A stretch of 62,750 nt of DNA, counting the filler. It is 3 parts of 3 records of this genome, joined end to end, with 100 filler letters (N's around TTAATTAATTAA, not from the genome) between each part and the next. Parts side by side here need not be neighbours in the genome. Positions count along the whole stretch, not along the records: positions 1 to 26,899 come from SRR22947727_249; 2 more parts are not named here. One strand, 5' to 3'. How positions within the stretch are numbered: position 1 is the first letter of the stretch; every line of letters starts with the position of its first letter. The position numbers and the translations under genes are program-made. Below, piece after piece: positions 1 through 62,750 of this stretch. Below the pieces are notes generated by a model. The model was not told the DNA's origin, did no database searches, and was given only the letters and a program-made list of their open reading frames with translations.

Positions 1-2
1 AA

Positions 3-1730
3 GGTTATGGTGGCCTAGCATTCTTTAATGAATTTGTTGGTTGGGCTGGTAGCTCTTTTACTGAAACATTTGATGTAGCTAATCCATTTGCTGAAGGCGG
101 TATGGGCTTTACTTGTGCAGAGCTTTTAGCTGCTGGACAAAACCCTCTGGGCACATGTGATGCGCTTTTATTAGATGATGGATCTTTTACACAGTACATG
201 GCTACTGTTGAAGCTATTGCACCAAATACATTTAAAAGAACTCTTCCTATGCAATTAGGTGGATTAATTCAGGATAATCCTGTAATTCAAGAAAGTGTTG
301 CTATTTACGGTAACCTTTTTTATGACATTTCAGATGATACTAAATTAACCATTGGTTACAGAGCTAATGATGATAAGTACGATGACTATTCTATCAATGC
401 TCTAGGAGATGGTACTAACCCTGATTATGTATACAGTCCTGTTTACGATCTATACACATTTGCTGGAACAGTTGAAGCGTCAGATACTGCCTTTAGAACA
501 AAAGGTTCTGATACAGCAGAAACATTTAAGCTTGCTATTCAGCACAATTTAAATGATGACATGATGGTATATGCCTCAATGTCTACAGGTAATAAGCCTG
601 GTGGCTCAACCCCAGATCAGTATGGTAATCCATCAGTATTTGCTCCAGAAACCGTTGATTCATTTGAATTTGGTCTTAGATCAATCTTAATGGATGGCAG
701 ATTGCTAATGAACTTAACTGCTTTTTCAATGGAATTCCAAGATGCTCATACATCACAGGTCGTAGGCTCAGCTGCTATAACAAACAGTTTAGACTACACT
801 CATAATGGATTAGAAGGTCAAATGAAGTTTTTTGTAACAGAGGCAACTTCTATTGATTTTAACTTCCTAGCTCTTGATTCAACAATTGATGATGGAGAAG
901 AGCTATTTAACCCATTAAACCCAAATGGAGCATCTGAAATTCTTGATATATACAATCTTACTGATGAAGACGATGTTGCAAGAATGGCTTTAGCTCTTGA
1001 TGCGCTTGTTGCTGACGGCAGTATTTCTTCCCAATCCTTACAATTACCTAATCCAATTGCTGGAGGAGGCGGTGGTTTAACTTGTGCGCAATTAGCAGCC
1101 CTTGGCTCTGCTGCAGGTGTACCTGGTGTAACCGCTGCAACACTTGGATGTGATGCACTTATTGGAGGCACAGGAGCGTCATATCTAGGTTTATTGACAT
1201 CAAATCCTGATGCAGGTGATTTATTGCCATTCTTAATGTTTGCGTTAACAGATACTGGAATTATTGCTAACTATCAAGGTAGAAACCTATCTGCAGGAAG
1301 ATGGGTTGCTGATAGTGATGCGTTTGCTGGACTTCCATTACCATGGTTAGCAGCTGATTATTTAGTACCTTTAGGAGGAACAAGAACTCCTTTTACTTCA
1401 GAGCTTGATTACAACATTGCTGTAAATCATTCAATGGCTGTTATGTCAGGTATGTTAGACCTTAAGTTAACTTACTCTCATAAAGGAGATAGTAATGGTG
1501 ACTTGTTTGATTCCCCATTAACCTATACTCCAGATCAAGACTATCTTGATTTATATGGAAACTGGACTCCAAATAATGGCGATTACTATGTAGGTTTTTA
1601 TGTTAAAAACTTAGAGGATAGTAGAAACCTCGCAGGATCTAGAACAACCTCAGAAATGGTTGGTGGACCTGCAAACCTATACTTCACTCAGCCTAGAACA
1701 GCTGGTGTGACATTTGGTTTAAATTTCTAA
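3..1730 (+). CDS. TonB-dependent outer-membrane receptor, C-terminal part (5' truncated by window edge)
   Basis: The frame is open from base 3 (GYGGLAFF...). It has beta-barrel TBDR motifs (YASMSTGNKPGG, PETVDSFEFGLRS, YVKNLED, PRTAGVTFGLNF) and a terminal Phe. Confidence 0.92.
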   Translation, partial: GYGGLAFFNEFVGWAGSSFTETFDVANPFAEGGMGFTCAELLAAGQNPLGTCDALLLDDGSFTQYMATVEAIAPNTFKRTLPMQLGGLIQDNPVIQESVAIYGNLFYDISDDTKLTIGYRANDDKYDDYSINALGDGTNPDYVYSPVYDLYTFAGTVEASDTAFRTKGSDTAETFKLAIQHNLNDDMMVYASMSTGNKPGGSTPDQYGNPSVFAPETVDSFEFGLRSILMDGRLLMNLTAFSMEFQDAHTSQVVGSAAITNSLDYTHNGLEGQMKFFVTEATSIDFNFLALDSTIDDGEELFNPLNPNGASEILDIYNLTDEDDVARMALALDALVADGSISSQSLQLPNPIAGGGGGLTCAQLAALGSAAGVPGVTAATLGCDALIGGTGASYLGLLTSNPDAGDLLPFLMFALTDTGIIANYQGRNLSAGRWVADSDAFAGLPLPWLAADYLVPLGGTRTPFTSELDYNIAVNHSMAVMSGMLDLKLTYSHKGDSNGDLFDSPLTYTPDQDYLDLYGNWTPNNGDYYVGFYVKNLEDSRNLAGSRTTSEMVGGPANLYFTQPRTAGVTFGLNF

Positions 1731-1744
1731 AATAGTATAAATTT

Positions 1745-1774
1745 AAAAAGCCCAGTTATACTGGGCTTTTTTTT
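1745..1774 (+). terminator. Rho-independent terminator after the TBDR
   Basis: AAAAAGCCCAG-TTATA-CTGGGCTTTTTTTT: a GC-rich stem plus U8 tract, 15 nt after the stop codon. Confidence 0.9.
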
Positions 1775-1787
1775 ACTCAAAATAAAT

Positions 1788-2261
1788 ATGTTTTCATTAC
1801 CTTACAAATCAGATGTTATTCATGTAACTCAAGATATGTGTGATCACAATGGCCACATGAATGTCACTTATTATTACAAGCTGTTTGATAGTGTTTATAC
1901 CTCTATGTATATTGAAAAATTAGGCTTTGATGATGAGTATTTAAAGAGTGGATTTTCAACCTTTACATTAGAAGATAGTATTAGATATTTAAAAGAATTT
2001 AAACTCAATGATCCCATTCATCCATCTTTTTATTTAAATAATGTTAATAAAAAGTTATTACACTTTGTAGGAGTATTGCAGAATAAAGAAGGAGAACTGG
2101 CGGCTATATTTGAGACTGTTTTAGGTCATATTAATCTTGATGCAAGAAAAGTAACAGAATTTGATGATAAAAGACTAAATGATCTCTTAGCTTACAAAGA
2201 ATTAAATACAATTAATGAGCAACTTCCATTTGAGTTAAGGTTAAAAATAAAAGATTTGTAG
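1788..2261 (+). CDS. Hotdog-fold acyl-CoA thioesterase (4HBT/FcbC-like)
   Basis: CDHNGHMNVTYY motif, FTLE..IRYLKE strand, 157 aa. Confidence 0.85.
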   Translation: MFSLPYKSDVIHVTQDMCDHNGHMNVTYYYKLFDSVYTSMYIEKLGFDDEYLKSGFSTFTLEDSIRYLKEFKLNDPIHPSFYLNNVNKKLLHFVGVLQNKEGELAAIFETVLGHINLDARKVTEFDDKRLNDLLAYKELNTINEQLPFELRLKIKDL

Positions 2262-3266
2262 ATGTTTGTTAATTTTAAAAAGGTTTTGTTTTTTATATGC
2301 TTTTTTATCTCATCGATATATGCAGAGACTTTAAGTGTTATGACTTTAAATGTTGAAAATCTTTTTGACACATTCGATGATTTAAAAAAAGATGATAAAG
2401 CATTTTTACCCATAGAGAAAAAGTTAACTGATCAACATATTAATCAATGTAAACGAATTAGGGTTATTGATTGGAAAAATGAATGCCTTTATCTTGACTG
2501 GAATCAAGAAGCAAAAAATGCAAAATTAGCAAACGTAGCTAAAATTATTCTTTCATATAAAAACCATGGTGCAGATATCATTGCACTTCAAGAGGTAGAG
2601 AATATTAATATTCTCAATGAGTTATTTATCCTTTTAAAACCATATGGTTATATTGGTATATCATTACTAGAAAATACTGATAGAAGGGGTATTGATGCAG
2701 CATTCATTTCAAAATATGAAATTAGAAACCCCAAACTACATAAGTATAAAACTTCATTTAAAGATAAAACAATTAGAGCAAGACCTATATTTGAAATAGA
2801 TTTAGTTTTTAATAACAAAATTATAAAATTTTATAACTTGCACTTGCCATCTAATTTTTATCCAATTGAGGTGAGGATTAATTCACTTAATGTCCTAAAT
2901 GAGCTTGCTAGTAAACACAGTCATCCATCTATTGCTTTGGGTGATTTTAATATCTCATCAAAAGATGATCATAAATTTGAGGTATACAAAAGCCAAGAAA
3001 AGAATTGGTATGTTGCTCACAGAGAAGGTTGCAAGACATGCAAAGGAACATATTATTACAGCAAGGATAAAACATGGAGTTATTTAGATAGTATTTTGGT
3101 TTTTAAAGACAGAAACATTGAATTTAATAAAGCTAGCATCAGCGTATTAAGAACGCCTTTAAATGCAGATATTTTATCAGGAAAACCTATGAGCTTTGAT
3201 CCAATAGAAAAAAAGGGGGTTTCAGATCATCTACCGATGGTTGCTGAGCTTGTTATTAGTTATTAA
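2262..3266 (+). CDS. Secreted endonuclease/exonuclease/phosphatase (EEP) family protein
   Basis: N-terminal signal-like hydrophobic stretch; NVENLFD, DIIALQEVEN, GDFN, YLD and SDH catalytic motifs. Confidence 0.88.
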   Translation: MFVNFKKVLFFICFFISSIYAETLSVMTLNVENLFDTFDDLKKDDKAFLPIEKKLTDQHINQCKRIRVIDWKNECLYLDWNQEAKNAKLANVAKIILSYKNHGADIIALQEVENINILNELFILLKPYGYIGISLLENTDRRGIDAAFISKYEIRNPKLHKYKTSFKDKTIRARPIFEIDLVFNNKIIKFYNLHLPSNFYPIEVRINSLNVLNELASKHSHPSIALGDFNISSKDDHKFEVYKSQEKNWYVAHREGCKTCKGTYYYSKDKTWSYLDSILVFKDRNIEFNKASISVLRTPLNADILSGKPMSFDPIEKKGVSDHLPMVAELVISY

Positions 3267-3339
3267 TTTTACTATTAAAGAATTAACAATTATTAATATT
3301 TTTTTTCAATCTTTCAATTTTAAGTTATAAAAGAATAGC

Positions 3340-3738
3340 TCAAGCTCTCCAGCCACCCCTATCAAATATTCTTAAATAGGTGAGCTGATCATGTTCTGAG
3401 AGATTTATAACTTTACAATAATCTCCAGATTGAACGAGAACAACATCTCCAGCAGTCAAATCATAAGAGTCTTTATGCTCAACTCCATAAGATGGATCTG
3501 AGCCATGACCTTCATCAGAGTTCATATATTCTACGACCTCCATCGAGCCTCTGCCATTAGTTATTACATAAACAACATCTGAATCAATTAATTTGTGACC
3601 TTGTGTAGATTTACCTGGTTGTATAACAGTCTTACTAGCTATAACTCTTTCTAATAGATCATTAGTCCAGACCGCATAGTCTTCATTAACATTGTGTGGG
3701 GAGCCGCCAACTCTAAAATTATTATATTTTTTTGCCAT
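3340..3738 (-). CDS. Cupin-domain protein with degenerate metal ligands
   Basis: Cupin motif 1 (IQPGKSTQGH...VVYVITNGRG) and motif 2 (LTAGDVVLVQSGDYCKVIN). Confidence 0.75.
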   Translation of the reverse strand: MAKKYNNFRVGGSPHNVNEDYAVWTNDLLERVIASKTVIQPGKSTQGHKLIDSDVVYVITNGRGSMEVVEYMNSDEGHGSDPSYGVEHKDSYDLTAGDVVLVQSGDYCKVINLSEHDQLTYLRIFDRGGWRA

Positions 3739-3826
3739 AGTTTTTTGTTTTTCTATAATTATAGTTATTTAAATAAAACATGCTAGTAAATAGTGTCACG
3801 GTCTGTTGTTATTGATGGATATAAAA

Positions 3827-3832
3827 TATAAT
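3827..3832 (+). promoter_or_regulatory. Putative sigma70 -10 element for the metY leader
   Basis: Perfect TATAAT ending 6 nt before the riboswitch P1 stem; a weak -35 (TTGTTA) lies at 3806-3811. Confidence 0.55.
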
Positions 3833-3837
3833 GATAA

Positions 3838-3885
3838 CGCGCTTTTTGATATCAGCTTGCCGGCGCTAAAAAATAGGCTAAAGAG
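3838..3885 (+). ncRNA. SAM-II (SAM-II/SAM-V clan) riboswitch aptamer upstream of metY
   Basis: P1 is GCGCU 3839-43 with GGCGC 3862-66. A U-run sits in the loop. UUGCC 3857-61 can form a pseudoknot with GGCUAAAG 3876-83, with an A-rich linker between. This matches the SAM-II layout (GCGC..UUU..UUGC..GCGC..AAA..GCUAAA) and lies directly before a Met-biosynthesis gene. Confidence 0.82.
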
Positions 3886-3944
3886 AACATATAATTATCT
3901 TCTCTCAGTTGATGTTTTAATATTTAATTAATTAAGGAAACATT

Positions 3945-5237
3945 ATGAGTAAAACATACACAAACCCAGAAACCATTGGACTTCATGCAGGATGGAGGAA
4001 AGATGAAAATACTAATTCAGTAGCAGTGCCAATTCATCAAACTACCAGTTTTCAATTTGACGACACAGAACATGCAGCAAACTTATTTGCTTTATCAGAG
4101 CTTGGCAATATCTACTCTAGAATAATGAATCCAACATGTGCAGTTTTAGAAGATAGGATAGCTGCTTTAGAAGGCGGAGTAGGAGCTTTGGCAGTTGCAT
4201 CTGGTCAGGCTGCTTCAGCTTATGCAATTCAAAATATAGCAAAGAATGGTGACAATATAGTTGCTTCAGCTCATCTTTATGGAGGAACATATAATCAGTT
4301 TAAAAATGTTTTTTCTGACATGGGTATTGAGGTAAGGTTTGTTGATCCTTCAGATCCTCAAAATTTTGCTAATGCAACTGATGATAAGACTAGAGCATAC
4401 TATGGTGAGGTTTTACCTAATCCAAGTTTTAAAGTATTTCCAATATCTGAAGTAGCGGAAATAGGAAGGCCTCTTGGCATTCCTTTGATAGTTGATAATA
4501 CAGCGGCTCCAGTTATTTGTAAGCCATTCGATCATGGCGCAGCAATTTTAATTCATTCAACAACAAAATTTATTGGTGGTCATGGAACATCAATCGGTGG
4601 AATTATTGTTGATAGTGGTAATTTTGATTGGGAAGCTTTTCCAGAAAGACAGCCTGCATTGAATAATCCTGACCCATCTTATGGTGGTGCAATTTGGACA
4701 GAAGCAGTAAAGCCTTTAGGTCCAATTGCTTACATACTGAAAGCTAGAACAACTATTTTAAGAGATATGGGTGCTGCTATGAGCCCATTTAATGCTTTTA
4801 TGTTTATTCAGGGTCTTGAAACGTTAGCTCTTAGAATGAGAGAGCACTCTAGCAACGCTGAAAAAGTAGCAGAATATCTTTCAAACCATGATTCTGTTGA
4901 AAGTGTAAGTTATCCATCACACATGGAAGGTTACGCAAAAGAAAGAGCAGATAAATATCTATCGAAAGGTAATGGGGGGCTTATGGGTTTTGAAATAAAA
5001 GGCGGTATAGAGGCAGGTAAGAAATTTATCAATGCTTTAGAGATGGTCTACCATGTTGCAAACATTGGTGACTCACGAAGCTTGGCAATTCATCCTGGCA
5101 GCACAACGCATAGTCAGCTTAATGAAGAGGAATTATTAGCTGCTGGTATTACACCAGGCTATGTAAGGCTTTCTATTGGATTAGAGCATATTGATGACAT
5201 CATTGCTGACTTTGAACAAGCTTTAGCAAAGATATAG
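3945..5237 (+). CDS. metY: O-acetylhomoserine aminocarboxypropyltransferase (sulfhydrylase)
   Basis: PIHQTTSF, GNIYSRIMNPT, ASGQAA, PLP-lysine motif HSTTKFIGGHG, HVANIGD, HPGSTTHSQL. Confidence 0.95.
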   Translation: MSKTYTNPETIGLHAGWRKDENTNSVAVPIHQTTSFQFDDTEHAANLFALSELGNIYSRIMNPTCAVLEDRIAALEGGVGALAVASGQAASAYAIQNIAKNGDNIVASAHLYGGTYNQFKNVFSDMGIEVRFVDPSDPQNFANATDDKTRAYYGEVLPNPSFKVFPISEVAEIGRPLGIPLIVDNTAAPVICKPFDHGAAILIHSTTKFIGGHGTSIGGIIVDSGNFDWEAFPERQPALNNPDPSYGGAIWTEAVKPLGPIAYILKARTTILRDMGAAMSPFNAFMFIQGLETLALRMREHSSNAEKVAEYLSNHDSVESVSYPSHMEGYAKERADKYLSKGNGGLMGFEIKGGIEAGKKFINALEMVYHVANIGDSRSLAIHPGSTTHSQLNEEELLAAGITPGYVRLSIGLEHIDDIIADFEQALAKI

Positions 5238-5244
5238 AATAATT

Positions 5245-5778
5245 TTGAATCAAGAATTAGTTACTTATATAGTTCTTGGCTCAAAAACTAGGCTTAAAGA
5301 GACGAAACTGCCTGTCAAAAATAAATACGAAGAGTATCTTCGTCTTAATTTTGATTCAAAAGAAAATATAGTTAAAACTCTTGATGACTTGATTACTCTA
5401 TCTAAGGGTGAGTTGATTGTATTACTGCCGCCATCTTCTTTTCCAAATACTCAAGCCAAAGAGGCGCTTAAAAAAATAGCTTTAATAGGCTTGTCATCCT
5501 GGGGATGGTTTGAGTTTAGTTTAAAAAGAAAAAATTTTTTGCAAAATGTAAAAAAGATTAATACCTTAATAAGAAGTATTCCAGATCTAGAACAAGGAAT
5601 TTATTTTTCTAAGAGTTTATATTTTTCAGTCGGAGGAATTGGATCATTTAACACAGCGCCATTCTCTGAAATTGCAAAAAGACTATATTCAAGAATTGAT
5701 CCGCAAAAACCTCTTTCACCACTTATAATAAGAACAAAAAATCTTACACTAGATTTATACAATGCAGCCAAAAGTTAA
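5245..5778 (+). CDS. Degenerate GT2-like protein (resembles the TIGR04283 family)
   Basis: IPDLEQGIYFSKSLYFSVGG resembles the GDQGxFxxxxxFxxxGG motif; the DxD position appears replaced (LLPPSSFP). TTG start. Confidence 0.5.
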   Translation: MNQELVTYIVLGSKTRLKETKLPVKNKYEEYLRLNFDSKENIVKTLDDLITLSKGELIVLLPPSSFPNTQAKEALKKIALIGLSSWGWFEFSLKRKNFLQNVKKINTLIRSIPDLEQGIYFSKSLYFSVGGIGSFNTAPFSEIAKRLYSRIDPQKPLSPLIIRTKNLTLDLYNAAKS

Positions 5779-6340
5779 AGCAACAAATCTAAGCTATAAA
5801 ATTAATGAAAAGAAATTATTTCAAAATATTTCCTTTGAGCTTATGGCAGGAAAAGCTATTCATATACAGGGAGATAATGGTTCTGGTAAGACAACTCTTT
5901 TAAAAATTATATGCGGCTTAACAAATCAAGTTAAGGGTGAAATAGAAAAAAAACTTGATAAACAGATATGTTTTTTAGGACATAAAAACGCCTTAAAACA
6001 GTATCTTACAGTAGAGGAAAACTTATCGCTCCTTAATATAATTAATCACCCAGACCTCAAACAGCACCTTATTGAATTTGGATTAGATAAAAGTCTTGAT
6101 ATAAATCTATCAAGCCTGTCTTTTGGTCAGCAAAAGAAGATTGCTCTATTAAGAGTTTTTTTAAATGATTCAGATCTAATTCTTCTAGATGAGCCATGTG
6201 TAGGCCTAGATACTCAATCTCAAAATTACTTATGCAGATTCTTAAATGATGAGTTAGAGCATAGAAAATCAATTTTGTTTTCTTCACATATTTCCTTAGA
6301 TATCAATTCAGAAAAATTAAATTTAAGCGACCAAGTATGA
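5762..6340 (+). CDS. ccmA: Heme export ABC ATPase CcmA
   Basis: Walker A GDNGSGKTT, GHKNALK, LSFGQQKK, LLDEP; first gene of the ccm operon. Confidence 0.93.
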   Translation: MQPKVKATNLSYKINEKKLFQNISFELMAGKAIHIQGDNGSGKTTLLKIICGLTNQVKGEIEKKLDKQICFLGHKNALKQYLTVEENLSLLNIINHPDLKQHLIEFGLDKSLDINLSSLSFGQQKKIALLRVFLNDSDLILLDEPCVGLDTQSQNYLCRFLNDELEHRKSILFSSHISLDINSEKLNLSDQV

Positions 6341-6984
6341 ATATAATAAAATTTGAATTACTCAAACTTAGAAATAAATCTAGAGGATGGCTTGGACCTA
6401 TTTTGGTATTTATTTTAATAATGGTTGCTTTCCCCTTGACTGTTGAAATATCTAATAAAGATTTAGATCAGTCATTTTTTGCAGTTTTATGGATAGCGGT
6501 TCTTCTTGTAATGATGCTAGCAACTGAAGATATTTTTTTAGAAGATTTTAATGATGGTTCTTTGGAGCAGTTTGCAATTTCAGACATTAGTTTTCCATAT
6601 ATTATATCTGTGAAGATTTTTATTTATTGGCTATTAATAGGAGTGCCTATATCCATTATTGGGTCTTTGTTTTGTTTGGGTTTTACTAACTCAGGAAATC
6701 TTGCTATTAATATCTTTCCTATTTTGCTCATAACATCATATATATTTATTAATGTTTTTAGTTTTGGTAATGCCTTAAGTCTTACAAAGGGGTCTGTTCT
6801 TGGCACCCTAGTAACATTACCGTTATTACTTCCATTGCTAATTGTTTTGGGGAAAGCTGTTATTTCTATTAATCTTAATTTAAATTATTTAGGTTTTGTT
6901 GCTCTGCTTTTAGGCGTCTTATCGATTATAATATTCTTAATTCCATTAATTATTTCTTATATTATTAGAGCTCACTTAGAATAA
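6337..6984 (+). CDS. ccmB: Heme exporter membrane protein CcmB
   Basis: Polytopic membrane protein with the FLEDFNDGSLEQ motif and LPLLLP. Confidence 0.92.
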   Translation: MNIIKFELLKLRNKSRGWLGPILVFILIMVAFPLTVEISNKDLDQSFFAVLWIAVLLVMMLATEDIFLEDFNDGSLEQFAISDISFPYIISVKIFIYWLLIGVPISIIGSLFCLGFTNSGNLAINIFPILLITSYIFINVFSFGNALSLTKGSVLGTLVTLPLLLPLLIVLGKAVISINLNLNYLGFVALLLGVLSIIIFLIPLIISYIIRAHLE

Positions 6985-7010
6985 TTTTTGGTCATAGAGA
7001 ATATCTTATT

Positions 7011-7742
7011 GTGATAAAAAAATTTATACATCAATTTGCTTCGCCTAAGACCTACATGTATCAGGTAGATAGGGCTTATTCGTATATTTTCTATGTCTCA
7101 TTGGTATTGTATTTGGTTTCTATTTTTTGGGGCCTATTTGTTACTCCAGAAGACTTTGTTCAAGGTAATTCTTACAGGATTATTTATCTTCATGTACCTG
7201 CTTCTTTTATTTCTCAATCCTTGTATATTGCAATGGCGATAGCCAGCGCTATTTTTCTTATATGGAAAGTTAAACTTTCAGCATATCTAGTAAGATCCAT
7301 AGCTCCTATTGGTGCAATTACTACATTTATAGCGCTAATTTCAGGATCTATATGGGGCATACCCACATGGGGAACTTGGTGGGTTTGGGATGCAAGAATT
7401 GTGTCTACTTTGATACTATTTATTATGTATCTTGGCTTAATATCTTTGCATGATTCCTTTAGTAATCACGAAAAAGCAGATAAGTTTCTTTCAATATTAG
7501 TTCTTGTTGGCTCAGTAAATATACCAATCATTAAAATGTCTGTGGAGTGGTGGAGCACCCTTCATCAGCCTGCATCAATAACAATATCAGATAAACCTGC
7601 TATAGATTTAGTCATGTTGTATCCATTATTTGGTTCAATAGTTGGTTTTGCTGGAATAGTTGCGTGCTTAGTTATTCTTTCATCTAAATTACAGATACTG
7701 CGAAGAGAAAGAAATAAATCATGGATAAAAAACTATGTTTAA
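7011..7742 (+). CDS. ccmC: Heme exporter CcmC
   Basis: RIIYLHVP, WWD domain GSIWGIPTWGTWWVWDAR, SVEWWSTLHQ. Confidence 0.96.
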   Translation: MIKKFIHQFASPKTYMYQVDRAYSYIFYVSLVLYLVSIFWGLFVTPEDFVQGNSYRIIYLHVPASFISQSLYIAMAIASAIFLIWKVKLSAYLVRSIAPIGAITTFIALISGSIWGIPTWGTWWVWDARIVSTLILFIMYLGLISLHDSFSNHEKADKFLSILVLVGSVNIPIIKMSVEWWSTLHQPASITISDKPAIDLVMLYPLFGSIVGFAGIVACLVILSSKLQILRRERNKSWIKNYV

Positions 7743-7908
7743 TTTTGAATTTAATTCTTTGGCTGAGGCTTTTTTAATGCAAAGTCAAAACGGTCAAAAT
7801 CATGGTATTTTTGTTTGGTCTGTACTCATAATTGTTTTCGTATCCATTTTAGCTACATTTATTTTCTATAAAATGAGTATTAAAAAAATCACTAAGAAAT
7901 TAAAATGA
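7735..7908 (+). CDS. ccmD: Heme exporter protein CcmD (not in the supplied ORF track)
   Basis: Hand translation gives a 57-aa ORF, MFNFEFNSLAEAFLMQSQNGQNHGIFVWSVLIIVFVSILATFIFYKMSIKKITKKLK: one TM helix plus a basic tail. It overlaps the ccmC stop and the ccmE start (ATGA). Confidence 0.85.
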   Translation: MFNFEFNSLAEAFLMQSQNGQNHGIFVWSVLIIVFVSILATFIFYKMSIKKITKKLK

Positions 7909-8309
7909 AAGCTATTAGAAAACAAAGATTAATAACAGTTTTATTAATTTTAGCTACCTCAGCAACTGGCTCATTTTTAATTATTCGTGCTCTTGATTCT
8001 AATCTAGATTTTTTCTTTACACCCTCTGAAATATTTAAAGAAGAAATACCTAACAACAAAAGAATTAAAGTTGGCGGTATGGTTTTAGAAGGCTCTGTTC
8101 TTAGAGACAAGACAAATATTTCTTTTGTAATAACAGATTATCAGGGATCAATAAATGTTGAGTTTGATGGCATTGTCCCAGATTTGTTTAAAGAGGGTAG
8201 CGGTGTTGTTGTTGTTGGCTATTTAAGAGATAAAACTCTAGTAGCAGAGGATGTTTTAGCAAAACATGATGAAAATTACATGCCTCCAAGCATCGATATA
8301 AAAAATTAA
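7905..8309 (+). CDS. ccmE: Heme chaperone CcmE
   Basis: VGGMV.EGS, GIVPDLFKEG, heme-binding LAKHDENYMPP. Confidence 0.96.
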   Translation: MKAIRKQRLITVLLILATSATGSFLIIRALDSNLDFFFTPSEIFKEEIPNNKRIKVGGMVLEGSVLRDKTNISFVITDYQGSINVEFDGIVPDLFKEGSGVVVVGYLRDKTLVAEDVLAKHDENYMPPSIDIKN

Positions 8310-10205
8310 ATGTTAATAGAGATAGCCCATTTCCTTTCCATTCTTTCAACAGGATTATTTTTTATATGCTTTATCTTTTCATTCTTTTTAAACTCTAAAG
8401 ATATATTTATTATTAACCTAGTTTCTAGAATATATTCACATAGTTTTTTTATATTTTTATCCTCTTTCTTTGTATATGTCTGGTTAGCAATAAGTGATAA
8501 CTTTAGTGTTTTATATATTGCTCAACACTCCAATATTAATCTTCCAGTTTTTTATAAAATTTCATCTATTTGGAGCGCTCATGAGGGCTCAATGTTTCTT
8601 TGGATTATTTTCTTAACAACATGGGGGGCTGTATACAATTTATTCACTTCTAATGATCAACTTTTAAAGGCAAGAACGCTTGGAGTCATATCAATAACGT
8701 CTGTTGGATTTTTATTATTTTTATTATTAACATCAAATCCATTTGAAACTATCCTTCCTGTGCCTCCAGAAAATGGTGCTGATATCAATCCAGTTTTGCA
8801 AGACCCGCTTTTGGCAATTCATCCTCCCATGTTATATATGGGTTATGTTGGCTTTGTAATAGCTTTTGGACAGGCTATAGCATTTTTATTTGAAGGTAAG
8901 CCAGAAATTAAATGGGAAAAGCAAGTTAGATCCTGGTCACTTGCTTCATGGTCTTTTCTTACTCTAGGGATTGCACTGGGTAGTTGGTGGGCATATTACG
9001 AACTTGGCTGGGGAGGGTACTGGTTTTGGGACCCAGTTGAAAATGTTGCCTTGATGCCTTGGCTTGCAGCTACTGCGTTTGTTCATTCTTTAAGTGCTTC
9101 TTCAAAATCATCTATTTTAAGAATATGGACATTATTGCTATCCATTCTTGTCTTCTCTTTAAGTTTATTTGGAGCTTTCATAGTTAGATCTGGGATTATT
9201 GATAGTGTTCATTCGTTTGCAAATGATCCTGAAAGAGGATTATATCTTCTTGCATTTATCGGACTTCTTGTAATGGTTTCATTATTACTCTTCTCATTTA
9301 GATTTAATCTCCTCCTTTCAAATAAAAAGATTGCCTCTTTATCAAAAGAATCATTTATATCGCTAAATAATATCTTCTTTGGAACGTTAATCTTTTCAAC
9401 AATGCTAGGCGTCTTATACCCTTTAATATATGAATTTATATATAATCAAAAGATAAGTGTCGGAGCTCCTTTTTATAACGCAATTTTTGTACCTATAACC
9501 TTAATAGCATGTATTTTTTTATACTTTTCAATTGATTCAAAATGGCAGCAGAGCTTAAATATAAAATCGCTTTTTCAGCCCTTACTTATATCACTAACAT
9601 TTTCAGCAACGATAGTTATCCTAGCTTTTTTTCAGTTTTCAATAACTAATTTGTGGACATTAGCATCATTGCTAATAGGCTCAATAATTATCATACGATA
9701 TATGATTGTGATTTATTTTTACTTTGTATACAGAAAATTTACCAATATCTTCAGCGTTATCGCACATTGTGGCTTGGGTCTCTTAATAATATCGATAGCT
9801 TTAAATGACAATCTAAGTTCCGAAAGGGCTTTAAATATCAAAATCAATGAAACAGAAATATATAAAGATCATCAAATAACTTTAAAAAACTTGAGAATGG
9901 TTCCTGGACCAAATTTTGATTCTGTAAAAGCAGACTTTTTAATAGAAAATCCAAATGGAAAAACTTTTACCTTAACCCCAGAGAAAAGAAAATATTTTGC
10001 TCGAGGACAAGTCACTACAGAAACTGCTATTCATGCATCTTTTTTAAAAGATATTTATCTAACAATTGGTGACCAGCTTGATGACGGAAGTTGGATTGTA
10101 AATATTCAATTTAATATATTTATTAGATGGATATGGTTTTCTGCAATGATGATGGTGGTTGCAGGGTTGTTGCTTGCTCATTCTTTATCGAGATCAAGGC
10201 CATGA
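8310..10205 (+). CDS. ccmF: Cytochrome c heme lyase CcmF
   Basis: WSAHEGS, HPPMLYMGY, WAYYELGWGGYWFWDPVEN, SVHSFA. Confidence 0.97.
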   Translation: MLIEIAHFLSILSTGLFFICFIFSFFLNSKDIFIINLVSRIYSHSFFIFLSSFFVYVWLAISDNFSVLYIAQHSNINLPVFYKISSIWSAHEGSMFLWIIFLTTWGAVYNLFTSNDQLLKARTLGVISITSVGFLLFLLLTSNPFETILPVPPENGADINPVLQDPLLAIHPPMLYMGYVGFVIAFGQAIAFLFEGKPEIKWEKQVRSWSLASWSFLTLGIALGSWWAYYELGWGGYWFWDPVENVALMPWLAATAFVHSLSASSKSSILRIWTLLLSILVFSLSLFGAFIVRSGIIDSVHSFANDPERGLYLLAFIGLLVMVSLLLFSFRFNLLLSNKKIASLSKESFISLNNIFFGTLIFSTMLGVLYPLIYEFIYNQKISVGAPFYNAIFVPITLIACIFLYFSIDSKWQQSLNIKSLFQPLLISLTFSATIVILAFFQFSITNLWTLASLLIGSIIIIRYMIVIYFYFVYRKFTNIFSVIAHCGLGLLIISIALNDNLSSERALNIKINETEIYKDHQITLKNLRMVPGPNFDSVKADFLIENPNGKTFTLTPEKRKYFARGQVTTETAIHASFLKDIYLTIGDQLDDGSWIVNIQFNIFIRWIWFSAMMMVVAGLLLAHSLSRSRP

Positions 10206-10732
10206 CTATTTTTATTAGATTTATAATAATTAGCACCGCTTTAATGTTTTTTACATTTTTTTATCTATACATAAACGATGATAAATACTACCCAGGAGCG
10301 GATTTCGCTACTTCTAATATGCCGGATTTTGAGATTAAAGATTTATATTCTGAAAGAGTTTTTAGTGTTAAAGACTTAGATGGTAGCTATTTAATTAATG
10401 TTTGGGCTAGCTGGTGTATAACGTGTCGAATAGAGCATAGTTTTTTAGCTAAATTGGAATCTAACAATATACCAATTATTGGCCTTAATTATAAAGATGA
10501 AAAAGATGACGCTATAAATTGGATAACAAAGTTTGGTGACCCATATAAGTATATTATTCATGATTACAAAGGAGAGCTTGCTTTAGACCTTGGAGTAACT
10601 GGCGCGCCAGAAACATTTTTATTAAATGATGGAAAAATTATTGTTCATTATAGAGGTGAGGTGAATGACATGATTTGGAATGATGTATTCAAGCCCATTA
10701 TCATGAAGGAGAATATTTTTAATGCTAATTAA
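10202..10732 (+). CDS. ccmG: Thiol:disulfide oxidoreductase CcmG/DsbE
   Basis: NVWASWCITC and LGVTGAPETF; the likely start is the ATG at 10202, overlapping the ccmF stop. Confidence 0.92.
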   Translation: MTIFIRFIIISTALMFFTFFYLYINDDKYYPGADFATSNMPDFEIKDLYSERVFSVKDLDGSYLINVWASWCITCRIEHSFLAKLESNNIPIIGLNYKDEKDDAINWITKFGDPYKYIIHDYKGELALDLGVTGAPETFLLNDGKIIVHYRGEVNDMIWNDVFKPIIMKENIFNAN

Positions 10733-11099
10733 GATCTTTTTATTTTTCTCAATAATATTTTCTAGCTTCACTGTAGGTGAATCTCTCTATGAGTTTGATA
10801 GCATTGAAGATGAAGAAAGATTTTATACATTAATAAAAGAAATTAGGTGTCCAAAATGCACAAGCGGCTCTCTGGCCAGCTCAAATGCACCGGTTTCTGA
10901 AGATATAAAATCAAAAATAATACAGTTAATAAAAGAGGGAAAATCAGATCAAGAAATAAAAGAATTTTTATCTGACAGGTTTGGCAATCAGGTTTTATAT
11001 AACCCAGGTTTAAGCAAAGATACATACTTTCTGTGGTTTGCACCTGGTTTATTTTTAATGCTAATTCTTCTTTTTTTCTTTTTCAGAAAAAGAACATAA
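10722..11099 (+). CDS. ccmH: Cytochrome c biogenesis protein CcmH (N-terminal redox domain)
   Basis: IRCPKC..SLASSNA, RFGNQVLYNP, C-terminal TM with LWFAP. Confidence 0.92.
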   Translation: MLIKIFLFFSIIFSSFTVGESLYEFDSIEDEERFYTLIKEIRCPKCTSGSLASSNAPVSEDIKSKIIQLIKEGKSDQEIKEFLSDRFGNQVLYNPGLSKDTYFLWFAPGLFLMLILLFFFFRKRT

Positions 11100-11878
11100 T
11101 GATAATAGTTTATTTGCTAGCTTTCATTTCATTATTTCCTGTATATGCCTACTTATTGGCACCAAAAACAAAAAATAAAGGGTATATTTTTGGCATTTCA
11201 TTTTTAATTTTAATTTTTTGTTTATTTTCATTCGTTGGTAAATATTCTTTTCTTGGTTCTATAAAAGAACAAGAAATAAATAATAAAATATTTTTAATAA
11301 TCGAGCAGGATAATGAAATACCAGTGAATCTATTTAACTCATTTGATGCAATTATTGATGAAGAAAGCAAACTTTATTGGGCCCAAAGTTATATACAAAA
11401 AGCTATGTCAGAGCAGAAGCTTCAAGCAGCTGAAAGTCTTATATCTTTTTCAGAAAAATACTTCATGACATCAGATGAAAAGTTTGTTTTTTATACTTTG
11501 TACACTCAACTTAGAGATTTAAAGTTCCCTATTTTTGCAAACTCTAAATTTATTCTTAACCTTTCTCCACCTGCTGATTGTGAAAATTATAAAGGAAATA
11601 TTTCGTTGTTTATTATGAATGGCCCGAACATACCTATTGCCAGTCAAAATTTCCAGAATTCTTTCGAAGTTTCATTAGGTAATAATAATTCTTCAATTCC
11701 TGGATTTGATCTTGCTTCAGCCTACCTCAATCAAGAAGCTTTGGAGCTTAAAGCATCATTATTTTGTGTTGAAAAAAACTTGGATTATTTTTCTGAAAAT
11801 GCCTTATTATTTGATCAAAATAATCATATAAATACCTATAATATTAGGCCAAATGAATGGTTAAAAAGAGAACAATAG
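11099..11878 (+). CDS. CcmI/CycH-like membrane-anchored protein (divergent)
   Basis: Two N-terminal TM helices; SLFIMNGPNIPIAS resembles the CcmI C-terminal domain; last gene of the ccm operon with a TAATG overlap. Confidence 0.55.
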   Translation: MIIVYLLAFISLFPVYAYLLAPKTKNKGYIFGISFLILIFCLFSFVGKYSFLGSIKEQEINNKIFLIIEQDNEIPVNLFNSFDAIIDEESKLYWAQSYIQKAMSEQKLQAAESLISFSEKYFMTSDEKFVFYTLYTQLRDLKFPIFANSKFILNLSPPADCENYKGNISLFIMNGPNIPIASQNFQNSFEVSLGNNNSSIPGFDLASAYLNQEALELKASLFCVEKNLDYFSENALLFDQNNHINTYNIRPNEWLKREQ

Positions 11879-11911
11879 TTTAATATAAACGTAAGAAAAT
11901 TATTCTCAAAA

Positions 11912-14899
11912 ATGCAGCTAAATCATATAAAACTATCAGGTTTTAAAAGTTTCGTAGATCCAACGAAGATATCTTTTCCGACAAATTTAGTGGGTGTGGT
12001 GGGGCCTAACGGTTGCGGCAAGTCTAATGTTATTGATGCTGTTAGATGGGTTCTTGGAGAACTATCTGCAAAAAATCTTCGTGGCGAATCTATGGTCGAC
12101 GTTATTTTTAATGGATCTGAAAATAGAAAACCATCTGGGCAATGCAGTATCGAGCTATTATTTGATAACTCAAGTGGAAAAATTGGTGGCGAATACGCTT
12201 CATTCAATGAAATTTCGATTAAAAGAGTTATGACTAGAGATGCTCAATCCACCTATTTTATTAACAGCACAAAATGTAGAAGAAAAGATGTTCAAGACAT
12301 ATTTTTAGGAACGGGACTAGGCCCAAGCTCATATGCAATTATTGAACAAGGCATGGTTAGTAAATTAGTAAGCGCCAAGCCTGAAGAGTTAAGAACCCAT
12401 ATTGAAGAGGCTGCTGGAGTTTCAAAGTATAGAGAAAGAAGAAGAGAAACTGAGAGCAGAATCAAAAAAACTAAAGAAAATTTATCTAGAGTTAAAGATA
12501 TTAAAGATGAGATTGAGAGGTTAATCAGAAGGCTCGAAAATCAAGCAAATGCTGCAGAAAAATATAATCAATTTAAAAAAGATGAAAGTCAGAAGCAAAC
12601 TGATATTGCAATACTATACTCACTTGAGGCTAAAAATAATCGAGATAAACTTCAAAAAAATCTTGATGCGTTAAATAGAGATTTAAAAATCAAGCAGGCT
12701 GAGTCAGATTCAAAACAAGCTCAAATTGATGAACATAGAACACAAAATGCTTCTGTTGTAGATGCATATGAAAATGCTCAAAAAAACTTCTATTCGATAG
12801 GTGCTGAAATAGCTAAATATGAATCGGACCTTCAAAATGTTAGCAAATTAGAAATTTCTAATACAGATGCTCTCGAAAGAGCAAAAACAAGCTATCAAGA
12901 TGCTGTTGAAAAAGAATCAAGCTTTAAGGATTTAAGCCCTAAAGAAAAAGAATTAAAGCTAGATATCGCTATTGTGAAAGCTCTTGACGCTCTTAAGCAA
13001 AAAAGCATTATTGATGTCTTAGTAGATCCCTTAGAAGAAAAAATTGCTCAAAAACAACATGAACTCGACTCAAAACAAAATATTGTAGATGCAGTTAAAG
13101 CAGACCAGACTGAGATTACTGAAGAAATTAAAATTCTTCAACAACAAAAATATTCTATTGAGGCTGATATTGCAAGACTTGAAGGGGCACTTCAGAACCT
13201 CAATAAGATAGAAGAGAACGCAAGATTAGATTTTGAGAAAGCAAGCAGTAATTATTCTGATGCATTGCAAAAAGAGGCTAATAGCGAACACTTAACTCCA
13301 AAAGAAAAAGCTATTCATTTACTTGATTCTATTACCGAACTATTAAAAGCATTTGGCTCCAAAGCAGATTCATTAAACTCCAAGGTTCATGAGTTAAAAG
13401 CACTGCTAATAAATATTCTTAAAATTGCATCAGATCAATCTAAAAATTATACAGCTGATTTTTTGAATAGAAAGAATCAGCTAGAAGACCTTATCAAAAC
13501 AACATCTGAAGATGCATTGTCTAAAAATAAAGAATTATCTGAGTTAAAAGAAAAGAATATAAAAATTAAAAATGAATTGGACTCTAGGTTGGAAAACCAG
13601 TTTAATGTTGATGAAAAAATTCGAGACTTAGATAGCAGCAAATCATTAGTATCGAATGAGCTGCGAAGTTTAGAAAAGAATATTTCTGATTACAGGCTTG
13701 AGTTAAGAACGCACGAGATTAATCTAGAAAATGCTTCCATGGTATTGGATAAAGCTGGTATAAGTTTATCTGAACTAGATTCATCTAAGTATGCAAGAGC
13801 AGATCTTGCAAGCCTAGAGAACTCACTTGATGAGATTCAAAAAAATATTGCTGAATTAGGGTCATTTAACCTAGCTTCATCGGAGGAATATTTAGAAAGA
13901 CAAAAAGAGCTTAATAATATGATTTCAGATGGCAAGGCTAAAAAACTTGAAATTCAAAAAGTTATGTCAGATCTTGTTGAAAAAAGCTCTATTGCTGAAT
14001 CAAAATTAACTGACATTAGACAAAAGCAGTCAGAATTTAATAACAGTTTAAGAGAATTAGAAAATCAAAAGTCTATTGCTGATCTAGATTTAAAAGCCAT
14101 TGGTGAGAAGGTTACCAACCTTAGACTTGAGCTTAAAACCCATGAAATAAATTTAGATAATGCTAATACTAAAATTGCAGAATCTGGAGTAAATATAGAA
14201 AATATTGATTTTTCAAAGTATGAAAATATGGATATTAATGAGTTGCAGAATAGTCTGACAGACATCCAAGCTAAAATTATTCGTCTTGGAGCAATTAACT
14301 TAGCAGCTCCTGAAGAAATTGCATCCGAATCAAAAAGAAAAGAAGAATTAGATATTCAGTATAATGACTTAACCGAGGCCCTTGAAAAGCTTACTGGAGC
14401 TATCAAAACAATTGATATAGAAACAAAGACAAGATTTCAAGATAGCTTTGATGCTATTAATAATAGAATGAAAGAGGTATTCTCAAAATTATTTGGTGGT
14501 GGTATAGCTGAGTTAGCTTTGACTGAGGATGATGCATTAAATGCTGGTGTGGTTATTATGGCAAGGCCTCCAGGTAAGAAAAATTCTTCTATTTCACAAT
14601 TATCTGGTGGTGAAAAAGCTTTAACTGCTTTAGCACTAGTTTTTGCAATATTTGAACTTAATCCTGCACCATTTTGTATATTAGATGAGGTAGATGCTCC
14701 TCTTGATGATCTAAATACGATGCGTTTTATAAACATGGTTGAAGAGATGTCAAAAACAGTCCAATTTATATTTATAACTCATAACAAAGTATCAATGGAA
14801 AAGAGTGATTATTTGATGGGTGTAACAATGCAGGAGGCCGGTGTTTCAAGAATGGTATCCGTTGATGTAAATCAAGCATTAGAATTTGCTGAGGCCTGA
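11912..14899 (+). CDS. smc: Chromosome segregation SMC ATPase (atypical: no recognisable hinge, duplicated arms)
   Basis: GFKSF, Walker A GPNGCGKSN, IIEQG, EEAAG, LGAINLAA, LSGGE, ILDEVDAPLDD, FIFITHNK; located upstream of zipA. Confidence 0.93.
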   Translation: MQLNHIKLSGFKSFVDPTKISFPTNLVGVVGPNGCGKSNVIDAVRWVLGELSAKNLRGESMVDVIFNGSENRKPSGQCSIELLFDNSSGKIGGEYASFNEISIKRVMTRDAQSTYFINSTKCRRKDVQDIFLGTGLGPSSYAIIEQGMVSKLVSAKPEELRTHIEEAAGVSKYRERRRETESRIKKTKENLSRVKDIKDEIERLIRRLENQANAAEKYNQFKKDESQKQTDIAILYSLEAKNNRDKLQKNLDALNRDLKIKQAESDSKQAQIDEHRTQNASVVDAYENAQKNFYSIGAEIAKYESDLQNVSKLEISNTDALERAKTSYQDAVEKESSFKDLSPKEKELKLDIAIVKALDALKQKSIIDVLVDPLEEKIAQKQHELDSKQNIVDAVKADQTEITEEIKILQQQKYSIEADIARLEGALQNLNKIEENARLDFEKASSNYSDALQKEANSEHLTPKEKAIHLLDSITELLKAFGSKADSLNSKVHELKALLINILKIASDQSKNYTADFLNRKNQLEDLIKTTSEDALSKNKELSELKEKNIKIKNELDSRLENQFNVDEKIRDLDSSKSLVSNELRSLEKNISDYRLELRTHEINLENASMVLDKAGISLSELDSSKYARADLASLENSLDEIQKNIAELGSFNLASSEEYLERQKELNNMISDGKAKKLEIQKVMSDLVEKSSIAESKLTDIRQKQSEFNNSLRELENQKSIADLDLKAIGEKVTNLRLELKTHEINLDNANTKIAESGVNIENIDFSKYENMDINELQNSLTDIQAKIIRLGAINLAAPEEIASESKRKEELDIQYNDLTEALEKLTGAIKTIDIETKTRFQDSFDAINNRMKEVFSKLFGGGIAELALTEDDALNAGVVIMARPPGKKNSSISQLSGGEKALTALALVFAIFELNPAPFCILDEVDAPLDDLNTMRFINMVEEMSKTVQFIFITHNKVSMEKSDYLMGVTMQEAGVSRMVSVDVNQALEFAEA
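12590..13309 (+). repeat. Tandem 120-aa (360-nt) protein-level duplication in the SMC N-terminal arm
   Basis: DIAI at 12602/12962, YSIGAEIA/YSIEADIA at 12791/13151 and SPKEK/TPKEK at 12935/13295 all show a 360-nt offset. End points are approximate. Confidence 0.85.
13457..14314 (+). repeat. Tandem 143-aa (429-nt) protein-level duplication in the SMC C-terminal arm
   Basis: DFLNRK/EYLERQ at 13457/13886, RLELRTHEINL/RLELKTHEINL at 13694/14123 and LGSFNLA/LGAINLA at 13856/14285 all show a 429-nt offset. Confidence 0.88.
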
Positions 14900-15528
14900 T
14901 GGAACAAAATATTGATATATATCTGATTGGTTTATCTGTTCTAATTTTCTTAATTATTACATTTCTATTCATAAGAAAAATTTCAAGCTCTGGAGAGCTA
15001 AAGGTAAAAATTGAACCTGTTACAGATTCTTTTGAGATCAAAGAGATAGATGAAATAGAGATAAAATCACAAAAAGCCTTTGACTTTAATGAGCATGATA
15101 TTGAATATGAAGAACAAAAACTTGTTGTCCTTAATTTAATATCTAACGATAAATCTATTTTTGATATCGACCAAATATATGGGTTTATGAAAAATTCAAA
15201 TGCTTTTCTTACTAACGGTTTTTTTGTAATTAAAGATACAAATAATAAAGAGTCATTTCGTATAGCAAATGCTTTAAATCCTGGCACTTTTGAAAATGAA
15301 ACAGAAACTTTTGCCATTCTTTTGGCAGCAGATTTGAACAACGTATCTAATCCATTGAGTTCAGTTAAAGAAATGGTAAATTTTGCTTATCAGTTCTCTG
15401 AAAAATTTTATGCAAATATATGTGATCAAGAAAGAATGCCTATAACAAAACAAATGATTTCACATATTGAATCACAAGCACAGGAAATTATGAGATTAAA
15501 ACAGCTCAGTGGTTTAGAAAATAAATAA
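14899..15528 (+). CDS. zipA: Cell division protein ZipA (compact)
   Basis: N-terminal TM anchor, acidic linker and a C-terminal FtsZ-binding-like domain (LVVLNLIS, FRIANALNPGTF); canonical position after smc. Confidence 0.75.
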   Translation: MEQNIDIYLIGLSVLIFLIITFLFIRKISSSGELKVKIEPVTDSFEIKEIDEIEIKSQKAFDFNEHDIEYEEQKLVVLNLISNDKSIFDIDQIYGFMKNSNAFLTNGFFVIKDTNNKESFRIANALNPGTFENETETFAILLAADLNNVSNPLSSVKEMVNFAYQFSEKFYANICDQERMPITKQMISHIESQAQEIMRLKQLSGLENK

Positions 15529-15546
15529 TTATGATTCTTAGTTAAA

Positions 15547-16830
15547 ATGAAACCCTGGAAAATAATTCAGAAATTAGAAAGTGACAATAGTAGGTTATTT
15601 AAAGAAGGCGTTATAGAAGATAATCTTCATGATATTGTTTTACAAGAGGGGTTATCAATGTGTTTAGATGCCTTGGTAACATTTGGGGTTAAACAAGTTC
15701 CTGAATCTAATGATGATGGAAAAGGACTTGATTGGAATAAATTTAATTCATCTGCACAGCTTTTAATAATGAGAGAGAGAACTGGCCATGCTGCTAGAGA
15801 TGAAATTTTGCATTTAATGTCTCTAGCTACTTCAGAGCAATGGAATGATTGGTATAGAAGAATTTTAATTAAGGATCTCAGATGTGGAGTAAGCCAGAAA
15901 ACAGTCAATAATGTTTCAAAAAAAATGGGATTAAAATATAGCGTACCTGTTTTCTCATGCATGTTAGCTCATGATGGCGCCAAGCATCCAAAAAAAATTC
16001 AAGGAAGATGTCTCGTTGAATATAAATATGATGGAGTTAGAGTCATAGCTATTACAAAAAACAATAGCACAACTCTTTATAGCAGGAATGGAAAAATTTT
16101 AGGTAATTTTCCTCATATAGAAGATGCATTAAATAAAAAAGAATTTAATAATTTAGTATTTGATGGAGAAGTGGTCAGTGATGACTTTCAGTCTCTTATG
16201 AAGCAGGTACATCGAAAAACTAATGCTAAAACTGATGATGCTTATCTAGCTCTATTCGACATAATTCCTTTAGAGGAATTTAATAAAGGTAAAAGTAAGC
16301 TCAATAGTCTAGAAAGAAAAGATTTGCTTGATGATCTATCAAAAAATTTCAACTCTTGTATTAAACCGGTTGAATATGTAATCTTAGATTTTGATACCGA
16401 AGATGGCCAAAAAACATTTTCAGGTATGAATAAGAAAGCCTTAGAAGAGGGTTATGAAGGCTTAATGATTAAACCAATTAACGATATATACGAATCTAAA
16501 AGAAGTCACGCTTGGCTTAAGATAAAACCTTTTATAGAAGTTACTCTAAAGGTCACTCAAATTCAAGAAGGTACTGGCAAGCATGAGGGTAAGCTTGGAG
16601 CATTTTCAGTTGAAGGAGAGGACGATGGTAAGTTTTTCTCTTTGAGTGTTGGAAGTGGTCTCACAGACGACGATAGAGAAAAATTTTGGAGCGCTAGAGA
16701 TTCTTTAATAGGCCAATTAATTGAAATCAGAGCCGATGCTATAACTCAAAGTATTGAAGGAGAGCACTTCAGCTTAAGATTCCCTCGTTTTAAAACTTTT
16801 AGAGGCTTTGAACCAGGCGAAAAAATCTAA
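15547..16830 (+). CDS. ATP-dependent DNA ligase with N-terminal DNA-binding domain
   Basis: Motif I EYKYDGVR, YSRNGK, III FDGEV, IIIa ALFDI, IV EGLMIK, V WLKIK, VI SLRFPRF. No signal peptide, Zn finger or BRCT domain. Confidence 0.93.
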   Translation: MKPWKIIQKLESDNSRLFKEGVIEDNLHDIVLQEGLSMCLDALVTFGVKQVPESNDDGKGLDWNKFNSSAQLLIMRERTGHAARDEILHLMSLATSEQWNDWYRRILIKDLRCGVSQKTVNNVSKKMGLKYSVPVFSCMLAHDGAKHPKKIQGRCLVEYKYDGVRVIAITKNNSTTLYSRNGKILGNFPHIEDALNKKEFNNLVFDGEVVSDDFQSLMKQVHRKTNAKTDDAYLALFDIIPLEEFNKGKSKLNSLERKDLLDDLSKNFNSCIKPVEYVILDFDTEDGQKTFSGMNKKALEEGYEGLMIKPINDIYESKRSHAWLKIKPFIEVTLKVTQIQEGTGKHEGKLGAFSVEGEDDGKFFSLSVGSGLTDDDREKFWSARDSLIGQLIEIRADAITQSIEGEHFSLRFPRFKTFRGFEPGEKI

Positions 16831-17441
16831 TGAGTATTAAATATTTAAAAGTTTCATTGATATTTTTGTTAGGCTTAACACTTCAATCCTGCATGGCAAC
16901 ACCTCCTAAGAATCCTGACAATATCTGTTTAATTTTTGAAGAAAAAAAGAGCTGGTATAAGGCTGTTATGAAGTCTGAAAAAAGATGGAAAATACCACCA
17001 TATGTATTAATGTCTTTTGTATATCAAGAGTCAAGCTTTCAATCAGATGCAAAGCCTGAGAGAACAAAATTACTATGGGTTATTCCATGGAAAAGAAAAT
17101 CAACTGCAGTTGGCTACTCACAAGCTCTAAATATGACCTGGAAAGATTATAAAGAAGAAACTGGAAACACTGGTGCAAATAGAAAAGATTTTAAAGATTC
17201 AGCAGATTTTATAGGTTGGTATGCAAGCAAAGGCTACTATCAAGGTTTTGATAGGCTAGATGCGCGTTCACTTTATCTCGCCTATCATGAGGGATATGGA
17301 GGCTTTAAGAAAAAAACTTATAGAAAAAAACCCTGGTTAATTAAAGTTGCAGATAGAGTCCAAACAAGATCTACGAAATATCAACAGCAATACTGGGGAT
17401 GTGCAAAAGAGCTTAAGAAGAAAAGGTTCTTTTTCTTTTAA
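16830..17441 (+). CDS. Lipoprotein with lytic-transglycosylase (SLT-like) domain
   Basis: Lipobox LQSC, YQESSF catalytic-Glu motif, GYSQAL, LYLAYHEG. Confidence 0.75.
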   Translation: MSIKYLKVSLIFLLGLTLQSCMATPPKNPDNICLIFEEKKSWYKAVMKSEKRWKIPPYVLMSFVYQESSFQSDAKPERTKLLWVIPWKRKSTAVGYSQALNMTWKDYKEETGNTGANRKDFKDSADFIGWYASKGYYQGFDRLDARSLYLAYHEGYGGFKKKTYRKKPWLIKVADRVQTRSTKYQQQYWGCAKELKKKRFFFF

Positions 17442-17442
17442 A

Positions 17443-20310
17443 TTAGATATTTTTTATATCAAAATTAAGTTTAGAAAGCTCTTCAGTAAAGTTCTCACCA
17501 GCTATAACGGATCTCTTAGAATCATTAAATAAATACTTTTCGGAAACTTTTACAAGATCTTCTAAAGTACATTCTTTTACTCTTGATCTAAAAAGCAAGC
17601 GCTCTTCTTGTGTTTTATTATCAAGCTCACTCATAAAATCACTCATTGCTTCACCGTAAGGAGATAATGGCTTATCTATACTTGAGATAACCCCTAGCAC
17701 ACCTTCTTCAAGCTGATCATTTGATATGTTTTTCAAAGACCAGGCTCTAGAATTTTTAAATTCTTCAAACGTTTCTGTACATTTTGGATCCCTATAAGAG
17801 AAAAATTTAAATACTTTATTATTTGAATCTTGAGTAGCGCCAGATCCATAAGCACCGCCTTTCTCTCTAATTGCCGAATGAAGAAAGCCATTACGCAATA
17901 CAGTTCCAAGAACAGTTAAAGCAGGAGCATCCTCATGCTTTGAATCAACTGATGGGAAAGCTTCTGCACAAAAACATACTTGCGATCCAGTAACCCAGCC
18001 AACTGAGTTATTTTGAACATCAACAAAATCTTGATCATTTAAATCAAAAGTTTCTGAATTAAATATAGTATTTAGTTTAAGGTCAGATTGATCTAATGAT
18101 GAGGCGGTAAATGAATAGTTGGGTGTTTTTGATAGCTTATTTTTAATGGAATGCAGCGAATTTAAATATATATCAAATTCATTCTTATCACTTACTAACT
18201 TAGATAATTTATTTGTATTATGTATAAATCTTAAGCCTGAAGTTAAATCATTAGTTGCTGCAATATCTGTTATTTGAGATGCAGCATTACTCATTGATAG
18301 GATATGACCATTTTGAATTACAGATTTTTCGTTATCTGCAGATATAAACTCTAGCAACTCTTTAATTCTCTTTGATTCGTTAAAATTTGAATCACTAATT
18401 GTTTTTAGCATTAAATCCTGCATTAAAAGATCATTTTTTTCTAAGCTCTTGGATGAGAGCTTTAAAGCTAATTTATATGAGTTGCCATCATCATTCGGTA
18501 AAGTAATAAAGGAAGCAGAAATGCCGCCAGTTATTGAAGATTGATATCTTTGAATATCTTCATATGAATCATGACCAAGGCCAATATCTGTTAATGTGCT
18601 TGTAAAAAGGTTTGCAACACTTAACTCATCCTGATTTAAAGCATCGCATGGAAATAACATAGAATGATAAACGATACCGTTTGTACCAGTTTTGTAAAAA
18701 TAATTAGAATTTGTATTAGTTTCTGTTATTACTGGAGATGCATAGTTTCTTGAAAGAGGGATGTCGTCTTTTGTTACCTTTGGAAGAATCTCAGGATCAT
18801 CTTGTGCATTCTGTCTGGTTTCAAGCTCGTTAGCTAGCCTTACAATATCTTCCTTTTCTTTTTGTGATAAATCCCTAGTTTTTTCAAAGACTTTTTGCTG
18901 GATTTTATCTTCATTTTTTTTATTGAATTCAGTGTCTGGTACAAGAGAGTAATTCAACCTATGCGCATTTAAAATAAGATTTTTTTCTATGAGGTTTTCA
19001 ATATAATTTTCTGATTTTAAATTTTTTTTAATAGTATCAAATGCATTGTCTAGGTCTAGAATTTCAAGAGGATTGTCATTATGTATACAAGCTGGTAAAC
19101 AATTTAACATTATTTGAAGCCCAAATGGCATGCCTGAACCTGTTATTTCTCTTTGCCTTATTTCAAGTTGATGTAAAGAGGAGTTTATTAAATCTTTTGG
19201 AACCCCATCCTTAACAAGCGATTCAAGACAGTCAATTATCAATTTTTCGACTTCAATTTGCTTATTTGCATCCACTCCTTCAAGACCAGCCGCAAAAACA
19301 AGTTCTTTTTGATCTGCCTCAAGTCCTGTAAGGGGAGATGGTGACGTGCCTAATTCTGAACCCTCTAGAGCTTTTCGAAGGGGAGACGCTGCATTATCTA
19401 AAAGTATATTAGACATTAAGTAAGTCTCCAGAAGTTCTACTGGATTATGACTCTCATTTAGAAGCCAGCTAATTACAACATGATGATTATTTTCATCCCC
19501 AGGCTGAGGGTTGTAAAAATCAGATATTGTTTTTGGTGAAGATAGTCTTTTTTCATTTCTCACTGCTACTACTTCATTAGATGGAGAGAAGCTATCTAGT
19601 ACATTAACTTTAATAAATTTTTGAATTTCTTTAGGATCTAGTTTACCGAATGTAAAAAAGGTTGCATTAGATGGGTGATAATGCTTTTTATGAAAATTAA
19701 CTAAATCTTCATGAGTAAGATCAATAATATTTTCTGGGTCTCCACCACTATTATGTTTATATGTTGATGAAGAGTACAAATGTTTTGACATACCATGCCA
19801 CAATTGACTTGTAATGGAGCTCATTGCTCCCTTCATTTCATTATATACAACACCTTTAATTTCAATCTCACTGTCAGGATTATTTTTCTCCTTGAATTCA
19901 AGTCTATGGCCTTCTTGAGCAAAATCCAAGCTATCAAGATTTGGAAAGAATGATGAATCTAAATATACCCCTAATAAATTATCAAAATCTTTTTTGTTTA
20001 GAGTTGCAAAAGGGTAAGCTGTCCAATCACTTGATGTGAAGGCATTCATAAATGTATTAAGAGATCTTCTTATCATCATAAAAAAGGGATCTCTTACAGG
20101 ATATTTCTTGGAACCACAAAGGGCAGTATGCTCAAGAATGTGAGCTACCCCAGTTGAATCTTCTGGAATTGTTCTAAAAGCAACCATAAAAACTTTTTCA
20201 TCACTATTTGTATCTAAGTGGACATGCTTGCAATTAAATTCAGATTCGTTATATATTTGAGCATTAATATCTAATAAAGGAATATACTTTTGTTCTTGAA
20301 GGTTAAACAT
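17443..20310 (-). CDS. M16C (presequence-protease/insulinase family) zinc metallopeptidase
   Basis: DSTGVAHILEHTALCGS (HxxEH), FMNAFT, KGVVYNEMKG, IREKGGAYG, FFSYRDP. Confidence 0.93.
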   Translation of the reverse strand: MFNLQEQKYIPLLDINAQIYNESEFNCKHVHLDTNSDEKVFMVAFRTIPEDSTGVAHILEHTALCGSKKYPVRDPFFMMIRRSLNTFMNAFTSSDWTAYPFATLNKKDFDNLLGVYLDSSFFPNLDSLDFAQEGHRLEFKEKNNPDSEIEIKGVVYNEMKGAMSSITSQLWHGMSKHLYSSSTYKHNSGGDPENIIDLTHEDLVNFHKKHYHPSNATFFTFGKLDPKEIQKFIKVNVLDSFSPSNEVVAVRNEKRLSSPKTISDFYNPQPGDENNHHVVISWLLNESHNPVELLETYLMSNILLDNAASPLRKALEGSELGTSPSPLTGLEADQKELVFAAGLEGVDANKQIEVEKLIIDCLESLVKDGVPKDLINSSLHQLEIRQREITGSGMPFGLQIMLNCLPACIHNDNPLEILDLDNAFDTIKKNLKSENYIENLIEKNLILNAHRLNYSLVPDTEFNKKNEDKIQQKVFEKTRDLSQKEKEDIVRLANELETRQNAQDDPEILPKVTKDDIPLSRNYASPVITETNTNSNYFYKTGTNGIVYHSMLFPCDALNQDELSVANLFTSTLTDIGLGHDSYEDIQRYQSSITGGISASFITLPNDDGNSYKLALKLSSKSLEKNDLLMQDLMLKTISDSNFNESKRIKELLEFISADNEKSVIQNGHILSMSNAASQITDIAATNDLTSGLRFIHNTNKLSKLVSDKNEFDIYLNSLHSIKNKLSKTPNYSFTASSLDQSDLKLNTIFNSETFDLNDQDFVDVQNNSVGWVTGSQVCFCAEAFPSVDSKHEDAPALTVLGTVLRNGFLHSAIREKGGAYGSGATQDSNNKVFKFFSYRDPKCTETFEEFKNSRAWSLKNISNDQLEEGVLGVISSIDKPLSPYGEAMSDFMSELDNKTQEERLLFRSRVKECTLEDLVKVSEKYLFNDSKRSVIAGENFTEELSKLNFDIKNI

Positions 20311-20342
20311 AATAAAATCTATTTAAATTTATAATTAATTCT

Positions 20343-20855
20343 ATGAAAAATATAACAACACTACTTACACTAATACTATTAATCGGTTGTAATAGTATTC
20401 AAACTAACATTGAAGTTGATTCAGTTGATACTTTCAACATAGACAATTATAACGACTTTTATATAAAGATAAATGAATCTAATGTTAGTGCTGAAATAAA
20501 TCCTATTGAATTAGAAAGATTTAAAGATAATCTTAAGTATGCACTTCAAGAAAGAGGTCTTACTTATTCAGCTGATTCAAACCTTACATTTGATATCAAC
20601 CTAACTACCAAAGATAAAATTCAATCAGATAGAATGAATCATTATTATTCTAGATATTACTGGGATAGATATATGTACCGTGATGACATTAGAACTATTA
20701 CAGAGAATATTCTTAGAGTTAATCTTAAGGATAACTCTTCAGACTCAACCCTTTGGACTGTCGTGACTATATGGAGGTCAGGTTCTTCAAAAGCAGCGAC
20801 ATCAGATGATGGATCTGATCTAATTGTAGATGAAATAATGCTTAGTTTTTTATAA
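20343..20855 (+). CDS. DUF4136-like lipoprotein
   Basis: Lipobox LIGC; overall layout (ALQERG, Tyr-rich loop, D....LW) recalls DUF4136. Confidence 0.6.
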   Translation: MKNITTLLTLILLIGCNSIQTNIEVDSVDTFNIDNYNDFYIKINESNVSAEINPIELERFKDNLKYALQERGLTYSADSNLTFDINLTTKDKIQSDRMNHYYSRYYWDRYMYRDDIRTITENILRVNLKDNSSDSTLWTVVTIWRSGSSKAATSDDGSDLIVDEIMLSFL

Positions 20856-20868
20856 AAAATAAAAATTT

Positions 20869-22584
20869 GTGATTTCAAAAAATATATCAAGTCTTTTATT
20901 TTGCTTTTTCCTTTTATCTTGCGCTCCACAAGATAGTGAAATTGAAATCCCAAAAACCTCCCAAGTAGAAAATCTTATAGAGCACTCAAAAGAATTTGAA
21001 AGAAAGGTATATTCTTATGATACCCCTGGTGGAAAAATACATGTAGCAATTGGCTTTGGTATTGCTAATTCAATAATGGTTGAAGGTGATACTGGAAACA
21101 TTATTATTGATTCATCAGACAGTACTTATGAGGCTGAAGAGATATATAAGCTTTTTAAACAAAAAAACTCCAATCCAATTAAAGCCATTATTTATACCCA
21201 TAACCATGGAGATCATACTTTCGGAACTGCATATTACTTAACAACACAGAAAGAAAGACCAAAAATTATTGCTCATAAATCTACAGATTATTATATGCAG
21301 AGAATTCTTGGAATAATTAATCCTATCATTAGCACTAGAAGTACCAGAATGTTTGGAACCGCCTTACCGGAGGATGATGTTATAAATGTTGGCATTGGTA
21401 AAAGCCTCAATATTTCTAAATCACCATTTGGTTATGTTAGTCCAGATACAACGTTTGAGGATGAACTTAAGATTAACATTGCTGGAATAAATATTGAACT
21501 TTATCATGCTCCTGGCGAAACCAATGATCAGTTATTTGTTTGGCTACCTAATCATAAATCATTAATGCCGGGCGATAACATATATAAGACATTTCCCAAT
21601 CTATACACAATCAGAGGAACAACTCATAGAGATGTAATGGGGTGGGTTTCAAGTCTAGATCACATGCGTTCATTTAATTCTGAGTACGTATTTCCTAGTC
21701 ACACCAAGCCAATTATTGGATCAGTGGTAATATCAGATACTCTTACTTTGTACAGGGATGCAATTCAGTTTGTTCATGATCAAACTGTCAGATTAATGAA
21801 TCAAGGTTTCTACCCAGATCAGATTATTCAATTAGTCGAGTTACCAGAGCCTATAAAAAAGTCTCCTTTTTTAAATGAATTTTATGGCACAGTAAGATGG
21901 TCTGTTAAAAGTATCTTCAACGGCTATCTTGGCTGGTTTAATGGTAATCCTGCTGAATTAGATCCATTATCAAGAAAAGATGAGGCTCAGAAATTTGCAA
22001 ATCTAGCTGGTGGAGAAGAAGCTTTATTTTTAGCCTTTCAAAATGCAGTAAATGATAAAGAGATGCAATGGGCCCTAGAGCTAAGTGATAGGTTGATGGC
22101 ATTAAATTATTCTATAGCTGAAGTGGAATCCCTAAGAAGAGAGGCTTTACTTTATATTGGAGCAAGGTCTTCTAACCCCAATAAAAGAAATTACTTTCTT
22201 TCATCAGCGCTGGAGTTAAATAATAATTTTGTCTCTTTTTCAGAGACCGAAAGAACTGTAGAAGGAGTTAAAGAAATTTCAATAGATACTATTTTTAGTA
22301 TTCTATCTGTGAGGCTAAATCCAGAGAAAGTCGTGAATAAGAATATGAATGTATGTTTTTATTTTTCATCAGGACTAAGAAAAACAATATCAATTAGAAA
22401 TCAGGTTGCTGCAATATCTAATCAAATTAATGATCCATGCGCTATTAAAGTTAAGTCAACAGAATTTAACTTTAAAATGGCGATATCTGGTTTGGCCAAC
22501 CCAGTGATGGCTATGGCTAGCGGTGATCTTGAAGTTGATGGAAGTAATACGGAGTTTCTTCAGTTCCTTACTTATTTTAGGTAA
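20869..22584 (+). CDS. Alkyl/aryl sulfatase (SdsA1/BDS1 family, MBL fold with dimerisation and SCP2 domains), lipoprotein
   Basis: Lipobox LLSC, YTHNHGDH, HAPGET, FPNLYTIRGT, PSHTKP, YLGWFNGNP. Confidence 0.9.
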   Translation: MISKNISSLLFCFFLLSCAPQDSEIEIPKTSQVENLIEHSKEFERKVYSYDTPGGKIHVAIGFGIANSIMVEGDTGNIIIDSSDSTYEAEEIYKLFKQKNSNPIKAIIYTHNHGDHTFGTAYYLTTQKERPKIIAHKSTDYYMQRILGIINPIISTRSTRMFGTALPEDDVINVGIGKSLNISKSPFGYVSPDTTFEDELKINIAGINIELYHAPGETNDQLFVWLPNHKSLMPGDNIYKTFPNLYTIRGTTHRDVMGWVSSLDHMRSFNSEYVFPSHTKPIIGSVVISDTLTLYRDAIQFVHDQTVRLMNQGFYPDQIIQLVELPEPIKKSPFLNEFYGTVRWSVKSIFNGYLGWFNGNPAELDPLSRKDEAQKFANLAGGEEALFLAFQNAVNDKEMQWALELSDRLMALNYSIAEVESLRREALLYIGARSSNPNKRNYFLSSALELNNNFVSFSETERTVEGVKEISIDTIFSILSVRLNPEKVVNKNMNVCFYFSSGLRKTISIRNQVAAISNQINDPCAIKVKSTEFNFKMAISGLANPVMAMASGDLEVDGSNTEFLQFLTYFR

Positions 22585-22587
22585 TTT

Positions 22588-23043
22588 TTACCATCTATAT
22601 TTATCGAAGTTTTCTGGATTAGCCCAGCCTTCAGAATTATTCCATGATCTTTTATTATTGTAGGTCTTTAGATTATATGAAAAACATAATAACTTATTTT
22701 TACTGTCTTCTAATTCAACCTGAAATCCAAGTTTAATCATATTTGATTCTATTACTCCGTCTTCAGGAATGGTAAATATCATAATTTTTTGACTAAGAAG
22801 ATTTTTTATAATCCCGATTTCACTATCCTTAAGTTCTATGTCTTCAAGTACTATAAATAAATCACTAGTTTCCTTAATGTCATCAATTGACGGAGAAATA
22901 TTAATTTGAGATACGCTTGTATTTTCAAACAATTTAACAAGCACAGAAATATTTTGTTTAGTAACAAGCTGAACATTTGATGCGTTTTCTTCTTGAACTA
23001 TCTTTAGGATAAAGTTATTTAGAATACTTCCATTTTTTTTCAT
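22588..23043 (-). CDS. Conserved hypothetical protein (DUF6231-like)
   Basis: C-terminal FSYNLKTYN...W.N...WANPENFDKYRW motif. Confidence 0.6.
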   Translation of the reverse strand: MKKNGSILNNFILKIVQEENASNVQLVTKQNISVLVKLFENTSVSQINISPSIDDIKETSDLFIVLEDIELKDSEIGIIKNLLSQKIMIFTIPEDGVIESNMIKLGFQVELEDSKNKLLCFSYNLKTYNNKRSWNNSEGWANPENFDKYRW

Positions 23044-24038
23044 TTTAACAGATGTTTTACAGCCTCTCTTTCTGATTCAAGCTCATCAATTGATATTTGA
23101 AATTTTTTCTTTGCAAATTCAGACATACTAATGTCTCTTTTAATCTCAACACTACCATCGGAAAGTGTTATTAAAGGATAGCCGCAAATGAGACCTTCCG
23201 GTACACCATATGCTCCATCACTAGCAACTGCTGCACTGAATGAGTTTCCTTCTTCGGTTGTATTTTCACAGGCAATTATTGTATCTAAAGCTGCTTTAGC
23301 AGCTGAAGTTGCAGAAGAGGCGCCTCTAGAATCTATCACAGCCTTTCCCCTTTGCTGAACAGTGGGTAAGAAATGATCCTCAACCCATTTCATGTCGTCT
23401 ATAACATCTTTTCCTAGTTCCCCATCAATTAAAACATTCTCTACATCAGGATACATGGTAGGGCTGTGATTGCCCCAAATAATCATATTCTTAACATCTT
23501 TAATATTAGTACCAGTTTTTTTACTAATTACTGATTTAGCCCTGCTTGAATCAAGCATGGTCATCGCTATCCACAATTGAGATTCTTTGCCTGCTGAGTT
23601 TTTTCCTATTAATGCGTTAGTATTTGCAGGATTGCCAACAACAAGAATTTTTGCATCATTTTTACCATTCTTACCTATGGCCTCACCTTGTTTAACAAAG
23701 ATTCCGCCATTAATTTTAAGTAAATCTGATCTTTCTTCTATTTTCTTGCCCTCGTAAACAATTCCTCTTGGAATACTTCCTACCAAAAGGAACCAATCTG
23801 CATTATTGGAAGCCTCTTCAAAGTTGTCTGTGTATGTTACTTCGCCCATGTTAGGAAAATATGAATCCTCAAGCTCCATAACTAAGCCTTCAAGTTTGCT
23901 AACAACTTGCGGAATCTCAACAAGACACAAGTCAACAATCTTATCTCCAAATGTATTTCCATCAACCAGCCTTGGAATAAGAGAGTAGGCTATTTGACCT
24001 GCTGCTCCAGTGACTACAACTTTTATTCTTGAACTCAT
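23040..24038 (-). CDS. mdh: Malate dehydrogenase (cytosolic/type 2 family) with loop insertion
   Basis: VTGAAGQIAYSL, LVVGNPANTNAL, LDSSRA, WGNHSPTMYPD, VQQRG, RGASSA. Confidence 0.9.
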   Translation of the reverse strand: MSSRIKVVVTGAAGQIAYSLIPRLVDGNTFGDKIVDLCLVEIPQVVSKLEGLVMELEDSYFPNMGEVTYTDNFEEASNNADWFLLVGSIPRGIVYEGKKIEERSDLLKINGGIFVKQGEAIGKNGKNDAKILVVGNPANTNALIGKNSAGKESQLWIAMTMLDSSRAKSVISKKTGTNIKDVKNMIIWGNHSPTMYPDVENVLIDGELGKDVIDDMKWVEDHFLPTVQQRGKAVIDSRGASSATSAAKAALDTIIACENTTEEGNSFSAAVASDGAYGVPEGLICGYPLITLSDGSVEIKRDISMSEFAKKKFQISIDELESEREAVKHLLK

Positions 24039-24062
24039 TTCTTTTCCTTATGAATTTGAAAA

Positions 24063-24656
24063 TTAATTTGTAATTATATTCCTAAAAGTTAAATTTATTC
24101 TTGGCTTTTTGGGTTTTTTTGTTTTTTTTATTTCGTGTTTCCAATATTTTTGTGTATGGCCATGCATCACCATAAGTTGACCACTGGTTTGCGGGATGTT
24201 TAAGCTTGTTTTTATATTTTTATGCTTGAAATAAATATCTCTTGATTCTCCAAGTGATAATGATGCTATTATGGGATTCATGCCAAGTTCTTTTTCATCA
24301 TCAGCATGGAGCCCCATAGAATCATTTTCATCTCTGTATAAATTTGCAAGAACAGAGTTAAATTTATGAGATGTAACATGCTCTATGTTTAGTTTAATTT
24401 CTAGCAGTGTTGCATTCCAATCATGTCTATTAAGTTTTTTTCCAGAATATCTATACTCTATGTTTTGATCAGCATACCAAGCTTGGAGTCTTGGAATTTG
24501 ATGATTCTTTCCAAAGATTTTTATAAATCCTGTTTCCCAATACAAATTTTCTAAGCATGCTTCGTACCATAAATCTATTTTTTGTTTTGTTGCAATGCTG
24601 TTATACAAACTAATATCTAAATTTGGATATCCAGTTATTACTTCTTTTTCAAACAA
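24063..24656 (-). CDS. alkB: AlkB-family 2OG-Fe(II) dioxygenase (ALKBH2/3-like)
   Basis: IPRLQAWY, FNSVLANLYRD, HADDE, IASLSLG, WKH, RINLTFR. Confidence 0.9.
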   Translation of the reverse strand: MFEKEVITGYPNLDISLYNSIATKQKIDLWYEACLENLYWETGFIKIFGKNHQIPRLQAWYADQNIEYRYSGKKLNRHDWNATLLEIKLNIEHVTSHKFNSVLANLYRDENDSMGLHADDEKELGMNPIIASLSLGESRDIYFKHKNIKTSLNIPQTSGQLMVMHGHTQKYWKHEIKKTKKPKKPRINLTFRNIITN

Positions 24657-24754
24657 GGATGTTCCTTTTTTCGGTTATAGTAAATAAGACTAATTTTTAT
24701 TAGAATAACTTTATCTTAAATATATAAAAACTTCCAAAAAAAGGGGTGAAATAA

Positions 24755-25657
24755 ATGAGTATTAGATTTGATAATCAAGTTGCAATTGTTACCGGTGCAG
24801 GTGGAGGACTAGGCAAAGAGCATGCTCTAGATCTTGCAAGAAGAGGCGCTAAGGTAGTTGTAAACGATCTTGGTGGCGGCGTTGATGGAAGTGGAGCCAG
24901 TGATGCTGCTAAAGCTGTAGTTGATCAAATTATCTCTGAGGGAGGTGAGGCAATAGCAAATGGTGCAAGCGTTACTGATTTAGATGCTGTTAAGGCCATG
25001 GTAAATGAAGCTATGGAGAAATGGGGCAGAATAGATATCCTTGTAAACAATGCTGGAATTTTGAGAGATAAAAGTTTCCACAAAGATTCTATAGAGAGCT
25101 TTAATGCTGTTATGGATGTTCACTTTCAAGGTACTTTAAATTGCACCCATACGGTATATCCCATAATGAGAGAGCAAGAGTTTGGTAGAATAATTTTTAC
25201 AAGTTCATCAAGCGGAGTATTTGGTAACTTTGGTCAAGCTAATTATGGTTCTGCAAAAATGGCAGTAATAGGCTTAATGAATACACTTAAACTAGAAGGT
25301 CAAAAATATAACGTATATACCAATTCAATTACTCCTGTTGCATACACAAGAATGACAGAAGGCTTGATACCTGAAGATTTTGGTAAAAATATGCAGCCTG
25401 AACATGTAACACCTGCAGTTGTTTACTTGGCAAGTAAAGATGCTCCTAATGGAGTTATTATTGCTGCTGGAGCTGGAGTTTTTGCAAGAATATTCATTCA
25501 TGAAACAATGGGTATTAATCTTGGAACTGATGAAGACATGACTGCTGAAAATATTGCTGCAAATTGGGATAAAGTTTCAGATATGGATGATGCCAGACCG
25601 CTTCAAAATGGCGGTGAGCAAACTTTAAAAATATTTGAATTGATCAATAAGGGTTAA
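24755..25657 (+). CDS. SDR oxidoreductase, MFE-2-like 3-hydroxyacyl-CoA dehydrogenase
   Basis: TGAGGGLG, VVVNDLGG, NNAGILRD, GNFGQANYGSAK. Confidence 0.9.
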   Translation: MSIRFDNQVAIVTGAGGGLGKEHALDLARRGAKVVVNDLGGGVDGSGASDAAKAVVDQIISEGGEAIANGASVTDLDAVKAMVNEAMEKWGRIDILVNNAGILRDKSFHKDSIESFNAVMDVHFQGTLNCTHTVYPIMREQEFGRIIFTSSSSGVFGNFGQANYGSAKMAVIGLMNTLKLEGQKYNVYTNSITPVAYTRMTEGLIPEDFGKNMQPEHVTPAVVYLASKDAPNGVIIAAGAGVFARIFIHETMGINLGTDEDMTAENIAANWDKVSDMDDARPLQNGGEQTLKIFELINKG

Positions 25658-25659
25658 GC

Positions 25660-26274
25660 ATGAAGCTTTATTCAAGTAAGCTTGCCCCAAGCCCATTAAA
25701 GGTTCTAATTTTCTTAAAAGAAAAGGCTATTTTTGATCAGGTTGAAATAATTGATTTAGATCTAGGAAAACTGGAGCACAAGACACCTGAATATAAGACA
25801 ATAGCACCTAACTCAAAAGTCCCCGCTCTCAAGTTAGATGATAATACTATTATCTTGGAAACAACTGCTATATGTAGATATTTAGAGTCTTTATACCCTG
25901 AACCCAATCTATTTGGAGAAAATCCTATAGAGATAGCTTCTATTGAAATGTGGTACTCAAGGGTAACGTATGAATTAATGGTTCCTTTAATGCATGGATT
26001 TAGGCACACACATCCTCACATGAGTCAGATGGAAGACCAAAACCAAGAATATGGCCTTGCACAAAGAAAGTTAGCTATAAAGGCTTTAGATGCTTATGAT
26101 GAAATCATGGCTGCTAGAGAATATATTGCAGGAGAAAGATTTACTTATGCAGACATTCAAATGGTCACGTCCTTACAATTTTTAGTCAGGTTAAATAGGC
26201 TTGATATAGTAGATTATGAAAACCTGAATGATTACATCAATCAGGTCTCCAACAGACCTAGTTTTTCTATTTAG
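25660..26274 (+). CDS. Glutathione S-transferase family protein
   Basis: APSP, KVPAL, ETTAICRYLE, GERFTYADI. Confidence 0.9.
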   Translation: MKLYSSKLAPSPLKVLIFLKEKAIFDQVEIIDLDLGKLEHKTPEYKTIAPNSKVPALKLDDNTIILETTAICRYLESLYPEPNLFGENPIEIASIEMWYSRVTYELMVPLMHGFRHTHPHMSQMEDQNQEYGLAQRKLAIKALDAYDEIMAAREYIAGERFTYADIQMVTSLQFLVRLNRLDIVDYENLNDYINQVSNRPSFSI

Positions 26275-26278
26275 ACTA

Positions 26279-26899
26279 TTACCAGTTCAGAGCACCGCCA
26301 ACCTGATATTCAGTAACTCTAGTTTCAAAGAAGTTTTTCTCTTTCCTTAGGTCAATAATTTCAGACATCCAAGGGAAGGGATTTCCTACACCTTTAAATT
26401 CTTCTTCTAGACCTATCTGTGTTAGTCTTCTGTTTGCAATAAATTTTAGATACTCTTCCATCATTGCTGCATTCATTCCTAACACACCACGAGGCATAGT
26501 ATCTCTTGCATACATTATCTCTAACTCTGTACCCTCAAGTATCATTTGAGCTGCTTCAGCCTTCATCTCTTCATCCCATAAATGCGGATTTTCAATTTTA
26601 ATTTGATTGATTACATCAATACCAAAATTTACATGCATAGACTCATCTCTAAGAATATATTGAAATTGCTCTGACGTTCCAGTCATTTTATTTCTTCTTC
26701 CCATAGATAATATTTGAGTGAATCCACAATAAAAGAAAATTCCTTCTAGCACGCAATAAAAAGCTATAAGATTTTTTAGGAGCTGTTTATCTGTTTCCAC
26801 TGTTCCTGTTTTAAATTCAGGATTTGATATTTCTTGTGTATATTTTAATCCCCATGCAGCTTTTCTTGATACACATGGTATTTCTCTATACATATTAAA
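26279..26899 (-). CDS. nrdB: Ribonucleotide reductase class I beta subunit, 3' part (truncated at contig end)
   Basis: [40 protein letters not shown]; the frame is open to the gap. Confidence 0.93.
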
Positions 26900-26999
26900 N
26901 NNNNNNNNNNNNNNNNNNNNNNNNNNNNNNNNNNNNNNNNNNNTTAATTAATTAANNNNNNNNNNNNNNNNNNNNNNNNNNNNNNNNNNNNNNNNNNNN
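26900..26999. other. Artificial contig linker
   Basis: N44-TTAATTAATTAA-N44 (stop codons in all frames); genes are truncated on both sides. Confidence 0.98.
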
Positions 27000-27158
27000 A
27001 TATGGACTCATTGTTCCAGGATCAACATTAAGATAGGGGTCCAATTTTCTTATTCTAACTTTAAAATTTCTCTGCTGTAGTAGTGAAGCAAGTGCTGCAG
27101 AGGCTATACCTTTACCAAGAGATGAGGCCACTCCGCCCGTAATAAAAACGTAATGCAT
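27000..27158 (-). CDS. pyrG: CTP synthase, 5' part (truncated)
   Basis: [15 protein letters not shown]...[16 protein letters not shown]. Confidence 0.95.
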
Positions 27159-27208
27159 TACGGATAACCTAGATACAGAATTGAAATACTTAGATCAAGA
27201 TAATAATA

Positions 27209-27523
27209 TTAATTGTTTTCAGGTATAACTGGTTCTTCAGAAATTTGCTCTTCAGAGTTGATTGATGGTAATGATTCCAAAACATTTCTCTCAGAACCAA
27301 CTGAAGCAACAATTGTTAACACAACACTCATAACCATAAATAGGGTAGCAGTTAAAGCTGTCAATCTAGATAGAAGATTTGCAGATCCTCTTGCTGACAT
27401 CATTCCACCTAAGCCTCCACCGCCGCCACCGAGGCCAAGGCCTTCGTTATCACTTCCTTGAAGTAAGACAAGGATTACAAGCAAAACTGCAAGGATTAAC
27501 TGAATAATTATTAATGTTAACAT
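27209..27523 (-). CDS. secG: Preprotein translocase subunit SecG
   Basis: VLLQ, Gly-rich loop, SARGSANLLSRLTA; tpiA-secG-pyrG synteny. Confidence 0.93.
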   Translation of the reverse strand: MLTLIIIQLILAVLLVILVLLQGSDNEGLGLGGGGGGLGGMMSARGSANLLSRLTALTATLFMVMSVVLTIVASVGSERNVLESLPSINSEEQISEEPVIPENN

Positions 27524-27561
27524 GCGATCCTTATATGTATTAAGTTTTATAAATCAAGATA

Positions 27562-28290
27562 TTAATCTTCAATTATCTTTGTGAAATCATCAGATTTAAG
27601 TGACGCCCCACCTATCAATGCTCCATCAACATTTGATAAAGATACTATTTCTTTTGCATTACTAGCCTTTACTGATCCGCCATATAAAATTTTATAATTA
27701 GCAAATGTAGAATTATAATTTTTTATAAACTCATGAGTTTTATTAATTTCATCCAAAGTGGGCGTTAACCCAGTCCCAATAGCCCAGACAGGTTCATACG
27801 CTATAATTGTATTATCAGCATTTGAAGATATAGGAATACTATCCTCTAGTTGTTTGGACAAAACATCATTTGTTTTGCCCTTTTCTTTTTCTTCTAATGT
27901 TTCACCGATACATACAATTGGAACTATTTTATACTCGATAACTCTAGATGACTTTAAACAAACATCGTTATTAGTTTCATTAAATAACTGCCTTCTTTCT
28001 GAATGGCCAAGAATACAAAATTCTATCTTTAAATCCAAAAATGCATTACAAGAAATTTCTCCAGTAAAAGCACCTTGATGATTTTCAGATACATTTTGCG
28101 CACCTATATAAAAATTATTTTTTTTTCGACTAAGGTAATCTAAATGAACTGAAGTAGGACAAATAACAACACATTTGGACTTATTTTTTGGCACCCTAAA
28201 ATTATCAATAAACTGATCAATAAACTCAAAATCACCATTTAATTTCCAATTAGCTACAAAAAATGAAGAAAATCTGTTTATTTTGATCAT
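27562..28290 (-). CDS. tpiA: Triosephosphate isomerase
   Basis: ANWKLNG, GAFTGE, GHSERR, YEPVWAIGTG, YGGSV, LIGGASL; the likely start is the ATG at 28290. Confidence 0.96.
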   Translation of the reverse strand: MIKINRFSSFFVANWKLNGDFEFIDQFIDNFRVPKNKSKCVVICPTSVHLDYLSRKKNNFYIGAQNVSENHQGAFTGEISCNAFLDLKIEFCILGHSERRQLFNETNNDVCLKSSRVIEYKIVPIVCIGETLEEKEKGKTNDVLSKQLEDSIPISSNADNTIIAYEPVWAIGTGLTPTLDEINKTHEFIKNYNSTFANYKILYGGSVKASNAKEIVSLSNVDGALIGGASLKSDDFTKIIED

Positions 28291-28336
28291 AAATATTTCC
28301 CTTATAGAAAGTATTATTATAGAAGCAACATTATTT

Positions 28337-30175
28337 ATGTTTAGAAGTTTAGGAAAATCAAAAATAGCTTTAGTTTTAGCAATACTTTTTGGATTAAGTT
28401 TATTTCTTATGAGGGGCGGAGAGAGGTATTCTGGTTTGTTTGGATCTGACAATGTTGTAGCTTCAGTTTCAGGAACTCCCATTTCTACTTCTAAATTCCT
28501 TCGAGTAATGCAAATGAATGTTAATCAATATAGTCAAATGTTTGGCAAACCTCTAACTGGTGAAGAAATTCAAGCTTTTCAAATACATTCTATGGCACTT
28601 GGTCAATTGGTAAATAATGCAGTATTTGAAAACGAGTTTGACAAACAACAATTTATAATTGATGAAACCGTAGTAGCTTCTGAAACAAAAAAAAGGTTTC
28701 CTAATTTATATAATTCAAATAATAAACTTAATGAAACCGCTCTAAATGCATTCTTATCGCAACAAAATTTAAAAATAGATGATTTAGTTAAAATTATTGA
28801 CTACGAGTCTCGATCAAGAGCTTTTGATAAGTTGTTTTTTGATATTAAATATCCTAAAAAAATACAAAAAGTTTTAAACAAGCATAACAATCACATAAGA
28901 AATATTAACTTAATACAATTTAATATTGATGATTTTCAATTACCAAATTTCAATGATTTAGACATCTCTATAAATAATACTTCTATTGGTGAATTTTTTG
29001 ATCAAAACCTAAACTCTTATATGGTTCCTGAAAAGAGAAGCATGTCATATATAATTATTGACCCCAATAATTTTAAAGATCAATTTACTCCTTCAGACTC
29101 TCAAATTGAAAACTACTTCAATAATAATAAAAGTATTTTCCTTGAACCAGAAAGAAGAGATTTTATTCAGTTTAATTTCAAAGACCTTGAAAGTGCTAAT
29201 GAATTTAGAAATAACATCTTAGCTTTAAATAGCTCTGAAATTGTAGAATATGCAAATAATAATAATATATTGTTTAATGAATTTTCAAAGGTATCTGAAA
29301 ATGAAGTTTTAGAGAACTTATCAAATGCAATATTTAATTTAGAAAAAAATCAAGTCTCCGAAGTTGTCGAAACTGCACTTGCAAAGCACATAGTGGTTTT
29401 AAATAATATTTACCCTAAAAAACAAGCAACTTTAAATGAATCAAAAAAAGAAATCACAGATACTCTTTTACAAGTTGAAGTTGAAAGTTTTGTAATTGAT
29501 CTAAAAAATAAAATCAGCCAACAAATCTTGGATGGCTTATCTTTAAATGAAATATCAATAGATAATTCTTTAAGTATCGAAAATTTAAATAATGCAGAAA
29601 GAAATAACATTCAGGCTGAAAATGATTTAATTAAAAATCAAGTCATAGCAAAAGGTTTTGCCAGCAATAAAGACTTTGTAAGTGATATTGAAGATTTAGA
29701 CGATAGCAGATCTTTTATTGTTAATGTTGATAATATAGAAAATGAAAGACCCTATGAGCTAAAAGAAATTTTCGAAGTTGTATCCAGCGACTGGATTGAT
29801 TCACTAAAAATTGAGAGCATAGATACACAAATTGACAAAATACTAGAAGGCTCTAAATTACTAGAAGAGATTGCTAATTTTGTAAAAAAAGAAATATTAA
29901 ATGAAGATATAAAATTAGACAGCAATCTTTTTCCAACAACACTAAAAAATACAGTATTTACAGACGAAATTAACCAAATTTCTTTAAGTATCTCAAACAA
30001 AGATATTTATATTAGTCAATTAAAGCAAATTTCATTTCCTAAAGAAGAAACAAATAATGCACAAGAAATTTCAATGTTGTCTGAATTAAGAAGTAATTTC
30101 GGTGCAGAAATAATCAAAGATAAAAATATTTCAACAAATGACAATTTAATTCAGGCTTTAATAAGCCAATATTAA
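28337..30175 (+). CDS. ppiD: PpiD/SurA-N family periplasmic chaperone
   Basis: N-terminal TM, VASVSGTPIS, two PE.R repeats; conserved alpha position between tpiA and trpE. Likely start 28337. Confidence 0.8.
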   Translation: MFRSLGKSKIALVLAILFGLSLFLMRGGERYSGLFGSDNVVASVSGTPISTSKFLRVMQMNVNQYSQMFGKPLTGEEIQAFQIHSMALGQLVNNAVFENEFDKQQFIIDETVVASETKKRFPNLYNSNNKLNETALNAFLSQQNLKIDDLVKIIDYESRSRAFDKLFFDIKYPKKIQKVLNKHNNHIRNINLIQFNIDDFQLPNFNDLDISINNTSIGEFFDQNLNSYMVPEKRSMSYIIIDPNNFKDQFTPSDSQIENYFNNNKSIFLEPERRDFIQFNFKDLESANEFRNNILALNSSEIVEYANNNNILFNEFSKVSENEVLENLSNAIFNLEKNQVSEVVETALAKHIVVLNNIYPKKQATLNESKKEITDTLLQVEVESFVIDLKNKISQQILDGLSLNEISIDNSLSIENLNNAERNNIQAENDLIKNQVIAKGFASNKDFVSDIEDLDDSRSFIVNVDNIENERPYELKEIFEVVSSDWIDSLKIESIDTQIDKILEGSKLLEEIANFVKKEILNEDIKLDSNLFPTTLKNTVFTDEINQISLSISNKDIYISQLKQISFPKEETNNAQEISMLSELRSNFGAEIIKDKNISTNDNLIQALISQY

Positions 30176-31650
30176 TGAATGAAGTAAAAAAAAGATTCAT
30201 TGAAGGTCTTCAAAATAATAAACCTCAAATTTTAACCACAGATTTAATTGCAGATATAGAGACGCCTATATCATGTTTATTAAAATTAAAAAAAAATCAG
30301 AAATATTCATTTTTGTTAGAATCAGTTGAAGGAGGAAGTTTAAGAGGTAGATATTCACTTCTTGGCTGTGACCCTGATATAGTTTGGGAAGTTAAAAATA
30401 ATAAAGCATCTTTAACTTATCTAGATAATAATTATAATTATGAAATATCAGAAAAGCCAATAGAGTCTCTTAAAAACCTAATAGAAAATTCAAAGTTTGA
30501 TAAAGGAGAAATAGAAGTACCCTACCCCATTCTTGTTGGTTATTTGGGTTATTCAATGATTCAATATATGGAAAAAATAGATCTAAGAAATGCAGATAAT
30601 ATAAATATACCTGACTCTGTTTTAATAAGACCTAAAATAGTAACTGTATTTGATAATATTAAGGACAGTATAACTGTTATGACAGTCGTATATCCTTGTA
30701 AAGATAAAGACGTGGAGAACATCTATGAAAATGCTAAAGAAATTTTGGAAAAAAAAGTAAATCAATTAAAAGAAAGTCTTGTCCAGACAAAAAAAAATCA
30801 AATACAGTCCTATCTGAACTTTGTATCAAATTATTCTAAAGAAGAATATTTTTCTATCATTTCACAAGCAAAAGAATATATTAAAAAAGGTGATATTTTC
30901 CAAGTTGTTACTTCTCAAAGATTTGAAACAAATTATGATTTAGAAGCAATAAGTTTGTATCGATCTCTAAGAAGATTAAACCCTTCTCCCTATTTAGTAA
31001 ATTTAAATTTTGATAACTTTGGTTTAGTTGCTTCAAGTCCAGAATTGTTAGTTCAACTAAGAAAAGGAAAGGTGACTATAAGGCCAATTGCTGGAACTCG
31101 TAAAAGAGGGAGAAACGCAAATGAAGATCTTGAATTATCAAAGGATTTACTTGAAGATCAAAAAGAACTTGCTGAACATTTAATGCTTTTAGACTTAGGA
31201 AGAAATGATATTGGCAGAGTGGCTAAAAATGAATCAGTAAAGGTAACAGAAAAAATGATAATTGAGTATTACTCTCATGTTATGCATATTGTTTCAAATG
31301 TTGAAGGAGTCATTGATGAAAAATACGATGCTGTAGATGCATTAAAAGCTGGCTTTCCAGCTGGAACAGTCTCAGGTGCTCCAAAAATTAGAGCAATGGA
31401 AATAATTGAAGAGCTTGAAAATCTAAATAGAAGTTTTTATGCTGGTTGTATGGGATATTTTGATGCAAATGGAGATATGGACACATGCATAAGTTTGAGA
31501 AGTGGATTAGTAAAAAACAAAAAACTTTATGTCCAAGCAGGTGGTGGAGTAGTTTATGACTCAAACCCTGATGATGAATATCAAGAAACACTAAATAAAG
31601 CTAGAGCCTTGATGGCAGCAGCGAGAGACTCTTACAAATATAATCAATGA
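30175..31650 (+). CDS. trpE: Anthranilate synthase component I
   Basis: LLESVEGG..RGRYS, GDIFQVV, ASSPE, RPIAGTR, AEHLMLLDLGRND, GTVSGAPK. Confidence 0.97.
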   Translation: MNEVKKRFIEGLQNNKPQILTTDLIADIETPISCLLKLKKNQKYSFLLESVEGGSLRGRYSLLGCDPDIVWEVKNNKASLTYLDNNYNYEISEKPIESLKNLIENSKFDKGEIEVPYPILVGYLGYSMIQYMEKIDLRNADNINIPDSVLIRPKIVTVFDNIKDSITVMTVVYPCKDKDVENIYENAKEILEKKVNQLKESLVQTKKNQIQSYLNFVSNYSKEEYFSIISQAKEYIKKGDIFQVVTSQRFETNYDLEAISLYRSLRRLNPSPYLVNLNFDNFGLVASSPELLVQLRKGKVTIRPIAGTRKRGRNANEDLELSKDLLEDQKELAEHLMLLDLGRNDIGRVAKNESVKVTEKMIIEYYSHVMHIVSNVEGVIDEKYDAVDALKAGFPAGTVSGAPKIRAMEIIEELENLNRSFYAGCMGYFDANGDMDTCISLRSGLVKNKKLYVQAGGGVVYDSNPDDEYQETLNKARALMAAARDSYKYNQ

Positions 31651-32225
31651 TACTTTTAATCGATAATTACGATAGCTTTACTTATAATGTTAAGCATTAT
31701 TTAAGCGAACTTGGAGCAGAAGTAGAAATTTATAGAAATGATAAAATAACAATTGATGAAATTAGACAAATTAAACCTAAAGCCATTGTAATTTCTCCAG
31801 GACCATGCACACCAAATGAAGCAGGTATCTGCCTTAACCTAATTAATGAACTAAAAACTACATTTCCAATTTTAGGTATTTGCTTGGGTCATCAATCTAT
31901 AGGTCAAGCATTTGGTGGAAAAATAATAAAATGTAATGAAATTATGCATGGAAAAATTGACAAAATGAAACATTTTGGTCACGATATATTTAAAAATATT
32001 GAAACTAATTTTTTAGCCACAAGATATCACTCTTTAATAATAGACAGAAATACCCTATCAAAAGATTTTATAATAACAGCAGAAACAAATAATAAAATTA
32101 TTATGGGAATAGCTCATGCGCAACTGCCAATTTATGGTTTTCAATTTCATCCTGAGAGTATTGGAACCCAGGTCGGTAAAAATTTATTGAGTAATTTTTT
32201 AAACCTTATTCATTATGGATATTAG
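31647..32225 (+). CDS. trpG: Anthranilate synthase component II
   Basis: IDNYDSFTYN, SPGPC, GICLGHQ, TRYHSL, QFHPES. Confidence 0.96.
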   Translation: MILLIDNYDSFTYNVKHYLSELGAEVEIYRNDKITIDEIRQIKPKAIVISPGPCTPNEAGICLNLINELKTTFPILGICLGHQSIGQAFGGKIIKCNEIMHGKIDKMKHFGHDIFKNIETNFLATRYHSLIIDRNTLSKDFIITAETNNKIIMGIAHAQLPIYGFQFHPESIGTQVGKNLLSNFLNLIHYGY

Positions 32226-33216
32226 TAATATAAAAAATAAATTAATCTCTCAAAATAATTTAACTTTTGATGAATCGTTTTTACTTTTTAACGCCATCAT
32301 GAATGGGGAAGTAAATGAGATTGATACATCTGCAATTTTAATTTCCCTTAAGATAAAAGGAGAAACTAAAAATGAGATACTTGGTGCAACAAAAATTATG
32401 AGATCAAAGTCTTTAAAAATTGAAGCTACAGACAATGTCGTTGATACTTGTGGCACTGGAGGTGATATGTCAGATACTTTGAACATATCCACTGCTGCCT
32501 CCTTAGTTGCTGCTAGTTGCGGTGTCACAATTGCAAAACATGGGAATAAATCCGTAAGCTCAAAATCTGGATCTGCAGATATGCTTGAGAACATTGGCTA
32601 TAAATTTTCAGATGACTCAAAAATTTTAGAACAACAATTAAAATATAATAATTTTTGTTTTATGTTTGCTCAGTATCATCACTCAGCAATGAAACATGTA
32701 ATAAATGTAAGAAAAATTTTAGGCACAAGAACAATTTTTAATCTTTTAGGACCACTCACAAACCCCGCAAATGCTAAAAATCAACTCTTAGGTGTTTATG
32801 ATAAAAAATGGCTAAATACTCATTGCGAGGTGTTAAATGAATTAGGTTCAAATAAAGTAATGGTTGTTCATGGGTTTGATGGATTAGATGAAATTACTCT
32901 CAGTAAAAATACTTATATCTGCGAACTAAAAAATAAACAGATCATAAATTATAATTTTGATCCCCGTGATATTGGCTATGATTATATATCTCTGAACGAT
33001 ATCAAGGGTGGTGATCCAAAATATAATGCTGAATGTTTTATGAAAATGATCAATGGAGATTACAAACAGTTTCAAAAAATTGTTGAAATAAACGCAGGAG
33101 CTGCAATTTATCTTTCAGGAAAAGCAACTGATATAAAAGAAGGAGCTTTAATAGCTAAAAAATCTATTTCTGAAGGGGTAACAAAAAAATTTATATCTAG
33201 GATTACTAATGAATAA
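32215..33216 (+). CDS. trpD: Anthranilate phosphoribosyltransferase
   Basis: DTCGTGGD, NIST, KHGNKSVSSKSGSAD, RTIFNLLGPL, GLDE. Confidence 0.97.
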   Translation: MDISNIKNKLISQNNLTFDESFLLFNAIMNGEVNEIDTSAILISLKIKGETKNEILGATKIMRSKSLKIEATDNVVDTCGTGGDMSDTLNISTAASLVAASCGVTIAKHGNKSVSSKSGSADMLENIGYKFSDDSKILEQQLKYNNFCFMFAQYHHSAMKHVINVRKILGTRTIFNLLGPLTNPANAKNQLLGVYDKKWLNTHCEVLNELGSNKVMVVHGFDGLDEITLSKNTYICELKNKQIINYNFDPRDIGYDYISLNDIKGGDPKYNAECFMKMINGDYKQFQKIVEINAGAAIYLSGKATDIKEGALIAKKSISEGVTKKFISRITNE

Positions 33217-34003
33217 TATTTTAAAAAAAATTTGTGAAGATAAAAGATTGGAAATAGAAAAATTAAAAAAAAAATGCACACTCAACTCTCTTAAGAAACT
33301 TATATCTGATCAAATAAATAAAAGAGATTTTAAAAATATTGTCATCAATTCAACTCTAGAGAAAAAAAATTTTATAATTGGAGAGATTAAAAAAGCTAGT
33401 CCAAGCGCAGGGGAAATTATACATAATTATGAACCTATAGAAATTGCTAAAATATATGAAAAGGCTGGCGTTAAAGCATTGTCAGTTTTAACTGAAAAAA
33501 ATTATTTTAAAGGCAAGATAGATCATTTATCCTATATTAAGAAAAATACAAATATACCAATTTTAAGAAAAGATTTTATCATTGACGAGTATCAAATTTA
33601 TGAAAGTAAAGTTTACCAAGCAGATGTAATATTACTAATTGTTTCAGTATTAAGTGATGATGAGTTAAAAAAATTTTTAAAAATTGCTAATGAATTAAAT
33701 TTAGATTGCATTATTGAAACGCATGATGAAAATGAAATAAAAAGAGCCTTAAAATTAGATTATCCTATTTTAGGCATAAACAATAGAAATTTAAAAAATC
33801 TTAAAACCGATCTTAATAATTCTGTAAGTTTATTTACAAGTATAAGTAAAGATTATACTGTTATAGCTGAAAGTGGCATTAAAACAGCAGATGATATAAG
33901 TATGTATAATGATCTTGGAATTTTTAATTTTCTTATTGGTGAGTCAATTTTAAGATCAAAAGATTATACAACTTTTATAAAAAAGTTATTAATTAATGGT
34001 TAG
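33209..34003 (+). CDS. trpC: Indole-3-glycerol phosphate synthase
   Basis: GEIKKASPSAG, LSVLTE, LRKDF, GINNRNL, AESGI, LIGE. Confidence 0.97.
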   Translation: MNNILKKICEDKRLEIEKLKKKCTLNSLKKLISDQINKRDFKNIVINSTLEKKNFIIGEIKKASPSAGEIIHNYEPIEIAKIYEKAGVKALSVLTEKNYFKGKIDHLSYIKKNTNIPILRKDFIIDEYQIYESKVYQADVILLIVSVLSDDELKKFLKIANELNLDCIIETHDENEIKRALKLDYPILGINNRNLKNLKTDLNNSVSLFTSISKDYTVIAESGIKTADDISMYNDLGIFNFLIGESILRSKDYTTFIKKLLING

Positions 34004-34463
34004 TCACTTAGATAAAAACAACTCCCCCACTATGGTAGATGTTGGAGATAAAAATATTACTCAAAGAATTGCCGAAGCTGAGGGAGAAGTCATATTTGAT
34101 AAAAATAGTTTTAAAAAAATTGAAAGTTTAAAGTCAAAAAAAGGCAGTATTAAAAATATAGCTATTCTAGCAGGAATTATGGGGGCGAAAGAAACGTCTA
34201 AATTAATACCTCTTTGCCATAACATTCCAATTGATGCTGTTAGTATTGAAATAGTCAAAAATATAAAAAAACACTCAATGAAAGTTAAAGCGATAGTTAA
34301 AACTAGCTCAAAAACTGGCGTAGAAATGGAAGCATTGACTGCTGTAACTATAAGTTGTCTAACTATTTATGATATGTGTAAATATTTAAATAAATCGATT
34401 AAAATAGCTAATATAAAGCTAATTTCTAAAAAAGGCGGTAAATCAGGTATTTTTAAGTCTTAA
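33996..34463 (+). CDS. moaC: Cyclic pyranopterin monophosphate synthase
   Basis: MVDVGDK, LIPLCH, TGVEMEAL, LTIYDMCK, KKGGKSG. Confidence 0.96.
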   Translation: MVSHLDKNNSPTMVDVGDKNITQRIAEAEGEVIFDKNSFKKIESLKSKKGSIKNIAILAGIMGAKETSKLIPLCHNIPIDAVSIEIVKNIKKHSMKVKAIVKTSSKTGVEMEALTAVTISCLTIYDMCKYLNKSIKIANIKLISKKGGKSGIFKS

Positions 34464-34499
34464 ATTTCAATAAAATAATTATTGTAATTTTTCAAAAGA

Positions 34500-34514
34500 G
34501 AACATATATAGAAC
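34500..34514 (+). promoter_or_regulatory. Alphaproteobacterial LexA (SOS) box
   Basis: GAAC-ATATATA-GAAC is an exact GAAC-N7-GAAC direct repeat, 2 nt before the lexA ATG. Confidence 0.9.
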
Positions 34515-34516
34515 AT

Positions 34517-35152
34517 ATGTTAACAAAAAAACAAAAAGAGCTATTCGTTTATCTTAGAGATTATATATCATCAAACGACATCTCTCCATCTTTTGAGGAA
34601 ATGAAGAACGCGGTTAATTTAAAATCTAAATCAGGAATTCATAGATTGATTACTAGTTTAGAACAAAGGGGTTATATCAAGCGCTTAAAGCATAAAGCAA
34701 GAGCGATGGAGATAACAAAAGAACTACAAAATAATAGTTCAACTGCTACCTCTTCGGAAAATAGCTTTTTAAATATTCCATTAGTTGGCTCAATAGCCGC
34801 AGGTGAGGCGATTGAAGCTATAAATACATCTGACTCCATGATTTCAGTTCCTCAATCACTAGTCTCAAAACATGCCACATATTTTGGTTTAAAAGTCAAA
34901 GGTCTATCAATGATAGATGAGGGTATTTTTGATGGGGATATAGCTATTATAAAAAAGACTACCTCTGCTGAAAATGGCAAAATCGCAGCAGTGTTAACAT
35001 TAGATAATCAAATTACTCTTAAAAAAATTAAAATGACCAATCAAAAAATTTATCTAATTCCTGCAAATAAGGCATACGATATTAAAGAACACAACATTGG
35101 GGAAGTGCAAATTCAAGGCACTTTATCTGGCATTATAAGAAAATATAATTAA
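34517..35152 (+). CDS. lexA: SOS repressor LexA (alpha type)
   Basis: MLTKKQ, SPSFEEM..A..LKSKSGIHRLI, cleavage site IAAG, catalytic GLSM and TLKK. Confidence 0.97.
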   Translation: MLTKKQKELFVYLRDYISSNDISPSFEEMKNAVNLKSKSGIHRLITSLEQRGYIKRLKHKARAMEITKELQNNSSTATSSENSFLNIPLVGSIAAGEAIEAINTSDSMISVPQSLVSKHATYFGLKVKGLSMIDEGIFDGDIAIIKKTTSAENGKIAAVLTLDNQITLKKIKMTNQKIYLIPANKAYDIKEHNIGEVQIQGTLSGIIRKYN

Positions 35153-35166
35153 TAGTCGTTTTACAA

Positions 35167-36564
35167 ATGACTAAAATGATTACTAGATTTGCCCCCTCTC
35201 CTACAGGAAATCTACACATTGGAAGCGCAAGAACAGCACTTATAAATTATATATGCAAATCAAAAAACAATGATTCAAAACTATACTTAAGAATTGAAGA
35301 TACCGATAAAGAGAGATCAAAAGAAGAATTTACAAATAATATTCTAAGTGGCCTAAAATGGCTGGGTATAGATTGGGACAATAAACCACAAATTCAATCT
35401 CAAAATATTAATAGACATCTAGAAATAGCCAATAAACTTTTAGAAAATGGTAAGGCATTTAAATGTATATGTAGTAAAGAAGAGCTTAACGAAAGAAGAA
35501 AAAAAATAAACTCAGGTGATATTACTTCCAAAAAAATATGTATTTCTTGTGTTAAAAATACTAAAGTTCAAAGTCTTGAAAAAGACTATGTGATCAGAAT
35601 AAAGATACCTATCGAAAACAAAGAAATATTGGAAGATGTTGTTCAAGGTACTGTTGAAGTTAATAAATCTGAAATAGACGACTATGTTCTTGTTCGTAGA
35701 GATGGTACGCCAACTTACATGTTATCTGTTGTTGTTGATGACCATGATCTTGGAATCAATTTTATTATTAGAGGCGATGATCACTTAAATAATTATTTTA
35801 GGCAAAAATTTATTTATGAATATATGAACTGGGAGATACCAACTTATGCACATATTCCCCTTATACATGGAGAGGATGGATCAAAACTATCAAAGAGGCA
35901 CGGTGCGGTTAATTTAATAGATTTAAAAAGACAAGGTTATTTACCAGAAGCTATAATTAATAATTTAATTTTACTAGGATGGTCTCCTAAAAAGAGTGAT
36001 GATGAATTGATTCAATTAAAAAATATAATTTCAATATTTAAGATTAAAGATTTATCTAAATCAGCAAGTATTTTTAGTTATAAAAAACTTGATTATTTTA
36101 ATAATTATTATTTGAAACAAGAACAAAATTTAGAATTGTTCATTAAATATTGTAAATCAAATATTAACTTACAAAAATACTTAGAGAGGGATGAAAAAAA
36201 ACTAATTAGAATTTTTAATATCTATAAAAAAGATATTTCTAAATATGAAGAAATTGTAAATATTGCAGAAATATATTTTAACACAAACTTTGAGTTATTA
36301 AAAAATGAAATATTTGAACAAGAATTTAATAAATGTTTTAATAATTTTTTAAACCTAATTAATAGTATTAAAAATTGGGAGTATGATGTCATCAACTCAG
36401 AAATTAAAGATTTTTTAAAAAAAAATAATTTAAAATTTCCTATACTTGGTAAACCAGTTAGATTTTTACTTACTAATAATTATAATGGACCTTCTATTAC
36501 GGATATATTTATGATATTAGGAAAAGATAAAACAATAGAAAGACTAAATAAATATAAAGCTTAA
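35167..36564 (+). CDS. gltX: Glutamate--tRNA ligase
   Basis: [31 protein letters not shown]. Confidence 0.96.
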
Positions 36565-36565
36565 A

Positions 36566-37915
36566 ATGGCAGATTACGAAGATAATAAACAGAAAAATTC
36601 TTTCACATTATTTAATAATGAAACAGGTAAATCATATGATCTTCCCGTTATCAAAGGAACAGACGGTCCTGATGTCTTAGATATTAGAAAGCTATATCAA
36701 GAAACAGGAATGTTTACTTATGACCCAGGCTTTACATCAACAGCATCATGTGACTCTTCTATTACGTATATTGACGGTAATAAAGGTATCTTAAGACACA
36801 GAGGTTATGACATACATGAACTTGCCAGTAGTAGTGAATTTTTAGAAGTTTGTTATTTGCTTTTGCATGGTGAGCTACCTTCTCCAGAAGATAAACAAAA
36901 ATTTAAAGATGTAATCACTAACCATACAATGATTCATGAACAACTTGTTCACCTTTATAGAGGTTTTAGAAGAGATGCGCATCCAATGGCAATTATGGTT
37001 GGTGTTGTCGGTGCACTATCAGCTTTTTATCATGATAGTACTGACTTCTCTGATGTCAATCAAAGAATGATCGCTTGTCATAGGTTAATTGCAAAAATGC
37101 CCACTATAGGTGCAATGGCCTATAAATATTCAATAGGGCAGCCATTTGTATATCCTAAAAATGATTTATCTTATGCAGAAAATTTTTTATATATGACTTT
37201 TTCTGTTCCAACAGCAGATTTCAAAATTAGTCCAAAAATTGTTAGAGCTATGGACAGGTTTTTTATTCTGCATGCTGATCATGAACAAAATGCATCTACT
37301 TCTACTGTAAGGTTAGCTGGATCATCTGGCGCTAATCCTTTTGCTTGTATAGCTTCAGGAATCGCGTCATTATGGGGCCCTGCACATGGTGGAGCAAATG
37401 AAGCTGTAATAAAAATGCTAGAAGAAATTGGGGATGTTAAAAACATTCCAGAATATATTAAAAAAGCAAAAGATAAGAATGACCCTTTTAGACTTATGGG
37501 TTTTGGACATAGAGTTTATAAAAATTATGATCCAAGAGCTACTGTAATGAAAGAAAGTGCTCATGAAGTTTTAGAAGAATTAAATAAACATGATGACCCT
37601 CTATTAAAAGTAGCTCTAGAATTAGAAAGAATTGCTCTTGAAGATGAATATTTTATTCAAAAAAAATTATTTCCAAATGTAGATTTCTATTCTGGTTTCA
37701 TTTTAAAAGCCCTGGGTTTTCCAACTAGCATGTTTACAGTATTGTTTGCTATTGGCAGAACTGTTGGCTGGATTTCTCAATGGAAAGAAATGATTGAAGA
37801 TCCTATAAATAAAATTGGAAGACCCAGACAATTATATCTAGGGAAAACATCAAGAGGCTACCAACAAGAAGCTACTAGAGAGAAAAAATCAATATTTAAG
37901 TGGTTGTGGAAATAA
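36566..37915 (+). CDS. gltA: Citrate synthase (type II) with extra C-terminal tail
   Basis: [44 protein letters not shown]. Confidence 0.97.
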
Positions 37916-39035
37916 TCTCATTAATTCTTTTTTCACATACATCATAGGGATTCGATTTACTTTGTATTTCAGGTAAATATTTTCGAATCTCTAAAATTTG
38001 CTTATCTCTAAAACTTTGGTCATTTAAAAGAATATCAAAAGACTCTAATAAATTTTTTTTATTTAAATTTCTATTTACAACTTCTTTAATTATCATTTTA
38101 TTACTTAAAATATTAAGAATATTAGCAAATCTAATACATACTAAAAAAGAGAATATAAAGTAAGTTAAAAAATTAAGTTTATAAAAAACTATTTGAGGTA
38201 TCAATCTTTTAGAAATTTCCAATGATGCAGTTCCTGAACAAGTAACACTAATAAACACATCGTTATATAATTTCTCATTTTTTTCGTTATTAATTGAAAT
38301 AACAGTTTCCAATTTCCAATCTTTTGTAAGATGATTTAATTTATCAACTAAATGCGGCAAAGTTGGAATAAAAATTTTATAATCTGTAATATTATTTGTA
38401 AGAAGATAATCATGAATATATTCAAGATATGGAAATAGTTTGTTAATTTCATTATCTCTACTTCCAGGCAAAAAAGCTATTAAATTTTTTTTCTCATTAT
38501 TATTATTATTATTATAATCACTATCATTTATTATTGATATAGGATGTCCAATAAAAGTTGACTTAAGACCTTCCTTTTCAAAAAATTTTCTCTCAAAATT
38601 AAATAAGGTAAAAATTTCATTAAAAACTTTAGAAAACTTTTTAGCTCTTCCCCTTCTCCATGCCCAAACTGTTGGAGCTACAATTTGTATTATTTTTTGT
38701 TGATATTTATTATTTTTAATTTTTTTTGCTAATTGATAATTAAAATCAGGAGAGTCAACACAAATAACTAAGTCATAATTATTAATTAAAATTTTATTGC
38801 TAAGTCTGTTAATTATTTTAATAAATTTTGGTATAGAAAATAAAATCTCAATTAAACCTAGAGATTTAAATAAACTGATATCATAAAATTTATTAGTAAA
38901 ATATACTTCAGATGATTTTCCACAAACACCATCTATTTCGTAATTATATTTTTTTAATTTTTGACAAATATTAAAAACAATATTTTCACCAGATTGTTCA
39001 GTACAACAAATAAATATTTTTTTATTTTTATTCAA
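37896..39035 (-). CDS. lpxB: Lipid A disaccharide synthase
   Basis: [37 protein letters not shown]. Confidence 0.93.
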
Positions 39036-39846
39036 TTTTATTACAAGTAGAAATAAAAACTTTATATTGATTAGCTAAATCAACAGTCTTTTCTTTATCA
39101 ATTATTAAACAACTGTTTTTTTCTAAAAAAACACCTTCATAATTACAATCTTTAAGCAATTTAATAGTCTTTTCACCAATAGTAGGTATATCCAAAATAT
39201 TACTTTGATTATATTTAGCAAACTTTACCAATATTCCTCTATCGCCACTTTTTTTATAGTCTTTACACCTAATTATTAGATTATCTGTACCTTCAACAGC
39301 CTCTAACCCTAAAACTATTTGATTTTGTATTATCATACTTTGTCCTACGTCTATTTCACCAAAAGATTTAAAAACTGATAAAGCTTTTTCTAAATTATTT
39401 CTTGATTTTCTTGTTGGCTTTAATTTAGTTAAGTAATCACTATTAGCAAAAAGTTCCGGGCAATACTCTTTCCAATTAAAATAATCAAAACCATTATCCA
39501 TAAAATATTTTTTGATAGAGACAAGCAAACTGTTATCTCCTGTTTTATTTAATAGTAAATTTTTTGCTAGTTTAAAAGTCTGAAAATCAAAACTTAAATC
39601 TGTAATACTAGGTCTTTTAATATTTCCTGCCATAATTATATTATCTATATTTTTGGCTTTTAAAGACTCAATAATTTTCTTAGCAGATTTAAGATTAATT
39701 ACAGTTACATCTAAATCTTTATAATTTATAATATTTAAAAATTCTTCAATAACAAAGAAAAAAACTTTAAAATTTTTTTTGATTAAGTTTCTACCTATAG
39801 TAATTGGAAGCTTTCCTCCACCAGCGATAATGCCAATATTATTCAT
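39028..39846 (-). CDS. lpxI: UDP-2,3-diacylglucosamine pyrophosphatase LpxI
   Basis: GIIAGGGKLP, DVGQ, EAVEGTD, DIPTIG; located between lpxA and lpxB. Confidence 0.9.
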   Translation of the reverse strand: MNNIGIIAGGGKLPITIGRNLIKKNFKVFFFVIEEFLNIINYKDLDVTVINLKSAKKIIESLKAKNIDNIIMAGNIKRPSITDLSFDFQTFKLAKNLLLNKTGDNSLLVSIKKYFMDNGFDYFNWKEYCPELFANSDYLTKLKPTRKSRNNLEKALSVFKSFGEIDVGQSMIIQNQIVLGLEAVEGTDNLIIRCKDYKKSGDRGILVKFAKYNQSNILDIPTIGEKTIKLLKDCNYEGVFLEKNSCLIIDKEKTVDLANQYKVFISTCNKIE

Positions 39847-40624
39847 TCATAAATGTTGTAATGCCTCTTTTATTAGATTTTTTTATGAATTGTATAATAT
39901 CTTCTATTTCTAAAATATTATCATATTTTTTATCAAGATTTTGAAGATTAATTTCAATAGAATTATTTTTATTAAAAATATCATGTAAGAATGAAGATAT
40001 TAACTTAATGTTCTTATTCGGTATTTTATTTCTTTTTAAACCTATTAAATTTAGACCTTTTAAGCCAGTTCTTATACCAATATATAAACAGTAAGGTAAT
40101 ATATTTTTTTCAACACCACTCATGCCTCCAATCATTGCATTTTTACCAATTTGTACAAACTGATGCACAGCTGAATTACCTCCTATAATTGCATTTTCTT
40201 CAATTTCTACATGCCCTGCCAATGTAGCATTATTTGCTAATATTACATTGGACTCAATTTTACAATCATGAGCAATATGAGAGCCAACCATAAAAAGACA
40301 ATTATTCTTTATCACTGTTTTAAGGCCACCACCTTTTGTTCCTGGGTTGGCAGTAACGTATTCTCTAAAAGTATTATTATCACCAATTACTAAATAATTT
40401 TTTTCATTTGCGAATTTTAGGTCTTGGGGTTCAGAACCTATAGATGAAAATGGATAAAAAATATTATTTTCTCCAATTTCTGTATTGCCAAGTATTGAGA
40501 CATGAGATTTTATTTCACAATTTTTATCAATCCTTACATAGTCTCCAATATAACAAAAAGGACCTATTTTCACACTAGGGTGTATTATTGCTTTTTTTGA
40601 AACATAGGAATTATTTTTTTCCAT
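39839..40624 (-). CDS. lpxA: UDP-N-acetylglucosamine acyltransferase
   Basis: Hexapeptide repeats, PQDLKF, HIAHDC, LAGHV, AVHQF. Confidence 0.96.
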   Translation of the reverse strand: MEKNNSYVSKKAIIHPSVKIGPFCYIGDYVRIDKNCEIKSHVSILGNTEIGENNIFYPFSSIGSEPQDLKFANEKNYLVIGDNNTFREYVTANPGTKGGGLKTVIKNNCLFMVGSHIAHDCKIESNVILANNATLAGHVEIEENAIIGGNSAVHQFVQIGKNAMIGGMSGVEKNILPYCLYIGIRTGLKGLNLIGLKRNKIPNKNIKLISSFLHDIFNKNNSIEINLQNLDKKYDNILEIEDIIQFIKKSNKRGITTFMNE

Positions 40625-40679
40625 ATTTAGTTAATAAAACAAAAAATAATAATTTATATAAATATATTATTTCTATTTA

Positions 40680-41114
40680 TTACTTACCTGTAATCATAGC
40701 TGAAAATTCTGACTCTGCTACTAAATAATCATTATGATAAGCTTTGCCCATAAATTTATAAACATTTTTTAGGCTATTAATCATCTCAACATAAAATTTA
40801 ATTTTATAGTTTGGAAGTACCGGTTTTCTAAATTTAGCTTTATTTATACTCATAAATAATACTGATTGATCGTTTTTATTAATCAAATTTTCTGAAACAA
40901 CAACACCAGCAGTTTGCGCCATTGCTTCAACAATTACTACTCCAGGTACTATAGGATTATCAGGAAAATGCCCTTCAAAAAAATACTCAGTCTCAGCAAA
41001 AGTTCGAAAAGACTCACCTATTTTACCTTTATCTATGATTTTACATTCCTCGATAAAAAGAAAAGGTTTTCTATGAGGTATTAGTTTTTTTATTTCTTCA
41101 ATATTTAATATCAT
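40680..41114 (-). CDS. fabZ: 3-hydroxyacyl-ACP dehydratase
   Basis: IPHRKPFL, FFEGHFP, PGV.IVEAMAQ, KFRKPV.P. Confidence 0.96.
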   Translation of the reverse strand: MILNIEEIKKLIPHRKPFLFIEECKIIDKGKIGESFRTFAETEYFFEGHFPDNPIVPGVVIVEAMAQTAGVVVSENLINKNDQSVLFMSINKAKFRKPVLPNYKIKFYVEMINSLKNVYKFMGKAYHNDYLVAESEFSAMITGK

Positions 41115-42115
41115 CACAATTTATTTAATTTTATAGAGGAAATTTTCCATCTTTTTATATCAACTGCTGGAAAACCTGCAACAATAGAGTTATCTTTAAT
41201 ATTTTTAGTCACTCCGCTTTTGGCAGCTATTTGAACATTGTTACCAATAGTAAGATGTCCTGAAATTCCAACCTGACCTCCAATCATTACATTATTTCCT
41301 ATAGTTGTGCTGCCAGCTATTCCAGTTTGGGCAGCAATAATAGCTTCATCACCAATATAAACATTATGAGCTATTTGAACTAGATTATCTATAAAGGAAT
41401 TTTTTGAAATAATAGTTGAATCAAAAACTGCTCTATCAATTGTGGTGTTAGAACCTATATTACAATTATCACCAATTAAAACATTACCTATATGATTTAT
41501 TGTTACTTTTGATCTTGGATCAAAACCAAAACCTGTTCCCCCAATAACAGAGCCTGATTTGATTACACAATTTGCTCCTATTATACAATCTTGTAGATTA
41601 CAATTAGAATATATTATTGAATTTTTACCAATAATAACATTTGGGCCAATTTTACAATTTGATTGAATAATTACATTATCTGCTATTTTACAGTTTTCAT
41701 AAATATTTACAAAACTGTCAATCTGAACATTATTTTTTAGAGTAGCAGTATTACTAATTGATGAATATTTTGATATAATACCATTAGATTTATTTTTAGA
41801 TGAATATAAATTTGATATTATCGCAAAAGACTTATAAGTATCTTCTACTAAAATAGATGCTGTTGAAGCTGGTAAATACTTTAAATACTCCTTATTTATT
41901 AGGCAGGCTTTGGCTTTGGTTTTTGTAAGTTTATTTAATTGTGAAGTATTATTAAAAAAAGTTAAATCATACTCTTTAGCATTACTTATTGAGTTTAAAG
42001 AATTAAAAAGTTCATTATCATCTAAATTAGAGATAGGATTTAAATCATTAGAGATTAATAAATTTTTAATATCAAAGTATGTAATTTTTTTAATATTTTT
42101 CAAAATTAATCTCAA
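41114..42115 (-). CDS. lpxD: UDP-3-O-acyl-glucosamine N-acyltransferase
   Basis: GGTGFGF, IGSNTTIDR, IDNLVQIAHNV, GIAGST; start codon uncertain. Confidence 0.95.
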   Translation of the reverse strand: MRLILKNIKKITYFDIKNLLISNDLNPISNLDDNELFNSLNSISNAKEYDLTFFNNTSQLNKLTKTKAKACLINKEYLKYLPASTASILVEDTYKSFAIISNLYSSKNKSNGIISKYSSISNTATLKNNVQIDSFVNIYENCKIADNVIIQSNCKIGPNVIIGKNSIIYSNCNLQDCIIGANCVIKSGSVIGGTGFGFDPRSKVTINHIGNVLIGDNCNIGSNTTIDRAVFDSTIISKNSFIDNLVQIAHNVYIGDEAIIAAQTGIAGSTTIGNNVMIGGQVGISGHLTIGNNVQIAAKSGVTKNIKDNSIVAGFPAVDIKRWKISSIKLNKL

Positions 42116-42611
42116 TTTTTATATTATTAACTTTTTCTTCAACTAAATCAGTAATATTAATAGAGTTACTCGATAAAATATAATTATTAGAATCTAAAAT
42201 TAGATCAATTTTATTGTCATCAGAGAACTTTTTTAAAACATCAAGAATTATATTAATTATTTTATTTTTAAAATTATTTACTTGAAGTTCATAGTGTAAA
42301 TTAAATTTTTCAATTTTATTATTAAAGTTATTAAGTTTTTGGTTGTAAATTTCTACTTCATTTTCAAATTCTTCAGGCTCAAGAATTAACTTCAATTCTT
42401 CTATTTTTTGTAGTTCTTTTTGAAAATTTAGTTCTTCTTTTGTAAATATAGCTGTGTGAGTTTGTTGATCTTTATTAATAAGATCATATAGTGAGACAAG
42501 GCTTGTATTATTTTGAATTATTTTCTGAAAATCTAATACTCGTATATTTGTTGAAAAAGCACTAGTACTAAAAGTGATAATTATAAAACTTAAAAATATT
42601 GTTATTCTCAA
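42090..42611 (-). CDS. skp: OmpH/Skp periplasmic chaperone
   Basis: Signal peptide, IRVLDFQKI, coiled coil, IDLILD...INIT; located between bamA and lpxD. Confidence 0.75.
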   Translation of the reverse strand: MRITIFLSFIIITFSTSAFSTNIRVLDFQKIIQNNTSLVSLYDLINKDQQTHTAIFTKEELNFQKELQKIEELKLILEPEEFENEVEIYNQKLNNFNNKIEKFNLHYELQVNNFKNKIINIILDVLKKFSDDNKIDLILDSNNYILSSNSINITDLVEEKVNNIKIEINFEKY

Positions 42612-44848
42612 TTTAAATTTCCTATTGAAAATAAAAACATTCTCTTAATATCATAATCTTTATCAACAAGAGGAAATCCCCATGAAAAGCCAATTGGACC
42701 TATTGGGGAATAATAATTAAATCCAAACCCGTATGATGCCCTTATATCTTTATCTGAAGAAGTAACAGTATTCTTATTACCCCAGATAGAGCCATAATCA
42801 TTAAATAAATTTAAATAAATAGGATTTTGTTCATTGAATGAAATAGGTTTAGAAAAATCAAGCTTTAAAGCTACGACGTTGTTACCCCCAACATATGAAG
42901 TTCTTGAATTCCTAGGACCTGCACCAAAAGAATCAAAACCTCTCAGCCATTTCCCCCCAAGAGAAAATTTATTATCAGATAAAATTTCGTTGTTATTAAA
43001 AGAAAAAATATTCCCTGCTTTGGCTTGTGCAGAAAAGATATTTTTACTCATTGAAATGTATTTCTTTCCAGTTATGACATTTTTAACAAATCCATTAGTG
43101 GAACTTGAGGGCGTTTCTATAAAATTAAAAAATGAAAGAAAGTTACCTCTTGAAGGTTTTAAGAGGGAATTAAGAGTATTAAAAGAAAAATCATTAGAAA
43201 AATTAAAACTAACACTTTCACCTTCAGAATTTTTTATGTTATTATTTACAGAAGATAAGTTAGATACCTTATAATCTTTAAGAGAATAACCAAGACCAAG
43301 AGTATGATAAGTATAATTAGCAAATTTATATTTAAAACTAGTATCGAAAGTTAATGAATTTAATTTATATGATTGTGAATTGGTATAATCATTTTCTTTG
43401 TAATTTACAGAATATCCATGATTAACATTATTATTAAAAAATAGCTTATCTGAAGTACTTAATACAAATTCCTTATTGTCATTATTAGTATTTACTAAAA
43501 ATTCTAATGTTCTTCCAGTGCCATTTATATTATTTTCCTTTAATCCACTGACAAAAGAAGCGCCATCTAAAGAGCCTATTGAAAAACCTACATTAAATGA
43601 GCCTGTTTGAGTTTCTTCAACAACTATATCTATGTTTTGAGAGTTTTCATCTATAATAAGTGCTTCAACTTTTGCACTTTTTATAAAATTTAATCGATTT
43701 AATTGTCGATTAATATTTTTGATTTTTGTATCATTAATTGGATCTCCTTCAGATAATTTTAATTCCCTTCTAAAAACATAGTCATAAGTTCTTTCGTTTC
43801 CTGAAATATTTATTTGATTAACATAGGAGGGTTGTGTTGAAGAAATTTTAAATAAAATATCAGCATTGTAATTATTAAATTTTTCAAAAGCTGTTATCTT
43901 ATAATATTGAATACCTTTATTTTCTAAAATTTTAGAAATATCAAACTCAATTTCATCAAGCTTTGCAGCATGATAAATATTTTTAAGATTATTTTGATTT
44001 TTATCAATTAATGCTAGAAATTCGCCATTTACATCTATGTTGTTATCTAAATTATTTTCAATATTTAAAGCAGCAATGAAGTAAGGCTGACCTTCATTTA
44101 CTAAAAAATTGATGTCAACTTTATTATTTGGAAAATACTCAACATCATAATCAATATTTACATCTTTGTAACCTTGTTCTTTATAAAAATTTTGGATTCT
44201 AATTTTATCATTATTTAACTGAAAAATTTTAAAATTATTATTGGCAAAAATATTAGTAATATTTTTTGTTTTAGATTTTATTATTGATAAAATTGTATTT
44301 TTATCGAATAAAGTATTTCCAATTATATTAATTTTTTTAATTTTTGTAATCCCACCTTCTTTAAAATCTATATAAACATCAGATGAATTATTAGAATATT
44401 CTTCACTTTTGTACTCTATTTGAATGTTATTATATCCTAGAGATTGATAAATTTTTGTTAGTTCATCAATTAAAATATTAATTTTAGTTTCTGATAAAGT
44501 ATATAATTCTAATTCATTAACAATATTATCAATATCCTCATCCTTAATCCTTTCATTATTTTCATAAATAAATTTATTAATTGAAGGGTATTCAATAATT
44601 TTAATTATATAATTTTTAGAGTCATAAGAGACTTCTACTGACTTAAAAAAGTTAGAATTAATTAATTTTTTTAAAATAAAATTTGATTTAGATTTTACAT
44701 CAATATCTGGTATTTCATCAATAATACTTATAACAATATCGTCATCGGTATATTCATTTCCCTCAATTATAAAATCTCTTCCAAAAACCTCAAAATTTAT
44801 AAAAAATAATAAAAAAAATAATGACTTAATAAAAGTTAATTTTTTCAC
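42608..44848 (-). CDS. bamA: Outer membrane protein assembly factor BamA
   Basis: POTRA repeats (GNERT...RREL), E.NINGTG, LRGFDSFGAGPR, SPIGP. Confidence 0.95.
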   Translation of the reverse strand: MKKLTFIKSLFFLLFFINFEVFGRDFIIEGNEYTDDDIVISIIDEIPDIDVKSKSNFILKKLINSNFFKSVEVSYDSKNYIIKIIEYPSINKFIYENNERIKDEDIDNIVNELELYTLSETKINILIDELTKIYQSLGYNNIQIEYKSEEYSNNSSDVYIDFKEGGITKIKKINIIGNTLFDKNTILSIIKSKTKNITNIFANNNFKIFQLNNDKIRIQNFYKEQGYKDVNIDYDVEYFPNNKVDINFLVNEGQPYFIAALNIENNLDNNIDVNGEFLALIDKNQNNLKNIYHAAKLDEIEFDISKILENKGIQYYKITAFEKFNNYNADILFKISSTQPSYVNQINISGNERTYDYVFRRELKLSEGDPINDTKIKNINRQLNRLNFIKSAKVEALIIDENSQNIDIVVEETQTGSFNVGFSIGSLDGASFVSGLKENNINGTGRTLEFLVNTNNDNKEFVLSTSDKLFFNNNVNHGYSVNYKENDYTNSQSYKLNSLTFDTSFKYKFANYTYHTLGLGYSLKDYKVSNLSSVNNNIKNSEGESVSFNFSNDFSFNTLNSLLKPSRGNFLSFFNFIETPSSSTNGFVKNVITGKKYISMSKNIFSAQAKAGNIFSFNNNEILSDNKFSLGGKWLRGFDSFGAGPRNSRTSYVGGNNVVALKLDFSKPISFNEQNPIYLNLFNDYGSIWGNKNTVTSSDKDIRASYGFGFNYYSPIGPIGFSWGFPLVDKDYDIKRMFLFSIGNLN

Positions 44849-45968
44849 TTATTTTAATCTCCAATAATTCATGATAATCTATAATATCTTTAATATTATT
44901 TAATTTATATTCCATATTTAATGAAGTTATTTTACGGATTATTTTCAAAATTTCTGTATATTTTATATATTTATTTTTAAACAAATTCACAGCATATTCA
45001 TTTCCAACATTAAACCTTATAATATTTGTAGGGTGAGATTTGTCTAAATTTTTAAAAAACTTATATACTGGAAATTCTTGATGCTTTATGGTCGAAAAGT
45101 TAAAAGTTGTGTTATTTGATATTTTAAATTTATTATTATTTAATAAGTAATTATACTTTTGATTTAAAAAATTATATATAGGTATTAGCATATCATTTTG
45201 AAAAGCGATCATATTATAAATATAATTATTATATTCAAAAATTGAATGAATTTGGGATTCTGGATGCATCAGAATGTCAAGCTTATCAAAAGGTAAATCA
45301 AATAAGTAATGAGCCTCAACTAATTCTAAGCATTTATTTACTAAGGTAGCTGAATCAATGCTGTTTTTATATCCCATATTCCATTTAGGGTGATTAGAAG
45401 CTTCTATAAAAGAAATGTTTTTAAGTGATTTATAAGTTTGCCCTAAAAAAGGCCCCCCAGAAGCAGTTAAAATAAGTTTATTTATTTCTAAATTATTTTG
45501 ATTAATATTTTGAAAGATTGAAAAATGCTCAGAATCTAAAGGATATATTTTATTTTTAAATTTATTTTTAAAATTATTAAATAAATGACCTGCTGATACG
45601 ACAGCTTCTTTGCTTACTAAACCAAGAGATTCAGTATTATGAAGAATTGGCTCAAGGTAATTTAATGATTTATATCCTGAAATTGCAAGTAGACTTAATT
45701 CAGATTTTGAATTTAACAAGTATGATTTTAAATCATCAAAATTTATTATTTTAACTTTTTTATTAATATTTTTTTTTAAATAATTTAATTTAGTTGCGTC
45801 ATTAAGATAAACATATTTTGGAGAATGTGTTTCAATTTGGTTTATGAGTTTTTTAACATTTTTATTTGCACATAGTAAATTTATTTTAATTGATGGAAAA
45901 TATTTTTTAATTATAACTAATGTTTTGCTGCCAATTATCCCTGTTGAACCAAAAATATTAATTAACAT
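44826..45968 (-). CDS. dxr: 1-deoxy-D-xylulose-5-phosphate reductoisomerase
   Basis: GSTGIIG, PLDSEH, LTASGGPF, HPKWNMG, DSATLVNK.LE..EAH. Confidence 0.93.
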   Translation of the reverse strand: MLINIFGSTGIIGSKTLVIIKKYFPSIKINLLCANKNVKKLINQIETHSPKYVYLNDATKLNYLKKNINKKVKIINFDDLKSYLLNSKSELSLLAISGYKSLNYLEPILHNTESLGLVSKEAVVSAGHLFNNFKNKFKNKIYPLDSEHFSIFQNINQNNLEINKLILTASGGPFLGQTYKSLKNISFIEASNHPKWNMGYKNSIDSATLVNKCLELVEAHYLFDLPFDKLDILMHPESQIHSIFEYNNYIYNMIAFQNDMLIPIYNFLNQKYNYLLNNNKFKISNNTTFNFSTIKHQEFPVYKFFKNLDKSHPTNIIRFNVGNEYAVNLFKNKYIKYTEILKIIRKITSLNMEYKLNNIKDIIDYHELLEIKISEKINFY

Positions 45969-45971
45969 AAA

Positions 45972-46592
45972 TTATAATGAACTAAATAAAGTTAAAAATA
46001 TAATTGAAGATATAAAACTATCAAATCTATCAAAAAAACCACCATGACCAAGAAGGTATTTACTAGAATCCTTAATATTGTTTTTTCTTTTAAAATAAGA
46101 TTCAATCAAATCACCAGTTATTGAAATACATATTATGAGATTTAGTAATATGATAAATGTCTTTAGATTCATTTCAATATAAAAAATTAAAAAAAAACCA
46201 ATAAGAAAGATATTAACAAATATTATTCCGCCTAAATAACCTTCTAAAGTTTTTTTTGGGCTTAAATATTTAAAAATATTATTTTTACCAAATAATTTAC
46301 CAGAAATATAACTAAAACTATCAAAAAGAATAATAGTAAAAACATAAATATTAAATATTGTAAAATCAAAAAAAATAAAAAAGTATAACGCAAAACAAAG
46401 ATATGATAATAACAAATAAAATAGTATTATTAAAAAAAAATTCTTAAAAGATTTGAATATTTCAAATAAAACAAAGCAATATATCAAAGTACCAAGTGAA
46501 AATAATAGATACTTATTGTTATAAGAAAGAAAATAAACAGCGATAAAAAATATAGATAGAGATAATCGAGTAAGTAAGTTTTTATAAACCAT
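45972..46592 (-). CDS. cdsA: Phosphatidate cytidylyltransferase
   Basis: SPKKTLEG, GDLIESYFKR, KDSS...GHGGFFDRFDS. Confidence 0.95.
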   Translation of the reverse strand: MVYKNLLTRLSLSIFFIAVYFLSYNNKYLLFSLGTLIYCFVLFEIFKSFKNFFLIILFYLLLSYLCFALYFFIFFDFTIFNIYVFTIILFDSFSYISGKLFGKNNIFKYLSPKKTLEGYLGGIIFVNIFLIGFFLIFYIEMNLKTFIILLNLIICISITGDLIESYFKRKNNIKDSSKYLLGHGGFFDRFDSFISSIIFLTLFSSL

Positions 46593-47265
46593 AAGTTCTG
46601 TTTATAGATTTATATTTAATAATTAATTTTTTAAGTTCATCAAAACTAAAATCTGGCCAAAGTGTTTCAATAAAAAAAATTTCAGTATAAGTAAGATTAT
46701 ACATTATAAAATTACTTAGTCTTTTTTCACCCCCAGTTCTAATTAATAAATCCGGATCTTTAATTTTTCCAAGTAAAAATAACTCTTTTATGTCTTCAGG
46801 GCTACTAATATTAAGAGATGAATTATCTTTAAGTTTTTGTAAAACTTGTTGTATTTCATTTTTAAAACCGTAATTAAATGCTAAATTTAAGTTTAATTCA
46901 CTATTGTTTACAGTTTCATATTCACAATGATCAATAAGCTTTAGAATTTTATTTGGTAAATTCAACTTTGAACCTATGATTTTTATTTTTACTTTTTTTT
47001 CTTCAATAATTTTTTCAAAAAAAAATGAAAAATCATCATAGATTACTTGAAAAATATTATTTATTGATTGTCTTTGAGTATTTTCTGAAGAAAGCGTGAA
47101 TAATGTTAAGTATTTTAATTTTATTTCAATACAATTGATTATTAATTGTGAGATATTGTTTAGGCCTTTTTTATAAGCATTTTTTAAATTAATATTATTT
47201 TTTTTTGCCCATCTTTTATTACCATCTAGTATAAGGGCAATATGCTCTAGACTATTATAAGACAA
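46582..47265 (-). CDS. uppS: Undecaprenyl diphosphate synthase
   Basis: HIALILDGNKRWA, SSEN, DPDLLIRTGGEKRLSNF, LWPDF. Confidence 0.95.
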   Translation of the reverse strand: MSYNSLEHIALILDGNKRWAKKNNINLKNAYKKGLNNISQLIINCIEIKLKYLTLFTLSSENTQRQSINNIFQVIYDDFSFFFEKIIEEKKVKIKIIGSKLNLPNKILKLIDHCEYETVNNSELNLNLAFNYGFKNEIQQVLQKLKDNSSLNISSPEDIKELFLLGKIKDPDLLIRTGGEKRLSNFIMYNLTYTEIFFIETLWPDFSFDELKKLIIKYKSINRTYGL

Positions 47266-47266
47266 A

Positions 47267-47815
47267 TTAGACCTTCATAATATCAGTTTTTTTTTGTTCT
47301 AGAATTTTATCAATATTTGATATGTATTTATCTGTATAATTTTGAGCTTCAGAAAGAAATTTTTTCAATTCATCTTCTGATAATTGAGATTCTTTTTTTT
47401 CACGTTTTTTTATTTCAATAAAATCTCTTCTAATATTTCTGATAGAAACTTTTGAGCTTTCAGCATATTGAGAAGCTATTTTAGTAAGCTCATTTCTTCT
47501 CTCTTCACTTAATTTAGGAATAGGGAGTCGAATTAATGCTCCTTCTACCTGAGGATTAATACCTAGATTAGACTCAAGAATAGAATTCTCAATATTTTTT
47601 GTGAGACTAATGTCCCATACTTGAATTGTAAGCATACTTGAGTCTGGAGATGAAATATTACCTAATTGATTTATAGGTGTTTTTGATCCATAAGCATCTA
47701 TAAAAATATTTTCAAGCATTGTTGGGTTCGCCCTTGATGTTCTTATAGTCTGTAATTCTTTTTCAAAATGCTCAATTGAGCTAGCCATTTTATTATCTAA
47801 GTCTTCTAAATTCAT
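47267..47815 (-). CDS. frr: Ribosome recycling factor
   Basis: IRTSRANP, LGINP, LSEERR, KVSIRNIRRD. Confidence 0.96.
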   Translation of the reverse strand: MNLEDLDNKMASSIEHFEKELQTIRTSRANPTMLENIFIDAYGSKTPINQLGNISSPDSSMLTIQVWDISLTKNIENSILESNLGINPQVEGALIRLPIPKLSEERRNELTKIASQYAESSKVSIRNIRRDFIEIKKREKKESQLSEDELKKFLSEAQNYTDKYISNIDKILEQKKTDIMKV

Positions 47816-47817
47816 AA

Positions 47818-48519
47818 TTAATGTATTTTACTATAACTTCCTTCTTCTTTCAAAGCTCTTATTAATGAATTTTCTTCAAATATATTTGTAATATATATTG
47901 GAATACCTGATTCTTTTGCCAAACTAATTGCAGTCAAATCCATCACTCTCAGATTTTTAGAGATAACTTTAGCATAAGTGATATCTTTAATTAATTTTGC
48001 ATTTTTATCTAAATTAGGATCACTATCATAAATACCATTAACTTTTGTCGCTTTAAGTATTTTTAAACAACCCATTTCAGAAGCCCTCAATGAAGCTGCA
48101 GTATCGGTAGAGAAAAAAGGATTTCCAGTACCTGCTGCAAATATAACAATGCGGTTTTTTTCTAAATGTCTAACAGCTTTTCTTTTGATATAAGGCTCAG
48201 CTATTTGAGACATTGAAATAGCTGACTGAACTCGAGTTGGTACATTGATTTTCTCTAAACAGCTTTGAAGAGAAAGAGCGTTCATTATAGTTGCTAACAT
48301 ACCCATATAATCTGAAGTAGACCTATCTATTCCTTCAGAAGCACCTTTGACACCTCTAAAAATATTTCCCCCACCTATTATTAAGCAAATTTCATAATTT
48401 AAGTTAGCAATTTTTTTTATTTCTTTAGAAATAAAGTTTATCGTAGATACATCAATTCCATAACCAGAAGCTCCCATTAGAGCCTCTCCAGAAAGTTTAA
48501 TTAAAATTCTTTCTTTCAT
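47818..48519 (-). CDS. pyrH: UMP kinase
   Basis: KLSGEAL, GGGNIFRG, DYMGMLAT, GTGNPFFSTD. Confidence 0.97.
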   Translation of the reverse strand: MKERILIKLSGEALMGASGYGIDVSTINFISKEIKKIANLNYEICLIIGGGNIFRGVKGASEGIDRSTSDYMGMLATIMNALSLQSCLEKINVPTRVQSAISMSQIAEPYIKRKAVRHLEKNRIVIFAAGTGNPFFSTDTAASLRASEMGCLKILKATKVNGIYDSDPNLDKNAKLIKDITYAKVISKNLRVMDLTAISLAKESGIPIYITNIFEENSLIRALKEEGSYSKIH

Positions 48520-49373
48520 TAAAGTGATATCAAAATATAATTCTTTAAAATAAAACTATTTGATAAATTAAAATCACTTATTGCCTCTTTAATAGTTTTA
48601 TCAGTATCTATTACAAAATTTTGATTTAATAAAGTTACCTCACTATAGAATTTCTTCATCTTACCATCTAATATTTTTTCCATTACGTTAGATGGCTTAC
48701 CTGAATCCTTGATAATCTCTGACTGTATCTTCTTTTCATTTTCAATTAATTCAGCAGGTAACATATCTATATCAATAGCCTCAGGTTTTGAAGCAGCGAC
48801 ATGCATGCAAATATTTTTAGAGAAATTTTTAACATTATCATTTTCTTCTTCAGTAGAATAAAGTACTGCAGAAATAATTTTTCCAATATTTTTTCTGTAC
48901 GGATTATGAATATAATAATTTATTTTGGTTTCTTTATTATCAGATATTTTTAAGTCACTTATAATTAAATTTTCTCCAATTTTTGCAATCATTTCATTTA
49001 GTAAATCAAAGATGCTTTTTCCATTATTTTCAACTTTTAAAAACCCATTTAAGTCTAAATTTATATCATTAGTACTCAAAGCAATATTCCCAATAGTATC
49101 AAGAAAATCAAGAAAAGTATCACTTTTGGCTGAAAAATCAGTTTCTGAATTTATTTTTAATATTACTGAAATATTTTCATTGTTATAAAAACCGATAGCG
49201 CCCTCATTAGCTTCTCTAGAAGATTTTTTTGAAGCTTTAGCTAACCCTTTTTTTCTAAGAGAATCAATAGATTGCTCAATATTATTATTATTTTCACTTA
49301 ATGCGTTTTTACAATCTAGAAATCCAGCACCAGTTTTCTCTCGTAGTTCTTTTATTAAATTTAGATCTGACAT
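48519..49373 (-). CDS. tsf: Elongation factor Ts
   Basis: IKELREKTGAG..DCK.AL, LRKKG, NSETDF, CMHVAA. Confidence 0.97.
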   Translation of the reverse strand: MSDLNLIKELREKTGAGFLDCKNALSENNNNIEQSIDSLRKKGLAKASKKSSREANEGAIGFYNNENISVILKINSETDFSAKSDTFLDFLDTIGNIALSTNDINLDLNGFLKVENNGKSIFDLLNEMIAKIGENLIISDLKISDNKETKINYYIHNPYRKNIGKIISAVLYSTEEENDNVKNFSKNICMHVAASKPEAIDIDMLPAELIENEKKIQSEIIKDSGKPSNVMEKILDGKMKKFYSEVTLLNQNFVIDTDKTIKEAISDFNLSNSFILKNYILISL

Positions 49374-49401
49374 TTAATCTCCTATATTAATAATTTAAAA
49401 A

Positions 49402-50133
49402 TTAATTTAAATCTTCTTTTTCAGCATCAATTTGATCTTTAGAGAATTGACGAGCATCATTCATCGTTTCTAAAAAATATTTTTTATATAAATTAATTGA
49501 TCTAATAGCATCATCATTCCCTGGTATAACATAGTCTATTAGTTCTGGATCTGCATTAGTATCAACAATACCTACAATTGGTATATTAAGTTTTCTAGAT
49601 TCAAGAACTGCTAATTTATCTTTAACAACATCCATAATTACAATTAAGTCTGGCTTTCCATTTAAATTTTTTATCCCACCTAAATTTAAATGAAGCTTAT
49701 CCTTTTCTCTTGATCTCTCTAGCAATTCCTTTTTTGAAACACTATTTATAAAAGCAGGATCGCTTATTGTGTCTTCCAGCTCGTTTAATCTATTTATAGA
49801 ATTTGAAATTGTTTTCCAGTTAGTTAGAGTTCCACCAAGCCATCTTTTATTTACAAAAAAATTATTTGTGGTTTCTGCTAATTCTTTGACAGACTCAGAA
49901 CATTGTTTCTTTGTTCCTACAAATAAAATTTTTCCAGATTTAGATACTGTTTCGTGTATTTTAACTAAAGAGTTATTTAAAGCTTCTAATGTAATTCTTA
50001 AGTCGAATATATGAATATTATTTCTTACTCCAAAAATATAGTTTTCCATTTTAGGATTCCATCTTCTTACATTATGACCAAAATGGACACCCGCTTCGAG
50101 TAAATCTTCAATTTTAACTTCAGGTAAATTCAT
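49402..50133 (-). CDS. rpsB: 30S ribosomal protein S2
   Basis: [36 protein letters not shown]. The likely start is the ATG at 50133, with SD GGAG upstream. Confidence 0.97.
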
Positions 50134-50136
50134 AGT

Positions 50137-50190
50137 TTTCTCCGGTTTAACCTCCACAGAAAGAAAAACACCGGTTTTTTCTGTGTGCTA
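50137..50190 (-). ncRNA. rpsB (S2/t44-type) autoregulatory leader RNA
   Basis: Minus strand reads CACACAGAAAAAACCGGUGUUUUUCUUUCUGUGGAGGUUAAACCGGAG. It has a long stem (CACAGAAA/UUUCUGUG), the conserved UGGAGG, and a loop CCGG able to pair with the downstream CCGG. Confidence 0.72.
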
Positions 50191-50226
50191 GTTTTTTCAA
50201 GCTATTAATGATAAAACCTATAATTT

Positions 50227-53200
50227 TCAAGAGATATCTAAATTATAATCTAGTTTTTTGGAGTTTTTTAACAAATCTAAATGTTTATAAGACTTTAATG
50301 AATAATCATTGTTCATATTGAGATTAATAAGCTTATTATCTAAGTTTAAAAATATTGATATTTTACAATTGGTAGGTTTTTTTCTAACAAATAGAAGTTC
50401 CTTATATTCAAATAAATTTTCAGATTGAATAAATATTTCAATTTTTTTATCTAAATTATTAAACTCAGTTTCAAGTTTTTTAATAGATCTTATTATATAC
50501 CTTGCTTCATTATTATTTATAGTTTTATCTATATCAAAAATAAGTAAATTACCCTCTTTTAAAAGATATCTAAATTTACTAAGATTTTCACTAAATATTG
50601 ATAACTCATATTGTGAAGAGATTTCAGATATTGTAACAAAAGCGTATTTTCTTCCATCTTTATTTGATCTTTCCTTTATATCCAAAACAGAACCGCAAAG
50701 TCTCAATTTTTTAATACTCTCATCTGAAGTTACATCATTAAAATAATTAATATTTTGTATTTCAAAAAATTTGTTAGGATAATGTCTAAGAGGGTGATCA
50801 CTAAAATAAAAACCAACAACTTCTAATTCATTTTTTAATTTTTCACCTGAAGTCCATAAAGGAAGATTTTGATCAAAAAGATTTTTATCATTAAATGATA
50901 TTTCCTCCTCTTCAAAAAGTAAATTTTGATTTGATAAGTTGTTATTTGATCCAAATAAATTTACAATTTGAGGAACATTATAGAATAGCTTAGATCTATT
51001 TTGTTCAACTGAGTCAAATGAGCCAGATTGTATTAATTTTTCAAGTTGCCTTTTATTGACAACTTCATTTTCTACTCTTTTCAAAAAATCAATTACTGAT
51101 TTAAATTTTCCTTCCTTTTTTCTTACAGTGACTACAGATTTAATAGATTTAGCACCAACTCCTTTTATAGCACTTAGTCCAAATCTAATGGATTTTTTTG
51201 ATTCATTTTTTTCGATTGAGAATCTTTCTTCTGAAAAGTTTATATCAGGTTTTAAAAAAGGTATTTCTAATTTTTCTAACTCCTGCCTCAAAGATATAAT
51301 CTTGTCAGTTCTGTCGATAGAAAAGTTTAAAGTTGCCGTCATAAATTCATGAGGAAAATTAGCTTTAAGATAAGCTGTCTGATAAGATATTAGCGCATAA
51401 CCTGCTGCATGACTTTTATTAAAACCATAACCAGCAAATTTATCAACAAGATCAAAAATTTTTGAGGCTTCATTTTTATCAATATTATTTTTTAATGCAC
51501 CATCAATAAATCGAATTTTCTGAACATCCATTTCTTTCTGAATTTTTTTTCCCATTGCCCTTCTTAGTAAATCTGCTTCGCCAAGAGTATAATTTGATAA
51601 AACCTGCGCTATTTCCATTACTTGCTCTTGATATACTATGATTCCATAGGTTTCTTTCAAAACATCTTTTAGCATAGGGTGAATATAATCAATATTTTCT
51701 CTTGCATGCTTTCTATTACAAAATGAAGGAATATTGTCCATGGGTCCAGGTCGAAAAAGAGCAACTACTGCAATTATTTCTTCAAATTTATCTGGTTGTA
51801 GCTGTTTCAATACACTGCTCATTCCATTACTTTCTAGTTGAAAAACACCGACAGCATTACCCATGCTAAGTTGCTGGAAAGTTTTTAAATCATCTAAAGG
51901 AATACTTTTAAGAGCAAAATTAGGTTTCTCTTTTTGAATTAAAAAAACACACTCATTAATTACAGAAAGTGTTGTTAAGCCTAAAAAATCAAATTTTACT
52001 AAGCCTGCTTTTTCGACATATTTCATTGAAAATTGCGTTGCATTAGTTTCTGTATTTGGATCTTTATAAAGTGGGACAATATTAGATAAATTTGTATCAC
52101 CTATCACTACACCAGCCGCATGAGTGGAGGCATGTCGATGTACACCCTCAAGCTTTAAACTTATATCAACTACGTTAGAAAGAGTTTCATCCGTATCTAT
52201 AATATCTCTTAGAGATTTTTCAGATTTAATAGATTCTGCAAGTGTAAGGGGGTTAGATGGATTAAATGGAATTAATTTAGCAAATGAATCAACTTCACCA
52301 TAAGGCACTTCTAAAACCCTCCCTATATCCCTAACTGCTGCTCTTGAGGCTAAAGTTCCAAAAGTAATAATATGGGCGACAGACTCGCGGCCATATTTTT
52401 TATTTACATATTCAATAACTTCATCTCTTCTAATTTGACAGAAATCAATATCAAAATCTGGCATTGAGACTCTCTCAGGATTTAAAAATCTTTCAAATAA
52501 AAGACTATATTTTATTGGGTCTAAATCAGTTATACCTAAAGACCAAGCCGCAACACTTCCTGCTCCAGACCCCCTTCCTGGACCAACTGGGATTTTATTT
52601 TCTTTAGCCCAATTCACAAAATCAGAGACTATTAAAAAATAACCGGCAAACCCCATCTTGTTAATAATATCAATTTCAAAATCCAATCTATTTTCATATT
52701 GTTTTTTTTCTTTAATTTTATTCTCTTTAATTTTTTCTATTAATCCATTTTTTGCCATCTTAACCAATAACTGACTTTCTGATAGATTAAGATTATTTTT
52801 AAACCTTGGAAGTTTTGGTGTAACTTCTTTTGGATAATAACTACATGATATCGCAACATTAAAATTATTTTCAATAATTTCAGGTACGTCTGAGAATAAT
52901 TCAAACATTTTTGCATTATCTTTAAAAGCTATTTGTTCATTGGATGTTTTTCTGTTCCCATTATTAATTGTAGTTTTTTGAGCTACACATAATAATGCAT
53001 CATGAGCAGAAAATTCATCCTGCTCACCAAATTTAATATTATTTGTACCAATTATTGGAACATTAAATTCATTAGATTTTTTTATTAAAATACTTTCAAA
53101 AGAATCAATTTCAGAATCGTTAATTCTTTGTAGCTCAAATAATAAATTTTCATTAAATAATTTTTTTAATATATTTATTAATTCATCTGCATTTTTATTT

Positions 53201-53625
53201 TGATTATGTAAAATAATAAGTGGGTTATATTCACCACCCAAAAAGCAAAAAAGACCTTCTGAGTGATTTTCCAAATCTTTAATTGTGACTCCAATATCAG
53301 AACCTTTATTTAAATAAGAAATTGAACTTAAATAAATTAAATTTTTATAACCTGTTTCATTTTTTACCAGAAAAGACAATTGTGATATTTTTTCCTTTTC
53401 TCTAATATCAAGTAAATTTATAGAGGAGCCTATTATTGGCTGAATGTTATTACTTACACATTCTTGGGCAAATTCAAACACACCAAACATGTTGTTGTTA
53501 TCTGTAATTGCAAGAGCAGGAAGGTTATTTTTTTTAGCTAAACTAACTAATTTTTTAATCTTAAGAGTACTCTCTGAAAGTGAGTATGATGACAAACATC
53601 TTAAGTGAATAAAAGGCTTACTCAT
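50227..53625 (-). CDS. dnaE: DNA polymerase III alpha subunit
   Basis: GPGRGSGAGS, FERFLNPERVSMPDFDIDF, HAAGVVI, KFDFLGL, YGFNKSH; no intein. Confidence 0.97.
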   Translation of the reverse strand: MSKPFIHLRCLSSYSLSESTLKIKKLVSLAKKNNLPALAITDNNNMFGVFEFAQECVSNNIQPIIGSSINLLDIREKEKISQLSFLVKNETGYKNLIYLSSISYLNKGSDIGVTIKDLENHSEGLFCFLGGEYNPLIILHNQNKNADELINILKKLFNENLLFELQRINDSEIDSFESILIKKSNEFNVPIIGTNNIKFGEQDEFSAHDALLCVAQKTTINNGNRKTSNEQIAFKDNAKMFELFSDVPEIIENNFNVAISCSYYPKEVTPKLPRFKNNLNLSESQLLVKMAKNGLIEKIKENKIKEKKQYENRLDFEIDIINKMGFAGYFLIVSDFVNWAKENKIPVGPGRGSGAGSVAAWSLGITDLDPIKYSLLFERFLNPERVSMPDFDIDFCQIRRDEVIEYVNKKYGRESVAHIITFGTLASRAAVRDIGRVLEVPYGEVDSFAKLIPFNPSNPLTLAESIKSEKSLRDIIDTDETLSNVVDISLKLEGVHRHASTHAAGVVIGDTNLSNIVPLYKDPNTETNATQFSMKYVEKAGLVKFDFLGLTTLSVINECVFLIQKEKPNFALKSIPLDDLKTFQQLSMGNAVGVFQLESNGMSSVLKQLQPDKFEEIIAVVALFRPGPMDNIPSFCNRKHARENIDYIHPMLKDVLKETYGIIVYQEQVMEIAQVLSNYTLGEADLLRRAMGKKIQKEMDVQKIRFIDGALKNNIDKNEASKIFDLVDKFAGYGFNKSHAAGYALISYQTAYLKANFPHEFMTATLNFSIDRTDKIISLRQELEKLEIPFLKPDINFSEERFSIEKNESKKSIRFGLSAIKGVGAKSIKSVVTVRKKEGKFKSVIDFLKRVENEVVNKRQLEKLIQSGSFDSVEQNRSKLFYNVPQIVNLFGSNNNLSNQNLLFEEEEISFNDKNLFDQNLPLWTSGEKLKNELEVVGFYFSDHPLRHYPNKFFEIQNINYFNDVTSDESIKKLRLCGSVLDIKERSNKDGRKYAFVTISEISSQYELSIFSENLSKFRYLLKEGNLLIFDIDKTINNNEARYIIRSIKKLETEFNNLDKKIEIFIQSENLFEYKELLFVRKKPTNCKISIFLNLDNKLINLNMNNDYSLKSYKHLDLLKNSKKLDYNLDIS

Positions 53626-54302
53626 TTTAATATTAATTTCTTATTTCTAAATTCATATTTATTATTTGCCATATCAGCATATTTTTGATTATGTGTTACA
53701 TAAAGGAAAGATATATTATTACTCTTTATAAATTTTAGAAAAAAATTAATTATTTCATCAGATGTATCTTCATCTAAGTTGCCAGTCATTTCATCAGCTA
53801 ATATCAAATCTGGTTTATTGATAAGTGCCCTTGCAGAAGCTACACGTTGCTGTTCTCCTCCGGATAATTTATTTGGCTTGATGTCTTTTTTCTCAAGTAT
53901 TCCAAAGATATCTAATAATTCACATGCCTCTTTATTAACTATCGATTCATTATTTTTACTTATCAATCCAGGTAAAATAACGTTTTCTAAAACACTTAAT
54001 TCGGGAATTAAATTAAAGAATTGATGAATAAAGCCAATTTTTTTGTTCCTAATATTACTTAATTGATTACTGCTAAAAGTCTTAGTTACCTTACCTTCAA
54101 ACAAAAATTGACCTTCAAAATTTGAATCTAGAAGTCCTAAAATATTAAGAAGAGTAGACTTGCCACAACCGGATGATCCAACAATGGAAGTGATACTATT
54201 TTTAGTTATTGTAAAATTAAGATTTTCAAATATTAACAATTCATTATTATTCGATAAATAAAATTTCTTTTTTAGGTTATTAATTTCAATAAAATTATTC
54301 AT
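53622..54302 (-). CDS. lolD: Lipoprotein-releasing ABC ATPase LolD
   Basis: GSSGCGKST, IGFIHQF, LSGGEQQR, ADEMTGNLD, VTHN; located next to lolC/E. Confidence 0.9.
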   Translation of the reverse strand: MNNFIEINNLKKKFYLSNNNELLIFENLNFTITKNSITSIVGSSGCGKSTLLNILGLLDSNFEGQFLFEGKVTKTFSSNQLSNIRNKKIGFIHQFFNLIPELSVLENVILPGLISKNNESIVNKEACELLDIFGILEKKDIKPNKLSGGEQQRVASARALINKPDLILADEMTGNLDEDTSDEIINFFLKFIKSNNISFLYVTHNQKYADMANNKYEFRNKKLILK

Positions 54303-55545
54303 TTTTTAAAATATTAACTGGGTCAATATTTGATGCTCTAATTGCAGGAAATATTGTTGATAATATAGTTATTACTAAAGATATAAAAAACACAAAAAAC
54401 ACTTCTTCATACTTAATATCTGAAGGAAGTGTTGATAAAAAATAAACTTCCTCTGAAAAAAGCTCAGTTTCTAAAAGATTTTCAAGAACTATTTGAATAT
54501 ATTTTAAATTTTCAGTTATAATTATACCAAAAAAAGTTCCCAAAACAGTACCTATTAAACCAATAGCTAATCCAATAAGAAAAAATACTTTTAAAATTCC
54601 TATTTTACTAAATCCTAGTGTTTTTAGTATTGCAATATCTTTGTTTTTTTCTTTAACAAAAATCACTAAACCAGAAATAATATTCATTGAGGCTACAACT
54701 ATTATTAAAGAAAGTATTAAAAACATAACATTTTTTTCTACTTTTAAAGCATTCATTAAGGATGAATTTCTTTCCACCCATGAAATAGAATAAAGACTCA
54801 AAATTTTATTTTTTATTTTTGAATCTATTTGACTCTTAAAGTTATTAACTAATAAAGGATTATCTAAATAAAACTCTATTCTATTAAAATAATTATTTTC
54901 AAATAATAATAATCTCTGAGCAAGTTCTAAAGAAATAAATACAAGACCAACATCATATTCATACATTCCAAAATCAAATATTCCACTAACTGTTAATGTT
55001 TTAAATCTAGGAATGTCTCCTAATAAAGATTTATCAGTTTTTGGAATAGCTAACTTTAATTTCTCTCCTATTTTTAAATTTAATTCTTTTGCCAATGCGT
55101 CTCCAATTACAATCTGATTAAAATTAATAGAAGATAATTTTTTAGTAATTATTTTATTATATAAATAATGATTAGAGTTCAGATCTTCATAACCTCTAAT
55201 AATAACTCCTTTAGATATTTCATTACTTATAACTAGTCCTTGTGTTTCAATTGAAGGAAGAAAACTATCATAATCTTTAGAGTCTAAATTGATTCTTAAT
55301 GTGCTAACATCCTCTAAATTTATTTTTTCATTAAAAGAATATATATTTAGATGAGAATTAATGCCTATCAATCTTTCTGTTAAATTGGTTCTGAAGCCAT
55401 TCATGACTGACATAACTATAATAATTGCTGCTACTCCTAATGCTATACCGATTATTGAAAACCATGAAAATATTGACACATATCCTTCAGTTTTTTTTGA
55501 GAGTAAGAAGCGTTTTGTTAATAATATCTCTGATTTAGAAAGCAT
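54295..55545 (-). CDS. lolE: Lipoprotein-releasing ABC permease LolC/E
   Basis: GIALGVAAIIIVMSVMNGF, EKNVMFLIL, IAILKTLG, PAIRAS..DP..IL. Confidence 0.9.
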   Translation of the reverse strand: MLSKSEILLTKRFLLSKKTEGYVSIFSWFSIIGIALGVAAIIIVMSVMNGFRTNLTERLIGINSHLNIYSFNEKINLEDVSTLRINLDSKDYDSFLPSIETQGLVISNEISKGVIIRGYEDLNSNHYLYNKIITKKLSSINFNQIVIGDALAKELNLKIGEKLKLAIPKTDKSLLGDIPRFKTLTVSGIFDFGMYEYDVGLVFISLELAQRLLLFENNYFNRIEFYLDNPLLVNNFKSQIDSKIKNKILSLYSISWVERNSSLMNALKVEKNVMFLILSLIIVVASMNIISGLVIFVKEKNKDIAILKTLGFSKIGILKVFFLIGLAIGLIGTVLGTFFGIIITENLKYIQIVLENLLETELFSEEVYFLSTLPSDIKYEEVFFVFFISLVITILSTIFPAIRASNIDPVNILKNE

Positions 55546-56438
55546 TAAGATTTAAGCTTTTGTAAAGCAACTTTCTTAACATCATCAATCTGAACTTTTT
55601 CTGATTTACCCAATATTCTATCTTTTATTTCTATTATTCCTTCAGCTAAATCTCTTTTACCAATTATTAATTGAATTGGAGTACCAATTAAATCATTATC
55701 AGATAATTTTTTACCAATGCTGCAATTTCTATCATCATATAATATATCAATATTTTTACTCATAAAATATGAATAATATTCTACTGATTTTGTGTTACAA
55801 TTTTGATCATCTGGCATTAAATTTACAACACTTAATTTAAATGGAGCGATAGACTTAGGCCATTTTATACCTTTCTCATCGTGATTTGCTTCAATTAAGG
55901 CTCCTACTAATCTTGAAACCCCAATACCATATGAGCCCATATGAACAGCTACTCTTTTGCCATTACTGTCTTGAACATAAGCATTTAATTTCTCTGAATA
56001 TTTTGTTCCAAAATAAAATATATGACCAACCTCTATTCCTTTGGAAATTTTTAGATCTTTTATTGGAATTGGACAATCTTGTTCATTATGTTGATCATCA
56101 ACAGCAGCATAATAAGATTGTAATTTATCCGGATCAAGACTTTCAGTGTCTAAACTCTCTAACTCCCTATCATAGTATAATGTGCTCTCACCAGTATTTG
56201 CTAAAACTTGAAACTCATGACTTAAATTACCACCAATAGGGCCTGTTTCAGCCCTCAAAGAAATTGGTGTTAACCCCATTCTCAAAAAAGTTTTAATATA
56301 AGCTTTAAACATTTTGTTATATGAAATTTTTGCAGCATCTTCATTTAAATCAAAAGAATAGTTATCTTTCATTAAAAATTCCCTACCCCTCATTACTCCA
56401 AAGCGCGGCCTAACTTCATCTCTAAATTTCCATTGAAT
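55545..56438 (-). CDS. proS: Proline--tRNA ligase (short alpha type), 3' part (truncated)
   Basis: QWKFRDEVRPRFGVMRGREFLMKD, GIEVGHIF, MGSYGIGVSRL; no INS editing domain in the visible part. Confidence 0.95.
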   Translation of the reverse strand: MQWKFRDEVRPRFGVMRGREFLMKDNYSFDLNEDAAKISYNKMFKAYIKTFLRMGLTPISLRAETGPIGGNLSHEFQVLANTGESTLYYDRELESLDTESLDPDKLQSYYAAVDDQHNEQDCPIPIKDLKISKGIEVGHIFYFGTKYSEKLNAYVQDSNGKRVAVHMGSYGIGVSRLVGALIEANHDEKGIKWPKSIAPFKLSVVNLMPDDQNCNTKSVEYYSYFMSKNIDILYDDRNCSIGKKLSDNDLIGTPIQLIIGKRDLAEGIIEIKDRILGKSEKVQIDDVKKVALQKLKS

Positions 56439-56439
56439 A

Positions 56440-56539
56440 NNNNNNNNNNNNNNNNNNNNNNNNNNNNNNNNNNNNNNNNNNNNTTAATTAATTAANNNNN
56501 NNNNNNNNNNNNNNNNNNNNNNNNNNNNNNNNNNNNNNN
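56440..56539. other. Artificial contig linker
   Basis: N44-TTAATTAATTAA-N44, identical to the first linker. Confidence 0.98.
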
Positions 56540-56567
56540 GGCGGTTCGAATCCGCCTCTCGCTACCA
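56540..56567 (+). tRNA. 3' end of a tRNA (T arm, acceptor 3' strand, CCA); isotype not visible, possibly Met
   Basis: GGCGG-TTCGAAT-CCGCC T-arm followed by TCTCGCT-A-CCA; the anticodon is lost in the gap. Confidence 0.85.
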
Positions 56568-56572
56568 AAAAA

Positions 56573-57394
56573 ATGAAAAATATATCAATATTTTGCTTAA
56601 CGTTAAATCCGGAGCACGAAAAAATTATAGAAAAATTATCCTACATACCAGTTGGACTAGGAAATAAAATCTTCTCCGATGAATGCTTAACAGATAAAAA
56701 CGGTGATAACATATCTAACAAAAACCCATTTTATGGTGAATATACTTTTCATTATTGGATCTGGAAAAATTATTTAAATCAAATAAAAACAGAATGGGTT
56801 GGATTTTGTCAATATAGAAAATTTTTTGCACAAAAAAAAATAATAGAAAATAATATAAATTTTGAAGATTTGAATAAATTATTAATTCATGAAATTAATA
56901 AAAAGGATGAAATATTTGACTGTTTTTTGGGAAATAAATTTTCTGTAAAAAATTATAAAATATCAAAAATAATTAAAAAACATTTTTTTGATTTTTTACT
57001 AAATCCTAAATTAATTTTTAACAAAAATAAAAGAAATCTCAAGTTTCATTTTGATCTATTTCATGGGAAAGGAAATTTAGACATGGCTATCTCACTGCTT
57101 GATAAGAATTATCAAAATGATTTTAAATATTACATGGAAAATAATACAGAGTTTTATCCACATAATATGTTTATTTGCAAAACAGAAAAAATTAAAAATT
57201 ATTATGAGATTATATTTCCCTGGTTAAAAAAATGTGAAAAAATATTTGGATTCGATAACTTGGATAGCTATGGAACAAAAAGAATTTATGGTTTTTTAGC
57301 TGAGAGATTCTTATCATTCTGGTTTTCAAAAAGTTTTACAATAAAGGAATTACCAATTATTGGAAAAGATTTGACTGATTATAAAAATTTATAG
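56573..57394 (+). CDS. DUF4422 family putative glycosyltransferase
   Basis: DKNGDNISNKNPFYGEYTFHYWIWKN, VGFCQYRKFF, HNMFI, RIYGFLAERF. Confidence 0.85.
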   Translation: MKNISIFCLTLNPEHEKIIEKLSYIPVGLGNKIFSDECLTDKNGDNISNKNPFYGEYTFHYWIWKNYLNQIKTEWVGFCQYRKFFAQKKIIENNINFEDLNKLLIHEINKKDEIFDCFLGNKFSVKNYKISKIIKKHFFDFLLNPKLIFNKNKRNLKFHFDLFHGKGNLDMAISLLDKNYQNDFKYYMENNTEFYPHNMFICKTEKIKNYYEIIFPWLKKCEKIFGFDNLDSYGTKRIYGFLAERFLSFWFSKSFTIKELPIIGKDLTDYKNL

Positions 57395-57912
57395 ATTTTT
57401 AAAAAATCTTTAAAGCTTGGTAATTTACTATCTTTTTTAGAGATACTAAATTTTTTCCTTGGCCATTTAATATTTAATGATTTATCCATTAAATTCACTC
57501 CATTTTCAAACTCTGGTTTGTAAAAATTTGTAAGTTTATAGTAAATTATATTATAATTATCATAGCTATAATATGCATGACCAAACCCCTCGGGAATATA
57601 AAGACTTAAGCAATTTTTCTCTGATAATATTATTTTATATGTTTTTCCAAATGTTTTTGAATTTTTTCGTAAATCAATAACATAGTCCAGAATTTTACCT
57701 TTTAAAACACTTACAAATTTTGCTTGCTGATATTTATATTGAAAATGAAAACCTCTTAGAGCATTGGCTTTTGATGTAGTGCAATACTCAAATACAAAAT
57801 TTTTTTTTAAAATTTTTTTATTAAAAGTTTCTCTTAAACTTCCTCTTTTATCTGGATTATTTTTTTGTTTTATTACTAATAAATCTTTAATTTTAGTTTT
57901 AATAATCTTCAT
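57379..57912 (-). CDS. rmlC: dTDP-4-dehydrorhamnose 3,5-epimerase
   Basis: DKRG, LRGFHFQ, QAKFV, IDLRKNSKTFG, YIPEGFGH, ISKKD. Confidence 0.93.
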   Translation of the reverse strand: MKIIKTKIKDLLVIKQKNNPDKRGSLRETFNKKILKKNFVFEYCTTSKANALRGFHFQYKYQQAKFVSVLKGKILDYVIDLRKNSKTFGKTYKIILSEKNCLSLYIPEGFGHAYYSYDNYNIIYYKLTNFYKPEFENGVNLMDKSLNIKWPRKKFSISKKDSKLPSFKDFLKIYKFL

Positions 57913-57914
57913 AT

Positions 57915-58610
57915 TTATAAAAGTTTATTCATTTTATTTAAATTCATATAAATATTTAAAGGAAGCTGACCTTTAGATTTCTTTTTTTTAACATCTTTTT
58001 TATATTTTTTTGCAAATTTATAAATAGTTTGAGATTTTCCACCTATATTAATAATTCCTTTGTGTTTAATCATCTTTAAGAAAATTTTAATAAATTGATC
58101 CTGATATATAAAATTACACTTAACATTCGAAAAAGCCTCTTTATGTATAAAAGGTTTTTCTGTCATACAAGCTCTGATTATCAAAGAATTCTTATACATC
58201 TGTACAGCAGACTCTGCCCCAAGTTTTGACCATCCATAATTATTCCAAGGAAGCACAGGATCGTTTTCTTTGTAATTGCCTTTAGTACCCGGATAAACAT
58301 AGCTTGTAGAAAAAAAAATTATTTTTATTTTTTTTTCAACACACATTTTTACCAAATTAGCTGTACCTATAATATTAAGATCTATGCTCCTGTTTATTTC
58401 ATTTTCATGAACCGACATTGGTCTTGATAAACCAGCTAAATGTAGAACAATATCAGGTTTTTCTTTTTTAATATTCTTATCAATCGATTTTAAATTTAAT
58501 ATATTAAGTTGTTTTTTATTTTTAAATAAAAATTTATAATTACTCTTAAACTTTTTAAGCTCCTTAGAAAATCGCCCTTCGCCGCCGGTGACAATTATTT
58601 TTTTTACCAT
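57915..58610 (-). CDS. rmlD: RmlD-like sugar-nucleotide reductase (short form)
   Basis: VTGGEGRFS, HLAG, FSTSYVY.G, YGWSK; located within the rml cluster. Confidence 0.72.
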   Translation of the reverse strand: MVKKIIVTGGEGRFSKELKKFKSNYKFLFKNKKQLNILNLKSIDKNIKKEKPDIVLHLAGLSRPMSVHENEINRSIDLNIIGTANLVKMCVEKKIKIIFFSTSYVYPGTKGNYKENDPVLPWNNYGWSKLGAESAVQMYKNSLIIRACMTEKPFIHKEAFSNVKCNFIYQDQFIKIFLKMIKHKGIINIGGKSQTIYKFAKKYKKDVKKKKSKGQLPLNIYMNLNKMNKLL

Positions 58611-58614
58611 TTCA

Positions 58615-59481
58615 TTAAATTAGTTTTTTAAGATAATTCGAATAGATGCAATTCCCATAAAAATTAATAGCATCTTTAATTCCTGTTTTATTTATCCAGC
58701 CATTATTAAAAGCTATTTCTTCAAGACACGCAATTTTAAAACCCTGTCTATTTTCTAAAGCCGAAACAAATATTGAAGTATTGTAAAAGTCATCCATTGA
58801 GCCAGTGTCAAGCCAAGCTCCACCTCTACCTAAAAATTCAATGTTTAATTTATTTTTTTTTCTATATTTGTTTAGTAAATCAACAATTTCCAATTCATTT
58901 CTTTTTGATGGTTTTAAAGTTTTACTATAATTTACAGCTTTGTTATCAAAAAAGTAAAGGCCTGTGATAGCGAGATTTGAATCTGATTTTTTAGGTTTTT
59001 CTCTAATCGACAATACTTTATTTTTATTATTAGTCTTTGCTATCCCGTACAGTTCTGGCTTGCTTACCGGATGAACTAAAATTTTACAACCCGATTTTAA
59101 TTTTATACAGCTTTTTAATTTTTTTGTTAAACTTTGACCGTAAAAAAAATTATCACCTAAAATTAAGACAACATTATCTTTTCCAATAAATTGCTCACCT
59201 AATATAAATGCATCTGGAAGACCTTTAGGACTTTCTTGCTCAATATAAGTAATTTTAATTCCAAATCTTCTCCCATCTTGAAGAATTTTTTTAAATTGAT
59301 TTAACTGACCTTTGTTAACAATTATCAAGACATTTTTAATCCCAGCTAACATTAAAACAGATAGAGGATAGTAAATTAAAGGCTTGTCATAAATAGGTAA
59401 TAGTTGTTTATTAACCGCCTTCGTAAGTGGGCTCATCCTTGTACCGTGTCCACCAGCTAAAATAATTCCTTTTTTTATCAT
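58615..59481 (-). CDS. rmlA: Glucose-1-phosphate thymidylyltransferase
   Basis: KGIILAGGHGTR, KQLLPIYDKP, LILGDNFFYG, AITGLYF, WLDTG. Confidence 0.96.
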   Translation of the reverse strand: MIKKGIILAGGHGTRMSPLTKAVNKQLLPIYDKPLIYYPLSVLMLAGIKNVLIIVNKGQLNQFKKILQDGRRFGIKITYIEQESPKGLPDAFILGEQFIGKDNVVLILGDNFFYGQSLTKKLKSCIKLKSGCKILVHPVSKPELYGIAKTNNKNKVLSIREKPKKSDSNLAITGLYFFDNKAVNYSKTLKPSKRNELEIVDLLNKYRKKNKLNIEFLGRGGAWLDTGSMDDFYNTSIFVSALENRQGFKIACLEEIAFNNGWINKTGIKDAINFYGNCIYSNYLKKLI

Positions 59482-60503
59482 AACTTTAAACCTAATCTTT
59501 TAAAAAATTTCTTTTTTGAAAAATTTTCAAAAAAAACATAATTGTTATAATACCAGTCAAAAGTTTCTTTTAAACCAGTTTCAAAATTCTTTGAAGGTCG
59601 CCATTTAAGAGTACTGGTAATTTTTTTACAATCCAAAGCATATCTTAAATCGTGTCCAGGTCTATCTTTAACAAATTTAATTTTCACTTTATTACCAATT
59701 TTTATTTTTTTATCTTTAACTACTTTCAACAATAATTTGGTTAAATTAAGATTGCTATAATCATTTCCCGTGCCAATATTGTAGCTTTCACCTGATTTAC
59801 CTTTTTTATAAATATCAAACAATCCACTGCAGTGATCTTCCACGTATATCCATTCTCTCGAATTAATTCCTTTTCCATAGATTGGTAGAGGACTATTGTT
59901 TAAAATGTTAAAGATCAAAGTAGGAATTAGTTTTTCTGGAAATTGGCCTGGACCAAAATTATTACAACAATTAGAAATAACTGCGTCGATATTATATGTT
60001 CTCGAATATGACTTTATTAAATGATCTGAACTAGCTTTGCTGGCCGAATATGGCGAACTTGGTTGATAAGGACTTTCTTCATTTGATCTATATTTTTTTT
60101 TAATGTCACCATAAACTTCATCTGTTGAGATATGAATTAATCTAATTTTTTTTTTATATTTTTTTTCATAATTTCTCATTTGTTCTAAAATATTAAAAGT
60201 GCCAATAATATTTGAATTAATAAAATCCTTGGGAGAGTCAATTGATCTATCAACATGCGTTTCTGCCGCTAAGTTGAAAATCGCATTAGGTTTATATTTG
60301 TTTAAAATATTTCTGATTTTTTTACTGTTAATATCAAGTTTGTAAAATTTATAATTAACATTTTTTATGTCACGTAATAAGTAAGATTTTTTTGAGTAGG
60401 CATTTTTATCAATATTAATAATGAAGAACTTTTTACGTAAAAGAAAATTAATCAAATTACTTCCAATAAAACCATTTCCACCCGTAATAATAATTTTTTT
60501 CAT
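59478..60503 (-). CDS. rmlB: dTDP-glucose 4,6-dehydratase
   Basis: TGGNGFIGS, AAETHVDRSI, HISTDEVYG, PYSASKA, DRPGHD.RY. Confidence 0.96.
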   Translation of the reverse strand: MKKIIITGGNGFIGSNLINFLLRKKFFIINIDKNAYSKKSYLLRDIKNVNYKFYKLDINSKKIRNILNKYKPNAIFNLAAETHVDRSIDSPKDFINSNIIGTFNILEQMRNYEKKYKKKIRLIHISTDEVYGDIKKKYRSNEESPYQPSSPYSASKASSDHLIKSYSRTYNIDAVISNCCNNFGPGQFPEKLIPTLIFNILNNSPLPIYGKGINSREWIYVEDHCSGLFDIYKKGKSGESYNIGTGNDYSNLNLTKLLLKVVKDKKIKIGNKVKIKFVKDRPGHDLRYALDCKKITSTLKWRPSKNFETGLKETFDWYYNNYVFFENFSKKKFFKRLGLKL

Positions 60504-60588
60504 CAAAATTTAGATTTTAGAGACATATTTTAATATATATACTGTATTAAAATAGATATTTGTTTAAAGCAATATTATAAATTTAATA

Positions 60589-61440
60589 ATGAGTAATAAT
60601 AAAATTACGATAGTAATCAATACGTTTAAAAGTGAAGATAAAATTCACAATTGCTTAAAGTCAATTGACAACAACTTTAAAGTCATAGTGGTAGAAAATT
60701 CAAAAAATATGAACTTTAAAAATGAGCTTGAAAATAAATATTTAAATGTCGAATGTGTTCTTGCCGGTGAAAATTTAGGATACGCGAAAGGAAATAATTT
60801 AGGATTATCTAAAGTAGTAAGTCAATATGCTCTTATTTTAAATCCCGATGCAATGCTTGAAAAGAATACTTTAGATAATTTTTTAATTTGTGCAAAAAAA
60901 ATTAATGACTTTGCAATAATAGGTCCTGCGAAACAAAATGAATTTAGTACAGAAGATGAAAATAAACATAAAGAAAATATTTTTTCAGTGGAAAAATTAA
61001 AAGGATTCGCCATGTTTTTAAATCTTGAACAGTTTAAAGATATTGGTTTTTTTGATAAAAATTTTTTTATTTATCTTGAGGAAATAGATTTATGTAAAAG
61101 ACTTAGACAAAAGAATAAAAAAATTTACTTGGATAAAAATATTAAAATTCACCATTTAGGAGGTAGCTCGCATAATGATCTTATAAATTTTGAGATGGAG
61201 CTATCACGAAATTGGCATTGGATGTGGTCAACTTTCTATTTTAATAAAAAACATTATGGTTTCTTTAACTCTTTATTTAAGATTAGTGGTAAATTTTTTT
61301 CGTCAATATTTAAGTATTTTTTTTATGCTTTAATATTTAATCATAAAAAAAAAAAAATTTATTCACATCGTTTTTCAGGATTAATTCATTCTATCATTGG
61401 TAATAATTCCTGGTATAGACCAAAAATAATAATCAATTGA
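60589..61440 (+). CDS. Glycosyltransferase family 2 (rhamnosyltransferase-like)
   Basis: VVEN, NLGYAKGNN, LILNPD, FDKNFFIYLEEIDLC.R, HLGG.S. Confidence 0.9.
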   Translation: MSNNKITIVINTFKSEDKIHNCLKSIDNNFKVIVVENSKNMNFKNELENKYLNVECVLAGENLGYAKGNNLGLSKVVSQYALILNPDAMLEKNTLDNFLICAKKINDFAIIGPAKQNEFSTEDENKHKENIFSVEKLKGFAMFLNLEQFKDIGFFDKNFFIYLEEIDLCKRLRQKNKKIYLDKNIKIHHLGGSSHNDLINFEMELSRNWHWMWSTFYFNKKHYGFFNSLFKISGKFFSSIFKYFFYALIFNHKKKKIYSHRFSGLIHSIIGNNSWYRPKIIIN

Positions 61441-61471
61441 TAAAAGAAAAATTTTATATATAAAAACTTTT

Positions 61472-62488
61472 ATGCCTTCAAAAAGTAAAAAAATTTTAGT
61501 CACTGGAGTGGCAGGTTTTCTAGGCTCTCATCTGGCAGAAAAACTTGTTCAAATGGGGCATGCTGTTGTTGGTATAGATAACATGTTAGGTGGCTACGAT
61601 GATAACGTACCAAAAAATATTGAATTTCATAAAGGTGACTGCTGTGATTTTGAAAAAATTAAATCAATAATGAAAGGTGTTGATGTTGTTTACCATTGTG
61701 CAGCAACTGCGCACGAGGGTTTGTCTGTATTCTCTCCATACGAAATTACAAAAAATAATTATCTTGCCTCTGTTTCAATTTTTTCTGCTGCAGTAAATGA
61801 AAAAGTTAAAAGAATAATTTTTTGTTCTTCCATGGCTAGATACGGTGGTCAACAAACACCTTTTACAGAGGAGATGAAGCCTACACCTGTTGATCCCTAC
61901 GCAATCTCAAAAGTCGCTTCAGAAGAAGTGCTTAAAAATCTTTGCGATCTAAATAACATTGAATGGGTGATTGCAGTACCTCATAATATAATTGGACCAA
62001 GACAAAAATATGACGATCCTTTTAGAAACGTTGTTTCAATAATGATTAATAGAATGATGCAAGGTAAGGCGCCTATAATTTATGGAGACGGTGAACAAAC
62101 AAGATGCTTTTCTTATATAGATGACTGTTTAAGTTGTTTGTTACCAATGCTAGACCAAAAAAATCTTAATAAACAAACAATTAATATTGGACCAGATGAA
62201 GAATTTGTTACTATTAATAAGATTGCTGAGATTTGCTCAAATCTTACAGGAGTAAATTTAGAACCAATTCACAAAAAAGATAGACCACAGGAAGTCAAAC
62301 ATGCAACTTGTTCGGCTGATAAAGCTAGATCTTTGTTGAACTATAAAACAACAGTTTCACTAAATGATGGTATTAAAAAAACTTTTGAGTATATAAAAAA
62401 AAGAGGCACTAGACCTTTTGATTATAATATTAGTATTGAAATCAATAATGAATTAACACCTACTACTTGGAAGAATAAAGAGATTTAA
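61472..62488 (+). CDS. NAD-dependent epimerase/dehydratase
   Basis: TGVAGFLGS, HCAA, CSSMARYG, PYAISK, IYGDGEQTRCF. Confidence 0.92.
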   Translation: MPSKSKKILVTGVAGFLGSHLAEKLVQMGHAVVGIDNMLGGYDDNVPKNIEFHKGDCCDFEKIKSIMKGVDVVYHCAATAHEGLSVFSPYEITKNNYLASVSIFSAAVNEKVKRIIFCSSMARYGGQQTPFTEEMKPTPVDPYAISKVASEEVLKNLCDLNNIEWVIAVPHNIIGPRQKYDDPFRNVVSIMINRMMQGKAPIIYGDGEQTRCFSYIDDCLSCLLPMLDQKNLNKQTINIGPDEEFVTINKIAEICSNLTGVNLEPIHKKDRPQEVKHATCSADKARSLLNYKTTVSLNDGIKKTFEYIKKRGTRPFDYNISIEINNELTPTTWKNKEI

Positions 62489-62748
62489 TGTCCAGGAAAT
62501 TCAATTAAGCTTTTTGTATAGTATCCCTTAGTTTTCAAAAGGTTGTCACCAGGTAAATCAAAAAGATTAATGACAAATATAAAGCCTGCTACTTTTCCTC
62601 CTGAAATTTCAATTAGTTTAGCAGCTGCTTCAGCGGTTCCCCCGGTAGCTATTAAATCATCTATAATTAAAATTTTCTCATTTTTTTCTATAGAGTCTTT
62701 GTGCACTTCTATTGTAGCTTTTCCATATTCAAGTTCAAAATCTACAGA
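62485..62748 (-). CDS. apt: Adenine phosphoribosyltransferase, 3' part (truncated by window edge)
   Basis: FELEYG, PRPP-binding LIIDDLIATGGT. Confidence 0.93.
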   Translation of the reverse strand, partial: SVDFELEYGKATIEVHKDSIEKNEKILIIDDLIATGGTAEAAAKLIEISGGKVAGFIFVINLFDLPGDNLLKTKGYYTKSLIEFPGH

Positions 62749-62750
62749 AT

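Follow-up and report, generated by a model that had tools for sequence, protein, structure and literature searches.

SAM-II riboswitches (RF00521, the metA/metX type) fold as H-type pseudoknots in which a hairpin, P1, is combined with a U-rich third strand ending in UUUG, an A-rich loop, L3, and a pairing, P2, between a loop strand CUUGC and a downstream GCUAAAG; they have a promoter immediately upstream and methionine or SAM genes downstream. A further pairing, P2a, joins the linker to sequence 3' of the aptamer and comprises 5 bp in 60% of SAM-II representatives, according to PMC6061858. The SAM-V riboswitch of 'Ca. Pelagibacter ubique' metY is described as a translational OFF switch (PMC6061858, PMC5069961) that masks the Shine-Dalgarno (SD) motif within a 2-bp P2a at the aptamer 3' end. 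Control at a distance has been described for S. meliloti metA, where the SAM-II aptamer lies far from the start codon used, and the sole SD required lies within the riboswitch, ahead of a terminator that separates it from the AUG (PMC9373788). Terminator-type SAM-II elements, such as that of S. meliloti metZ, contain, in this order, the aptamer, a hairpin in which the P2 3' strand takes part, a complement of the P1 loop and an output hairpin, which is an intrinsic terminator with its U run. In riboswitches of other aptamer classes, for example TPP thiM, translation is governed by sequestor/anti-sequestor platforms in which a strand released on ligand binding pairs with the ribosome-binding site (RBS); our literature searches on SAM-II found no description of a strand-exchange arrangement of this kind.

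The leader analysed here lies on the plus strand of a 62,750-nt stretch of DNA (the window) and precedes metY, encoding O-acetylhomoserine sulfhydrylase (3945-5237), a 430-aa open reading frame that scores 603.9 bits against TIGR01326 (cut-off 495.1). Its product is 100% identical to that of a SAR86 single-cell genome (L001), which identifies the contig as gammaproteobacterial, and orthologues in SAR86 genomes share 91-100% identity. Few groups of marine bacteria are as abundant as SAR86, whose gene regulation is, to our knowledge, almost unstudied. The best MetY matches from outside SAR86 came from SAR116 and other alphaproteobacteria (69-82% identity), in a search biased to close relatives. 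By sequence reading, the gene starts at AUG 3945-3947, 6 nt downstream of an SD, AAGGA, at 3934-3938. A likely -10 box, TATAAT, at 3827-3832 would have transcription begin at about 3838-3840, immediately 5' of P1, in line with the SAM-II transcription starts reported a few nucleotides 5' of P1 (Corbino 2005; PMC1273637). The AAAATATAAT motif is retained 7-10 nt ahead of P1 in orthologous leaders; a consensus promoter scan did not list the box at 3827-3832 and listed two other sites instead. Contigs from RNA libraries of three studies all start at 3859, continue into metY and end uninterrupted at 4106-4250, none of them spanning 3801-3858; their common start is a weak hint of a transcript start near P1, such contigs being unable to show transcript ends or levels. 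A mini-ORF within the leader (AUG UUU UAA, 3912-3920) was also considered and dropped, its AUG being missing in L012, L016, L041 and L055.

The aptamer occupies 3838-3885, about 60 nt 5' of the metY AUG. P1 (3839-3866) pairs 3839-3843 with 3862-3866, as placed by the RF00521 alignment and covariation, and its loop contains the U-rich L1 third strand, which runs to G3848, the linker at 3849-3855 and, at 3856-3861, the P2 5' strand. The latter forms the pseudoknot with the P2 3' strand, GGCUAAAG, at 3876-3883, which would provide the SAM pocket, in a pairing register that follows the SAM-V/SAM-II description in PMC6061858. As in SAM-II, L1 reads UUUUUG (3843-3848), L3 is A-rich (UAAAAAAUA, 3867-3875), and the CUUGC of the P1 loop and the GCUAAAG that forms its partner are both present and invariant; TTTG and GCUAAA are each constant in 22 leaders. 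The leader departs from the SAM-II pattern 3' of the pseudoknot, where neither P2a nor an SD directly follows GCUAAAG. By eye, at most 2 bp are possible at that position (3853:3885 and 3852:3886), and the complement of the linker sits at 3909-3916, beyond an inserted hairpin (H3). The metY SD and AUG are 50-60 nt further downstream, too far from the aptamer end for direct masking, as the initial annotation had argued. The leader thus differs from the Pelagibacter SAM-V element, whose gene, marine streamlined lifestyle and closely similar ligand-binding core it shares, in the remote position of its SD.

Covariance models recovered the aptamer at a low score. RF00521 matched 3829-3902 over the full length of the model with 23.7 bits, short of the 36-bit gathering score, with an E-value of 0.0014 in a 222-nt search and 0.41 in a search of the whole window; no Rfam match at the gathering level falls in the leader, and a blind scan would miss the element. 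Seven orthologous or related leaders scored 24.0-35.8 bits, all under 36. A search of 3739-3960 gave 7 matches with E <= 10, none of them to the SAM-V model (RF01826) or the long-loop SAM-II model (RF01726); the leader of a SAR86E metY (L061) reached 32.9 bits against RF01726 (gathering score 44). Across 47 related aptamers, each of the five P1 pairs shows two-sided changes, with 96.9% of cells paired, in an alignment fitted to a P1-only model and thus favouring P1. The variable P2 pair, 3861:3876, is C-G in 15 of these aptamers, A-U in 12, G-C in 4, U-A in 1 and unpaired in 15, while three of the other P2 pairs never vary and are uninformative and the fourth is C-G in 46 and unpaired in 1. 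Together with placement ahead of methionine and SAM genes, the covariation of P1 and P2 leads us to assign the metY leader to SAM-II as what looks like a genuine, weak-scoring member that would bind SAM, in agreement with the initial proposal that this gammaproteobacterial metY is preceded by an aptamer of the SAM-II type. A chance or decayed resemblance in a leader without SAM sensing could account for the sub-threshold score, the whole-window E-value and the ordinary minimum free energy (MFE) of the whole leader (z -0.25); against the invariant core nucleotides, the covariation and the steady genomic placement, we judge it extremely improbable.

Similar elements stand ahead of methionine or SAM genes in 79 of 139 SAR86-family genomes, at a survey threshold that also gave a match in 2 of 14 control genomes; only 5 of the 139 contain a match above the Rfam cut-off. 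The genes behind these sister elements are metK, MTHFR, metH and other homocysteine methyltransferases (three homocysteine methyltransferase types), and a second Cys/Met PLP enzyme. If these assignments are right, SAR86 possesses a broad SAM-II regulon (metY, metK, metF, metH, other homocysteine methyltransferases, the second Cys/Met PLP enzyme and possibly outer-membrane uptake genes) that standard annotation has overlooked because nearly all copies fall just under the Rfam threshold, and a lineage-specific covariance model would sharpen the annotation of marine metagenomes. Beyond the family, the aptamer pattern matched at least 120 loci, many of them in Burkholderiales, Thiotrichaceae and Legionellales, so that the description of SAM-II as mainly alphaproteobacterial, on which the initial annotation had drawn, is outdated. 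The conserved metY leader of SAR86 lineages that lack the aptamer yielded no consensus RNA structure (0 pairs).

Downstream of the aptamer, three helices compete for overlapping strands, and the coordinates and pairings initially given for them (X, H4 and the core of H3) all agree with the sequence. The strand at 3907-3918, which we call the switch strand, can pair either with the P1 loop or with the RBS. In helix X, 3848-3857 (GAUAUCAGCU) pairs with 3907-3916 (AGUUGAUGUU) over 10 bp (7 Watson-Crick and 3 G.U); in helix H4, 3910-3918 (UGAUGUUUU) pairs with 3937-3945 (GAAACAUUA) over 9 bp, including 2 G.U. The ribosome-binding region (3934-3949) comprises the SD, the AUG and the 3' arm of H4. 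Folding with the aptamer locked extends H4 to 13 bp by pairing 3904-3907 with 3946-3949, a lengthening by the released 3' arm of H3 that goes beyond the initial annotation. H3 itself has a 6-bp core (3882-3887, AGAGAA, with 3900-3905, UUCUCU) and had been noted as a hairpin overlapping the aptamer 3' end; it is present but had been drawn too short, since in the MFE fold it spans 3877-3909 (GCU..AGAGAA with UUCUCU.AGU, both arms invariant) and the overlap of its 5' arm with the P2 3' strand makes it a competitor of the pseudoknot.

The two partners of the switch strand are mutually exclusive and both are conserved, as had been proposed. The X strand (11 nt) and the H3 arms do not vary among 12 distinct close leaders, while the H3 loop, the H4 loop and L3 occur in 10, 10 and 8 variants; GGAAACAUU and the AUG are constant in all 12, while third-codon positions vary at 5 of 9. 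In a wider set of 73 leaders, 90.3% of cells are paired in X and 85.7% in H4 with its extension (38-62% in slid controls), and each of these helices contains one two-sided pair change: 3851:3913 in X is A-U in 64 leaders and U-A in 7, and the central H4 pair, 3914:3941, is G-C in 42 and U-A in 14. The covariation for X and H4 is thus one pair per helix, among related sequences. The inner six pairs of H3 are paired in 87.7% of cells, with one pair changed on both sides. When switch strands were scored against their own RBS in 18 haplotype groups, the energy was -4.28 kcal/mol against -2.81 kcal/mol after permutation, and none of 50,000 permutations was as low; with 9 groups the result (0.11) was not significant. 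For the P1-loop strand against its own platform in 13 element classes, the permutation fraction was 0.014. In dinucleotide shuffling of the window's leader (1000 shuffles for each duplex), the best duplex of the P1-loop strand with 3884-3950 (-10.1 kcal/mol, z -2.66) was matched by 1.5% of shuffles, and that of the platform (3884-3931) with the RBS (3932-3950; -10.8 kcal/mol, z -2.40) by 2.5%. In per-sequence shuffles of 106 aptamers, the loop-to-platform duplex reached p <= 0.05 in only 14%, including 11 of 14 of the window's own type; the short helices of other aptamer types are inseparable from chance by this test.

From these helices we infer a relay in which a SAM-II-class riboswitch represses metY translation at high SAM through alternative pairings and without direct masking of the SD, a reading to which we assign a probability of about 50%. 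In the absence of SAM, decoys would hold both P2 strands, the 3' strand in H3 and the P1-loop strand with 3907-3916 in X, so that the pyrimidine-rich segment 3900-3918 would be occupied and the SD and AUG open. Upon SAM binding, the pseudoknot and triplex would take 3856-3861, 3876-3883 and the L1 strand, at the expense of the outer pairs and two inner pairs of H3 and of 2-4 pairs of X, and the freed 3904-3918 would zip with 3937-3949 (13 bp), so that the SD end, spacer and AUG would be covered. Duplex energies at 37 C favour this direction: without SAM, X (10 bp) amounts to -9.4 kcal/mol against -5.7 for H4, and with SAM a remnant of X at -5.2 or -2.5 faces an extended H4 at -9.0 kcal/mol. 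With the aptamer locked, the RBS was unpaired with a mean probability of 0.20, down from 0.41, and the drop in accessibility for the window's leader was 0.18 against 0.05 in shuffles (reached by 7% of 60 shuffles). This shift is clear only in the window's close relatives; in both of the remaining metY leader subfamilies, as in L016, L063, L205, L260 and L295, it is about zero. The mechanism is in itself conventional, as it relies on the ordinary principle of alternative hairpins, in a form that seems hitherto undescribed for the SAM-II class; if correct, the metY copy illustrates how a small SAM-II pseudoknot can drive a remote RBS by strand exchange.

Equilibrium folding agrees less well with the relay. 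In non-pseudoknot folding without SAM, the MFE structure of the free leader already contains H4, whose core has a probability of 0.74 at 37 C, where X has 0.19, and of 0.96 at 20 C, where X has 0.04. Thus, of the initially proposed SAM-dependent direction, the energetic part is supported by the duplex comparison, but an RBS that is free without SAM is at odds with the equilibrium fold, and an open SAM-free state would need kinetic trapping or pseudoknot stacking. The same fold suits a different role for X, as the counterpart of P2a, with H3 inserted between P2 and P2a in a three-way junction of the SAM-bound sensor; the switch strand would then stay in the aptamer, and metY would either be controlled without H4 or have its RBS closed by H4 in the SAM-free state alone. 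X does occupy the SAM-II P2a position as described in PMC6061858, displaced by the inserted hairpin, and its overlap with P2 of merely 2 nt might let it persist in the bound fold; for this reason the 'anti-aptamer' pairing of the initial annotation is real as a helix but putative in the role given to it. The RF01726 consensus likewise has ACUG in the linker and CAGU immediately 3' of GCUAAAG, and SAR86 leaders of the RF01726 type have CAGU only beyond an inserted hairpin. Moreover, a second SAR86 aptamer type retains the hairpin and linker complement in 53 of 56 leaders, whichever gene lies downstream, so that this module resembles a component of the sensor more than it does a gene-specific platform.

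Terminator-type sisters point the other way. In SAR86 elements 5' of a gene for a 383-aa Cys/Met PLP enzyme, which share with the metY leader the general layout described above for metZ, the H3 strand overlaps the intrinsic terminator by 5 nt and the X strand by 2-3 nt (by eye), so that both would belong there to the SAM-free state and X could not coexist with the SAM-bound, terminated one. The metY leader differs from these elements in that its output is a hairpin over spacer and AUG, and in that the linker complement doubles as the 5' arm of this hairpin. In addition, the remnant of X left after SAM binding is weak beside extended H4, the conservation and covariation of H4 require that the switch strand be freed in some state, and activation of metY by SAM would run contrary to the OFF logic of SAM riboswitches on methionine genes, as reported in PMC1273637 and PMC5069961. 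We therefore regard a P2a-like X as unlikely. More improbable still is its strictest form, in which X forms only in the SAM-bound three-way junction and there draws the switch strand away from the RBS hairpin. The free leader would in that case be closed, as in the MFE fold, SAM would open it, and metY would have a naturally occurring SAM-activated (ON) riboswitch.

Two other explanations would dispense with H4 or make it secondary to the preferred strand-exchange relay. The P2 3' strand carries an SD-like AAAGAG (3880-3885; AAAGAGAA, 60 nt 5' of the metY AUG), which might act as a ribosome loading site hidden by SAM, or the bound pseudoknot might alter mRNA decay; in S. meliloti, according to PMC9373788, translation that begins 74 nt downstream depends on an SD within the SAM-II riboswitch, and the mRNA is stabilised when SAM binds. 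Unlike S. meliloti metA, metY has a normal SD 6 nt from its AUG and no predicted terminator; such control would leave the invariant spacer and the H4 covariation unexplained and is improbable. Transcriptional control, by Rho-dependent or weak intrinsic termination in the leader, would fit the mostly transcriptional SAM-II riboswitches described in PMC6061858, the T run (>=5) found within 120 nt at 89 of 120 diverse loci with the aptamer pattern, and the U-rich sequence beyond 3916. An intrinsic terminator scan of 3700-4000 found no terminator-like site in the leader, however, and the RNA-library contigs, though silent on levels, run unbroken through it, and we hold this mode of control to be quite improbable. 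The 3' arm of H3 was also tried as a direct anti-SD and rejected in the window, where it forms merely 4 bp (-2.0 kcal/mol); by eye, this pairing looks better in L017, L041 and L310.

The metY gene (positions 3945-5237, plus strand) encodes an O-acetylhomoserine sulfhydrylase (TIGR01326, 603.9 bits, cut-off 495.1) that is 100% identical to MetY of 'Gamma proteobacterium SCGC AAA168-P09'. SAR86 genomes make up the majority of the 80 MetY loci kept (86-100% identity), and the window belongs to a SAR86-cluster gammaproteobacterium. The upstream neighbour gene (3340-3738) lies on the strand opposite to metY, so that 3739-3944 is a divergent intergenic region. Directly after metY and on the same strand, a 177-aa ORF without a family match, ccmA (TIGR01189, 142.8 bits) and then more ORFs lie within 5245-7742; induction of ccmC by sulfur limitation in 'Ca. 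Pelagibacter ubique' is described in PMC5069961. Further upstream, 1655-1774 (plus strand) gives a sub-threshold Trp_leader-like match (E 0.04; 30.2 bits against a gathering score of 41), overlapped by a match to an sRNA model; this site, at the end of an ORF stopping at 1730, is probably a mere intrinsic terminator hairpin.

The initial annotation had placed a SAM-II-like aptamer at 3838-3885, and its positions for this segment, the Shine-Dalgarno sequence (SD; AAGGA, 3934-3938), the AUG (3945-3947) and the 10-bp, 9-bp and 6-bp pairings agree with the sequence. No Rfam model matched at gathering level anywhere in the window. At relaxed thresholds RF00521 (SAM_alpha/SAM-II) matched 3829-3902 over the full model length with 23.7 bits against a gathering score of 36 (E = 0.0014 in a 222-nt search, 0.41 for the whole window), whereas the SAM-V and long-loop SAM-II models, which had also been put forward, gave no match at the metY leader. 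Taken alone, the RF00521 match is weak evidence for an aptamer; the family provides stronger evidence. Searched as a regular expression, the aptamer motif precedes metY at 22 of these 80 loci, and 7 of 16 loci scanned match RF00521 with 24.0-35.8 bits, all below 36. Among SAR86-family genomes, 79 of 139 have a match at E <= 0.05, only 5 of them over the cut-off; because 2 of 14 control genomes also matched in this survey, the weakest family matches are unsafe. A model built from SAR86 leaders yielded an alignment of 47 aptamers, in which all five pairs of helix P1 vary on both sides (96.9% of cells paired) and the covariation score was equalled by no shuffle, the alignment itself being fitted to P1. 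The variable pair of helix P2 is C-G in 15, A-U in 12, G-C in 4, U-A in 1 and unpaired in 15. The full-length match and the covariation of both helices support the proposed aptamer, and the element is very probably a SAM-II-type sensor, predicted to bind SAM. It fails the Rfam score threshold and has neither P2a nor an SD directly after P2; judged by structure and context, it is a SAM-II member.

The leader runs from the aptamer through a hairpin (H3), a switch strand (3907-3918) and a variable loop to the ribosome-binding site (RBS). The 6-bp hairpin of the initial annotation is longer in folding, pairing GCU/AGU as well as AGAGAA/UUCUCU over 3877-3909, so that the 5' arm of H3 is the P2 3' strand (3876-3883). 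The switch strand can form either helix X (3848-3857 with 3907-3916, 10 bp) or the RBS hairpin H4 (3910-3918 with 3937-3945, 9 bp), and when the aptamer is locked CUCA 3904-3907 pairs with UGAG 3946-3949, extending the RBS hairpin to 13 bp. The most likely reading, to which we give a probability of about one half, is that the leader is a translational OFF switch. SAM binding would capture both P2 strands, dissolving H3 and weakening X, and the released segment 3904-3918 would then cover the spacer and AUG. Two points would be added to the model first proposed: P2 competes mainly with H3, and H4 lengthens once H3 opens.

Duplex energies at 37 C without SAM are -9.4 for X and -5.7 for H4. X drops to -5.2 or -2.5 when P2 and the third strand occupy their nucleotides, and H4 with the released H3 arm reaches -9.0. 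With 3838-3883 locked, 3934-3947 has a mean unpaired probability of 0.20 instead of 0.41; the accessibility drop for the window's leader is 0.18 versus a shuffle mean of 0.05 (7% of 60 shuffles reach it), and the shift is absent in the two other metY leader subfamilies. SAR86 elements upstream of a 383-aa PLP gene carry a clear terminator (ACCUAUCU..AGAUGGGU, then a U run), whose arms are overlapped, by eye, by an H3-like 3' arm and an X-like strand; this overlap places both helices in the SAM-free, read-through state in those elements. Among the 120 other proteobacterial SAM-II leaders listed, similar decoy strands were counted in 15 (CUUUAGY..GYUGA) and 28 (GCRA(1-3)GCNG), and a T run in 89. 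In the SAM-free, non-pseudoknot ensemble, P at 37 C and 20 C is 0.74 and 0.96 for the H4 core but 0.19 and 0.04 for X, and the X-forced state (-17.5) is only ~1 kcal/mol worse than the MFE (-18.4). The strand-exchange direction first proposed is favoured by the duplex energies, the locking, the PLP-gene terminators and the similar decoy strands. Against it speak the free ensemble, which keeps H4, the overlap of X with P2 by no more than two nucleotides, the missing accessibility shift in the other metY leader subfamilies and the resemblance of X to P2a.

That resemblance underlies an alternative in which X would be a displaced P2a within the SAM-bound fold. Topologically X equals the P2a of SAM-II, where the linker pairs with sequence 3' of the aptamer; Huang and Lilley describe P2a as 5 bp in 60% of SAM-II and thought stable with or without ligand (PMC6061858). 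The P2a helix of the RF01726 (SAM-II long-loop) consensus stands directly after GCUAAAG, whereas SAR86 leaders of this type have a hairpin inserted ahead of the same complement. The hairpin and AGGAU-like module of a second SAR86 aptamer type is retained in 53 of 56 leaders, whatever the downstream gene; this, too, speaks against the direction first proposed. Even with an ON logic, itself unlikely, counted in, we regard a displaced P2a as unlikely. Transcriptional attenuation in the metY leader is improbable: no terminator is predicted there, and in three studies RNA-library contigs extend from 3859 into metY.

The helices were also compared across leaders. In 12 distinct close leaders no change is seen in the linker, the two H3 arms, the switch strand (11 nt) or GGAAACAUU and the AUG, but there are 8 variants in the A-rich loop L3 (3867-3875), 10 each in the H3 and H4 loops, and 5 of 9 third-codon positions vary; such a pattern marks stems under constraint and loops that are free. 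With 97 further loci (72 unique) from a metagenome scan, 73 distinct leaders were aligned with MAFFT. Paired cells amount to 90.3% for X, 87.7% for inner H3 and 85.7% for H4 with its extension, against 38-62% in slid controls. Pair 3851:3913 of X is A-U in 64 and U-A in 7, one inner H3 pair varies on both sides, and pair 3914:3941 of H4 is G-C in 42, U-A in 14 and G-U in 3. Covariation was sought for the alternative helices, and one pair per helix, among related sequences, is supportive, not strong, backing for X, H3 and H4. Over 18 haplotype groups the switch pairs with its own RBS at -4.28 kcal/mol versus -2.81 permuted (0 of 50,000 permutations as low; an earlier 9-group permutation gave 0.11), and over 13 element classes the P1-loop strand against its own platform gave a permutation fraction of 0.014. 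The window's own duplexes, P1-loop/platform and platform/RBS, beat 1000 shuffles (0.015 and 0.025). That the element has no function is extremely improbable.

In its working the metY platform would resemble sequestor/anti-sequestor platforms known from other riboswitch classes, and likewise the terminator platforms seen in sister SAM-II elements, with an RBS hairpin as its own output. In published translational SAM-II/SAM-V examples the SD is masked at the aptamer 3' end (PMC6061858). The S. meliloti metA SAM-II differs again (PMC9373788); a distant SD or an effect on mRNA stability of that kind is quite unlikely here.

The aptamer pattern occurs at at least 120 loci in contigs, with one genome per species. 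Among the loci listed, many come from Burkholderiales, Thiotrichaceae, Legionellales and Bradyrhizobium, and the view in the initial annotation of SAM-II as mainly alphaproteobacterial is outdated. With this spread, and a few cases outside alphaproteobacteria noted already in Corbino 2005 (PMC1273637), a gammaproteobacterial SAM-II is in itself unsurprising. Our literature search returned no paper on SAM-II in SAR86, the single co-occurrence being incidental. The wider SAR86 SAM-II regulon is arguably a more useful result than the metY platform, and standard annotation would miss nearly all of its aptamers (5 genomes above the gathering score). Genes behind related elements encode a second Cys/Met PLP enzyme, metK, MTHFR, homocysteine S-methyltransferases of three kinds (metH among them), TonB-receptor plug proteins, OmpW, fatty-acid desaturase/hydroxylase family proteins, an alpha/beta hydrolase and a carbonic-anhydrase-like protein.

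SAR86-family genomes (G001-G139; loci L201-L310) often hold 2-4 SAM-II-like aptamers; in G001, the genome nearest to the window, a second one precedes a homocysteine S-methyltransferase (L250). Two such aptamers in tandem, ~100-110 nt apart, occur in genus g4 (L235, L238, L240, L257, L262, L266, L283) before a fatty-acid desaturase-family membrane protein, assigned to Pfam FA_desaturase for L235 and L213; a desaturase-family gene under SAM control and a same-class tandem are unusual. Outer-membrane receptor or porin genes follow aptamers at L208 and L277 (TonB-receptor Plug domain) and L271 (OmpW), with which L234, L293 and L296, whose leaders are ~300 nt, are grouped; uptake of methionine or of an organosulfur compound may thus be under SAM control.

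Aptamer-less SAR86 lineages (L004, L018-L026, L028-L040, L046-L052, L062, L065) have another conserved region ~120 nt upstream of metY (..AATATACCAGTATATAT..AAGGGTGTTGTTA..ATTTACTATACTTA..), for which no consensus RNA structure was obtained (0 pairs, 17 sequences). It looks like a promoter with a palindromic operator, which would put protein-based control in place of the riboswitch. In an alphaproteobacterial MAG (L074, MetY 70% identical), the element at ~1430-1500 has the tail ..CUAAAGAGGAGAGAAUGAUG, by which the SD falls within the P2 3' strand, immediately ahead of the start codon, and is the classical direct-masking form; ~200 nt further upstream a second SAM-II-like aptamer (~1241-1301) scores 28.0 bits with the SAR86-built model and 24.0 with RF00521.

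Follow-up and report, generated by a model that had tools for sequence, protein, structure and literature searches.

How does a long antiparallel coiled coil grow when its two partner strands lie on either side of a fold in one chain? The question is raised by an smc gene in the window (the whole 62,750-nt stretch of DNA that was analysed), whose product carries a tandem repeat on each strand of its arm. Chromosomes are folded by SMC complexes across every domain of life, and among the open questions about them are the conserved, apparently quantised lengths of their arms and the role of the hinge. The explanation that we favor, and consider highly probable taken as a whole, is that the gene encodes a hinge-less Smc whose arm was extended by matched duplications in its N and C strands, which together form an additional inner module.

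First, the gene very probably encodes the Smc subunit of an Smc–ScpAB complex of a SAR86-type marine gammaproteobacterium. The reading frame in the ORF list occupies 11912–14899 on the plus strand, within the gene order smc–zipA–ligase, and comprises the parts below, in which U1 and U2 denote the two copies of the N-strand unit, and V1 and V2 those of the C-strand unit.

11912..14899, + strand: smc ORF, 995 aa plus stop (Pfam SMC_N, E 1.2e-51; TIGR02168, 852.8 bits)
11912..12418, + strand: N-terminal half of the head, aa 1–169, with GPNGCGKS at aa 31 (motif position; structural match of the modelled head)
12419..12589, + strand: head-proximal N strand of the arm, aa 170–226, single copy (helix from aa 170; no similarity at offset 120)
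12590..12949, + strand: U1, the outer of the two 120-aa N-strand units, aa 227–346, ending in a kink, ...LSPKEK (BLASTP; junction borders)
12950..13309, + strand: U2, the inner of the two N-strand units, aa 347–466, ending in a second kink, ...LTPKEK (BLASTP; junction borders; inner clade)
13310..13453, + strand: single-copy tip, aa 467–514, predicted as helix, 5-residue loop (481–485) and helix, with no globular hinge and no CxxC (DSSP of the model)
13454..13882, + strand: V1, the inner of the two 143-aa C-strand units, aa 515–657, with predicted loop 615–631 and helix 632–650, and LGSFNLAS (BLASTP; DSSP)
13883..14311, + strand: V2, the outer of the two C-strand units, aa 658–800, with predicted loop 758–774 and helix 775–792, and LGAINLAA (BLASTP; DSSP)
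14312..14896, + strand: C strand next to the head, followed by the head's C-terminal half, aa 801–995, with LSGGEK at aa 897 and ILDEVDA at aa 923 (model; motifs; structure match)

The whole protein scores 852.8 bits against the equivalog model TIGR02168 (SMC_prok_B), well above its curated cut-off of 567.35, and 175.7 bits against SMC_N (cut-off 40). The split ABC ATPase head is complete, and we take the three motifs listed above to be Walker A (GPNGCGKS), the signature (LSGGEK) and Walker B (ILDEVDA). The modelled head matches solved SMC heads with Z scores of 19–22 (e.g., 3zgx_A: Z 19.3, rmsd 4.9, 322 residues aligned), and since both termini of the model build this one head, the chain must fold back on itself. 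ScpA (PF02616) and ScpB (PF04079) profiles are matched above their cut-offs in all five genomes tested, with long and short forms of Smc alike, including G001 and G019, which both carry the long form. The ScpAB evidence closest to the window comes from G001, the nearest of the genomes available, and not from the window's own assembly; of the 31-letter words sampled from the window, 29% occur in G001, whose Smc is 100% identical as listed, or 99.6% by BLASTP. Two other identities were considered and rejected. Rad50 models give 46–58 bits against cut-offs of 700–1087, and the CxxC motif is absent both from the 995-aa protein and from the arms of all 53 relatives inspected; the RecN model TIGR00634 gives 29.2 bits against a cut-off of 407.85.

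Second, the arm appears to close without a hinge. The AlphaFold2 model is helical from aa 170 to aa 861, with no loop longer than 17 residues and one of only five at the tip. The 48-residue tip has no similarity to the rest of the protein at either repeat offset (120 or 143) and aligns with aa 347–394 of shorter orthologues at offset 120. The hinge profile PF06470 matches neither the 995-aa protein (at E ≤ 0.01) nor any of 57 genomes from the order that are at least 90% complete, but it is insensitive for Proteobacteria and missed both a Caulobacter control and a 1155-aa relative, P0128. Because of these misses, the absence of the hinge rests on the all-helical model and the short tip, which together suggest an Smc whose arm is an antiparallel helical hairpin. 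In the Caulobacter control, the ScpA profile did match although PF06470 did not. An uncontrolled complex prediction that paired the tip region (aa 436–535) with itself returned a score of 0.02 and a mark of 0.32, which lends no support to dimerisation at the tip and does not speak against it either.

Third, both strands of the hairpin contain a gap-free, in-frame tandem repeat, with a unit of 120 aa in the outgoing strand and one of 143 aa in the returning strand, separated by the single-copy tip. When the protein is compared with itself, the highest ungapped diagonal, at an offset of 143 aa, scores 257 (aa 516–665 against 659–808; 50 of 150 residues identical), the next, at an offset of 120 aa, scores 213 (aa 199–365 against 319–485; 50 of 167), and the third only 80. 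Shuffling the residues of the arm (aa 170–830) yields best diagonals of 48.6 ± 5.7 with a maximum of 74, and shuffles that preserve position modulo 7 yield 49.7 ± 6.3 with a maximum of 73 (200 shuffles each), so that the two repeats stand clear of a coiled-coil background, a check that the preliminary description had called for. By BLASTP, U1 and U2 are identical at 41 of 116 positions (E 8e-19), and V1 and V2 at 47 of 142 (E 3e-25), neither with gaps, bearing out the 360-nt and 429-nt repeats that had been claimed for the two strands. Their borders derived from the junctions, aa 227 and 800, nearly coincide with those proposed earlier (12590–14314, or aa 227–801). The LGxxNLA motif occurs twice, as previously noticed, at aa 649 (LGSFNLAS) and aa 792 (LGAINLAA). 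At the DNA level, identity between the copies is 51.7% over the 360-nt unit and 47.8% over the 429-nt unit, against an in-frame background of 35.7 ± 2.0% (maximum 41.7%). Because this identity is only 48–52%, the copies must be old and diverged rather than an echo of assembly, in agreement with the earlier assessment, and both repeats recur in all 17 long orthologues examined, from four genera.

Fourth, the same family contains Smc proteins without the repeats. The preliminary description had predicted that removal of one copy of each unit would leave about 732 aa, and repeat-free orthologues of 727–733 aa indeed occur in family f1 (18 of 18 short forms examined; best diagonal ≤62), so that both of the length classes put forward there as a check, about 730 and about 995 aa, exist. 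The difference is exact: 995 − 732 = 263 = 120 + 143. Short forms align to the long one at offset 0 from aa 1 to about 340, at +120 over the tip and at +263 over aa 421–732. U1 is 70–85% identical to its counterpart in short orthologues, and V2, at offset 263, is 65–100% identical to its own. The heads of long and short forms are 87–95% identical within genera g13 and g14 (about 94% in one g13 pair). Across the order, Smc lengths fall into discrete classes (727–734, 810, 821–827, and 995–996 aa), and neither the order-wide survey nor a search of representatives turned up a form with a single duplication. The long form is patchy: one colinear full-length match was found in 35 of the 205 matched genomes (118 f1 genomes were scored), spread over 4 of 21 genera (21 genomes in g1, seven in g12, four in g13 and three in g14), two of which are mixed. 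The Smc proteins of all three remaining families, and of most genera in f1, are short and hinge-less, and none of 10 sequences from outside f1 has the repeats (best diagonal ≤95). A homologous-protein search returned only 995-aa near-relatives of 78–99% identity, among them many metagenome clusters. Proteins of other deviant lengths (990, 906, 1003, and 941 aa) were considered as instances of the same phenomenon and set aside, having no comparable repeats (best diagonal ≤89); two of them, of 990 and 1003 aa, give a hinge match.

What would the extra sequence do to the arm? In the model of the long form, kinks at 335–342 and 457–462, the tip loop at 481–485 and C-strand loops at 615–631/651–656 and 758–774/793–799 succeed one another, and the model of the short form has the same set once (340–342; 361–365; 495–511/530–535). 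These two AlphaFold2 models have pTM values of 0.34 and 0.37, and the register was deduced from the lengths of DSSP segments, not from coordinates. In them, the N strand has 297 helical residues in the long form and 187 in the short form, a gain of 110, and the C strand 329 and 210, a gain of 119. Since the duplicated segments are partner strands of one stretch of the short arm, the long form holds an extra inner module whose copies probably pair in the ancestral register. With a helix rise of about 0.15 nm per residue, a gain of some 110–119 helical residues per strand would amount to roughly 16–18 nm. The 23-aa mismatch between the units could be absorbed by two loops that only the C strand possesses (17 + 6 residues), and the mean strand, about 211 residues in the short form, would come to about 344, the arm length of canonical Smc. 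On the explanation that we favor, the lineage lost the hinge together with the distal arm; the remaining hairpin was lengthened by two separate in-frame tandem duplications flanking the 48-aa tip; and the new inner module (U2 paired with V1) would be stacked between the old outer module by the head (U1 paired with V2) and the old tip. The complex presumably remained a DNA-organising ATPase with a functionally tuned arm length.

Which copies are the old ones, and in which direction did the change run? Against a canonical 1155-aa Smc, only aa 1–306 and 665–995 align, the latter to its aa 829–1155, and for this reason the outer copies are taken as the orthologous ones. In the module tree, outer modules cluster, genus by genus, with single modules, whereas the 16 inner modules examined all fall into one clade (100/99), so the inner module arose once. 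It is under purifying selection, with dN/dS of 0.03–0.20 for the inner units (U2, 0.03–0.20; V1, 0.06–0.16 where dS is estimable), 0.01–0.11 for the outer units and 0.00–0.03 for the heads. The preliminary description had envisaged a minimal hinge-less ancestor that re-extended its arm by two coordinated duplications. For the order as a whole, lengthening from a short ancestor holds up as the best reading, because the other families have short, hinge-less forms, as do most f1 genera, and it is the outer copies that align to canonical arms; that the duplications were coordinated is suggested only by the absence of intermediates.

Within family f1 the history is less clear, and AU tests of three topologies that bear on loss versus spread of the module rejected none. 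One account, to which we give slightly less than an even chance, places a single double duplication at or near the base of f1 and regards the short f1 forms as independent revertants that lost U2 and V1 through unequal recombination. The tree of inner modules mirrors the genus tree, (g13,(g14,(g12,g1))), and a topology with the inner clade at the f1 root and g13, g15, and g18 held together is among those tolerated (AU p 0.162). In three genera, the points at which short and long forms switch fall in the most similar blocks of the repeats (aa 291–350 and 511–530), and loss of a tandem unit automatically restores the exact length, while exchange between arms that are 45–60% identical seems mechanistically hard. 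However, this account demands at least about six double deletions on the head tree, and no half-deleted form has been seen. Moreover, the inner modules of all four genera are nearer to the g13 arm (36–47% identity) than to their own outer module (27–39%). The ratio of inner to outer branch lengths, 2.5–2.9 within genera against 0.61 between the g13 and g1 crowns, also sits poorly with it, but is kept as a hint only, as saturation can compress the deep branches of the faster inner module and may explain the difference.

Alternatively, the duplication may have occurred in the g13 lineage, from which a cassette of U2, tip and V1 was recombined into the ancestors of g14 and of g1 + g12, short forms elsewhere being ancestral; we regard this as a real but lesser possibility. 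Only about three events are needed, the g13 arms are the closest to the inner modules, and the inner clade joins next to g13 (95* in a quick tree, 91/73 in a careful one). A tree of the 100-aa tip region further groups all 16 long rows with the short rows of g13 and g14, leaving g17 outside (86/84), and the stems between genera within the inner clade are short. Against it, holding g1, g12, and g17 together in the tip region (AU p 0.216) or the inner clade with the outer modules of long g13 forms (AU p 0.084) is not significantly worse, and the shortest path to the f1 root is that of g13, which alone could make g13 look closest. As heads and outer modules follow the genus tree, the crossovers would also have had to lie within poorly conserved arm DNA.

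A third history, in which the entire distal hairpin (N strand, tip, and C strand) was copied into its own tip, is attractive in that one step would explain both the joint growth of the strands and the missing intermediates. Such an insertion, however, predicts adjacent repeat pairs and a duplicated tip. We find instead two junctions with separate borders and a stretch, aa 481–510, without similarity at offset 120 or 143 (two to three identities per 10-residue block, summed over seven sequences). The nested insertion is rejected because the tip is single-copy, and we hold it to be very improbable. Finally, we give next to no credence to generic coiled-coil similarity or an assembly artefact as the source of the repeats: coiled coils do match themselves weakly and periodically, with background diagonals of up to 80 here and 115 in relatives, but scores of 213–257 against at most 74 in shuffles, the gapless E values, the low DNA identity and the recurrence of the architecture in 35 genomes and many metagenome clusters all speak against it.

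Returning to the hinge-less Smc with matched duplications, a bolder extension can be entertained, although we consider it unlikely in its entirety: that the dimorphism of f1 is switchable and long-lived, a single module of about 263 aa (U2 and V1 around the tip) having come or gone whole on several occasions, even inside genera, so that the arm alternates between strands of about 211 and of about 344 residues with no viable intermediate. Arm length would then be adaptive and quantised, and the second joint-like loop–helix–loop of the inner module, opposite a proline kink of the N strand, would form a mid-arm discontinuity where canonical SMCs have the elbow. If so, nature has repeatedly run an arm-length experiment in a hinge-free background.

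In any case, this abundant uncultured marine lineage provides natural, selected pairs of hinge-less Smc proteins, otherwise nearly identical, that differ by exactly one duplicated module. The pairs are ready constructs for structural and single-molecule tests of arm length, and suit the questions of whether the two strands must lengthen together and of how Smc without a hinge dimerises and holds DNA. They also illustrate a general way for long antiparallel coiled coils to grow, namely, matched tandem duplications of partner strands. We found no description of matched arm duplications in the literature.

Among known systems, bacterial Smc of the Bacillus subtilis type (3ZGX, 5XG3) is the nearest. 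It shares with the SAR86 protein a head split between the termini (40–41% identity to the Bacillus head chains, Z 18.6–19.3), an antiparallel helical arm, and genomic ScpA and ScpB. Unlike the SAR86 protein, canonical Smc has a hinge, and a distal arm (aa 307–828 of the 1155-aa Smc) without counterpart there, and in the SAR86 arm about a third is an internal copy of the head-proximal module. In Burmann et al. (2017; PMC5344682), the wild-type Bacillus arm measures 344 aa, against a model-based mean strand of about 344 residues in the SAR86 long form; natural lengths have modes at 238, 341, and 515 aa, with a further one at 163, the functional period is 91 aa, and the super-helical period about 99 aa. 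Engineered arms (Mini-Smc, Smc with a zinc hook) are described there as tolerated only in discrete length regimes; the discrete SAR86 classes, by comparison, are natural and have neither hinge nor hook at the tip. On those published figures, the SAR86 step (120/143 aa raw, about 110–119 helical) is 1.1–1.3 times the 91–99-aa period and no whole multiple of it, and the short form, averaging about 211 residues per strand, is longer than the mode at 163 and shorter than that at 238 (Burmann et al., 2017; PMC5344682). Hinge-less SMCs of the ocean have already been published: the main text of Sussfeld et al. (2025; PMC12153180) judges an oceanic hinge-less cluster (environmental cluster 9), assigned to Actinobacteria, to be true SMC variants and not Rad50/SbcC. 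The SAR86 protein shares with that cluster the lack of hinge and CxxC and the marine habitat, and this main text does not mention internal arm duplications or a short/long dimorphism. RecN and Rad50/SbcC likewise combine a head with an antiparallel coiled coil lacking the SMC hinge; unlike them, the SAR86 Smc has its kleisin partners, ScpA and ScpB, in the genome.

First, the repeats in the Smc arm are real. In a BLOSUM62 scan over all self-diagonals of the 995-aa protein, the diagonals at offsets of 143 and 120 aa score 257 and 213, respectively, as compared to 80 for the next best and to maxima of 74 in 200 residue shuffles of the arm and 73 in 200 shuffles that preserve heptad phase. By BLASTP, copy aligns with copy without gaps for both the 120-aa units (E 8e-19, 41/116 identical) and the 143-aa units (E 3e-25, 47/142 identical). 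At the DNA level the copies share just 51.7% and 47.8% identity (in-frame background 35.7 ± 2.0%), which marks the duplication as old and rules out an assembly echo as the source of the repeats. Unit borders were drawn from block-wise identity among seven long orthologues and from the junction sequences; together with the genes concerned, the units are as follows:

11912–14899, + strand: smc, 995 aa, both repeats inside a single open reading frame
12590–12949, + strand: U1, outer N-strand unit, aa 227–346
12950–13309, + strand: U2, inner N-strand unit, aa 347–466
aa 467–514, + strand: single-copy stretch (tip)
13454–13882, + strand: V1, inner C-strand unit, aa 515–657
13883–14311, + strand: V2, outer C-strand unit, aa 658–800
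14899–15528, + strand: short ZipA homologue, 209 aa (ZipA_C, 8.9e-14), starting at the smc stop codon
15547–16830, + strand: DNA ligase of the ATP-dependent type (Pfam DNA_ligase_A_M and DNA_ligase_OB_2)

The preliminary description had placed the repeats at aa 227–801, which is essentially exact against borders of aa 227–800. At the N junction, ...SPKEK is followed by a new start of ELKL(D/N)IAI, and at the C junction the stretch (D/E)(F/Y)L.R(K/Q)N starts anew after ...NLA(S/A)(S/P)(E/D)EY. A 20-aa overhang of similarity (aa 221–240, 341–360, and 461–480) reflects short sequences that resemble each other at both ends of the N unit, and such sequences may have mediated the duplication. In two single-copy, 727-aa orthologues of genus g18 (L041 and L042), the best self-diagonal lies at offset 120 (aa 195–309), weakly (scores 59 and 40); it may reflect similar N-unit end sequences, possible seeds of duplication.

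Second, this Smc belongs to the Smc–ScpAB kind. The product scores 852.8 bits with the NCBIfam model of bacterial Smc, TIGR02168 (cut-off 567), its Pfam matches are SMC_N and related P-loop models only, and ScpA and ScpB were found in all five genomes tested, with long and short forms alike. Cytochrome-c maturation genes lie upstream, and the ZipA homologue and then the ligase directly downstream; as zipA starts at the smc stop codon, the gammaproteobacterial order smc–zipA–ligase is kept. The Smc of the nearest genome (G001) is 99.6% (BLASTP) to 100% (as listed) identical, and beyond the SAR86 matches come canonical smc genes of ~1160 aa from Cellvibrionaceae, Porticoccus, Halieaceae, and Alcanivorax. 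In family f1, which holds the closest relatives, LigA looks to have been replaced in place by an ATP-dependent ligase. PF01653, the adenylation domain of NAD-dependent ligases, was found in 0/3 f1 genomes tested (90–94% complete) and in 2/2 genomes of families f3 and f4, ~1 kb from smc. Elsewhere in the window, G+C falls to 20–24% at 38000–48000; the genes there (lpxB, lpxI, lpxA-like, lpxD, Omp85/BamA-type, dxr, cdsA, uppS, pyrH-like, and tsf) are ordinary housekeeping genes, and an island was rejected despite this composition.

Third, single-copy relatives exist within the order of this SAR86-type marine gammaproteobacterium. A search of 229 genomes (≥70% completeness; E ≤ 1e-30) matched 205, namely 104/118, 34/40, 42/45, and 25/26 in families f1 to f4. 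One colinear full-length match was obtained in 35 genomes, from genera g1 (21), g12 (7, one of them truncated at a contig end), g13 (4), and g14 (3); the remaining matched genomes gave two separate matches, to aa 1–~350 and ~657–994 of the query, with listed open frames of 729–747 aa in f1. The 52 orthologues extracted, plus the window's own, measure 995–996 aa (long form), 727–733 aa (short form of f1), 733–734 aa (f4), 810 aa (f3), and 821–827 aa (f2). When 45 of these 53 sequences were scanned for repeats (8 near-identical g1 rows left out), both repeats were present in 17/17 long sequences (scores 158–396); no self-diagonal exceeded 62 in the short f1 sequences (0/18) or 95 in those of other families (0/10). 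A single-copy size of ~732 aa had been predicted, 995 − 732 = 263 being 120 + 143, and the repeat-free f1 relatives of 727–733 aa agree with it; these relatives and the repeats themselves support the initial reading of matched duplications that lengthen both arm strands of a hinge-less Smc. Frames with a single duplication (~852 or ~875 aa) were found neither among the matches listed in the 229-genome search nor in the best 150 of 32,584 matches from a 50%-identity representative library, which holds one 995-aa and one 732-aa cluster. From the same library, P0134 (990 aa) and P0232 (1003 aa), of other lineages and free of internal repeats, have a Pfam hinge match (E 1e-5 and 5e-12), and P0224 (906 aa) and P0269 (941 aa) have none; the Smc length classes that fall short of the canonical ~1160 aa thus form a heterogeneous group.

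Fourth, the two forms correspond segment by segment. Short orthologues match the long form at offset 0 over aa 1–~340, at +120 across the tip (short 341–400 = long 461–520), and at +263 from short aa 421 to the end, so that the short arm consists of the outer copies and the tip, and U2 and V1 are the added material. A canonical 1155-aa relative aligns to the long Smc only at aa 1–306 and 665–995, which again singles out the outer copies as orthologous; compared with this protein, the window Smc lacks a counterpart of the distal arm and hinge (canonical aa 307–828). AlphaFold2 models of the long form and the short g17 form, built with 20-sequence alignments (mean pLDDT 69.5 and 72.8; pTM 0.34–0.37), are both helical between the heads. 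The short model runs through helix 171–339, a kink, helix 343–360, a five-residue tip loop (361–365), and helix 366–494, and continues on the C strand with loop 495–511, helix 512–529, loop 530–535, and helix 536–598. In the long model the kink occurs twice (335–342 and 457–462), the tip loop once (481–485), and the C-strand loop–helix–loop twice (615–631/632–650/651–656 and 758–774/775–792/793–799). Helical residues number 297 in the long versus 187 in the short model on the N strand (+110) and 329 versus 210 on the C strand (+119), and the loops confined to the C strand (17 + 6 = 23 residues) equal the unit difference of 143 − 120. Because both modeled termini form a single head like solved SMC heads (6qj1, Z 21.7; 3zgx_A, Z 19.3, rmsd 4.9, 322 aligned), the chain folds back. 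Judging from segment lengths in models of this pTM, and counting from the tip, U2 would lie opposite V1 within ~3 residues of the register of the single units in the short form, and the duplicated N kink would face the duplicated C loop at mid-arm. The hinge model PF06470 has no match in the window Smc or in 57 genomes of the order (0/57; ≥90% completeness). It also missed a Caulobacter control, where the ScpA model did match, and a 1155-aa gammaproteobacterial Smc (P0128; threshold E ≤ 0.001); a missing match alone should not be taken as hinge loss in Proteobacteria, and the case for a probable absence of the hinge thus comes chiefly from the models, which are helical throughout the arm, and from the tip of just 48 aa. 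CxxC is absent from the arm of every sequence (0/53).

Fifth, the history of the two forms was traced in trees of head and arm. In the tree built from the head halves (392 columns, 53 rows), long sequences occupy three positions (g1 + g12, some of g14, and some of g13), and well-supported branches force at least three long/short changes. On a tree of arm modules (263 columns and 50 rows, leaving aside nine g1 rows that are nearly identical and the 10 from other families), the 16 inner modules make up a single clade (100/99) and outer modules group with single modules of their own genus, so the double duplication has a single origin. The inner clade joins the tree beside g13 (91/73), and the branching within it, (g13,(g14,(g12,g1))), mirrors that of the genera; in each genus the inner modules are 36–47% identical to the g13 arm versus 27–39% to their own outer module, and in a tree of the tip region (100 aa) every long form falls in a group with the short ones of g13 and g14 (86/84). 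A single early gain may have been followed by repeated reversion to the short form, or a U2–tip–V1 cassette may have spread by recombination; we retain both histories because AU tests rejected none of the alternatives, whether g13 + g15 + g18 were kept together (p 0.162), g1 + g12 + g17 in the tip region (p 0.216), or the inner clade with outer modules of the long g13 forms (p 0.084). The single-copy state of aa 481–510 disfavors one nested insertion of a copied hairpin. Across nine close pairs of long orthologues, dN/dS is 0.03–0.20 in inner units, 0.01–0.11 in outer units, and 0.00–0.03 in heads, although dS reached saturation in several cells. The inner module is under constraint, yet evolves about twice as fast as the outer.

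Finally, searches of full-text literature found no description of matched Smc arm duplications and nothing pairing SAR86 with “structural maintenance of chromosomes”. New here are the exact unit borders, the loops that account for 120 versus 143 residues, the one-time origin of the inner module, and genera in which long and short forms coexist. Hinge-less SMCs are reported as abundant in the ocean and assigned to Actinobacteria, and, unlike the SAR86 long form, those treated in the hinge-less SMC section of that paper come with no mention of arm duplications (Sussfeld et al., 2025; PMC12153180). The long and short forms constitute a natural arm-length experiment. In the passages of Burmann et al. 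(2017) on arm length, the Bacillus Smc arm measures 344 aa, natural arms have modes of 238, 341, and 515 aa, and the functional arm-length period is 91 aa, with a super-helical period of ~99 aa. Between head and tip, a strand averages ~211 residues in short Smc and ~344 in long Smc, the latter an approximate match to Bacillus because head boundaries are defined differently; the SAR86 step of ~110–119 helical residues is 1.1–1.3x the 91-aa period, and no integer multiple of it.

Follow-up and report, generated by a model that had tools for sequence, protein, structure and literature searches.

Gene organization of the ligase locus

The window, i.e., the whole 62,750-nt stretch of joined DNA that was analysed, comes from a SAR86 gammaproteobacterium and contains the gene run smc-zipA-ligase-SLT_4 on the plus strand, beginning with smc. 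The smc gene (11912..14899, 995 aa; PF02463, 175.7 bits; TIGR02168, 852.8 bits; cut-off 567) and zipA (14899..15528, 209 aa; PF04354 ZipA_C, 51.9 bits; cut-off 23) share a 1-nt overlap between stop and start codons (TGATG). An AT-rich spacer of 18 nt (15529..15546, plus strand), whose sequence was read directly, separates zipA from a gene encoding a 427-aa ATP-dependent DNA ligase of the Pmar-Lig/AD-Lig P type (15547..16830, plus strand). The sequence-only reading had placed a ligase of this length 18 nt past zipA, and the ORF together with scores above the cut-offs for PF01068 (81.3 bits; cut-off 26.2) and PF14743 OB_2 (43.9 bits; cut-off 28) bore this out; of its range 14899..16830, the end was correct, whereas the start was that of zipA. 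The ligase stop codon overlaps the start of the next gene by 1 nt (TAATG); this gene encodes an SLT_4 transglycosylase-like protein (16830..17441, plus strand, 203 aa; PF19489, 242.7 bits). We used zipA and SLT_4 as the upstream and downstream markers of the ligase slot. A convergent gene on the minus strand (17443..20310) encodes an M16-family PreP-like peptidase of 955 aa (PF08367, PF05193 and PF22516), which is a conserved flank and was used in the host tree.

We also found no remnant of ligA in the window, in agreement with the earlier reading: a tblastn search with 12 SAR86 LigA proteins gave a best E value of 0.8, and the 18-nt spacer and the 1-nt overlaps leave no space for one.

Domain structure and catalytic residues of the ligase

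The ligase contains an N-terminal helical DNA-binding domain (15547..15951, plus strand; residues ~1-135, boundary approximate), a nucleotidyltransferase (adenylation) domain (15988..16527, plus strand; residues 148-327; PF01068) and an OB-fold domain of the OB_2 type (16567..16803, plus strand; residues 341-419; PF14743), which includes R411 and R419. The Pfam search returned no family over the N-terminal domain, and the assignment, which upheld the initial description, came from alignment with the solved structure of Pmar-Lig (references for Pmar-Lig/AD-Lig P: PDB 6RAR, 6RAS, 6RAU and 6RCE; bioRxiv 10.1101/2020.05.11.089284; PMC6698739). Chains 6RAU and 6RCE matched the ligase over its full length (E 1.3e-133, 449 bits), with query residues 5-427 aligned to chain residues 10-442, so that the N-terminal DNA-binding domain was included; the accessible part of PMC6698739 describes the N-terminal part of Pmar-Lig as a DNA-binding domain. 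The ligase was additionally matched by phrog_114 (E 5e-88).

In an alignment of 18 sequences of the family, K160, D162, G163, R165, D206, G207, E208, F237, E304, G305, K309, K325, K327, R411 and R419 were invariant. K160, encoded by the codon at 16024-16026, is presumably the motif I lysine, and we take R411 and R419 to belong to motif VI. About 15 catalytic residues (the family set minus G207) were also invariant in 28/28 SAR86 copies, with one ambiguous X, in agreement with the core motifs noted from the sequence.

The N-terminus of the ligase (MKPWKIIQKLESDNSR...) showed no hydrophobic signal-like stretch when the sequence was read by eye. Ku (PF02735) was found in 0/5 near-complete relatives, and the NCBIfam models of the LigD, LigE and LigB types all scored far under their cut-offs for the ligase (NHEJ ligase, 92 against 228; LigE-like PRK09125, 72 against 200; TIGR04120, 53 against 400). 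Both the lack of a signal peptide and the lack of a Ku/LigD context, as originally proposed, were therefore retained.

Comparison of the ligase slot within SAR86

We compared the locus with its counterparts in other SAR86 genomes and found that ligA occupied the zipA-to-SLT_4 slot in 14/14 of the LigA-bearing loci examined, with frames of 676-740 aa (stop to stop), while the ATP ligase occupied the same slot in 30/30 of the loci bearing it. The zipA gene lay upstream of the slot in 41/42 loci compared; the exception was L054, where zipA was not detected and smc was taken as the upstream marker. SLT_4 lay downstream in every locus that extended that far. In particular, a comparison of two sister loci, L034 with the ATP ligase and L047 with the NAD-dependent ligase, revealed that DNA homology ended at the end of zipA and resumed ~70 nt into SLT_4.

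The sequence-only reading had also joined the ligase and an odd SMC into one remodelled module. No hinge family was found in the window SMC. SMC proteins fell into two length types, ~995 aa and ~735 aa, each of which occurred alongside both ligase types. Short SMCs with no detectable hinge therefore occur more widely in SAR86, independently of the ligase type, and the proposed module was not supported.

Mutual exclusion of LigA and the ATP-dependent ligase

Among the SAR86-order genomes at least 85% complete (n=103), 75 contained LigA, 23 contained the ATP ligase, 5 contained neither and none contained both, and the two ligases were thus mutually exclusive in 98/98 genomes with either. PF01653 was accordingly found in 0/23 of the ATP-ligase genomes at this completeness versus 75/80 of the others. 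Within the family of the window, f1 (37 of 61 relatives), 25 genomes had only the ATP ligase, 10 had only LigA, one (G006) had both and one (G013, 75% complete) had neither, while families f2-f4 had LigA in 24/24 and the ATP ligase in 0/24. The G006 'LigA' was a contig-end fragment, ~30% identical to SAR86 LigA and ~42% identical to a phage 'NAD-dependent ligase subunit A'. This exclusivity, together with the identity of the slot, sustained the in situ non-orthologous replacement of ligA that had been suggested.

LigA scored above the TIGR00575 cut-off in 0/5 genomes (G001, G029 and the single-contig G019, G026 and G032), and the best score, 30 bits against 444, came from HhH regions of roughly 600-aa frames. 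A full-length ligA elsewhere in the genome had been named at the outset as evidence against replacement; none was found in G001, the closest genome, whose locus is identical (50 contigs, 94% complete), or, with PF01653 and TIGR00575, in the three single-contig ATP-ligase genomes. In G029, where LigA was likewise not found, a single nucleotide missing from a run of Ts interrupted the ligase frame, which we read as an assembly error. A single PF01068 match per genome was present in 25/25 relatives with any, including the single-contig three, and the genome apparently encodes no DNA ligase besides the ATP ligase.

These counts bear on whether LigA is present but was missed, being unassembled or too divergent, with the ATP ligase as an accessory enzyme. 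Most of the genomes are MAGs or SAGs with an estimated completeness of 56-97%, many of them thus incomplete; the absence of LigA covers G001 and other relatives rather than the source assembly of the window; and the 5/103 genomes with neither ligase indicate that genes can be missed. On the other hand, the same LigA search was positive in 11/14 control genomes, the slot of LigA was filled by the ATP ligase in every locus bearing it, PF01653 was consistently lacking from the more complete ATP-ligase genomes, and a missed LigA is refuted in the single-contig genomes unless these are not closed. We consider such an oversight very improbable.

Origin and spread of the ligase

The SAR86 ligases formed one clade with an SH-aLRT support of 100 in both trees (29 rows and 16 rows), and this clade was nested in a clade with a support of 99 that also held 20 IMG/VR rows and P0122. 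The Prochlorococcus type was located in the other main clade, where L109 scored 714 bits to 6RAU versus 449 for the window ligase. The nearest relatives outside SAR86 were 57-65% identical and lay on IMG/VR uncultivated viral contigs of unknown type, whereas ligases of cultured phages were 28-37% identical; the virus type of the ligase, first proposed as phage-type, is strongly supported, but the label 'T4-like phage' is too narrow. The sister contigs were considered viral because IMG/VR classifies them so and because they carry ORFan-rich flanks, one PolB and a homing endonuclease; no terminase or capsid family was found on them. At least one of the IMG/VR contigs, L109, probably represents Prochlorococcus DNA, so the viral label of IMG/VR is not safe.

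Members of the family are plentiful on viral contigs (577/600 candidate stretches confirmed; phrog_114), as would be expected if the locus reflected a chimeric assembly or the insertion of a prophage or island rather than a stable chromosomal gene. Against this, the same arrangement occurs in 30 independent assemblies (SAGs, MAGs and single-contig genomes), the GC of the ligase gene resembles that of its neighbours (0.30-0.33), its start or stop codons overlap with adjoining genes, and no phage genes adjoin it. An artefact or insertion of this kind is hardly credible.

The flank tree and the ligase gene tree were discordant. At least four switches were required by the flank tree, and at least two of them look like transfers between SAR86 lineages. 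Monophyly of the 28 ATP rows was rejected by an AU test (p 0.0115; the group was named after the tree was seen, and the trees were quick searches under LG+G4). For G037 versus subgroup g1c, ligase identity was 22.5 points above that of the flanks; the excess was 16-19 points for G032, and in other pairs the difference was mostly 2-6 points (range -1.5 to 9). The tract of raised DNA identity coincided with the ligase gene, and both ligase states occurred within each of the GTDB genera g1, g6 and g8.

The LigA tree was congruent with the flanks, so that the nested LigA clade (G005, G014 and G023) implies either that the ATP ligase was gained several times separately or that two alleles have coexisted over a long period. 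Alternatively, a single fixation of the ATP ligase may have taken place in the common ancestor of genera g1, g5 and g2, with the nested clade later regaining ligA through recombination with a different SAR86 lineage, which amounts to one gain, one reversal and two transfers. The changes counted on the flank tree are blind to gain versus loss, and the ligase identity of g1, g5 and G026 mostly tracks the flanks (+2 to +6; +9 for G026 versus g5), as in vertical descent. However, besides the congruence of the LigA tree, the nested-clade LigA is 62-65% identical to other SAR86 LigAs, tracking flanks of 65-68%, and no unusually close donor was present among the 9 other f1 LigAs. Re-acquisition is accordingly possible but rather unlikely.

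We favour with considerable confidence the reading in which the ancestral NAD-dependent ligA, whose place across the SAR86 order is between zipA and SLT_4, was exchanged in situ, one gene for another, for an ATP-dependent ligase of virus type that is likely the sole, replicative ligase, with a single entry into SAR86 followed by spread. The donor was probably a marine virus, and the entry would have been independent of the capture in Prochlorococcus; the gene would later have spread inside one SAR86 family, partly through recombination of gene-sized tracts that placed it in the corresponding slot of other lineages.

Selection and predicted function

The ligase gene is under strong purifying selection, with dN/dS values of 0.03-0.10 (10 pairs), compared with 0.03-0.08 for smc and 0.06-0.09 for PreP. 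Contigs from 4 RNA libraries (3 studies) covered the gene at at least 95% identity and bridged both junctions; these are assembled contigs in which DNA carry-over is possible, and they are no proof of a transcript. The ligase would be expressed from the inherited operon context smc-zipA-ligase-SLT_4.

The use of ATP and a replicative role are suggested by homology and by the lack of an alternative ligase. By analogy with the solved homologue, K160 would be adenylated by ATP, the AMP would be handed to the 5' phosphate at the nick, and the nick would be sealed through attack by the 3' OH, with the duplex encircled jointly by the N-terminal helical, adenylation and OB domains. Since this is the sole ligase gene found, the joining of Okazaki fragments and the completion of repair most likely fall to the ATP ligase.

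The enzyme could instead be a repair or phage-derived accessory, with Okazaki fragments joined by another, unrecognised enzyme. According to the accessible part of PMC7470946, the ATP-dependent ligases of bacteria generally serve in repair as accessory enzymes, and a simple pattern search revealed no conserved beta-clamp-binding-like motif in 7 SAR86 ligases. An accessory role nevertheless seems most unlikely in view of the single PF01068 match per genome with no PF01653, the results for Ku and the accessory-ligase models, a purifying selection equal in strength to that on smc, and the inherited operon position of ligA.

Comparison with known ligases

The SAR86 enzyme takes the slot and operon context of LigA (PF01653, TIGR00575), and its predicted job, nick sealing in replication and repair, is the same. 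It differs in lacking PF01653, in its length (427 aa versus about 660-740 aa) and in its cofactor, probably ATP rather than NAD+; the four Pfam families matched include no Zn-finger, HhH or BRCT family. It belongs to the same family as the ATP ligases of phages and marine viruses (phrog_114; T4, SPO1-type with an N-terminal DNA-binding domain), but the gene is chromosomal, lies in a housekeeping operon, and is vertically kept under purifying selection. The accessory LigB-type, LigC, LigD with Ku and periplasmic LigE ligases have the nucleotidyltransferase core in common with it, and weak matches to all were seen; unlike them, it has neither Ku nor a signal-like N-terminus, and their NCBIfam models stay far under cut-off. 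LigE and LigC also lack the N-terminal DNA-binding domain, according to the accessible part of PMC7470946.

In high-light Prochlorococcus, AD-Lig P sits where relatives carry a full-length NAD-dependent ligase, genomes with it are without intact LigA, and truncated ND-ligases occur on mobile regions (bioRxiv 10.1101/2020.05.11.089284). The parallel drawn from the sequence held: the SAR86 ligase is of the same family as AD-Lig P/Pmar-Lig, with the three-domain architecture at full length, and it lies exactly in the slot of the relatives' NAD-dependent ligase, with intact LigA absent. Both hosts are small-genome surface-ocean bacteria, and the split or truncated phage-type NAD-ligase fragment of G006 (one bin) is reminiscent of the truncated ND-ligases. 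There are also differences. SAR86 belongs to a different phylum (Gammaproteobacteria); its slot runs from zipA to SLT_4, whereas that of Prochlorococcus is downstream of recA, and it has one ATP ligase rather than two or three (bioRxiv 10.1101/2020.05.11.089284). The Prochlorococcus type groups with L109, outside the 99-supported clade holding SAR86, and in SAR86 both ligase states alternate within genera, with signs of inter-lineage transfer. We found no published report of ligase replacement in SAR86. Many SAR86 look like a second bacterial group with an exception to LigA, after high-light Prochlorococcus.

Gene order at the ligA slot

Four tightly packed genes were found on the plus strand of the window: smc (11912-14899), encoding a 995-aa protein with Pfam SMC_N; zipA (14899-15528), with Pfam ZipA_C; an ATP-dependent DNA ligase ORF of 427 aa (15547-16830), with PF01068 and PF14743; and an SLT_4-family gene (16830-17441), with Pfam SLT_4. 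A convergent gene for an M16/PreP-like peptidase follows on the minus strand (17443-20310; Pfam PreP domains), and the look of the translations upstream of smc marks the ORFs at 8310-11878 as candidate cytochrome-c maturation (ccm)-like genes. As read from the sequence, the smc stop overlaps the zipA start by 1 nt, the ligase stop overlaps the SLT_4 start by 1 nt, and the spacer between zipA and the ligase gene is 18 nt, which leaves no room for a remnant of ligA, the gene for NAD-dependent LigA. When 12 SAR86 LigA proteins were used as queries against the window, the best match reached an E-value of only 0.8.

To define what this place between zipA and the SLT_4 gene (hereafter the slot) holds in related genomes, we compared 14 LigA-bearing SAR86 loci (L043-L054, L155 and L156). 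A LigA frame of 676-740 aa, measured stop to stop, sat between zipA and the SLT_4 gene in all 14, with a common order of ccm-like genes, smc, zipA, LigA, SLT_4 and PreP; zipA was undetected in L054, where smc was used as the upstream marker. The contig of a 15th LigA locus, from genome G031, starts in the 3' end of LigA and continues into SLT_4. The same slot was filled by the ATP ligase in 30/30 ATP-ligase loci, the window counted; in genome G036, the contig end falls 115 codons into the ligase, just 3' of zipA. A sequence-only reading of this DNA had placed an ATP-dependent ligase in the ligA slot with no visible ligA remnant, and both points were borne out by these comparisons. Locus L034 (ATP ligase) and locus L047 (NAD ligase), which are sisters on the tree of flanking proteins, shared approximately 75-85% DNA identity across smc and zipA; the identity dropped at the end of zipA and recovered approximately 70 nt into SLT_4. 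The contrast between these two loci is a clean gene-for-gene swap with breakpoints at the gene borders.

Protein family of the window ligase

The window ligase contains a PF01068 adenylation (NTase) domain at residues 148-327 (81.3 bits, cut-off 26.2) and a C-terminal OB fold of the PF14743 OB_2 type at residues 341-419 (43.9 bits, cut-off 28). Residues K160, D162, G163, R165, D206, G207, E208, F237, E304, G305, K309, K325, K327, R411 and R419 were invariant in 18 family members, and all of these catalytic residues except G207 were invariant in 28/28 SAR86 ligase copies; we take them to represent the motif I lysine (KxDGxR) and motifs III, IIIa, IV, V and VI. In PHROGs, the protein fell in phrog_114, "ATP-dependent DNA ligase" (E 5e-88). 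The closest solved chains were 6RAU, 6RAS, 6RAR and 6RCE (E 1.3e-133, 449 bits). The alignment was full-length, pairing query residues 5-427 with residues 10-442 of the 6RAU chain, and covered the N-terminal helical DNA-binding domain that had been proposed from the sequence. A 2020 review identifies 6RCE and 6RAU with the Prochlorococcus marinus ligase Pmar-Lig (PMC7470946), and another paper describes three Pmar-Lig domains that encircle nicked DNA, a similarity to T4 ligase, and sealing of nicks and cohesive ends, with no activity on blunt ends (PMC6698739). By analogy with this enzyme (Pmar-Lig/AD-Lig P), which was assayed with ATP, the SAR86 ligase would use ATP rather than NAD+ for self-adenylation.

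Other ligase classes were considered and rejected, and the NCBIfam models for the LigD, LigE-like and LigB-type enzymes all fell well short of their cut-offs. Assignment to LigA was dismissed, as PF01653 had no match in the protein or in the window. LigD or another NHEJ ligase was rejected on scores far below the cut-offs (TIGR02779, 92.4 versus 227.75; TIGR02776, 81.2 versus 373.2), and Ku was found in 0/5 genomes, in agreement with the proposed lack of a Ku/LigD context. LigE, a periplasmic minimal two-domain ligase with an N-terminal export signal, was also rejected, since PRK09125 scored 71.8 versus 200 and the window ligase has an extra N-terminal domain of approximately 135 aa; its N-terminus, read by eye from the translation, is without a hydrophobic stretch, and the earlier statement that it lacks a signal peptide stands on that reading. 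For the LigB-type ATP ligases, TIGR04120 scored 53.2 versus 400 and PRK09247 57.9 versus 543, and the OB fold was PF14743 and not PF04679. A simple pattern for a beta-clamp-binding-like motif matched the window copy (QLLIM, residue 71) and 0/6 other SAR86 ligases, so this motif is not conserved.

Pairwise dN/dS of the SAR86 ligases was 0.03-0.10 in 10 pairs, an 11th pair being saturated at synonymous sites, compared with 0.03-0.08 for smc, 0.06-0.09 for PreP and 0.01-0.29 for zipA. Contigs from four RNA libraries (three studies) spanned the ligase gene at at least 95% identity and bridged both junctions; examples are a contig of 1,153 nt over 15446-16598 and one of 1,869 nt from 15778 past 17400. 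As contigs of RNA libraries can neither exclude DNA carry-over nor prove a transcript, they are only consistent with ligase expression, and the lack of cover for some bins in some RNA runs carries no meaning.

Search for LigA in the host lineage

SAR86, a clade of heterotrophic Gammaproteobacteria, ranks with the most abundant clades of the surface ocean. The nearest genome to the window, G001 (Gamma proteobacterium SCGC AAA168-P09), carries a 100% identical ligase, and the other 25 loci found came from records labelled as SAR86 cluster bacteria or as unclassified Gammaproteobacteria or Proteobacteria MAGs. The genomes of these relatives are 0.9-1.8 Mb, and the window has a GC content of approximately 30%. 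Within the window, positions 38001-47000 are very low in GC (0.19-0.28 versus about 0.30-0.35 elsewhere), and this stretch coincides with a change in the sign of the GC skew.

Among 61 relatives, 37 genomes belong to the SAR86 family that includes the window (f1): 25 carried just the ATP ligase, 10 just LigA, one (G006) both, and one (G013, 75% complete) neither. In the remaining three SAR86 families, LigA was found in 24/24 genomes and the ATP ligase in 0/24. Order-wide, among 103 genomes of at least 85% completeness, 75 had LigA, 23 had the ATP ligase, none had both and five had neither. A full-length ligA elsewhere in the same genomes was searched for: PF01653 was found in 0/23 ATP-ligase genomes of at least 85% completeness, and TIGR00575 exceeded its cut-off in 0/5 genomes (G001, G029 and the single-contig G019, G026 and G032), where the top score was 30 bits versus 444 and fell in HhH regions of approximately 600-aa frames. 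Each of the 25 genomes with any PF01068 match had a single one. We consider it very probable that ligA was replaced in situ and that the ATP ligase is the only ligase gene of these genomes; the identity of the slot and the mutual exclusion with LigA uphold the non-orthologous replacement proposed from the sequence. We infer that the SAR86 ATP ligase has the replicative role.

Two genomes in this set deserve separate description. In G006, the "LigA" is a 188-codon N-terminal NAD-ligase-like frame at a contig end (L055:9928-10491, contig C125), and this contig has no synteny to the slot. The frame shares about 30% identity with SAR86 LigA and approximately 42% with proteins named "NAD-dependent DNA ligase subunit A" in phages, Erwinia phage KEY and Salmonella phage Sw2 among them, and is therefore not a host ligA; C125 probably represents phage-derived DNA within this bin. 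In G029 (96% complete, two contigs), the ligase frame is split by a 1-nt deletion in a T run relative to locus L029 (L066 at ~7085; G029:C1 at ~877085), and LigA was not found. The deletion is likely a homopolymer assembly error; if real, it would leave a genome without an intact ligase.

Origin of the SAR86 ligase

The SAR86 ligases formed one clade with an SH-aLRT support of 100 in two trees (29 rows in one, 16 in the other), which argues for one entry. Cultured-phage ligases were only 28-37% identical, and the copies on IMG/VR contigs were 57-65% identical. In a 112-row tree, the SAR86 clade was nested in a clade with a support of 99, which it shared with 20 rows from IMG/VR and a single metagenomic representative. 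Loci L072-L077 (IMG/VR records G515-G519) hold the closest non-SAR86 ligases. Their flanks contain many ORFs without families, as well as a GIY-YIG nuclease, a MoxR-like ATPase with DUF2201, a sulfotransferase and SHMT. By CheckV, the completeness of the five best IMG/VR records was 7-25%, and simple scaling from these values gives genomes of approximately 350 kb. Family-B polymerase (PolB) was present in 1/5 of these records. Within these fragments, the terminase PF03237 was found in 0/5, as were the NCLDV capsid PF04451 and the T4 gp23 PF07068, neither of which matched any control genome. A viral donor of the SAR86 ligase is likely but not established.

The ligase at L109:3001-4317 is located on a 69-kb IMG/VR contig classed as viral and adjoins a NifU-like gene. 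This protein scored 714 bits to Pmar-Lig, versus 449 for the window ligase, 427 for locus L074, 452 for locus L099 and 494 for protein representative P0121; on this score, the 35-row group around L109 is of the Prochlorococcus type. The group is possibly Prochlorococcus chromosomal DNA itself, and the "viral" labels of IMG/VR are not safe for this ligase family. In the 112-row tree, the L109 group was outside the clade with SAR86, in the other main clade. With L109 standing in for Pmar-Lig in the tree, the SAR86 and Prochlorococcus ligases, which are members of the same family, appear to hold separate branches of it, which would mean separate capture. The sequence-only reading had described a phage-type ligase that parallels the Prochlorococcus exception, and the shared family and the LigA position agree with it.

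Distribution of the two ligase types within SAR86

At least four changes of ligase type were needed on a tree built from the flanking proteins (PreP, SLT_4, ZipA and SMC; 42 rows; outgroup f2-f4), and 0/500 label shuffles gave so few. Both types occurred within single GTDB genera: g1 contained 21 ATP-ligase genomes and three with a full LigA, in addition to G006 and G013; g6 contained G037 (ATP) and G030 (LigA); and g8 contained G032 (ATP) and G092, G093 and G094 (LigA). Monophyly of the 28 ATP rows in the main group was rejected by an AU test (p 0.0115), for which the group had been defined after inspection of the tree.

In most comparisons, the ligases were 2-6 points more identical than the flanks (range -1.5 to 9). 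This excess rose to 22.5 points for G037 against subgroup g1c and to 16-19 points for G032 against the other groups. DNA identity between G037 and g1c was approximately 60% in zipA and approximately 78-91% over the ligase, and it fell again in SLT_4 and PreP. From these identities, G037 and G032 each appear to have received only the ligase gene by transfer, in the same slot. The 12-row LigA tree agreed with the flank tree, and identities between LigAs followed those of the flanks; thus, nothing suggests that ligA was regained by the nested LigA clade (G005, G014 and G023). This leaves either several gains of the ATP ligase or a long coexistence of the two alleles. It is possible, if rather doubtful, that the slot is a two-allele cassette of LigA or ATP ligase, moved between lineages by gene-sized homologous recombination, with the ATP allele repeatedly gaining.

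SMC, PncC/CinA and occurrence outside SAR86

The SMC of SAR86 is short, with 995 aa in the window (11912-14899) and approximately 735 aa in other genera, compared with 1181 positions in TIGR02168 (other loci concerned: L028-L034, L048, L049, L051 and L064-L067). The SMC hinge family was not found in the middle of the protein even at E-values up to 10, and overlapping tblastn pieces of SMC suggest internal coiled-coil repeats. Both SMC length types occurred with both ligase types. The length type thus does not go with the ligase type, and the earlier suggestion that the ligase swap and the odd SMC form one remodelled module was not supported.

NMN recycling was likewise rejected as a correlate of the swap. 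PncC/CinA (PF02464; NMN deamidase family), surveyed in SAR86 genomes G001-G061, was strong (E about 1e-50) in 16/16 genomes of families f2 and f3 and gave weak matches or none in f1 and f4, whatever the ligase type, and thus did not covary with it. In an even sample of Gammaproteobacteria, 2/400 scored genomes matched the ligase at E<=1e-20, both from SAR86 f1, and one further genome was unscored; in a phylum sample, the ligase was found in 1/401 genomes, G001 itself. Outside SAR86 f1, this ligase type was absent from the class and phylum samples, which are small fractions of these groups and do not cover cyanobacteria.

Discussion

High-light Prochlorococcus was the first reported exception to bacterial reliance on the NAD ligase: AD-Lig P, a more active ATP-dependent nick sealer, holds the position of the full-length NAD ligase downstream of recA, an intact NAD ligase is missing, and truncated NAD-ligases occur on mobile regions (Hjerde et al., bioRxiv 10.1101/2020.05.11.089284). 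According to a 2020 review from the same group, bacteria that lack the NAD-dependent ligase or depend on an ATP-dependent enzyme instead were not known at that time; a cluster in that review may include SAR86 single-cell genomes (PMC7470946). Like AD-Lig P, the SAR86 ligase belongs to the same family and occupies the position of LigA in relatives, and the G006 NAD-ligase fragment recalls the truncated NAD-ligases of Prochlorococcus. Unlike AD-Lig P, it lies in the zipA-to-SLT_4 slot and on a separate branch of the family.

No published report of the SAR86 replacement was found in the literature on SAR86 with DNA ligase or ligA, or on Pmar-Lig, and the available parts of a 2025 review and a 2026 preprint do not mention it. 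Going by these searches, SAR86 is the second lineage of bacteria in which this replacement is seen, and the first that is proteobacterial and heterotrophic, and the window looks like a second case by independent capture. The kind of replacement was already known; what is added here is that, between closely related genomes, a single slot alternates between the two ligase types.

LigA has been proposed as a broad antibacterial target, and the finding bears on such proposals, as well as on annotation and on essential-gene and marker sets that assume a universal bacterial ligA. With two unrelated small-genome lineages of the surface ocean converging, a curiosity becomes a pattern, and close relatives with either ligase in the same slot offer a comparison for the cost and benefit of the cofactor. 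If the slot is indeed a cassette, then, taken with the capture in Prochlorococcus, this would mean that the sunlit, nutrient-poor ocean selects either for replication that no longer draws on the NAD+ pool or for a ligase that is smaller and faster. Sister lineages that are essentially alike apart from their ligase type (G030 and G037, and those within g8 and g1) would in that case be natural experiments bearing on the question of why bacteria use NAD+ for replication.

What the first reader, a model, noticed from the sequence alone, without database searches (positions are those of the whole stretch)
11912..14899. Hinge-less SMC: intact ATPase head but no hinge domain or zinc hook
Seen: both head halves are canonical, but the whole middle reads as coiled coil. 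There is no roughly 150-aa alpha/beta hinge with the GX6GX3GG motif and no CxxC hook; all Cys lie in the head. The arm folds back at an apex of only about 50 residues (about aa 466-515, nt 13310-13456: AIHLLDSITELLKAFGSKADSLNSKVHELKALLINILKIASDQSKNY), which looks like an amphipathic helical hairpin. Known: hinge dimerisation is considered essential for Smc-ScpAB. Inference: this is a housekeeping condensin (canonical smc-zipA position) that dimerises through a different minimal helical element, or works without apical dimerisation.
Basis: partly seen in the sequence, partly recalled or inferred. Interest (0 to 1): 0.78.

Follow-up and report, generated by a model that had tools for sequence, protein, structure and literature searches.

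The report
Hinge-less SAR86 Smc with duplicated arms
The chromosome-organising Smc protein of this marine SAR86 bacterium has no hinge domain and ends in a small conserved helical tip, and its arms were lengthened by one matched pair of internal duplications, so it is a natural test of what the hinge and arm length are for.

Summary
ORF 11912-14899 (+) encodes a 995-aa Smc. It scores 852.8 bits on TIGR02168 (cut-off 567) and has intact ATPase motifs. It has no hinge by Pfam, by profile-profile comparison or by AlphaFold2, and no CxxC.

This is not an assembly fault. No SMC_hinge match was found in 0 of 121 sampled genomes of the order (SAR86 by record titles). ScpA and ScpB were found in 55 of 55 near-complete genomes.

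- The 995-aa protein is a long-arm form of a 727-733-aa hinge-less Smc found in the same family.
- It differs from that short form by exactly two blocks, 120 aa in the N-arm and 143 aa in the C-arm.
- Each block is a diverged internal duplicate (38% and 41% identity) with a single origin.
- The blocks evolve fast (34-51% identity between long forms), but 13 long forms show no internal indel and dN/dS is about 0.1.
- Long and short forms are interleaved in the backbone tree.

The tip (aa 457-481) is a loop, a 17-residue helix and a turn, and it is conserved across the family. How two Smc molecules are held together at the tip is untested; the dimer fold gave no verdict.

Hinge-less ocean SMCs were published in 2025 (PMC12153180). 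That paper does not mention SAR86, ScpAB or the arm duplications. This scan has already reported the same thing on other SAR86 DNA.

The parts
11912..14899 (+). smc, 995 aa plus stop: hinge-less long-arm Smc
   Evidence: ORF. TIGR02168 852.8 bits against cut-off 567.35. SMC_N found, no SMC_hinge. Foldseek top hits are SMC chains.
11912..12421 (+). N-terminal half of the ATPase head (aa 1-170), Walker A GPNGCGKS at aa 31
   Evidence: 85-95% identical across long forms of four genera. dN/dS 0.01.
12422..12790 (+). Head-proximal N-arm helix (aa 171-293), shared with the short forms
   Evidence: AF2 helix 171-332; alignment A1/A2.
12791..13150 (+). N-outer repeat unit (aa 294-413). It carries a copy of the tip loop (SPKEK; model break at aa 333-344), which now lies in mid-arm.
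   Evidence: BLAST aa 294-385 ~ 414-495, E 4e-13; z 14.2. The N-outer copies of all 8 long forms used form one clade, 99*. dN/dS 0.11.
13151..13510 (+). N-inner repeat unit (aa 414-533), the copy that matches the single unit of the short forms best; it holds the functional tip
   Evidence: Short forms score higher against this copy than against N-outer in 8 of 9 comparisons; the exception is the distant f4 form.
13280..13354 (+). Arm tip (aa 457-481): loop 457-462, 17-residue amphipathic helix 463-479, break 480-481
   Evidence: AF2 long form. The short form has the same plan: loop 337-343, helix 344-360, loop 361-365. L461, P463 and E465 are invariant and K466 and D472 nearly invariant in 24 family members. 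dN/dS 0.03 for aa 414-523.
12914..13273 (+). Block N (aa 335-454, 120 aa), absent from every short form of the family as MAFFT places the gap
   Evidence: 11 of 11 family short forms show the same gap. The position is ambiguous within the repeat.
13481..13909 (+). Block C = C-inner repeat unit (aa 524-666, 143 aa). It includes a copy of the joint loops (model breaks at 615-631 and 649-656; motif LGSFNLASSEEY).
   Evidence: BLAST aa 570-659 ~ 713-802, E 1e-23; z 23.6. Absent from 11 of 11 family short forms. The C-inner copies form one clade, 99*. dN/dS 0.06.
13910..14338 (+). C-outer repeat unit (aa 667-809) with the genuine joint (breaks 758-774 and 793-798; LGAINLAAPEEI)
   Evidence: The short forms' single C unit matches this copy best in 9 of 9 comparisons. 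G793, N796 and A799 are invariant across all 56 sequences of A1.
14339..14896 (+). C-terminal half of the head (aa 810-995): signature LSGGE at 897, Walker B ILDE at 923
   Evidence: 40-50% identity to B. subtilis Smc head chains in Foldseek.
14899..15528 (+). zipA (209 aa), immediately downstream; its start overlaps the smc stop by one base
   Evidence: PF04354 ZipA_C, E 8.9e-14.

Best explanation
This is the single housekeeping Smc of a SAR86 gammaproteobacterium and works as the ATPase of an Smc-ScpAB complex.

Shown:
- The head, the joint and the coiled-coil arms are retained.
- The hinge was lost once, at the base of the SAR86 order, and is replaced by a small helical tip (loop, 17-residue amphipathic helix, turn).
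- The 995-aa protein in this window is the long-arm form. Compared with the 727-733-aa form of sister lineages, each strand carries one extra block (120 aa N-arm, 143 aa C-arm). Each block is a diverged duplicate with a single origin.
- By the AF2 helix boundaries the extra blocks add about 110 (N) and 101 (C) helical residues, plus a copied tip loop and a copied joint loop in mid-arm.

Inferred:
- That is about one coiled-coil superhelical turn (91-99 aa in Burmann et al. 2017) per strand.
- The two Smc molecules are most likely held together by ScpA bridging the two heads, by ATP-driven head engagement and by side-by-side arm contacts that end in a tip-to-tip helical contact.
- This would close a DNA-holding lumen without a hinge, as the engineered B. 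subtilis Smc with a Rad50 zinc hook does.
- Arm length is under a quantised constraint. Sequence drifts fast but length does not change, and only two lengths occur in the family.
For: Identity as Smc:
- TIGR02168 scores 852.8 bits against a cut-off of 567.
- Synteny is ccm-smc-zipA.
- The SAR86 proteins form one clade (99*) next to canonical 1150-1180-aa gammaproteobacterial Smc.
- Foldseek top hits are SMC chains, including the Pyrococcus head with joint (5xei, TMt 0.68) and B. subtilis heads.

Hinge absent order-wide:
- PF06470 was found in 0 of 121 genomes (0 of 55 near-complete). The control rings in 10 of 14 model genomes.
- hhalign probability is 0.1-0.2%, against 100% for the control.

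Partners kept:
- ScpA in 112 of 121 genomes and ScpB in 113 of 121, each in 55 of 55 near-complete genomes, and the two genes are adjacent.
- ParB in 5 of 5 genomes and MukB in 0 of 5.

The gene is functional:
- dN/dS against the G011 ortholog is 0.01-0.02 in the heads and 0.03-0.11 in the arm regions.

Duplications:
- Searches detect them.
- 11 of 11 family short forms equal the long form minus aa 335-454 and aa 524-666.
- Each extra copy forms one clade, 99*.

Length constraint:
- 13 long forms from 4 genera are 34-51% identical in the blocks, yet have no internal gap column.
- Family lengths seen are 727-733 aa or 995-996 aa only. In one search, the 16 long and 22 short genomes show full-length matches to query residue 993-995 or open frames of 729-745 aa.

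Tip:
- The long and short models share the same plan, and tip residues are conserved.

Literature (PMC5344682, sections 8, 9 and passages read):
- Smc arms function only in periodic length regimes, with a 91-aa period.
- Natural arm-length modes lie about 100 aa apart.
- A Rad50 zinc hook can replace the hinge.
Against: - No direct evidence for tip-to-tip or arm-to-arm contact.
- I could not see model coordinates, so which helices pair is inferred from helix lengths only. The mid-arm breaks have pLDDT below 50 (aa 335-346 and 640-654).
- The window's own assembly is not held. ScpAB, ParB and MukB were checked in the nearest genome G001 (its Smc differs at 4 codons) and in relatives, not in this genome.
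- The added length averages 131.5 aa per strand, not 91-99. It reaches about one period only after loops are subtracted using AF2 boundaries.
- Arm-length estimates for these proteins (about 186 aa short, about 318 aa long by my rough count) do not sit exactly on the published modes (163, 238, 341).
- The backbone tree and the block trees disagree, so the history is not a simple single lengthening.
Confidence: 0.75

Rival explanations
1. The complex works with no apical dimerisation at all. The two Smc arms are joined only at the heads (ScpA bridge and ATP engagement). DNA is held only in the kleisin/head compartment, and the arms act as levers or spacers.
For: No hinge, no hook and no Cys in the arm. 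The tip is only about 25 residues. ScpA and ScpB are fully retained.
Against: The tip is the most constrained part of the arm: dN/dS is 0.03 against 0.06-0.11 for neighbouring blocks, with invariant L461, P463 and E465 and nearly invariant charged residues across 24 family members. That is more constraint than a plain turn needs. Strict length conservation of both strands suggests the arms must match something. From memory, not checked here: single-armed Smc hinge mutants of B. subtilis were reported inactive.
Confidence: 0.3
2. Direction of evolution, version A. The long form is ancestral to the family, and the ~730-aa forms arose repeatedly by loss of both extra blocks.
For: Each extra copy has a single origin (99* clades), and the topology inside the C-inner clade fits the genus tree. 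Long forms occur in three separated places, each sister to a short form of the same or a neighbouring genus. Monophyly of the long forms on the shared columns is rejected (p-AU 2e-8). The blocks are already at 34-50% identity between genera.
Against: It needs about six independent double deletions with the same outcome (my count on the tree; the fewest changes of state overall is 4). The sister family f4 is short (732-734 aa) and f2/f3 are 809-827 aa. No single-block intermediates were seen among the sequences I listed, but I did not search for them specifically.
Confidence: 0.35
3. Direction of evolution, version B. The short form is ancestral. The double duplication happened once, and the long arm module then spread between SAR86 genera by homologous recombination within the conserved gene.
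For: The heads are 85-96% identical between genera and could serve as recombination arms. The g17 long form is closer to g15 than to g14 in the central regions (61/48/62/50% against 39/34/54/42%) but closer to g14 in the flanks (proximal N-arm 71 against 59%, C-head 82 against 68%). Parsimony gives few gains. Short outgroups.
Against: Within g17 and g15 the C-outer unit of the long form groups with the single C unit of the short form of the same genus. A transfer would therefore have had to carry only the inner part. Block identities are near saturation, so distances are weak evidence.
Confidence: 0.4
4. Artefact, pseudogene, or an SMC-like paralogue (RecN, SbcC/Rad50, MksB) mistaken for Smc.
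For: NCBI's pipeline names some members only 'AAA family ATPase'.
Against: The frame is intact in 24 of 25 genus genomes and in all 120 listed database clusters. Selection is purifying. TIGR02168 is above cut-off, while recN scores 29 bits and the Rad50 models at most 58 bits, far below their cut-offs. No CxxC. No second strong Smc match in any of the 41 relatives.
Confidence: 0.02

Closest known systems
Bacterial Smc of Smc-ScpAB (B. subtilis or Pseudomonas type; NCBIfam TIGR02168; structures 5xg3, 5h66, 3zgx, 5xei)
   Same: ABC head with Walker A/B and signature motifs. The joint motif LGxxNxxAxEE lies before the C-head. Long antiparallel coiled coil. ScpA and ScpB partners. ParB in the genome. 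smc-zipA synteny. HMM score above the equivalog cut-off.
   Different: No hinge domain; a ~25-residue helical tip stands in its place. The arms carry an internally duplicated module with a second copy of the joint loops.
Engineered B. subtilis Smc with a Rad50 zinc hook in place of the hinge, and with resized arms (Burmann et al. 2017, PMC5344682; sections 8, 9 and passages read)
   Same: A hinge fold is not needed if the arm ends are held together. Function depends on discrete arm lengths with a period of about 91 aa. Here only two natural lengths occur in one family, and length is frozen while sequence drifts.
   Different: The natural protein has no zinc hook or any known dimerisation fold. 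Its length step is made by duplicating existing arm segments.
'Hinge-less' oceanic SMC cluster from Tara Oceans gene catalogue data (Environ Microbiome 2025, PMC12153180; section 15, passages and supplement searches read)
   Same: Abundant marine SMC homologues with an SMC head and coiled coil, no hinge and no CxxC.
   Different: That paper assigns its cluster to Actinomycetes or an unknown lineage. It does not mention SAR86, ScpAB, the helical tip, arm-length classes or duplications (SAR86 and ScpA: 0 occurrences each in the main text; Gammaproteobacteria: 0 occurrences). Its supplements give only catalogue ids, and one supplement file was too large to read. I therefore cannot tell whether it is the same protein family.
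Rad50/SbcC and RecN (SMC-like ATPases without a hinge)
   Same: Head plus antiparallel coiled coil ending in a small apical element that dimerises: a zinc hook in Rad50/SbcC, and helical arm ends in RecN (the RecN point is from memory).
   Different: No CxxC. The Rad50 and RecN models score far below their cut-offs. By descent the protein is an Smc.
MukB
   Same: Gammaproteobacterial condensin ATPase with a small, divergent hinge.
   Different: No MukB N-domain match in 5 of 5 genomes. The kleisin here is ScpA, not MukF.

Membership tests
Bacterial Smc (Smc-ScpAB) | ABC-type head formed from N- and C-terminal halves, with Walker A, signature and Walker B motifs | tested here: met
   GPNGCGKS at aa 31, LSGGE at 897, ILDE at 923. 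SMC_N spans aa 3-979. Foldseek hits to Smc heads at 40-50% identity.
Bacterial Smc (Smc-ScpAB) | Scores above the curated cut-off of the equivalog model TIGR02168 | tested here: met
   852.8 bits against 567.35.
Bacterial Smc (Smc-ScpAB) | Central hinge dimerisation domain (Pfam PF06470, glycine-rich motif) | tested here: not met
   No hit at E<=10. No GX6GX3GG. hhalign probability 0.1-0.2% against 100% for the control. All-helical model. 0 of 121 genomes of the order.
Bacterial Smc (Smc-ScpAB) | Long antiparallel intramolecular coiled-coil arm with a joint near the head | tested here: inconclusive
   The AF2 secondary structure is helical from aa 171 to 861, with breaks at the expected joint (758-798). 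5xei (head with joint) matches at TMt 0.68. Helix pairing itself could not be inspected.
Bacterial Smc (Smc-ScpAB) | Kleisin ScpA and partner ScpB encoded in the genome | tested here: met
   Found adjacent in G001, the nearest genome, and in 55 of 55 near-complete genomes of the order. The window's own assembly is not held.
Bacterial Smc (Smc-ScpAB) | Descent: groups with Smc orthologs of related bacteria, as a single copy | tested here: met
   One clade (99*) beside canonical gammaproteobacterial Smc. One strong match per genome. Nearest hinge-bearing relatives are Cellvibrionales- and Pseudomonadales-type genomes.
Rad50/SbcC | CxxC zinc hook at the arm apex; Mre11/SbcD partner | tested here: not met
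   No CxxC and no Cys in the arm. Rad50 models score at most 58 bits against cut-offs of 700-1087. The partner was not searched.
RecN | TIGR00634 match; ~550-aa protein with short arms | tested here: not met
   29.2 bits against a cut-off of 407.85.
MukB | MukB N-terminal domain; MukE and MukF partners | tested here: not met
   PF04310 found in 0 of 5 genomes. MukE and MukF were not searched.

The most novel reading that the evidence does not exclude
A free-living, globally abundant bacterial order runs its housekeeping Smc-ScpAB with no hinge at all. Arm length is a quantised, switchable trait. One module is about one superhelical turn of both strands plus a copied tip loop and a copied joint. 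It was made once by paired duplications and has since been gained or lost as a unit several times within genera. This would give natural long/short allele pairs, 96% identical in the N-terminal head half and 88-92% in the C-terminal half, that differ only in arm length.
Probability: 0.45. Interest if true: 0.85.

Novelty: new variant of a known kind. Interest (0 to 1): 0.68.

Why it matters
The hinge is treated as a defining and essential part of SMC proteins: the dimerisation site, a DNA-binding site and a proposed gate. Here an entire abundant marine order keeps Smc, ScpA, ScpB and ParB under purifying selection but has no hinge. The hinge's proposed roles can therefore be tested on a natural protein and not only on engineered chimeras.

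The paired duplications, the frozen length despite fast sequence drift, and closely related long and short alleles together form a natural counterpart of the B. subtilis arm-resizing experiments. They bear directly on the idea that arm length and superhelical phase transmit force from the heads.

The basic fact that hinge-less SMCs exist in the ocean is already in print (2025), and this scan has reported the SAR86 case before. The news value lies in the lineage assignment, the retained partners and the arm module.

Tried and rejected
- **Tip dimer prediction** (aa 405-540, two copies): no verdict. Score 0.01 against a mark of 0.32, the alignment was not used, and the fragment's own fold was uncertain. 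I take nothing from it either way.
- **Contiguous-deletion idea.** BLAST of a short form against P0001 gave two HSPs (short 1-425 ~ long 1-423; short 394-732 ~ long 657-995). This suggested that the short form equals the long form minus one contiguous ~263-aa piece. Window-by-window matching within genera rejected it: short forms map to long aa 1-~310, ~431-~520 and ~664-995, which means two separate blocks (MAFFT).
- **All four repeat units as copies of one unit:** rejected. N against C units give z 1.1-1.4.
- **Recent lateral transfer of the blocks as the whole explanation:** not supported by block identities of 34-50% between genera, but not excluded.
- **dN/dS for more distant pairs:** dS was saturated, so only the pair window against G011 was used.
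- **Matching the 2025 paper's cluster to this protein:** the supplements hold only catalogue ids, and one file was too large to read.
- **Literature searches for a SAR86-specific report** found none. only located the Burmann paper.
- **Errors.**: own assembly not held; coordinate slip, corrected; the script machine gave no answer, and the work was repeated.
Full report
**1. The observation**

The frame at 11912-14899 (+) is open and gives a 995-aa protein, P0001.
- Pfam finds SMC_N spanning aa 3-979 (E 1.2e-51) and no SMC_hinge hit even at E<=10.
- NCBIfam's bacterial Smc equivalog TIGR02168 scores 852.8 bits against a cut-off of 567.35. Its first aligned stretch runs from aa 2-529 to profile positions 1-525 of 1181. 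The Rad50, RecN and archaeal models fall far below their cut-offs.
- Walker A (aa 31), the LSGGE signature (897) and Walker B (923) are intact.
- There is no GX6GX3GG and no CxxC. The four Cys (35, 78, 122, 922) are all in the head.
- An AlphaFold2 model built on a 56-sequence alignment (mean pLDDT 77.6) is helical from aa 171 to 861. Its helices are 171-332, 345-456, 463-479, 482-614, 632-648, 657-757, 775-792 and 799-861. No beta structure lies outside the head.
- Foldseek against the PDB returns SMC chains: condensin, Smc5/6, a Pyrococcus Smc head with joint (5xei, TMt 0.68), and B. subtilis Smc heads at 40-50% identity.
- A profile of the tip (aa 445-535) and a profile of the whole middle (aa 300-700) were compared with a hinge profile made from the 23 closest canonical Smc proteins. 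They give probabilities of 0.2% and 0.1%. Splitting the hinge set in two gives 100% (E 3e-38) as a control.

Its apex is a few residues late: the model turns at loop 457-462, helix 463-479 and break 480-481.

**2. Not an artefact, and not a private oddity**

The window's own assembly is not held.
- In the nearest genome, G001, the gene differs at 7 codons, 4 of them amino-acid changes.
- In 24 of 25 genomes of the same genus a 994-995-residue match at 70-100% identity lies in an uninterrupted frame.
- All 120 best database clusters listed are 995 aa long, 78-99% identical, and come from many separate contigs and sources.
- Across a sample of 121 genomes of the order (4 families, 20 genera, 55 of them at least 90% complete), the SMC_hinge model finds nothing in six-frame searches. 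The same search rings in 10 of 14 model genomes.
- Record titles of public contigs carrying the closest relatives read 'SAR86 cluster bacterium' or 'Gammaproteobacteria bacterium'. The nearest hinge-bearing proteins come from Cellvibrionaceae, Porticoccaceae, Halieaceae, Alcanivorax and similar genomes.

**3. It is the housekeeping Smc**
- The gene follows the ccmF-ccmG-ccmH cluster and is followed directly by zipA (ZipA_C, E 8.9e-14).
- ScpA was found in 112 of 121 genomes and ScpB in 113 of 121, each in 55 of 55 near-complete genomes. The two genes lie side by side.
- ParB was found in 5 of 5 genomes checked and the MukB N-domain in 0 of 5.
- No genome among 41 relatives showed a second strong Smc match.
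- Against the ortholog in G011, where dS is 0.4-0.8 and not saturated, dN/dS is:

| Region | dN/dS |
|---|---|
| Heads | 0.01-0.02 |
| Proximal N-arm | 0.04 |
| Tip-bearing unit | 0.03 |
| Other three arm units | 0.06-0.11 |

The gene is under purifying selection along its whole length.

**4.
- Within P0001, aa 294-385 resemble aa 414-495 (35/92 identical, E 4e-13). Also, aa 570-659 resemble aa 713-802 (37/90 identical, E 1e-23).
- Against shuffled sequence these score z 14.2 and z 23.6. N units against C units score z 1.1-1.4.
- Elsewhere in the order the Smc is shorter: 732-734 aa in family f4, 809-810 aa in f3 and 822-827 aa in f2.
- In the window's own family f1, 38 of 41 sampled genomes gave a match. 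Of these, 16 carry the long form (one of them split across two contigs). The other 22 carry a short form in frames of 729-745 aa (one of them cut by a contig end).
- ORFs I extracted are 995-996 aa (17 loci: L001-L012, L035-L040 minus none) or 727-733 aa (10 loci).
- None of the three representatives of the shorter forms (732, 810, 827 aa) has a Pfam hinge.
- In a MAFFT alignment, all 11 short forms of the family equal the long form minus exactly two blocks, aa 335-454 (120 aa) and aa 524-666 (143 aa). Window-by-window matching within genera g17, g15 and g10/g14 agrees.
- The short forms' single N unit matches the inner copy (aa 414-533, which holds the tip) better than the outer copy. Their single C unit matches the outer copy (which holds the genuine joint) better than the inner copy.
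- The closest canonical Smc proteins (1150-1180 aa, 36-38% identical overall) align with their extra residues, the hinge, inserted around P0001 aa 461-527.

**5. Anatomy of the module**
- An AlphaFold2 model of a short form (L041, 732 aa, pLDDT 80.3) has helix 171-336, loop 337-343, a 17-residue helix 344-360, loop 361-365, helix 366-494, then the joint breaks and the neck helix. The long form has the same tip plan.
- In the long form the extra N block is a loop (333-344, a copy of the SPKEK tip loop) followed by about 110 helical residues.
- The extra C block is about 101 helical residues plus a ~42-residue copy of the joint loops. This copy includes LGSFNLASSEEY, to be compared with the genuine LGAINLAAPEEI.
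- Both copied elements keep conserved positions among long forms: L.PK..ELKL and LGS.NLA.P.EY in the consensus.
- I infer, but could not see because no coordinates are returned, that the copied tip loop and the copied joint face each other in mid-arm. Their distances from the tip are 112 and 133 residues.
- About 101-110 added helical residues per strand is close to the 91-aa functional period and the ~99-aa superhelical period reported for B. subtilis Smc arms (PMC5344682, section 9).

**6. Constraint on length, not on sequence**
- Between long forms of four genera the blocks are only 34-51% identical, while the N-terminal head half stays at 85-95% identical (C-terminal half 70-94%).
- Among the 13 long forms in alignment A2, the only gap column is the terminal one.
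- The tip region is well conserved across long and short forms of the family. The motif is LSPKEKA[IM]HLLD ... IL.IAS.QSK. L461, P463, E465, L495, L499 and Q509 are invariant. K466, D472, K496, I502, A506 and R520 are nearly invariant in 24 sequences.

**7. History**
- A tree was built on 689 columns shared by all forms (quick IQ-TREE, SH-aLRT support). Six near-duplicate genus sequences were left out. Seven canonical or hinge-bearing proteins served as outgroup.
- In this tree all SAR86 proteins form one clade (99*), which fits a single hinge loss. The order is (f2+f3),(f4,f1).
- Inside f1 the long forms sit in three places, each beside short forms: g15 (long, long and short in a 100* clade), g17 (long sister to short, 100*) and g14+g1 (sister to short g10).
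- The fewest changes of state is 4 (13 long, 10 short).
- Holding the long forms together costs 456 log-likelihood units (p-AU 2e-8). The caveat is that I named the group after seeing the tree.
- Yet the extra copies have single origins. All 8 C-inner copies form one clade (99*) and all 8 N-outer copies form one clade (99*). C-outer and N-inner copies mix with the single units of short forms roughly by genus.
- So the double duplication happened once. Afterwards the module was either lost repeatedly or moved between lineages by recombination. The region-by-region identities hint at some exchange between g15 and g17 but are near saturation. I leave the direction open.

**8. How it probably works**

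Shown: a complete Smc head, a joint and arm, the ScpA/ScpB/ParB partners, purifying selection, no hinge, a conserved tip and quantised length.

Inferred: the complex loads and translocates like other Smc-ScpAB complexes. The two Smc molecules are held by the ScpA bridge, by ATP-dependent head engagement and by arm alignment ending in a tip-tip helical contact. The broad hydrophobic face of the tip helix and the conserved charged residues fit an interface, but they do not prove one.

The precedent is the B. subtilis Smc whose hinge was replaced by a Rad50 zinc hook and which still supported growth (PMC5344682, passage in section 12).

The main rival is that there is no apical contact and DNA is held only by the head-kleisin compartment.

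**9. Comparison with what is known, and novelty**

By descent and by every tested feature except the hinge, this is an Smc ortholog. Because the hinge is a defining feature and is absent, I file it as a variant of the kind and not as a plain member.

Searches for 'hingeless' or 'hinge-less' with SMC, for SMC with hinge and SAR86, for SAR86 with condensin, and for 'lacks a hinge' phrases found one relevant paper, PMC12153180 (2025).
- It reports an abundant 'hinge-less' oceanic SMC cluster.
- It assigns the cluster to Actinomycetes or an unknown lineage.
- It speculates on a different function or a MukBEF-like mechanism (section 15 and discussion passages read).
- SAR86 and ScpA do not occur in its main text, nor does Gammaproteobacteria. 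It does not describe arm duplications.
- Its supplements list catalogue ids only, and one file could not be read. Whether it is the same family remains open.

This scan's own records show the same SAR86 finding on other genomes and a similar case in Patescibacteria. I reached my reading before that look-up and tested it independently.

**10. Verdict**

This is a real, lineage-wide, selected hinge-less Smc with a modular, duplicated arm. It is a new variant of a known kind. It is of clear interest to the SMC field, tempered by the 2025 report and by the untested dimerisation mode.

Noticed in passing
window 15547-16830 (+): The slot after smc-zipA, where related genomes carry NAD-dependent ligA, holds a 427-aa ATP-dependent DNA ligase (DNA_ligase_A_M plus OB_2). 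The NAD-ligase adenylation domain PF01653 was not found in 6 of 7 genomes of this genus, 7 of 7 of genus g10 and 1 of 1 of g11 (88-97% complete). It was found in 16 of 32 family genomes, there right after smc-zipA. This looks like an in-place replacement of the supposedly universal bacterial LigA.
   Followed up: partly
proteins P0224 (906 aa), P0269 (941 aa), P0246 (1110 aa), P0230 (1132 aa): Four other Smc clusters among the 150 best representatives have no Pfam hinge hit at E<=0.01. Sources name them Gammaproteobacteria bacterium, Litorivicinus sp. or Litorivicinaceae bacterium, often only as 'AAA family ATPase'. Hinge loss or strong hinge divergence may have happened in other marine gammaproteobacteria too.
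   Followed up: partly
proteins P0134 (990 aa) and P0232 (1003 aa): Smc proteins that keep a Pfam hinge (aa 436-532 and 444-540) but are about 170 aa shorter than usual, so they have short arms with a hinge. They fell in the outgroup of the tree.
   Followed up: no
window 38001-48000: G+C falls to 0.20-0.24, against 0.27-0.37 over the first 38 kb of the window, and the GC skew changes sign near 38 kb. This may be an island or a strand switch. I did not examine it.
   Followed up: no
window 11033-11878 (+): A 281-aa ORF between ccmH and smc has no Pfam match at E<=0.001. By position it may be a CcmI-like protein.
   Followed up: no
window 14899-15528 (+): ZipA is only 209 aa, and its ATG overlaps the smc stop codon by one base. 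This suggests translational coupling in a streamlined genome.
   Followed up: no
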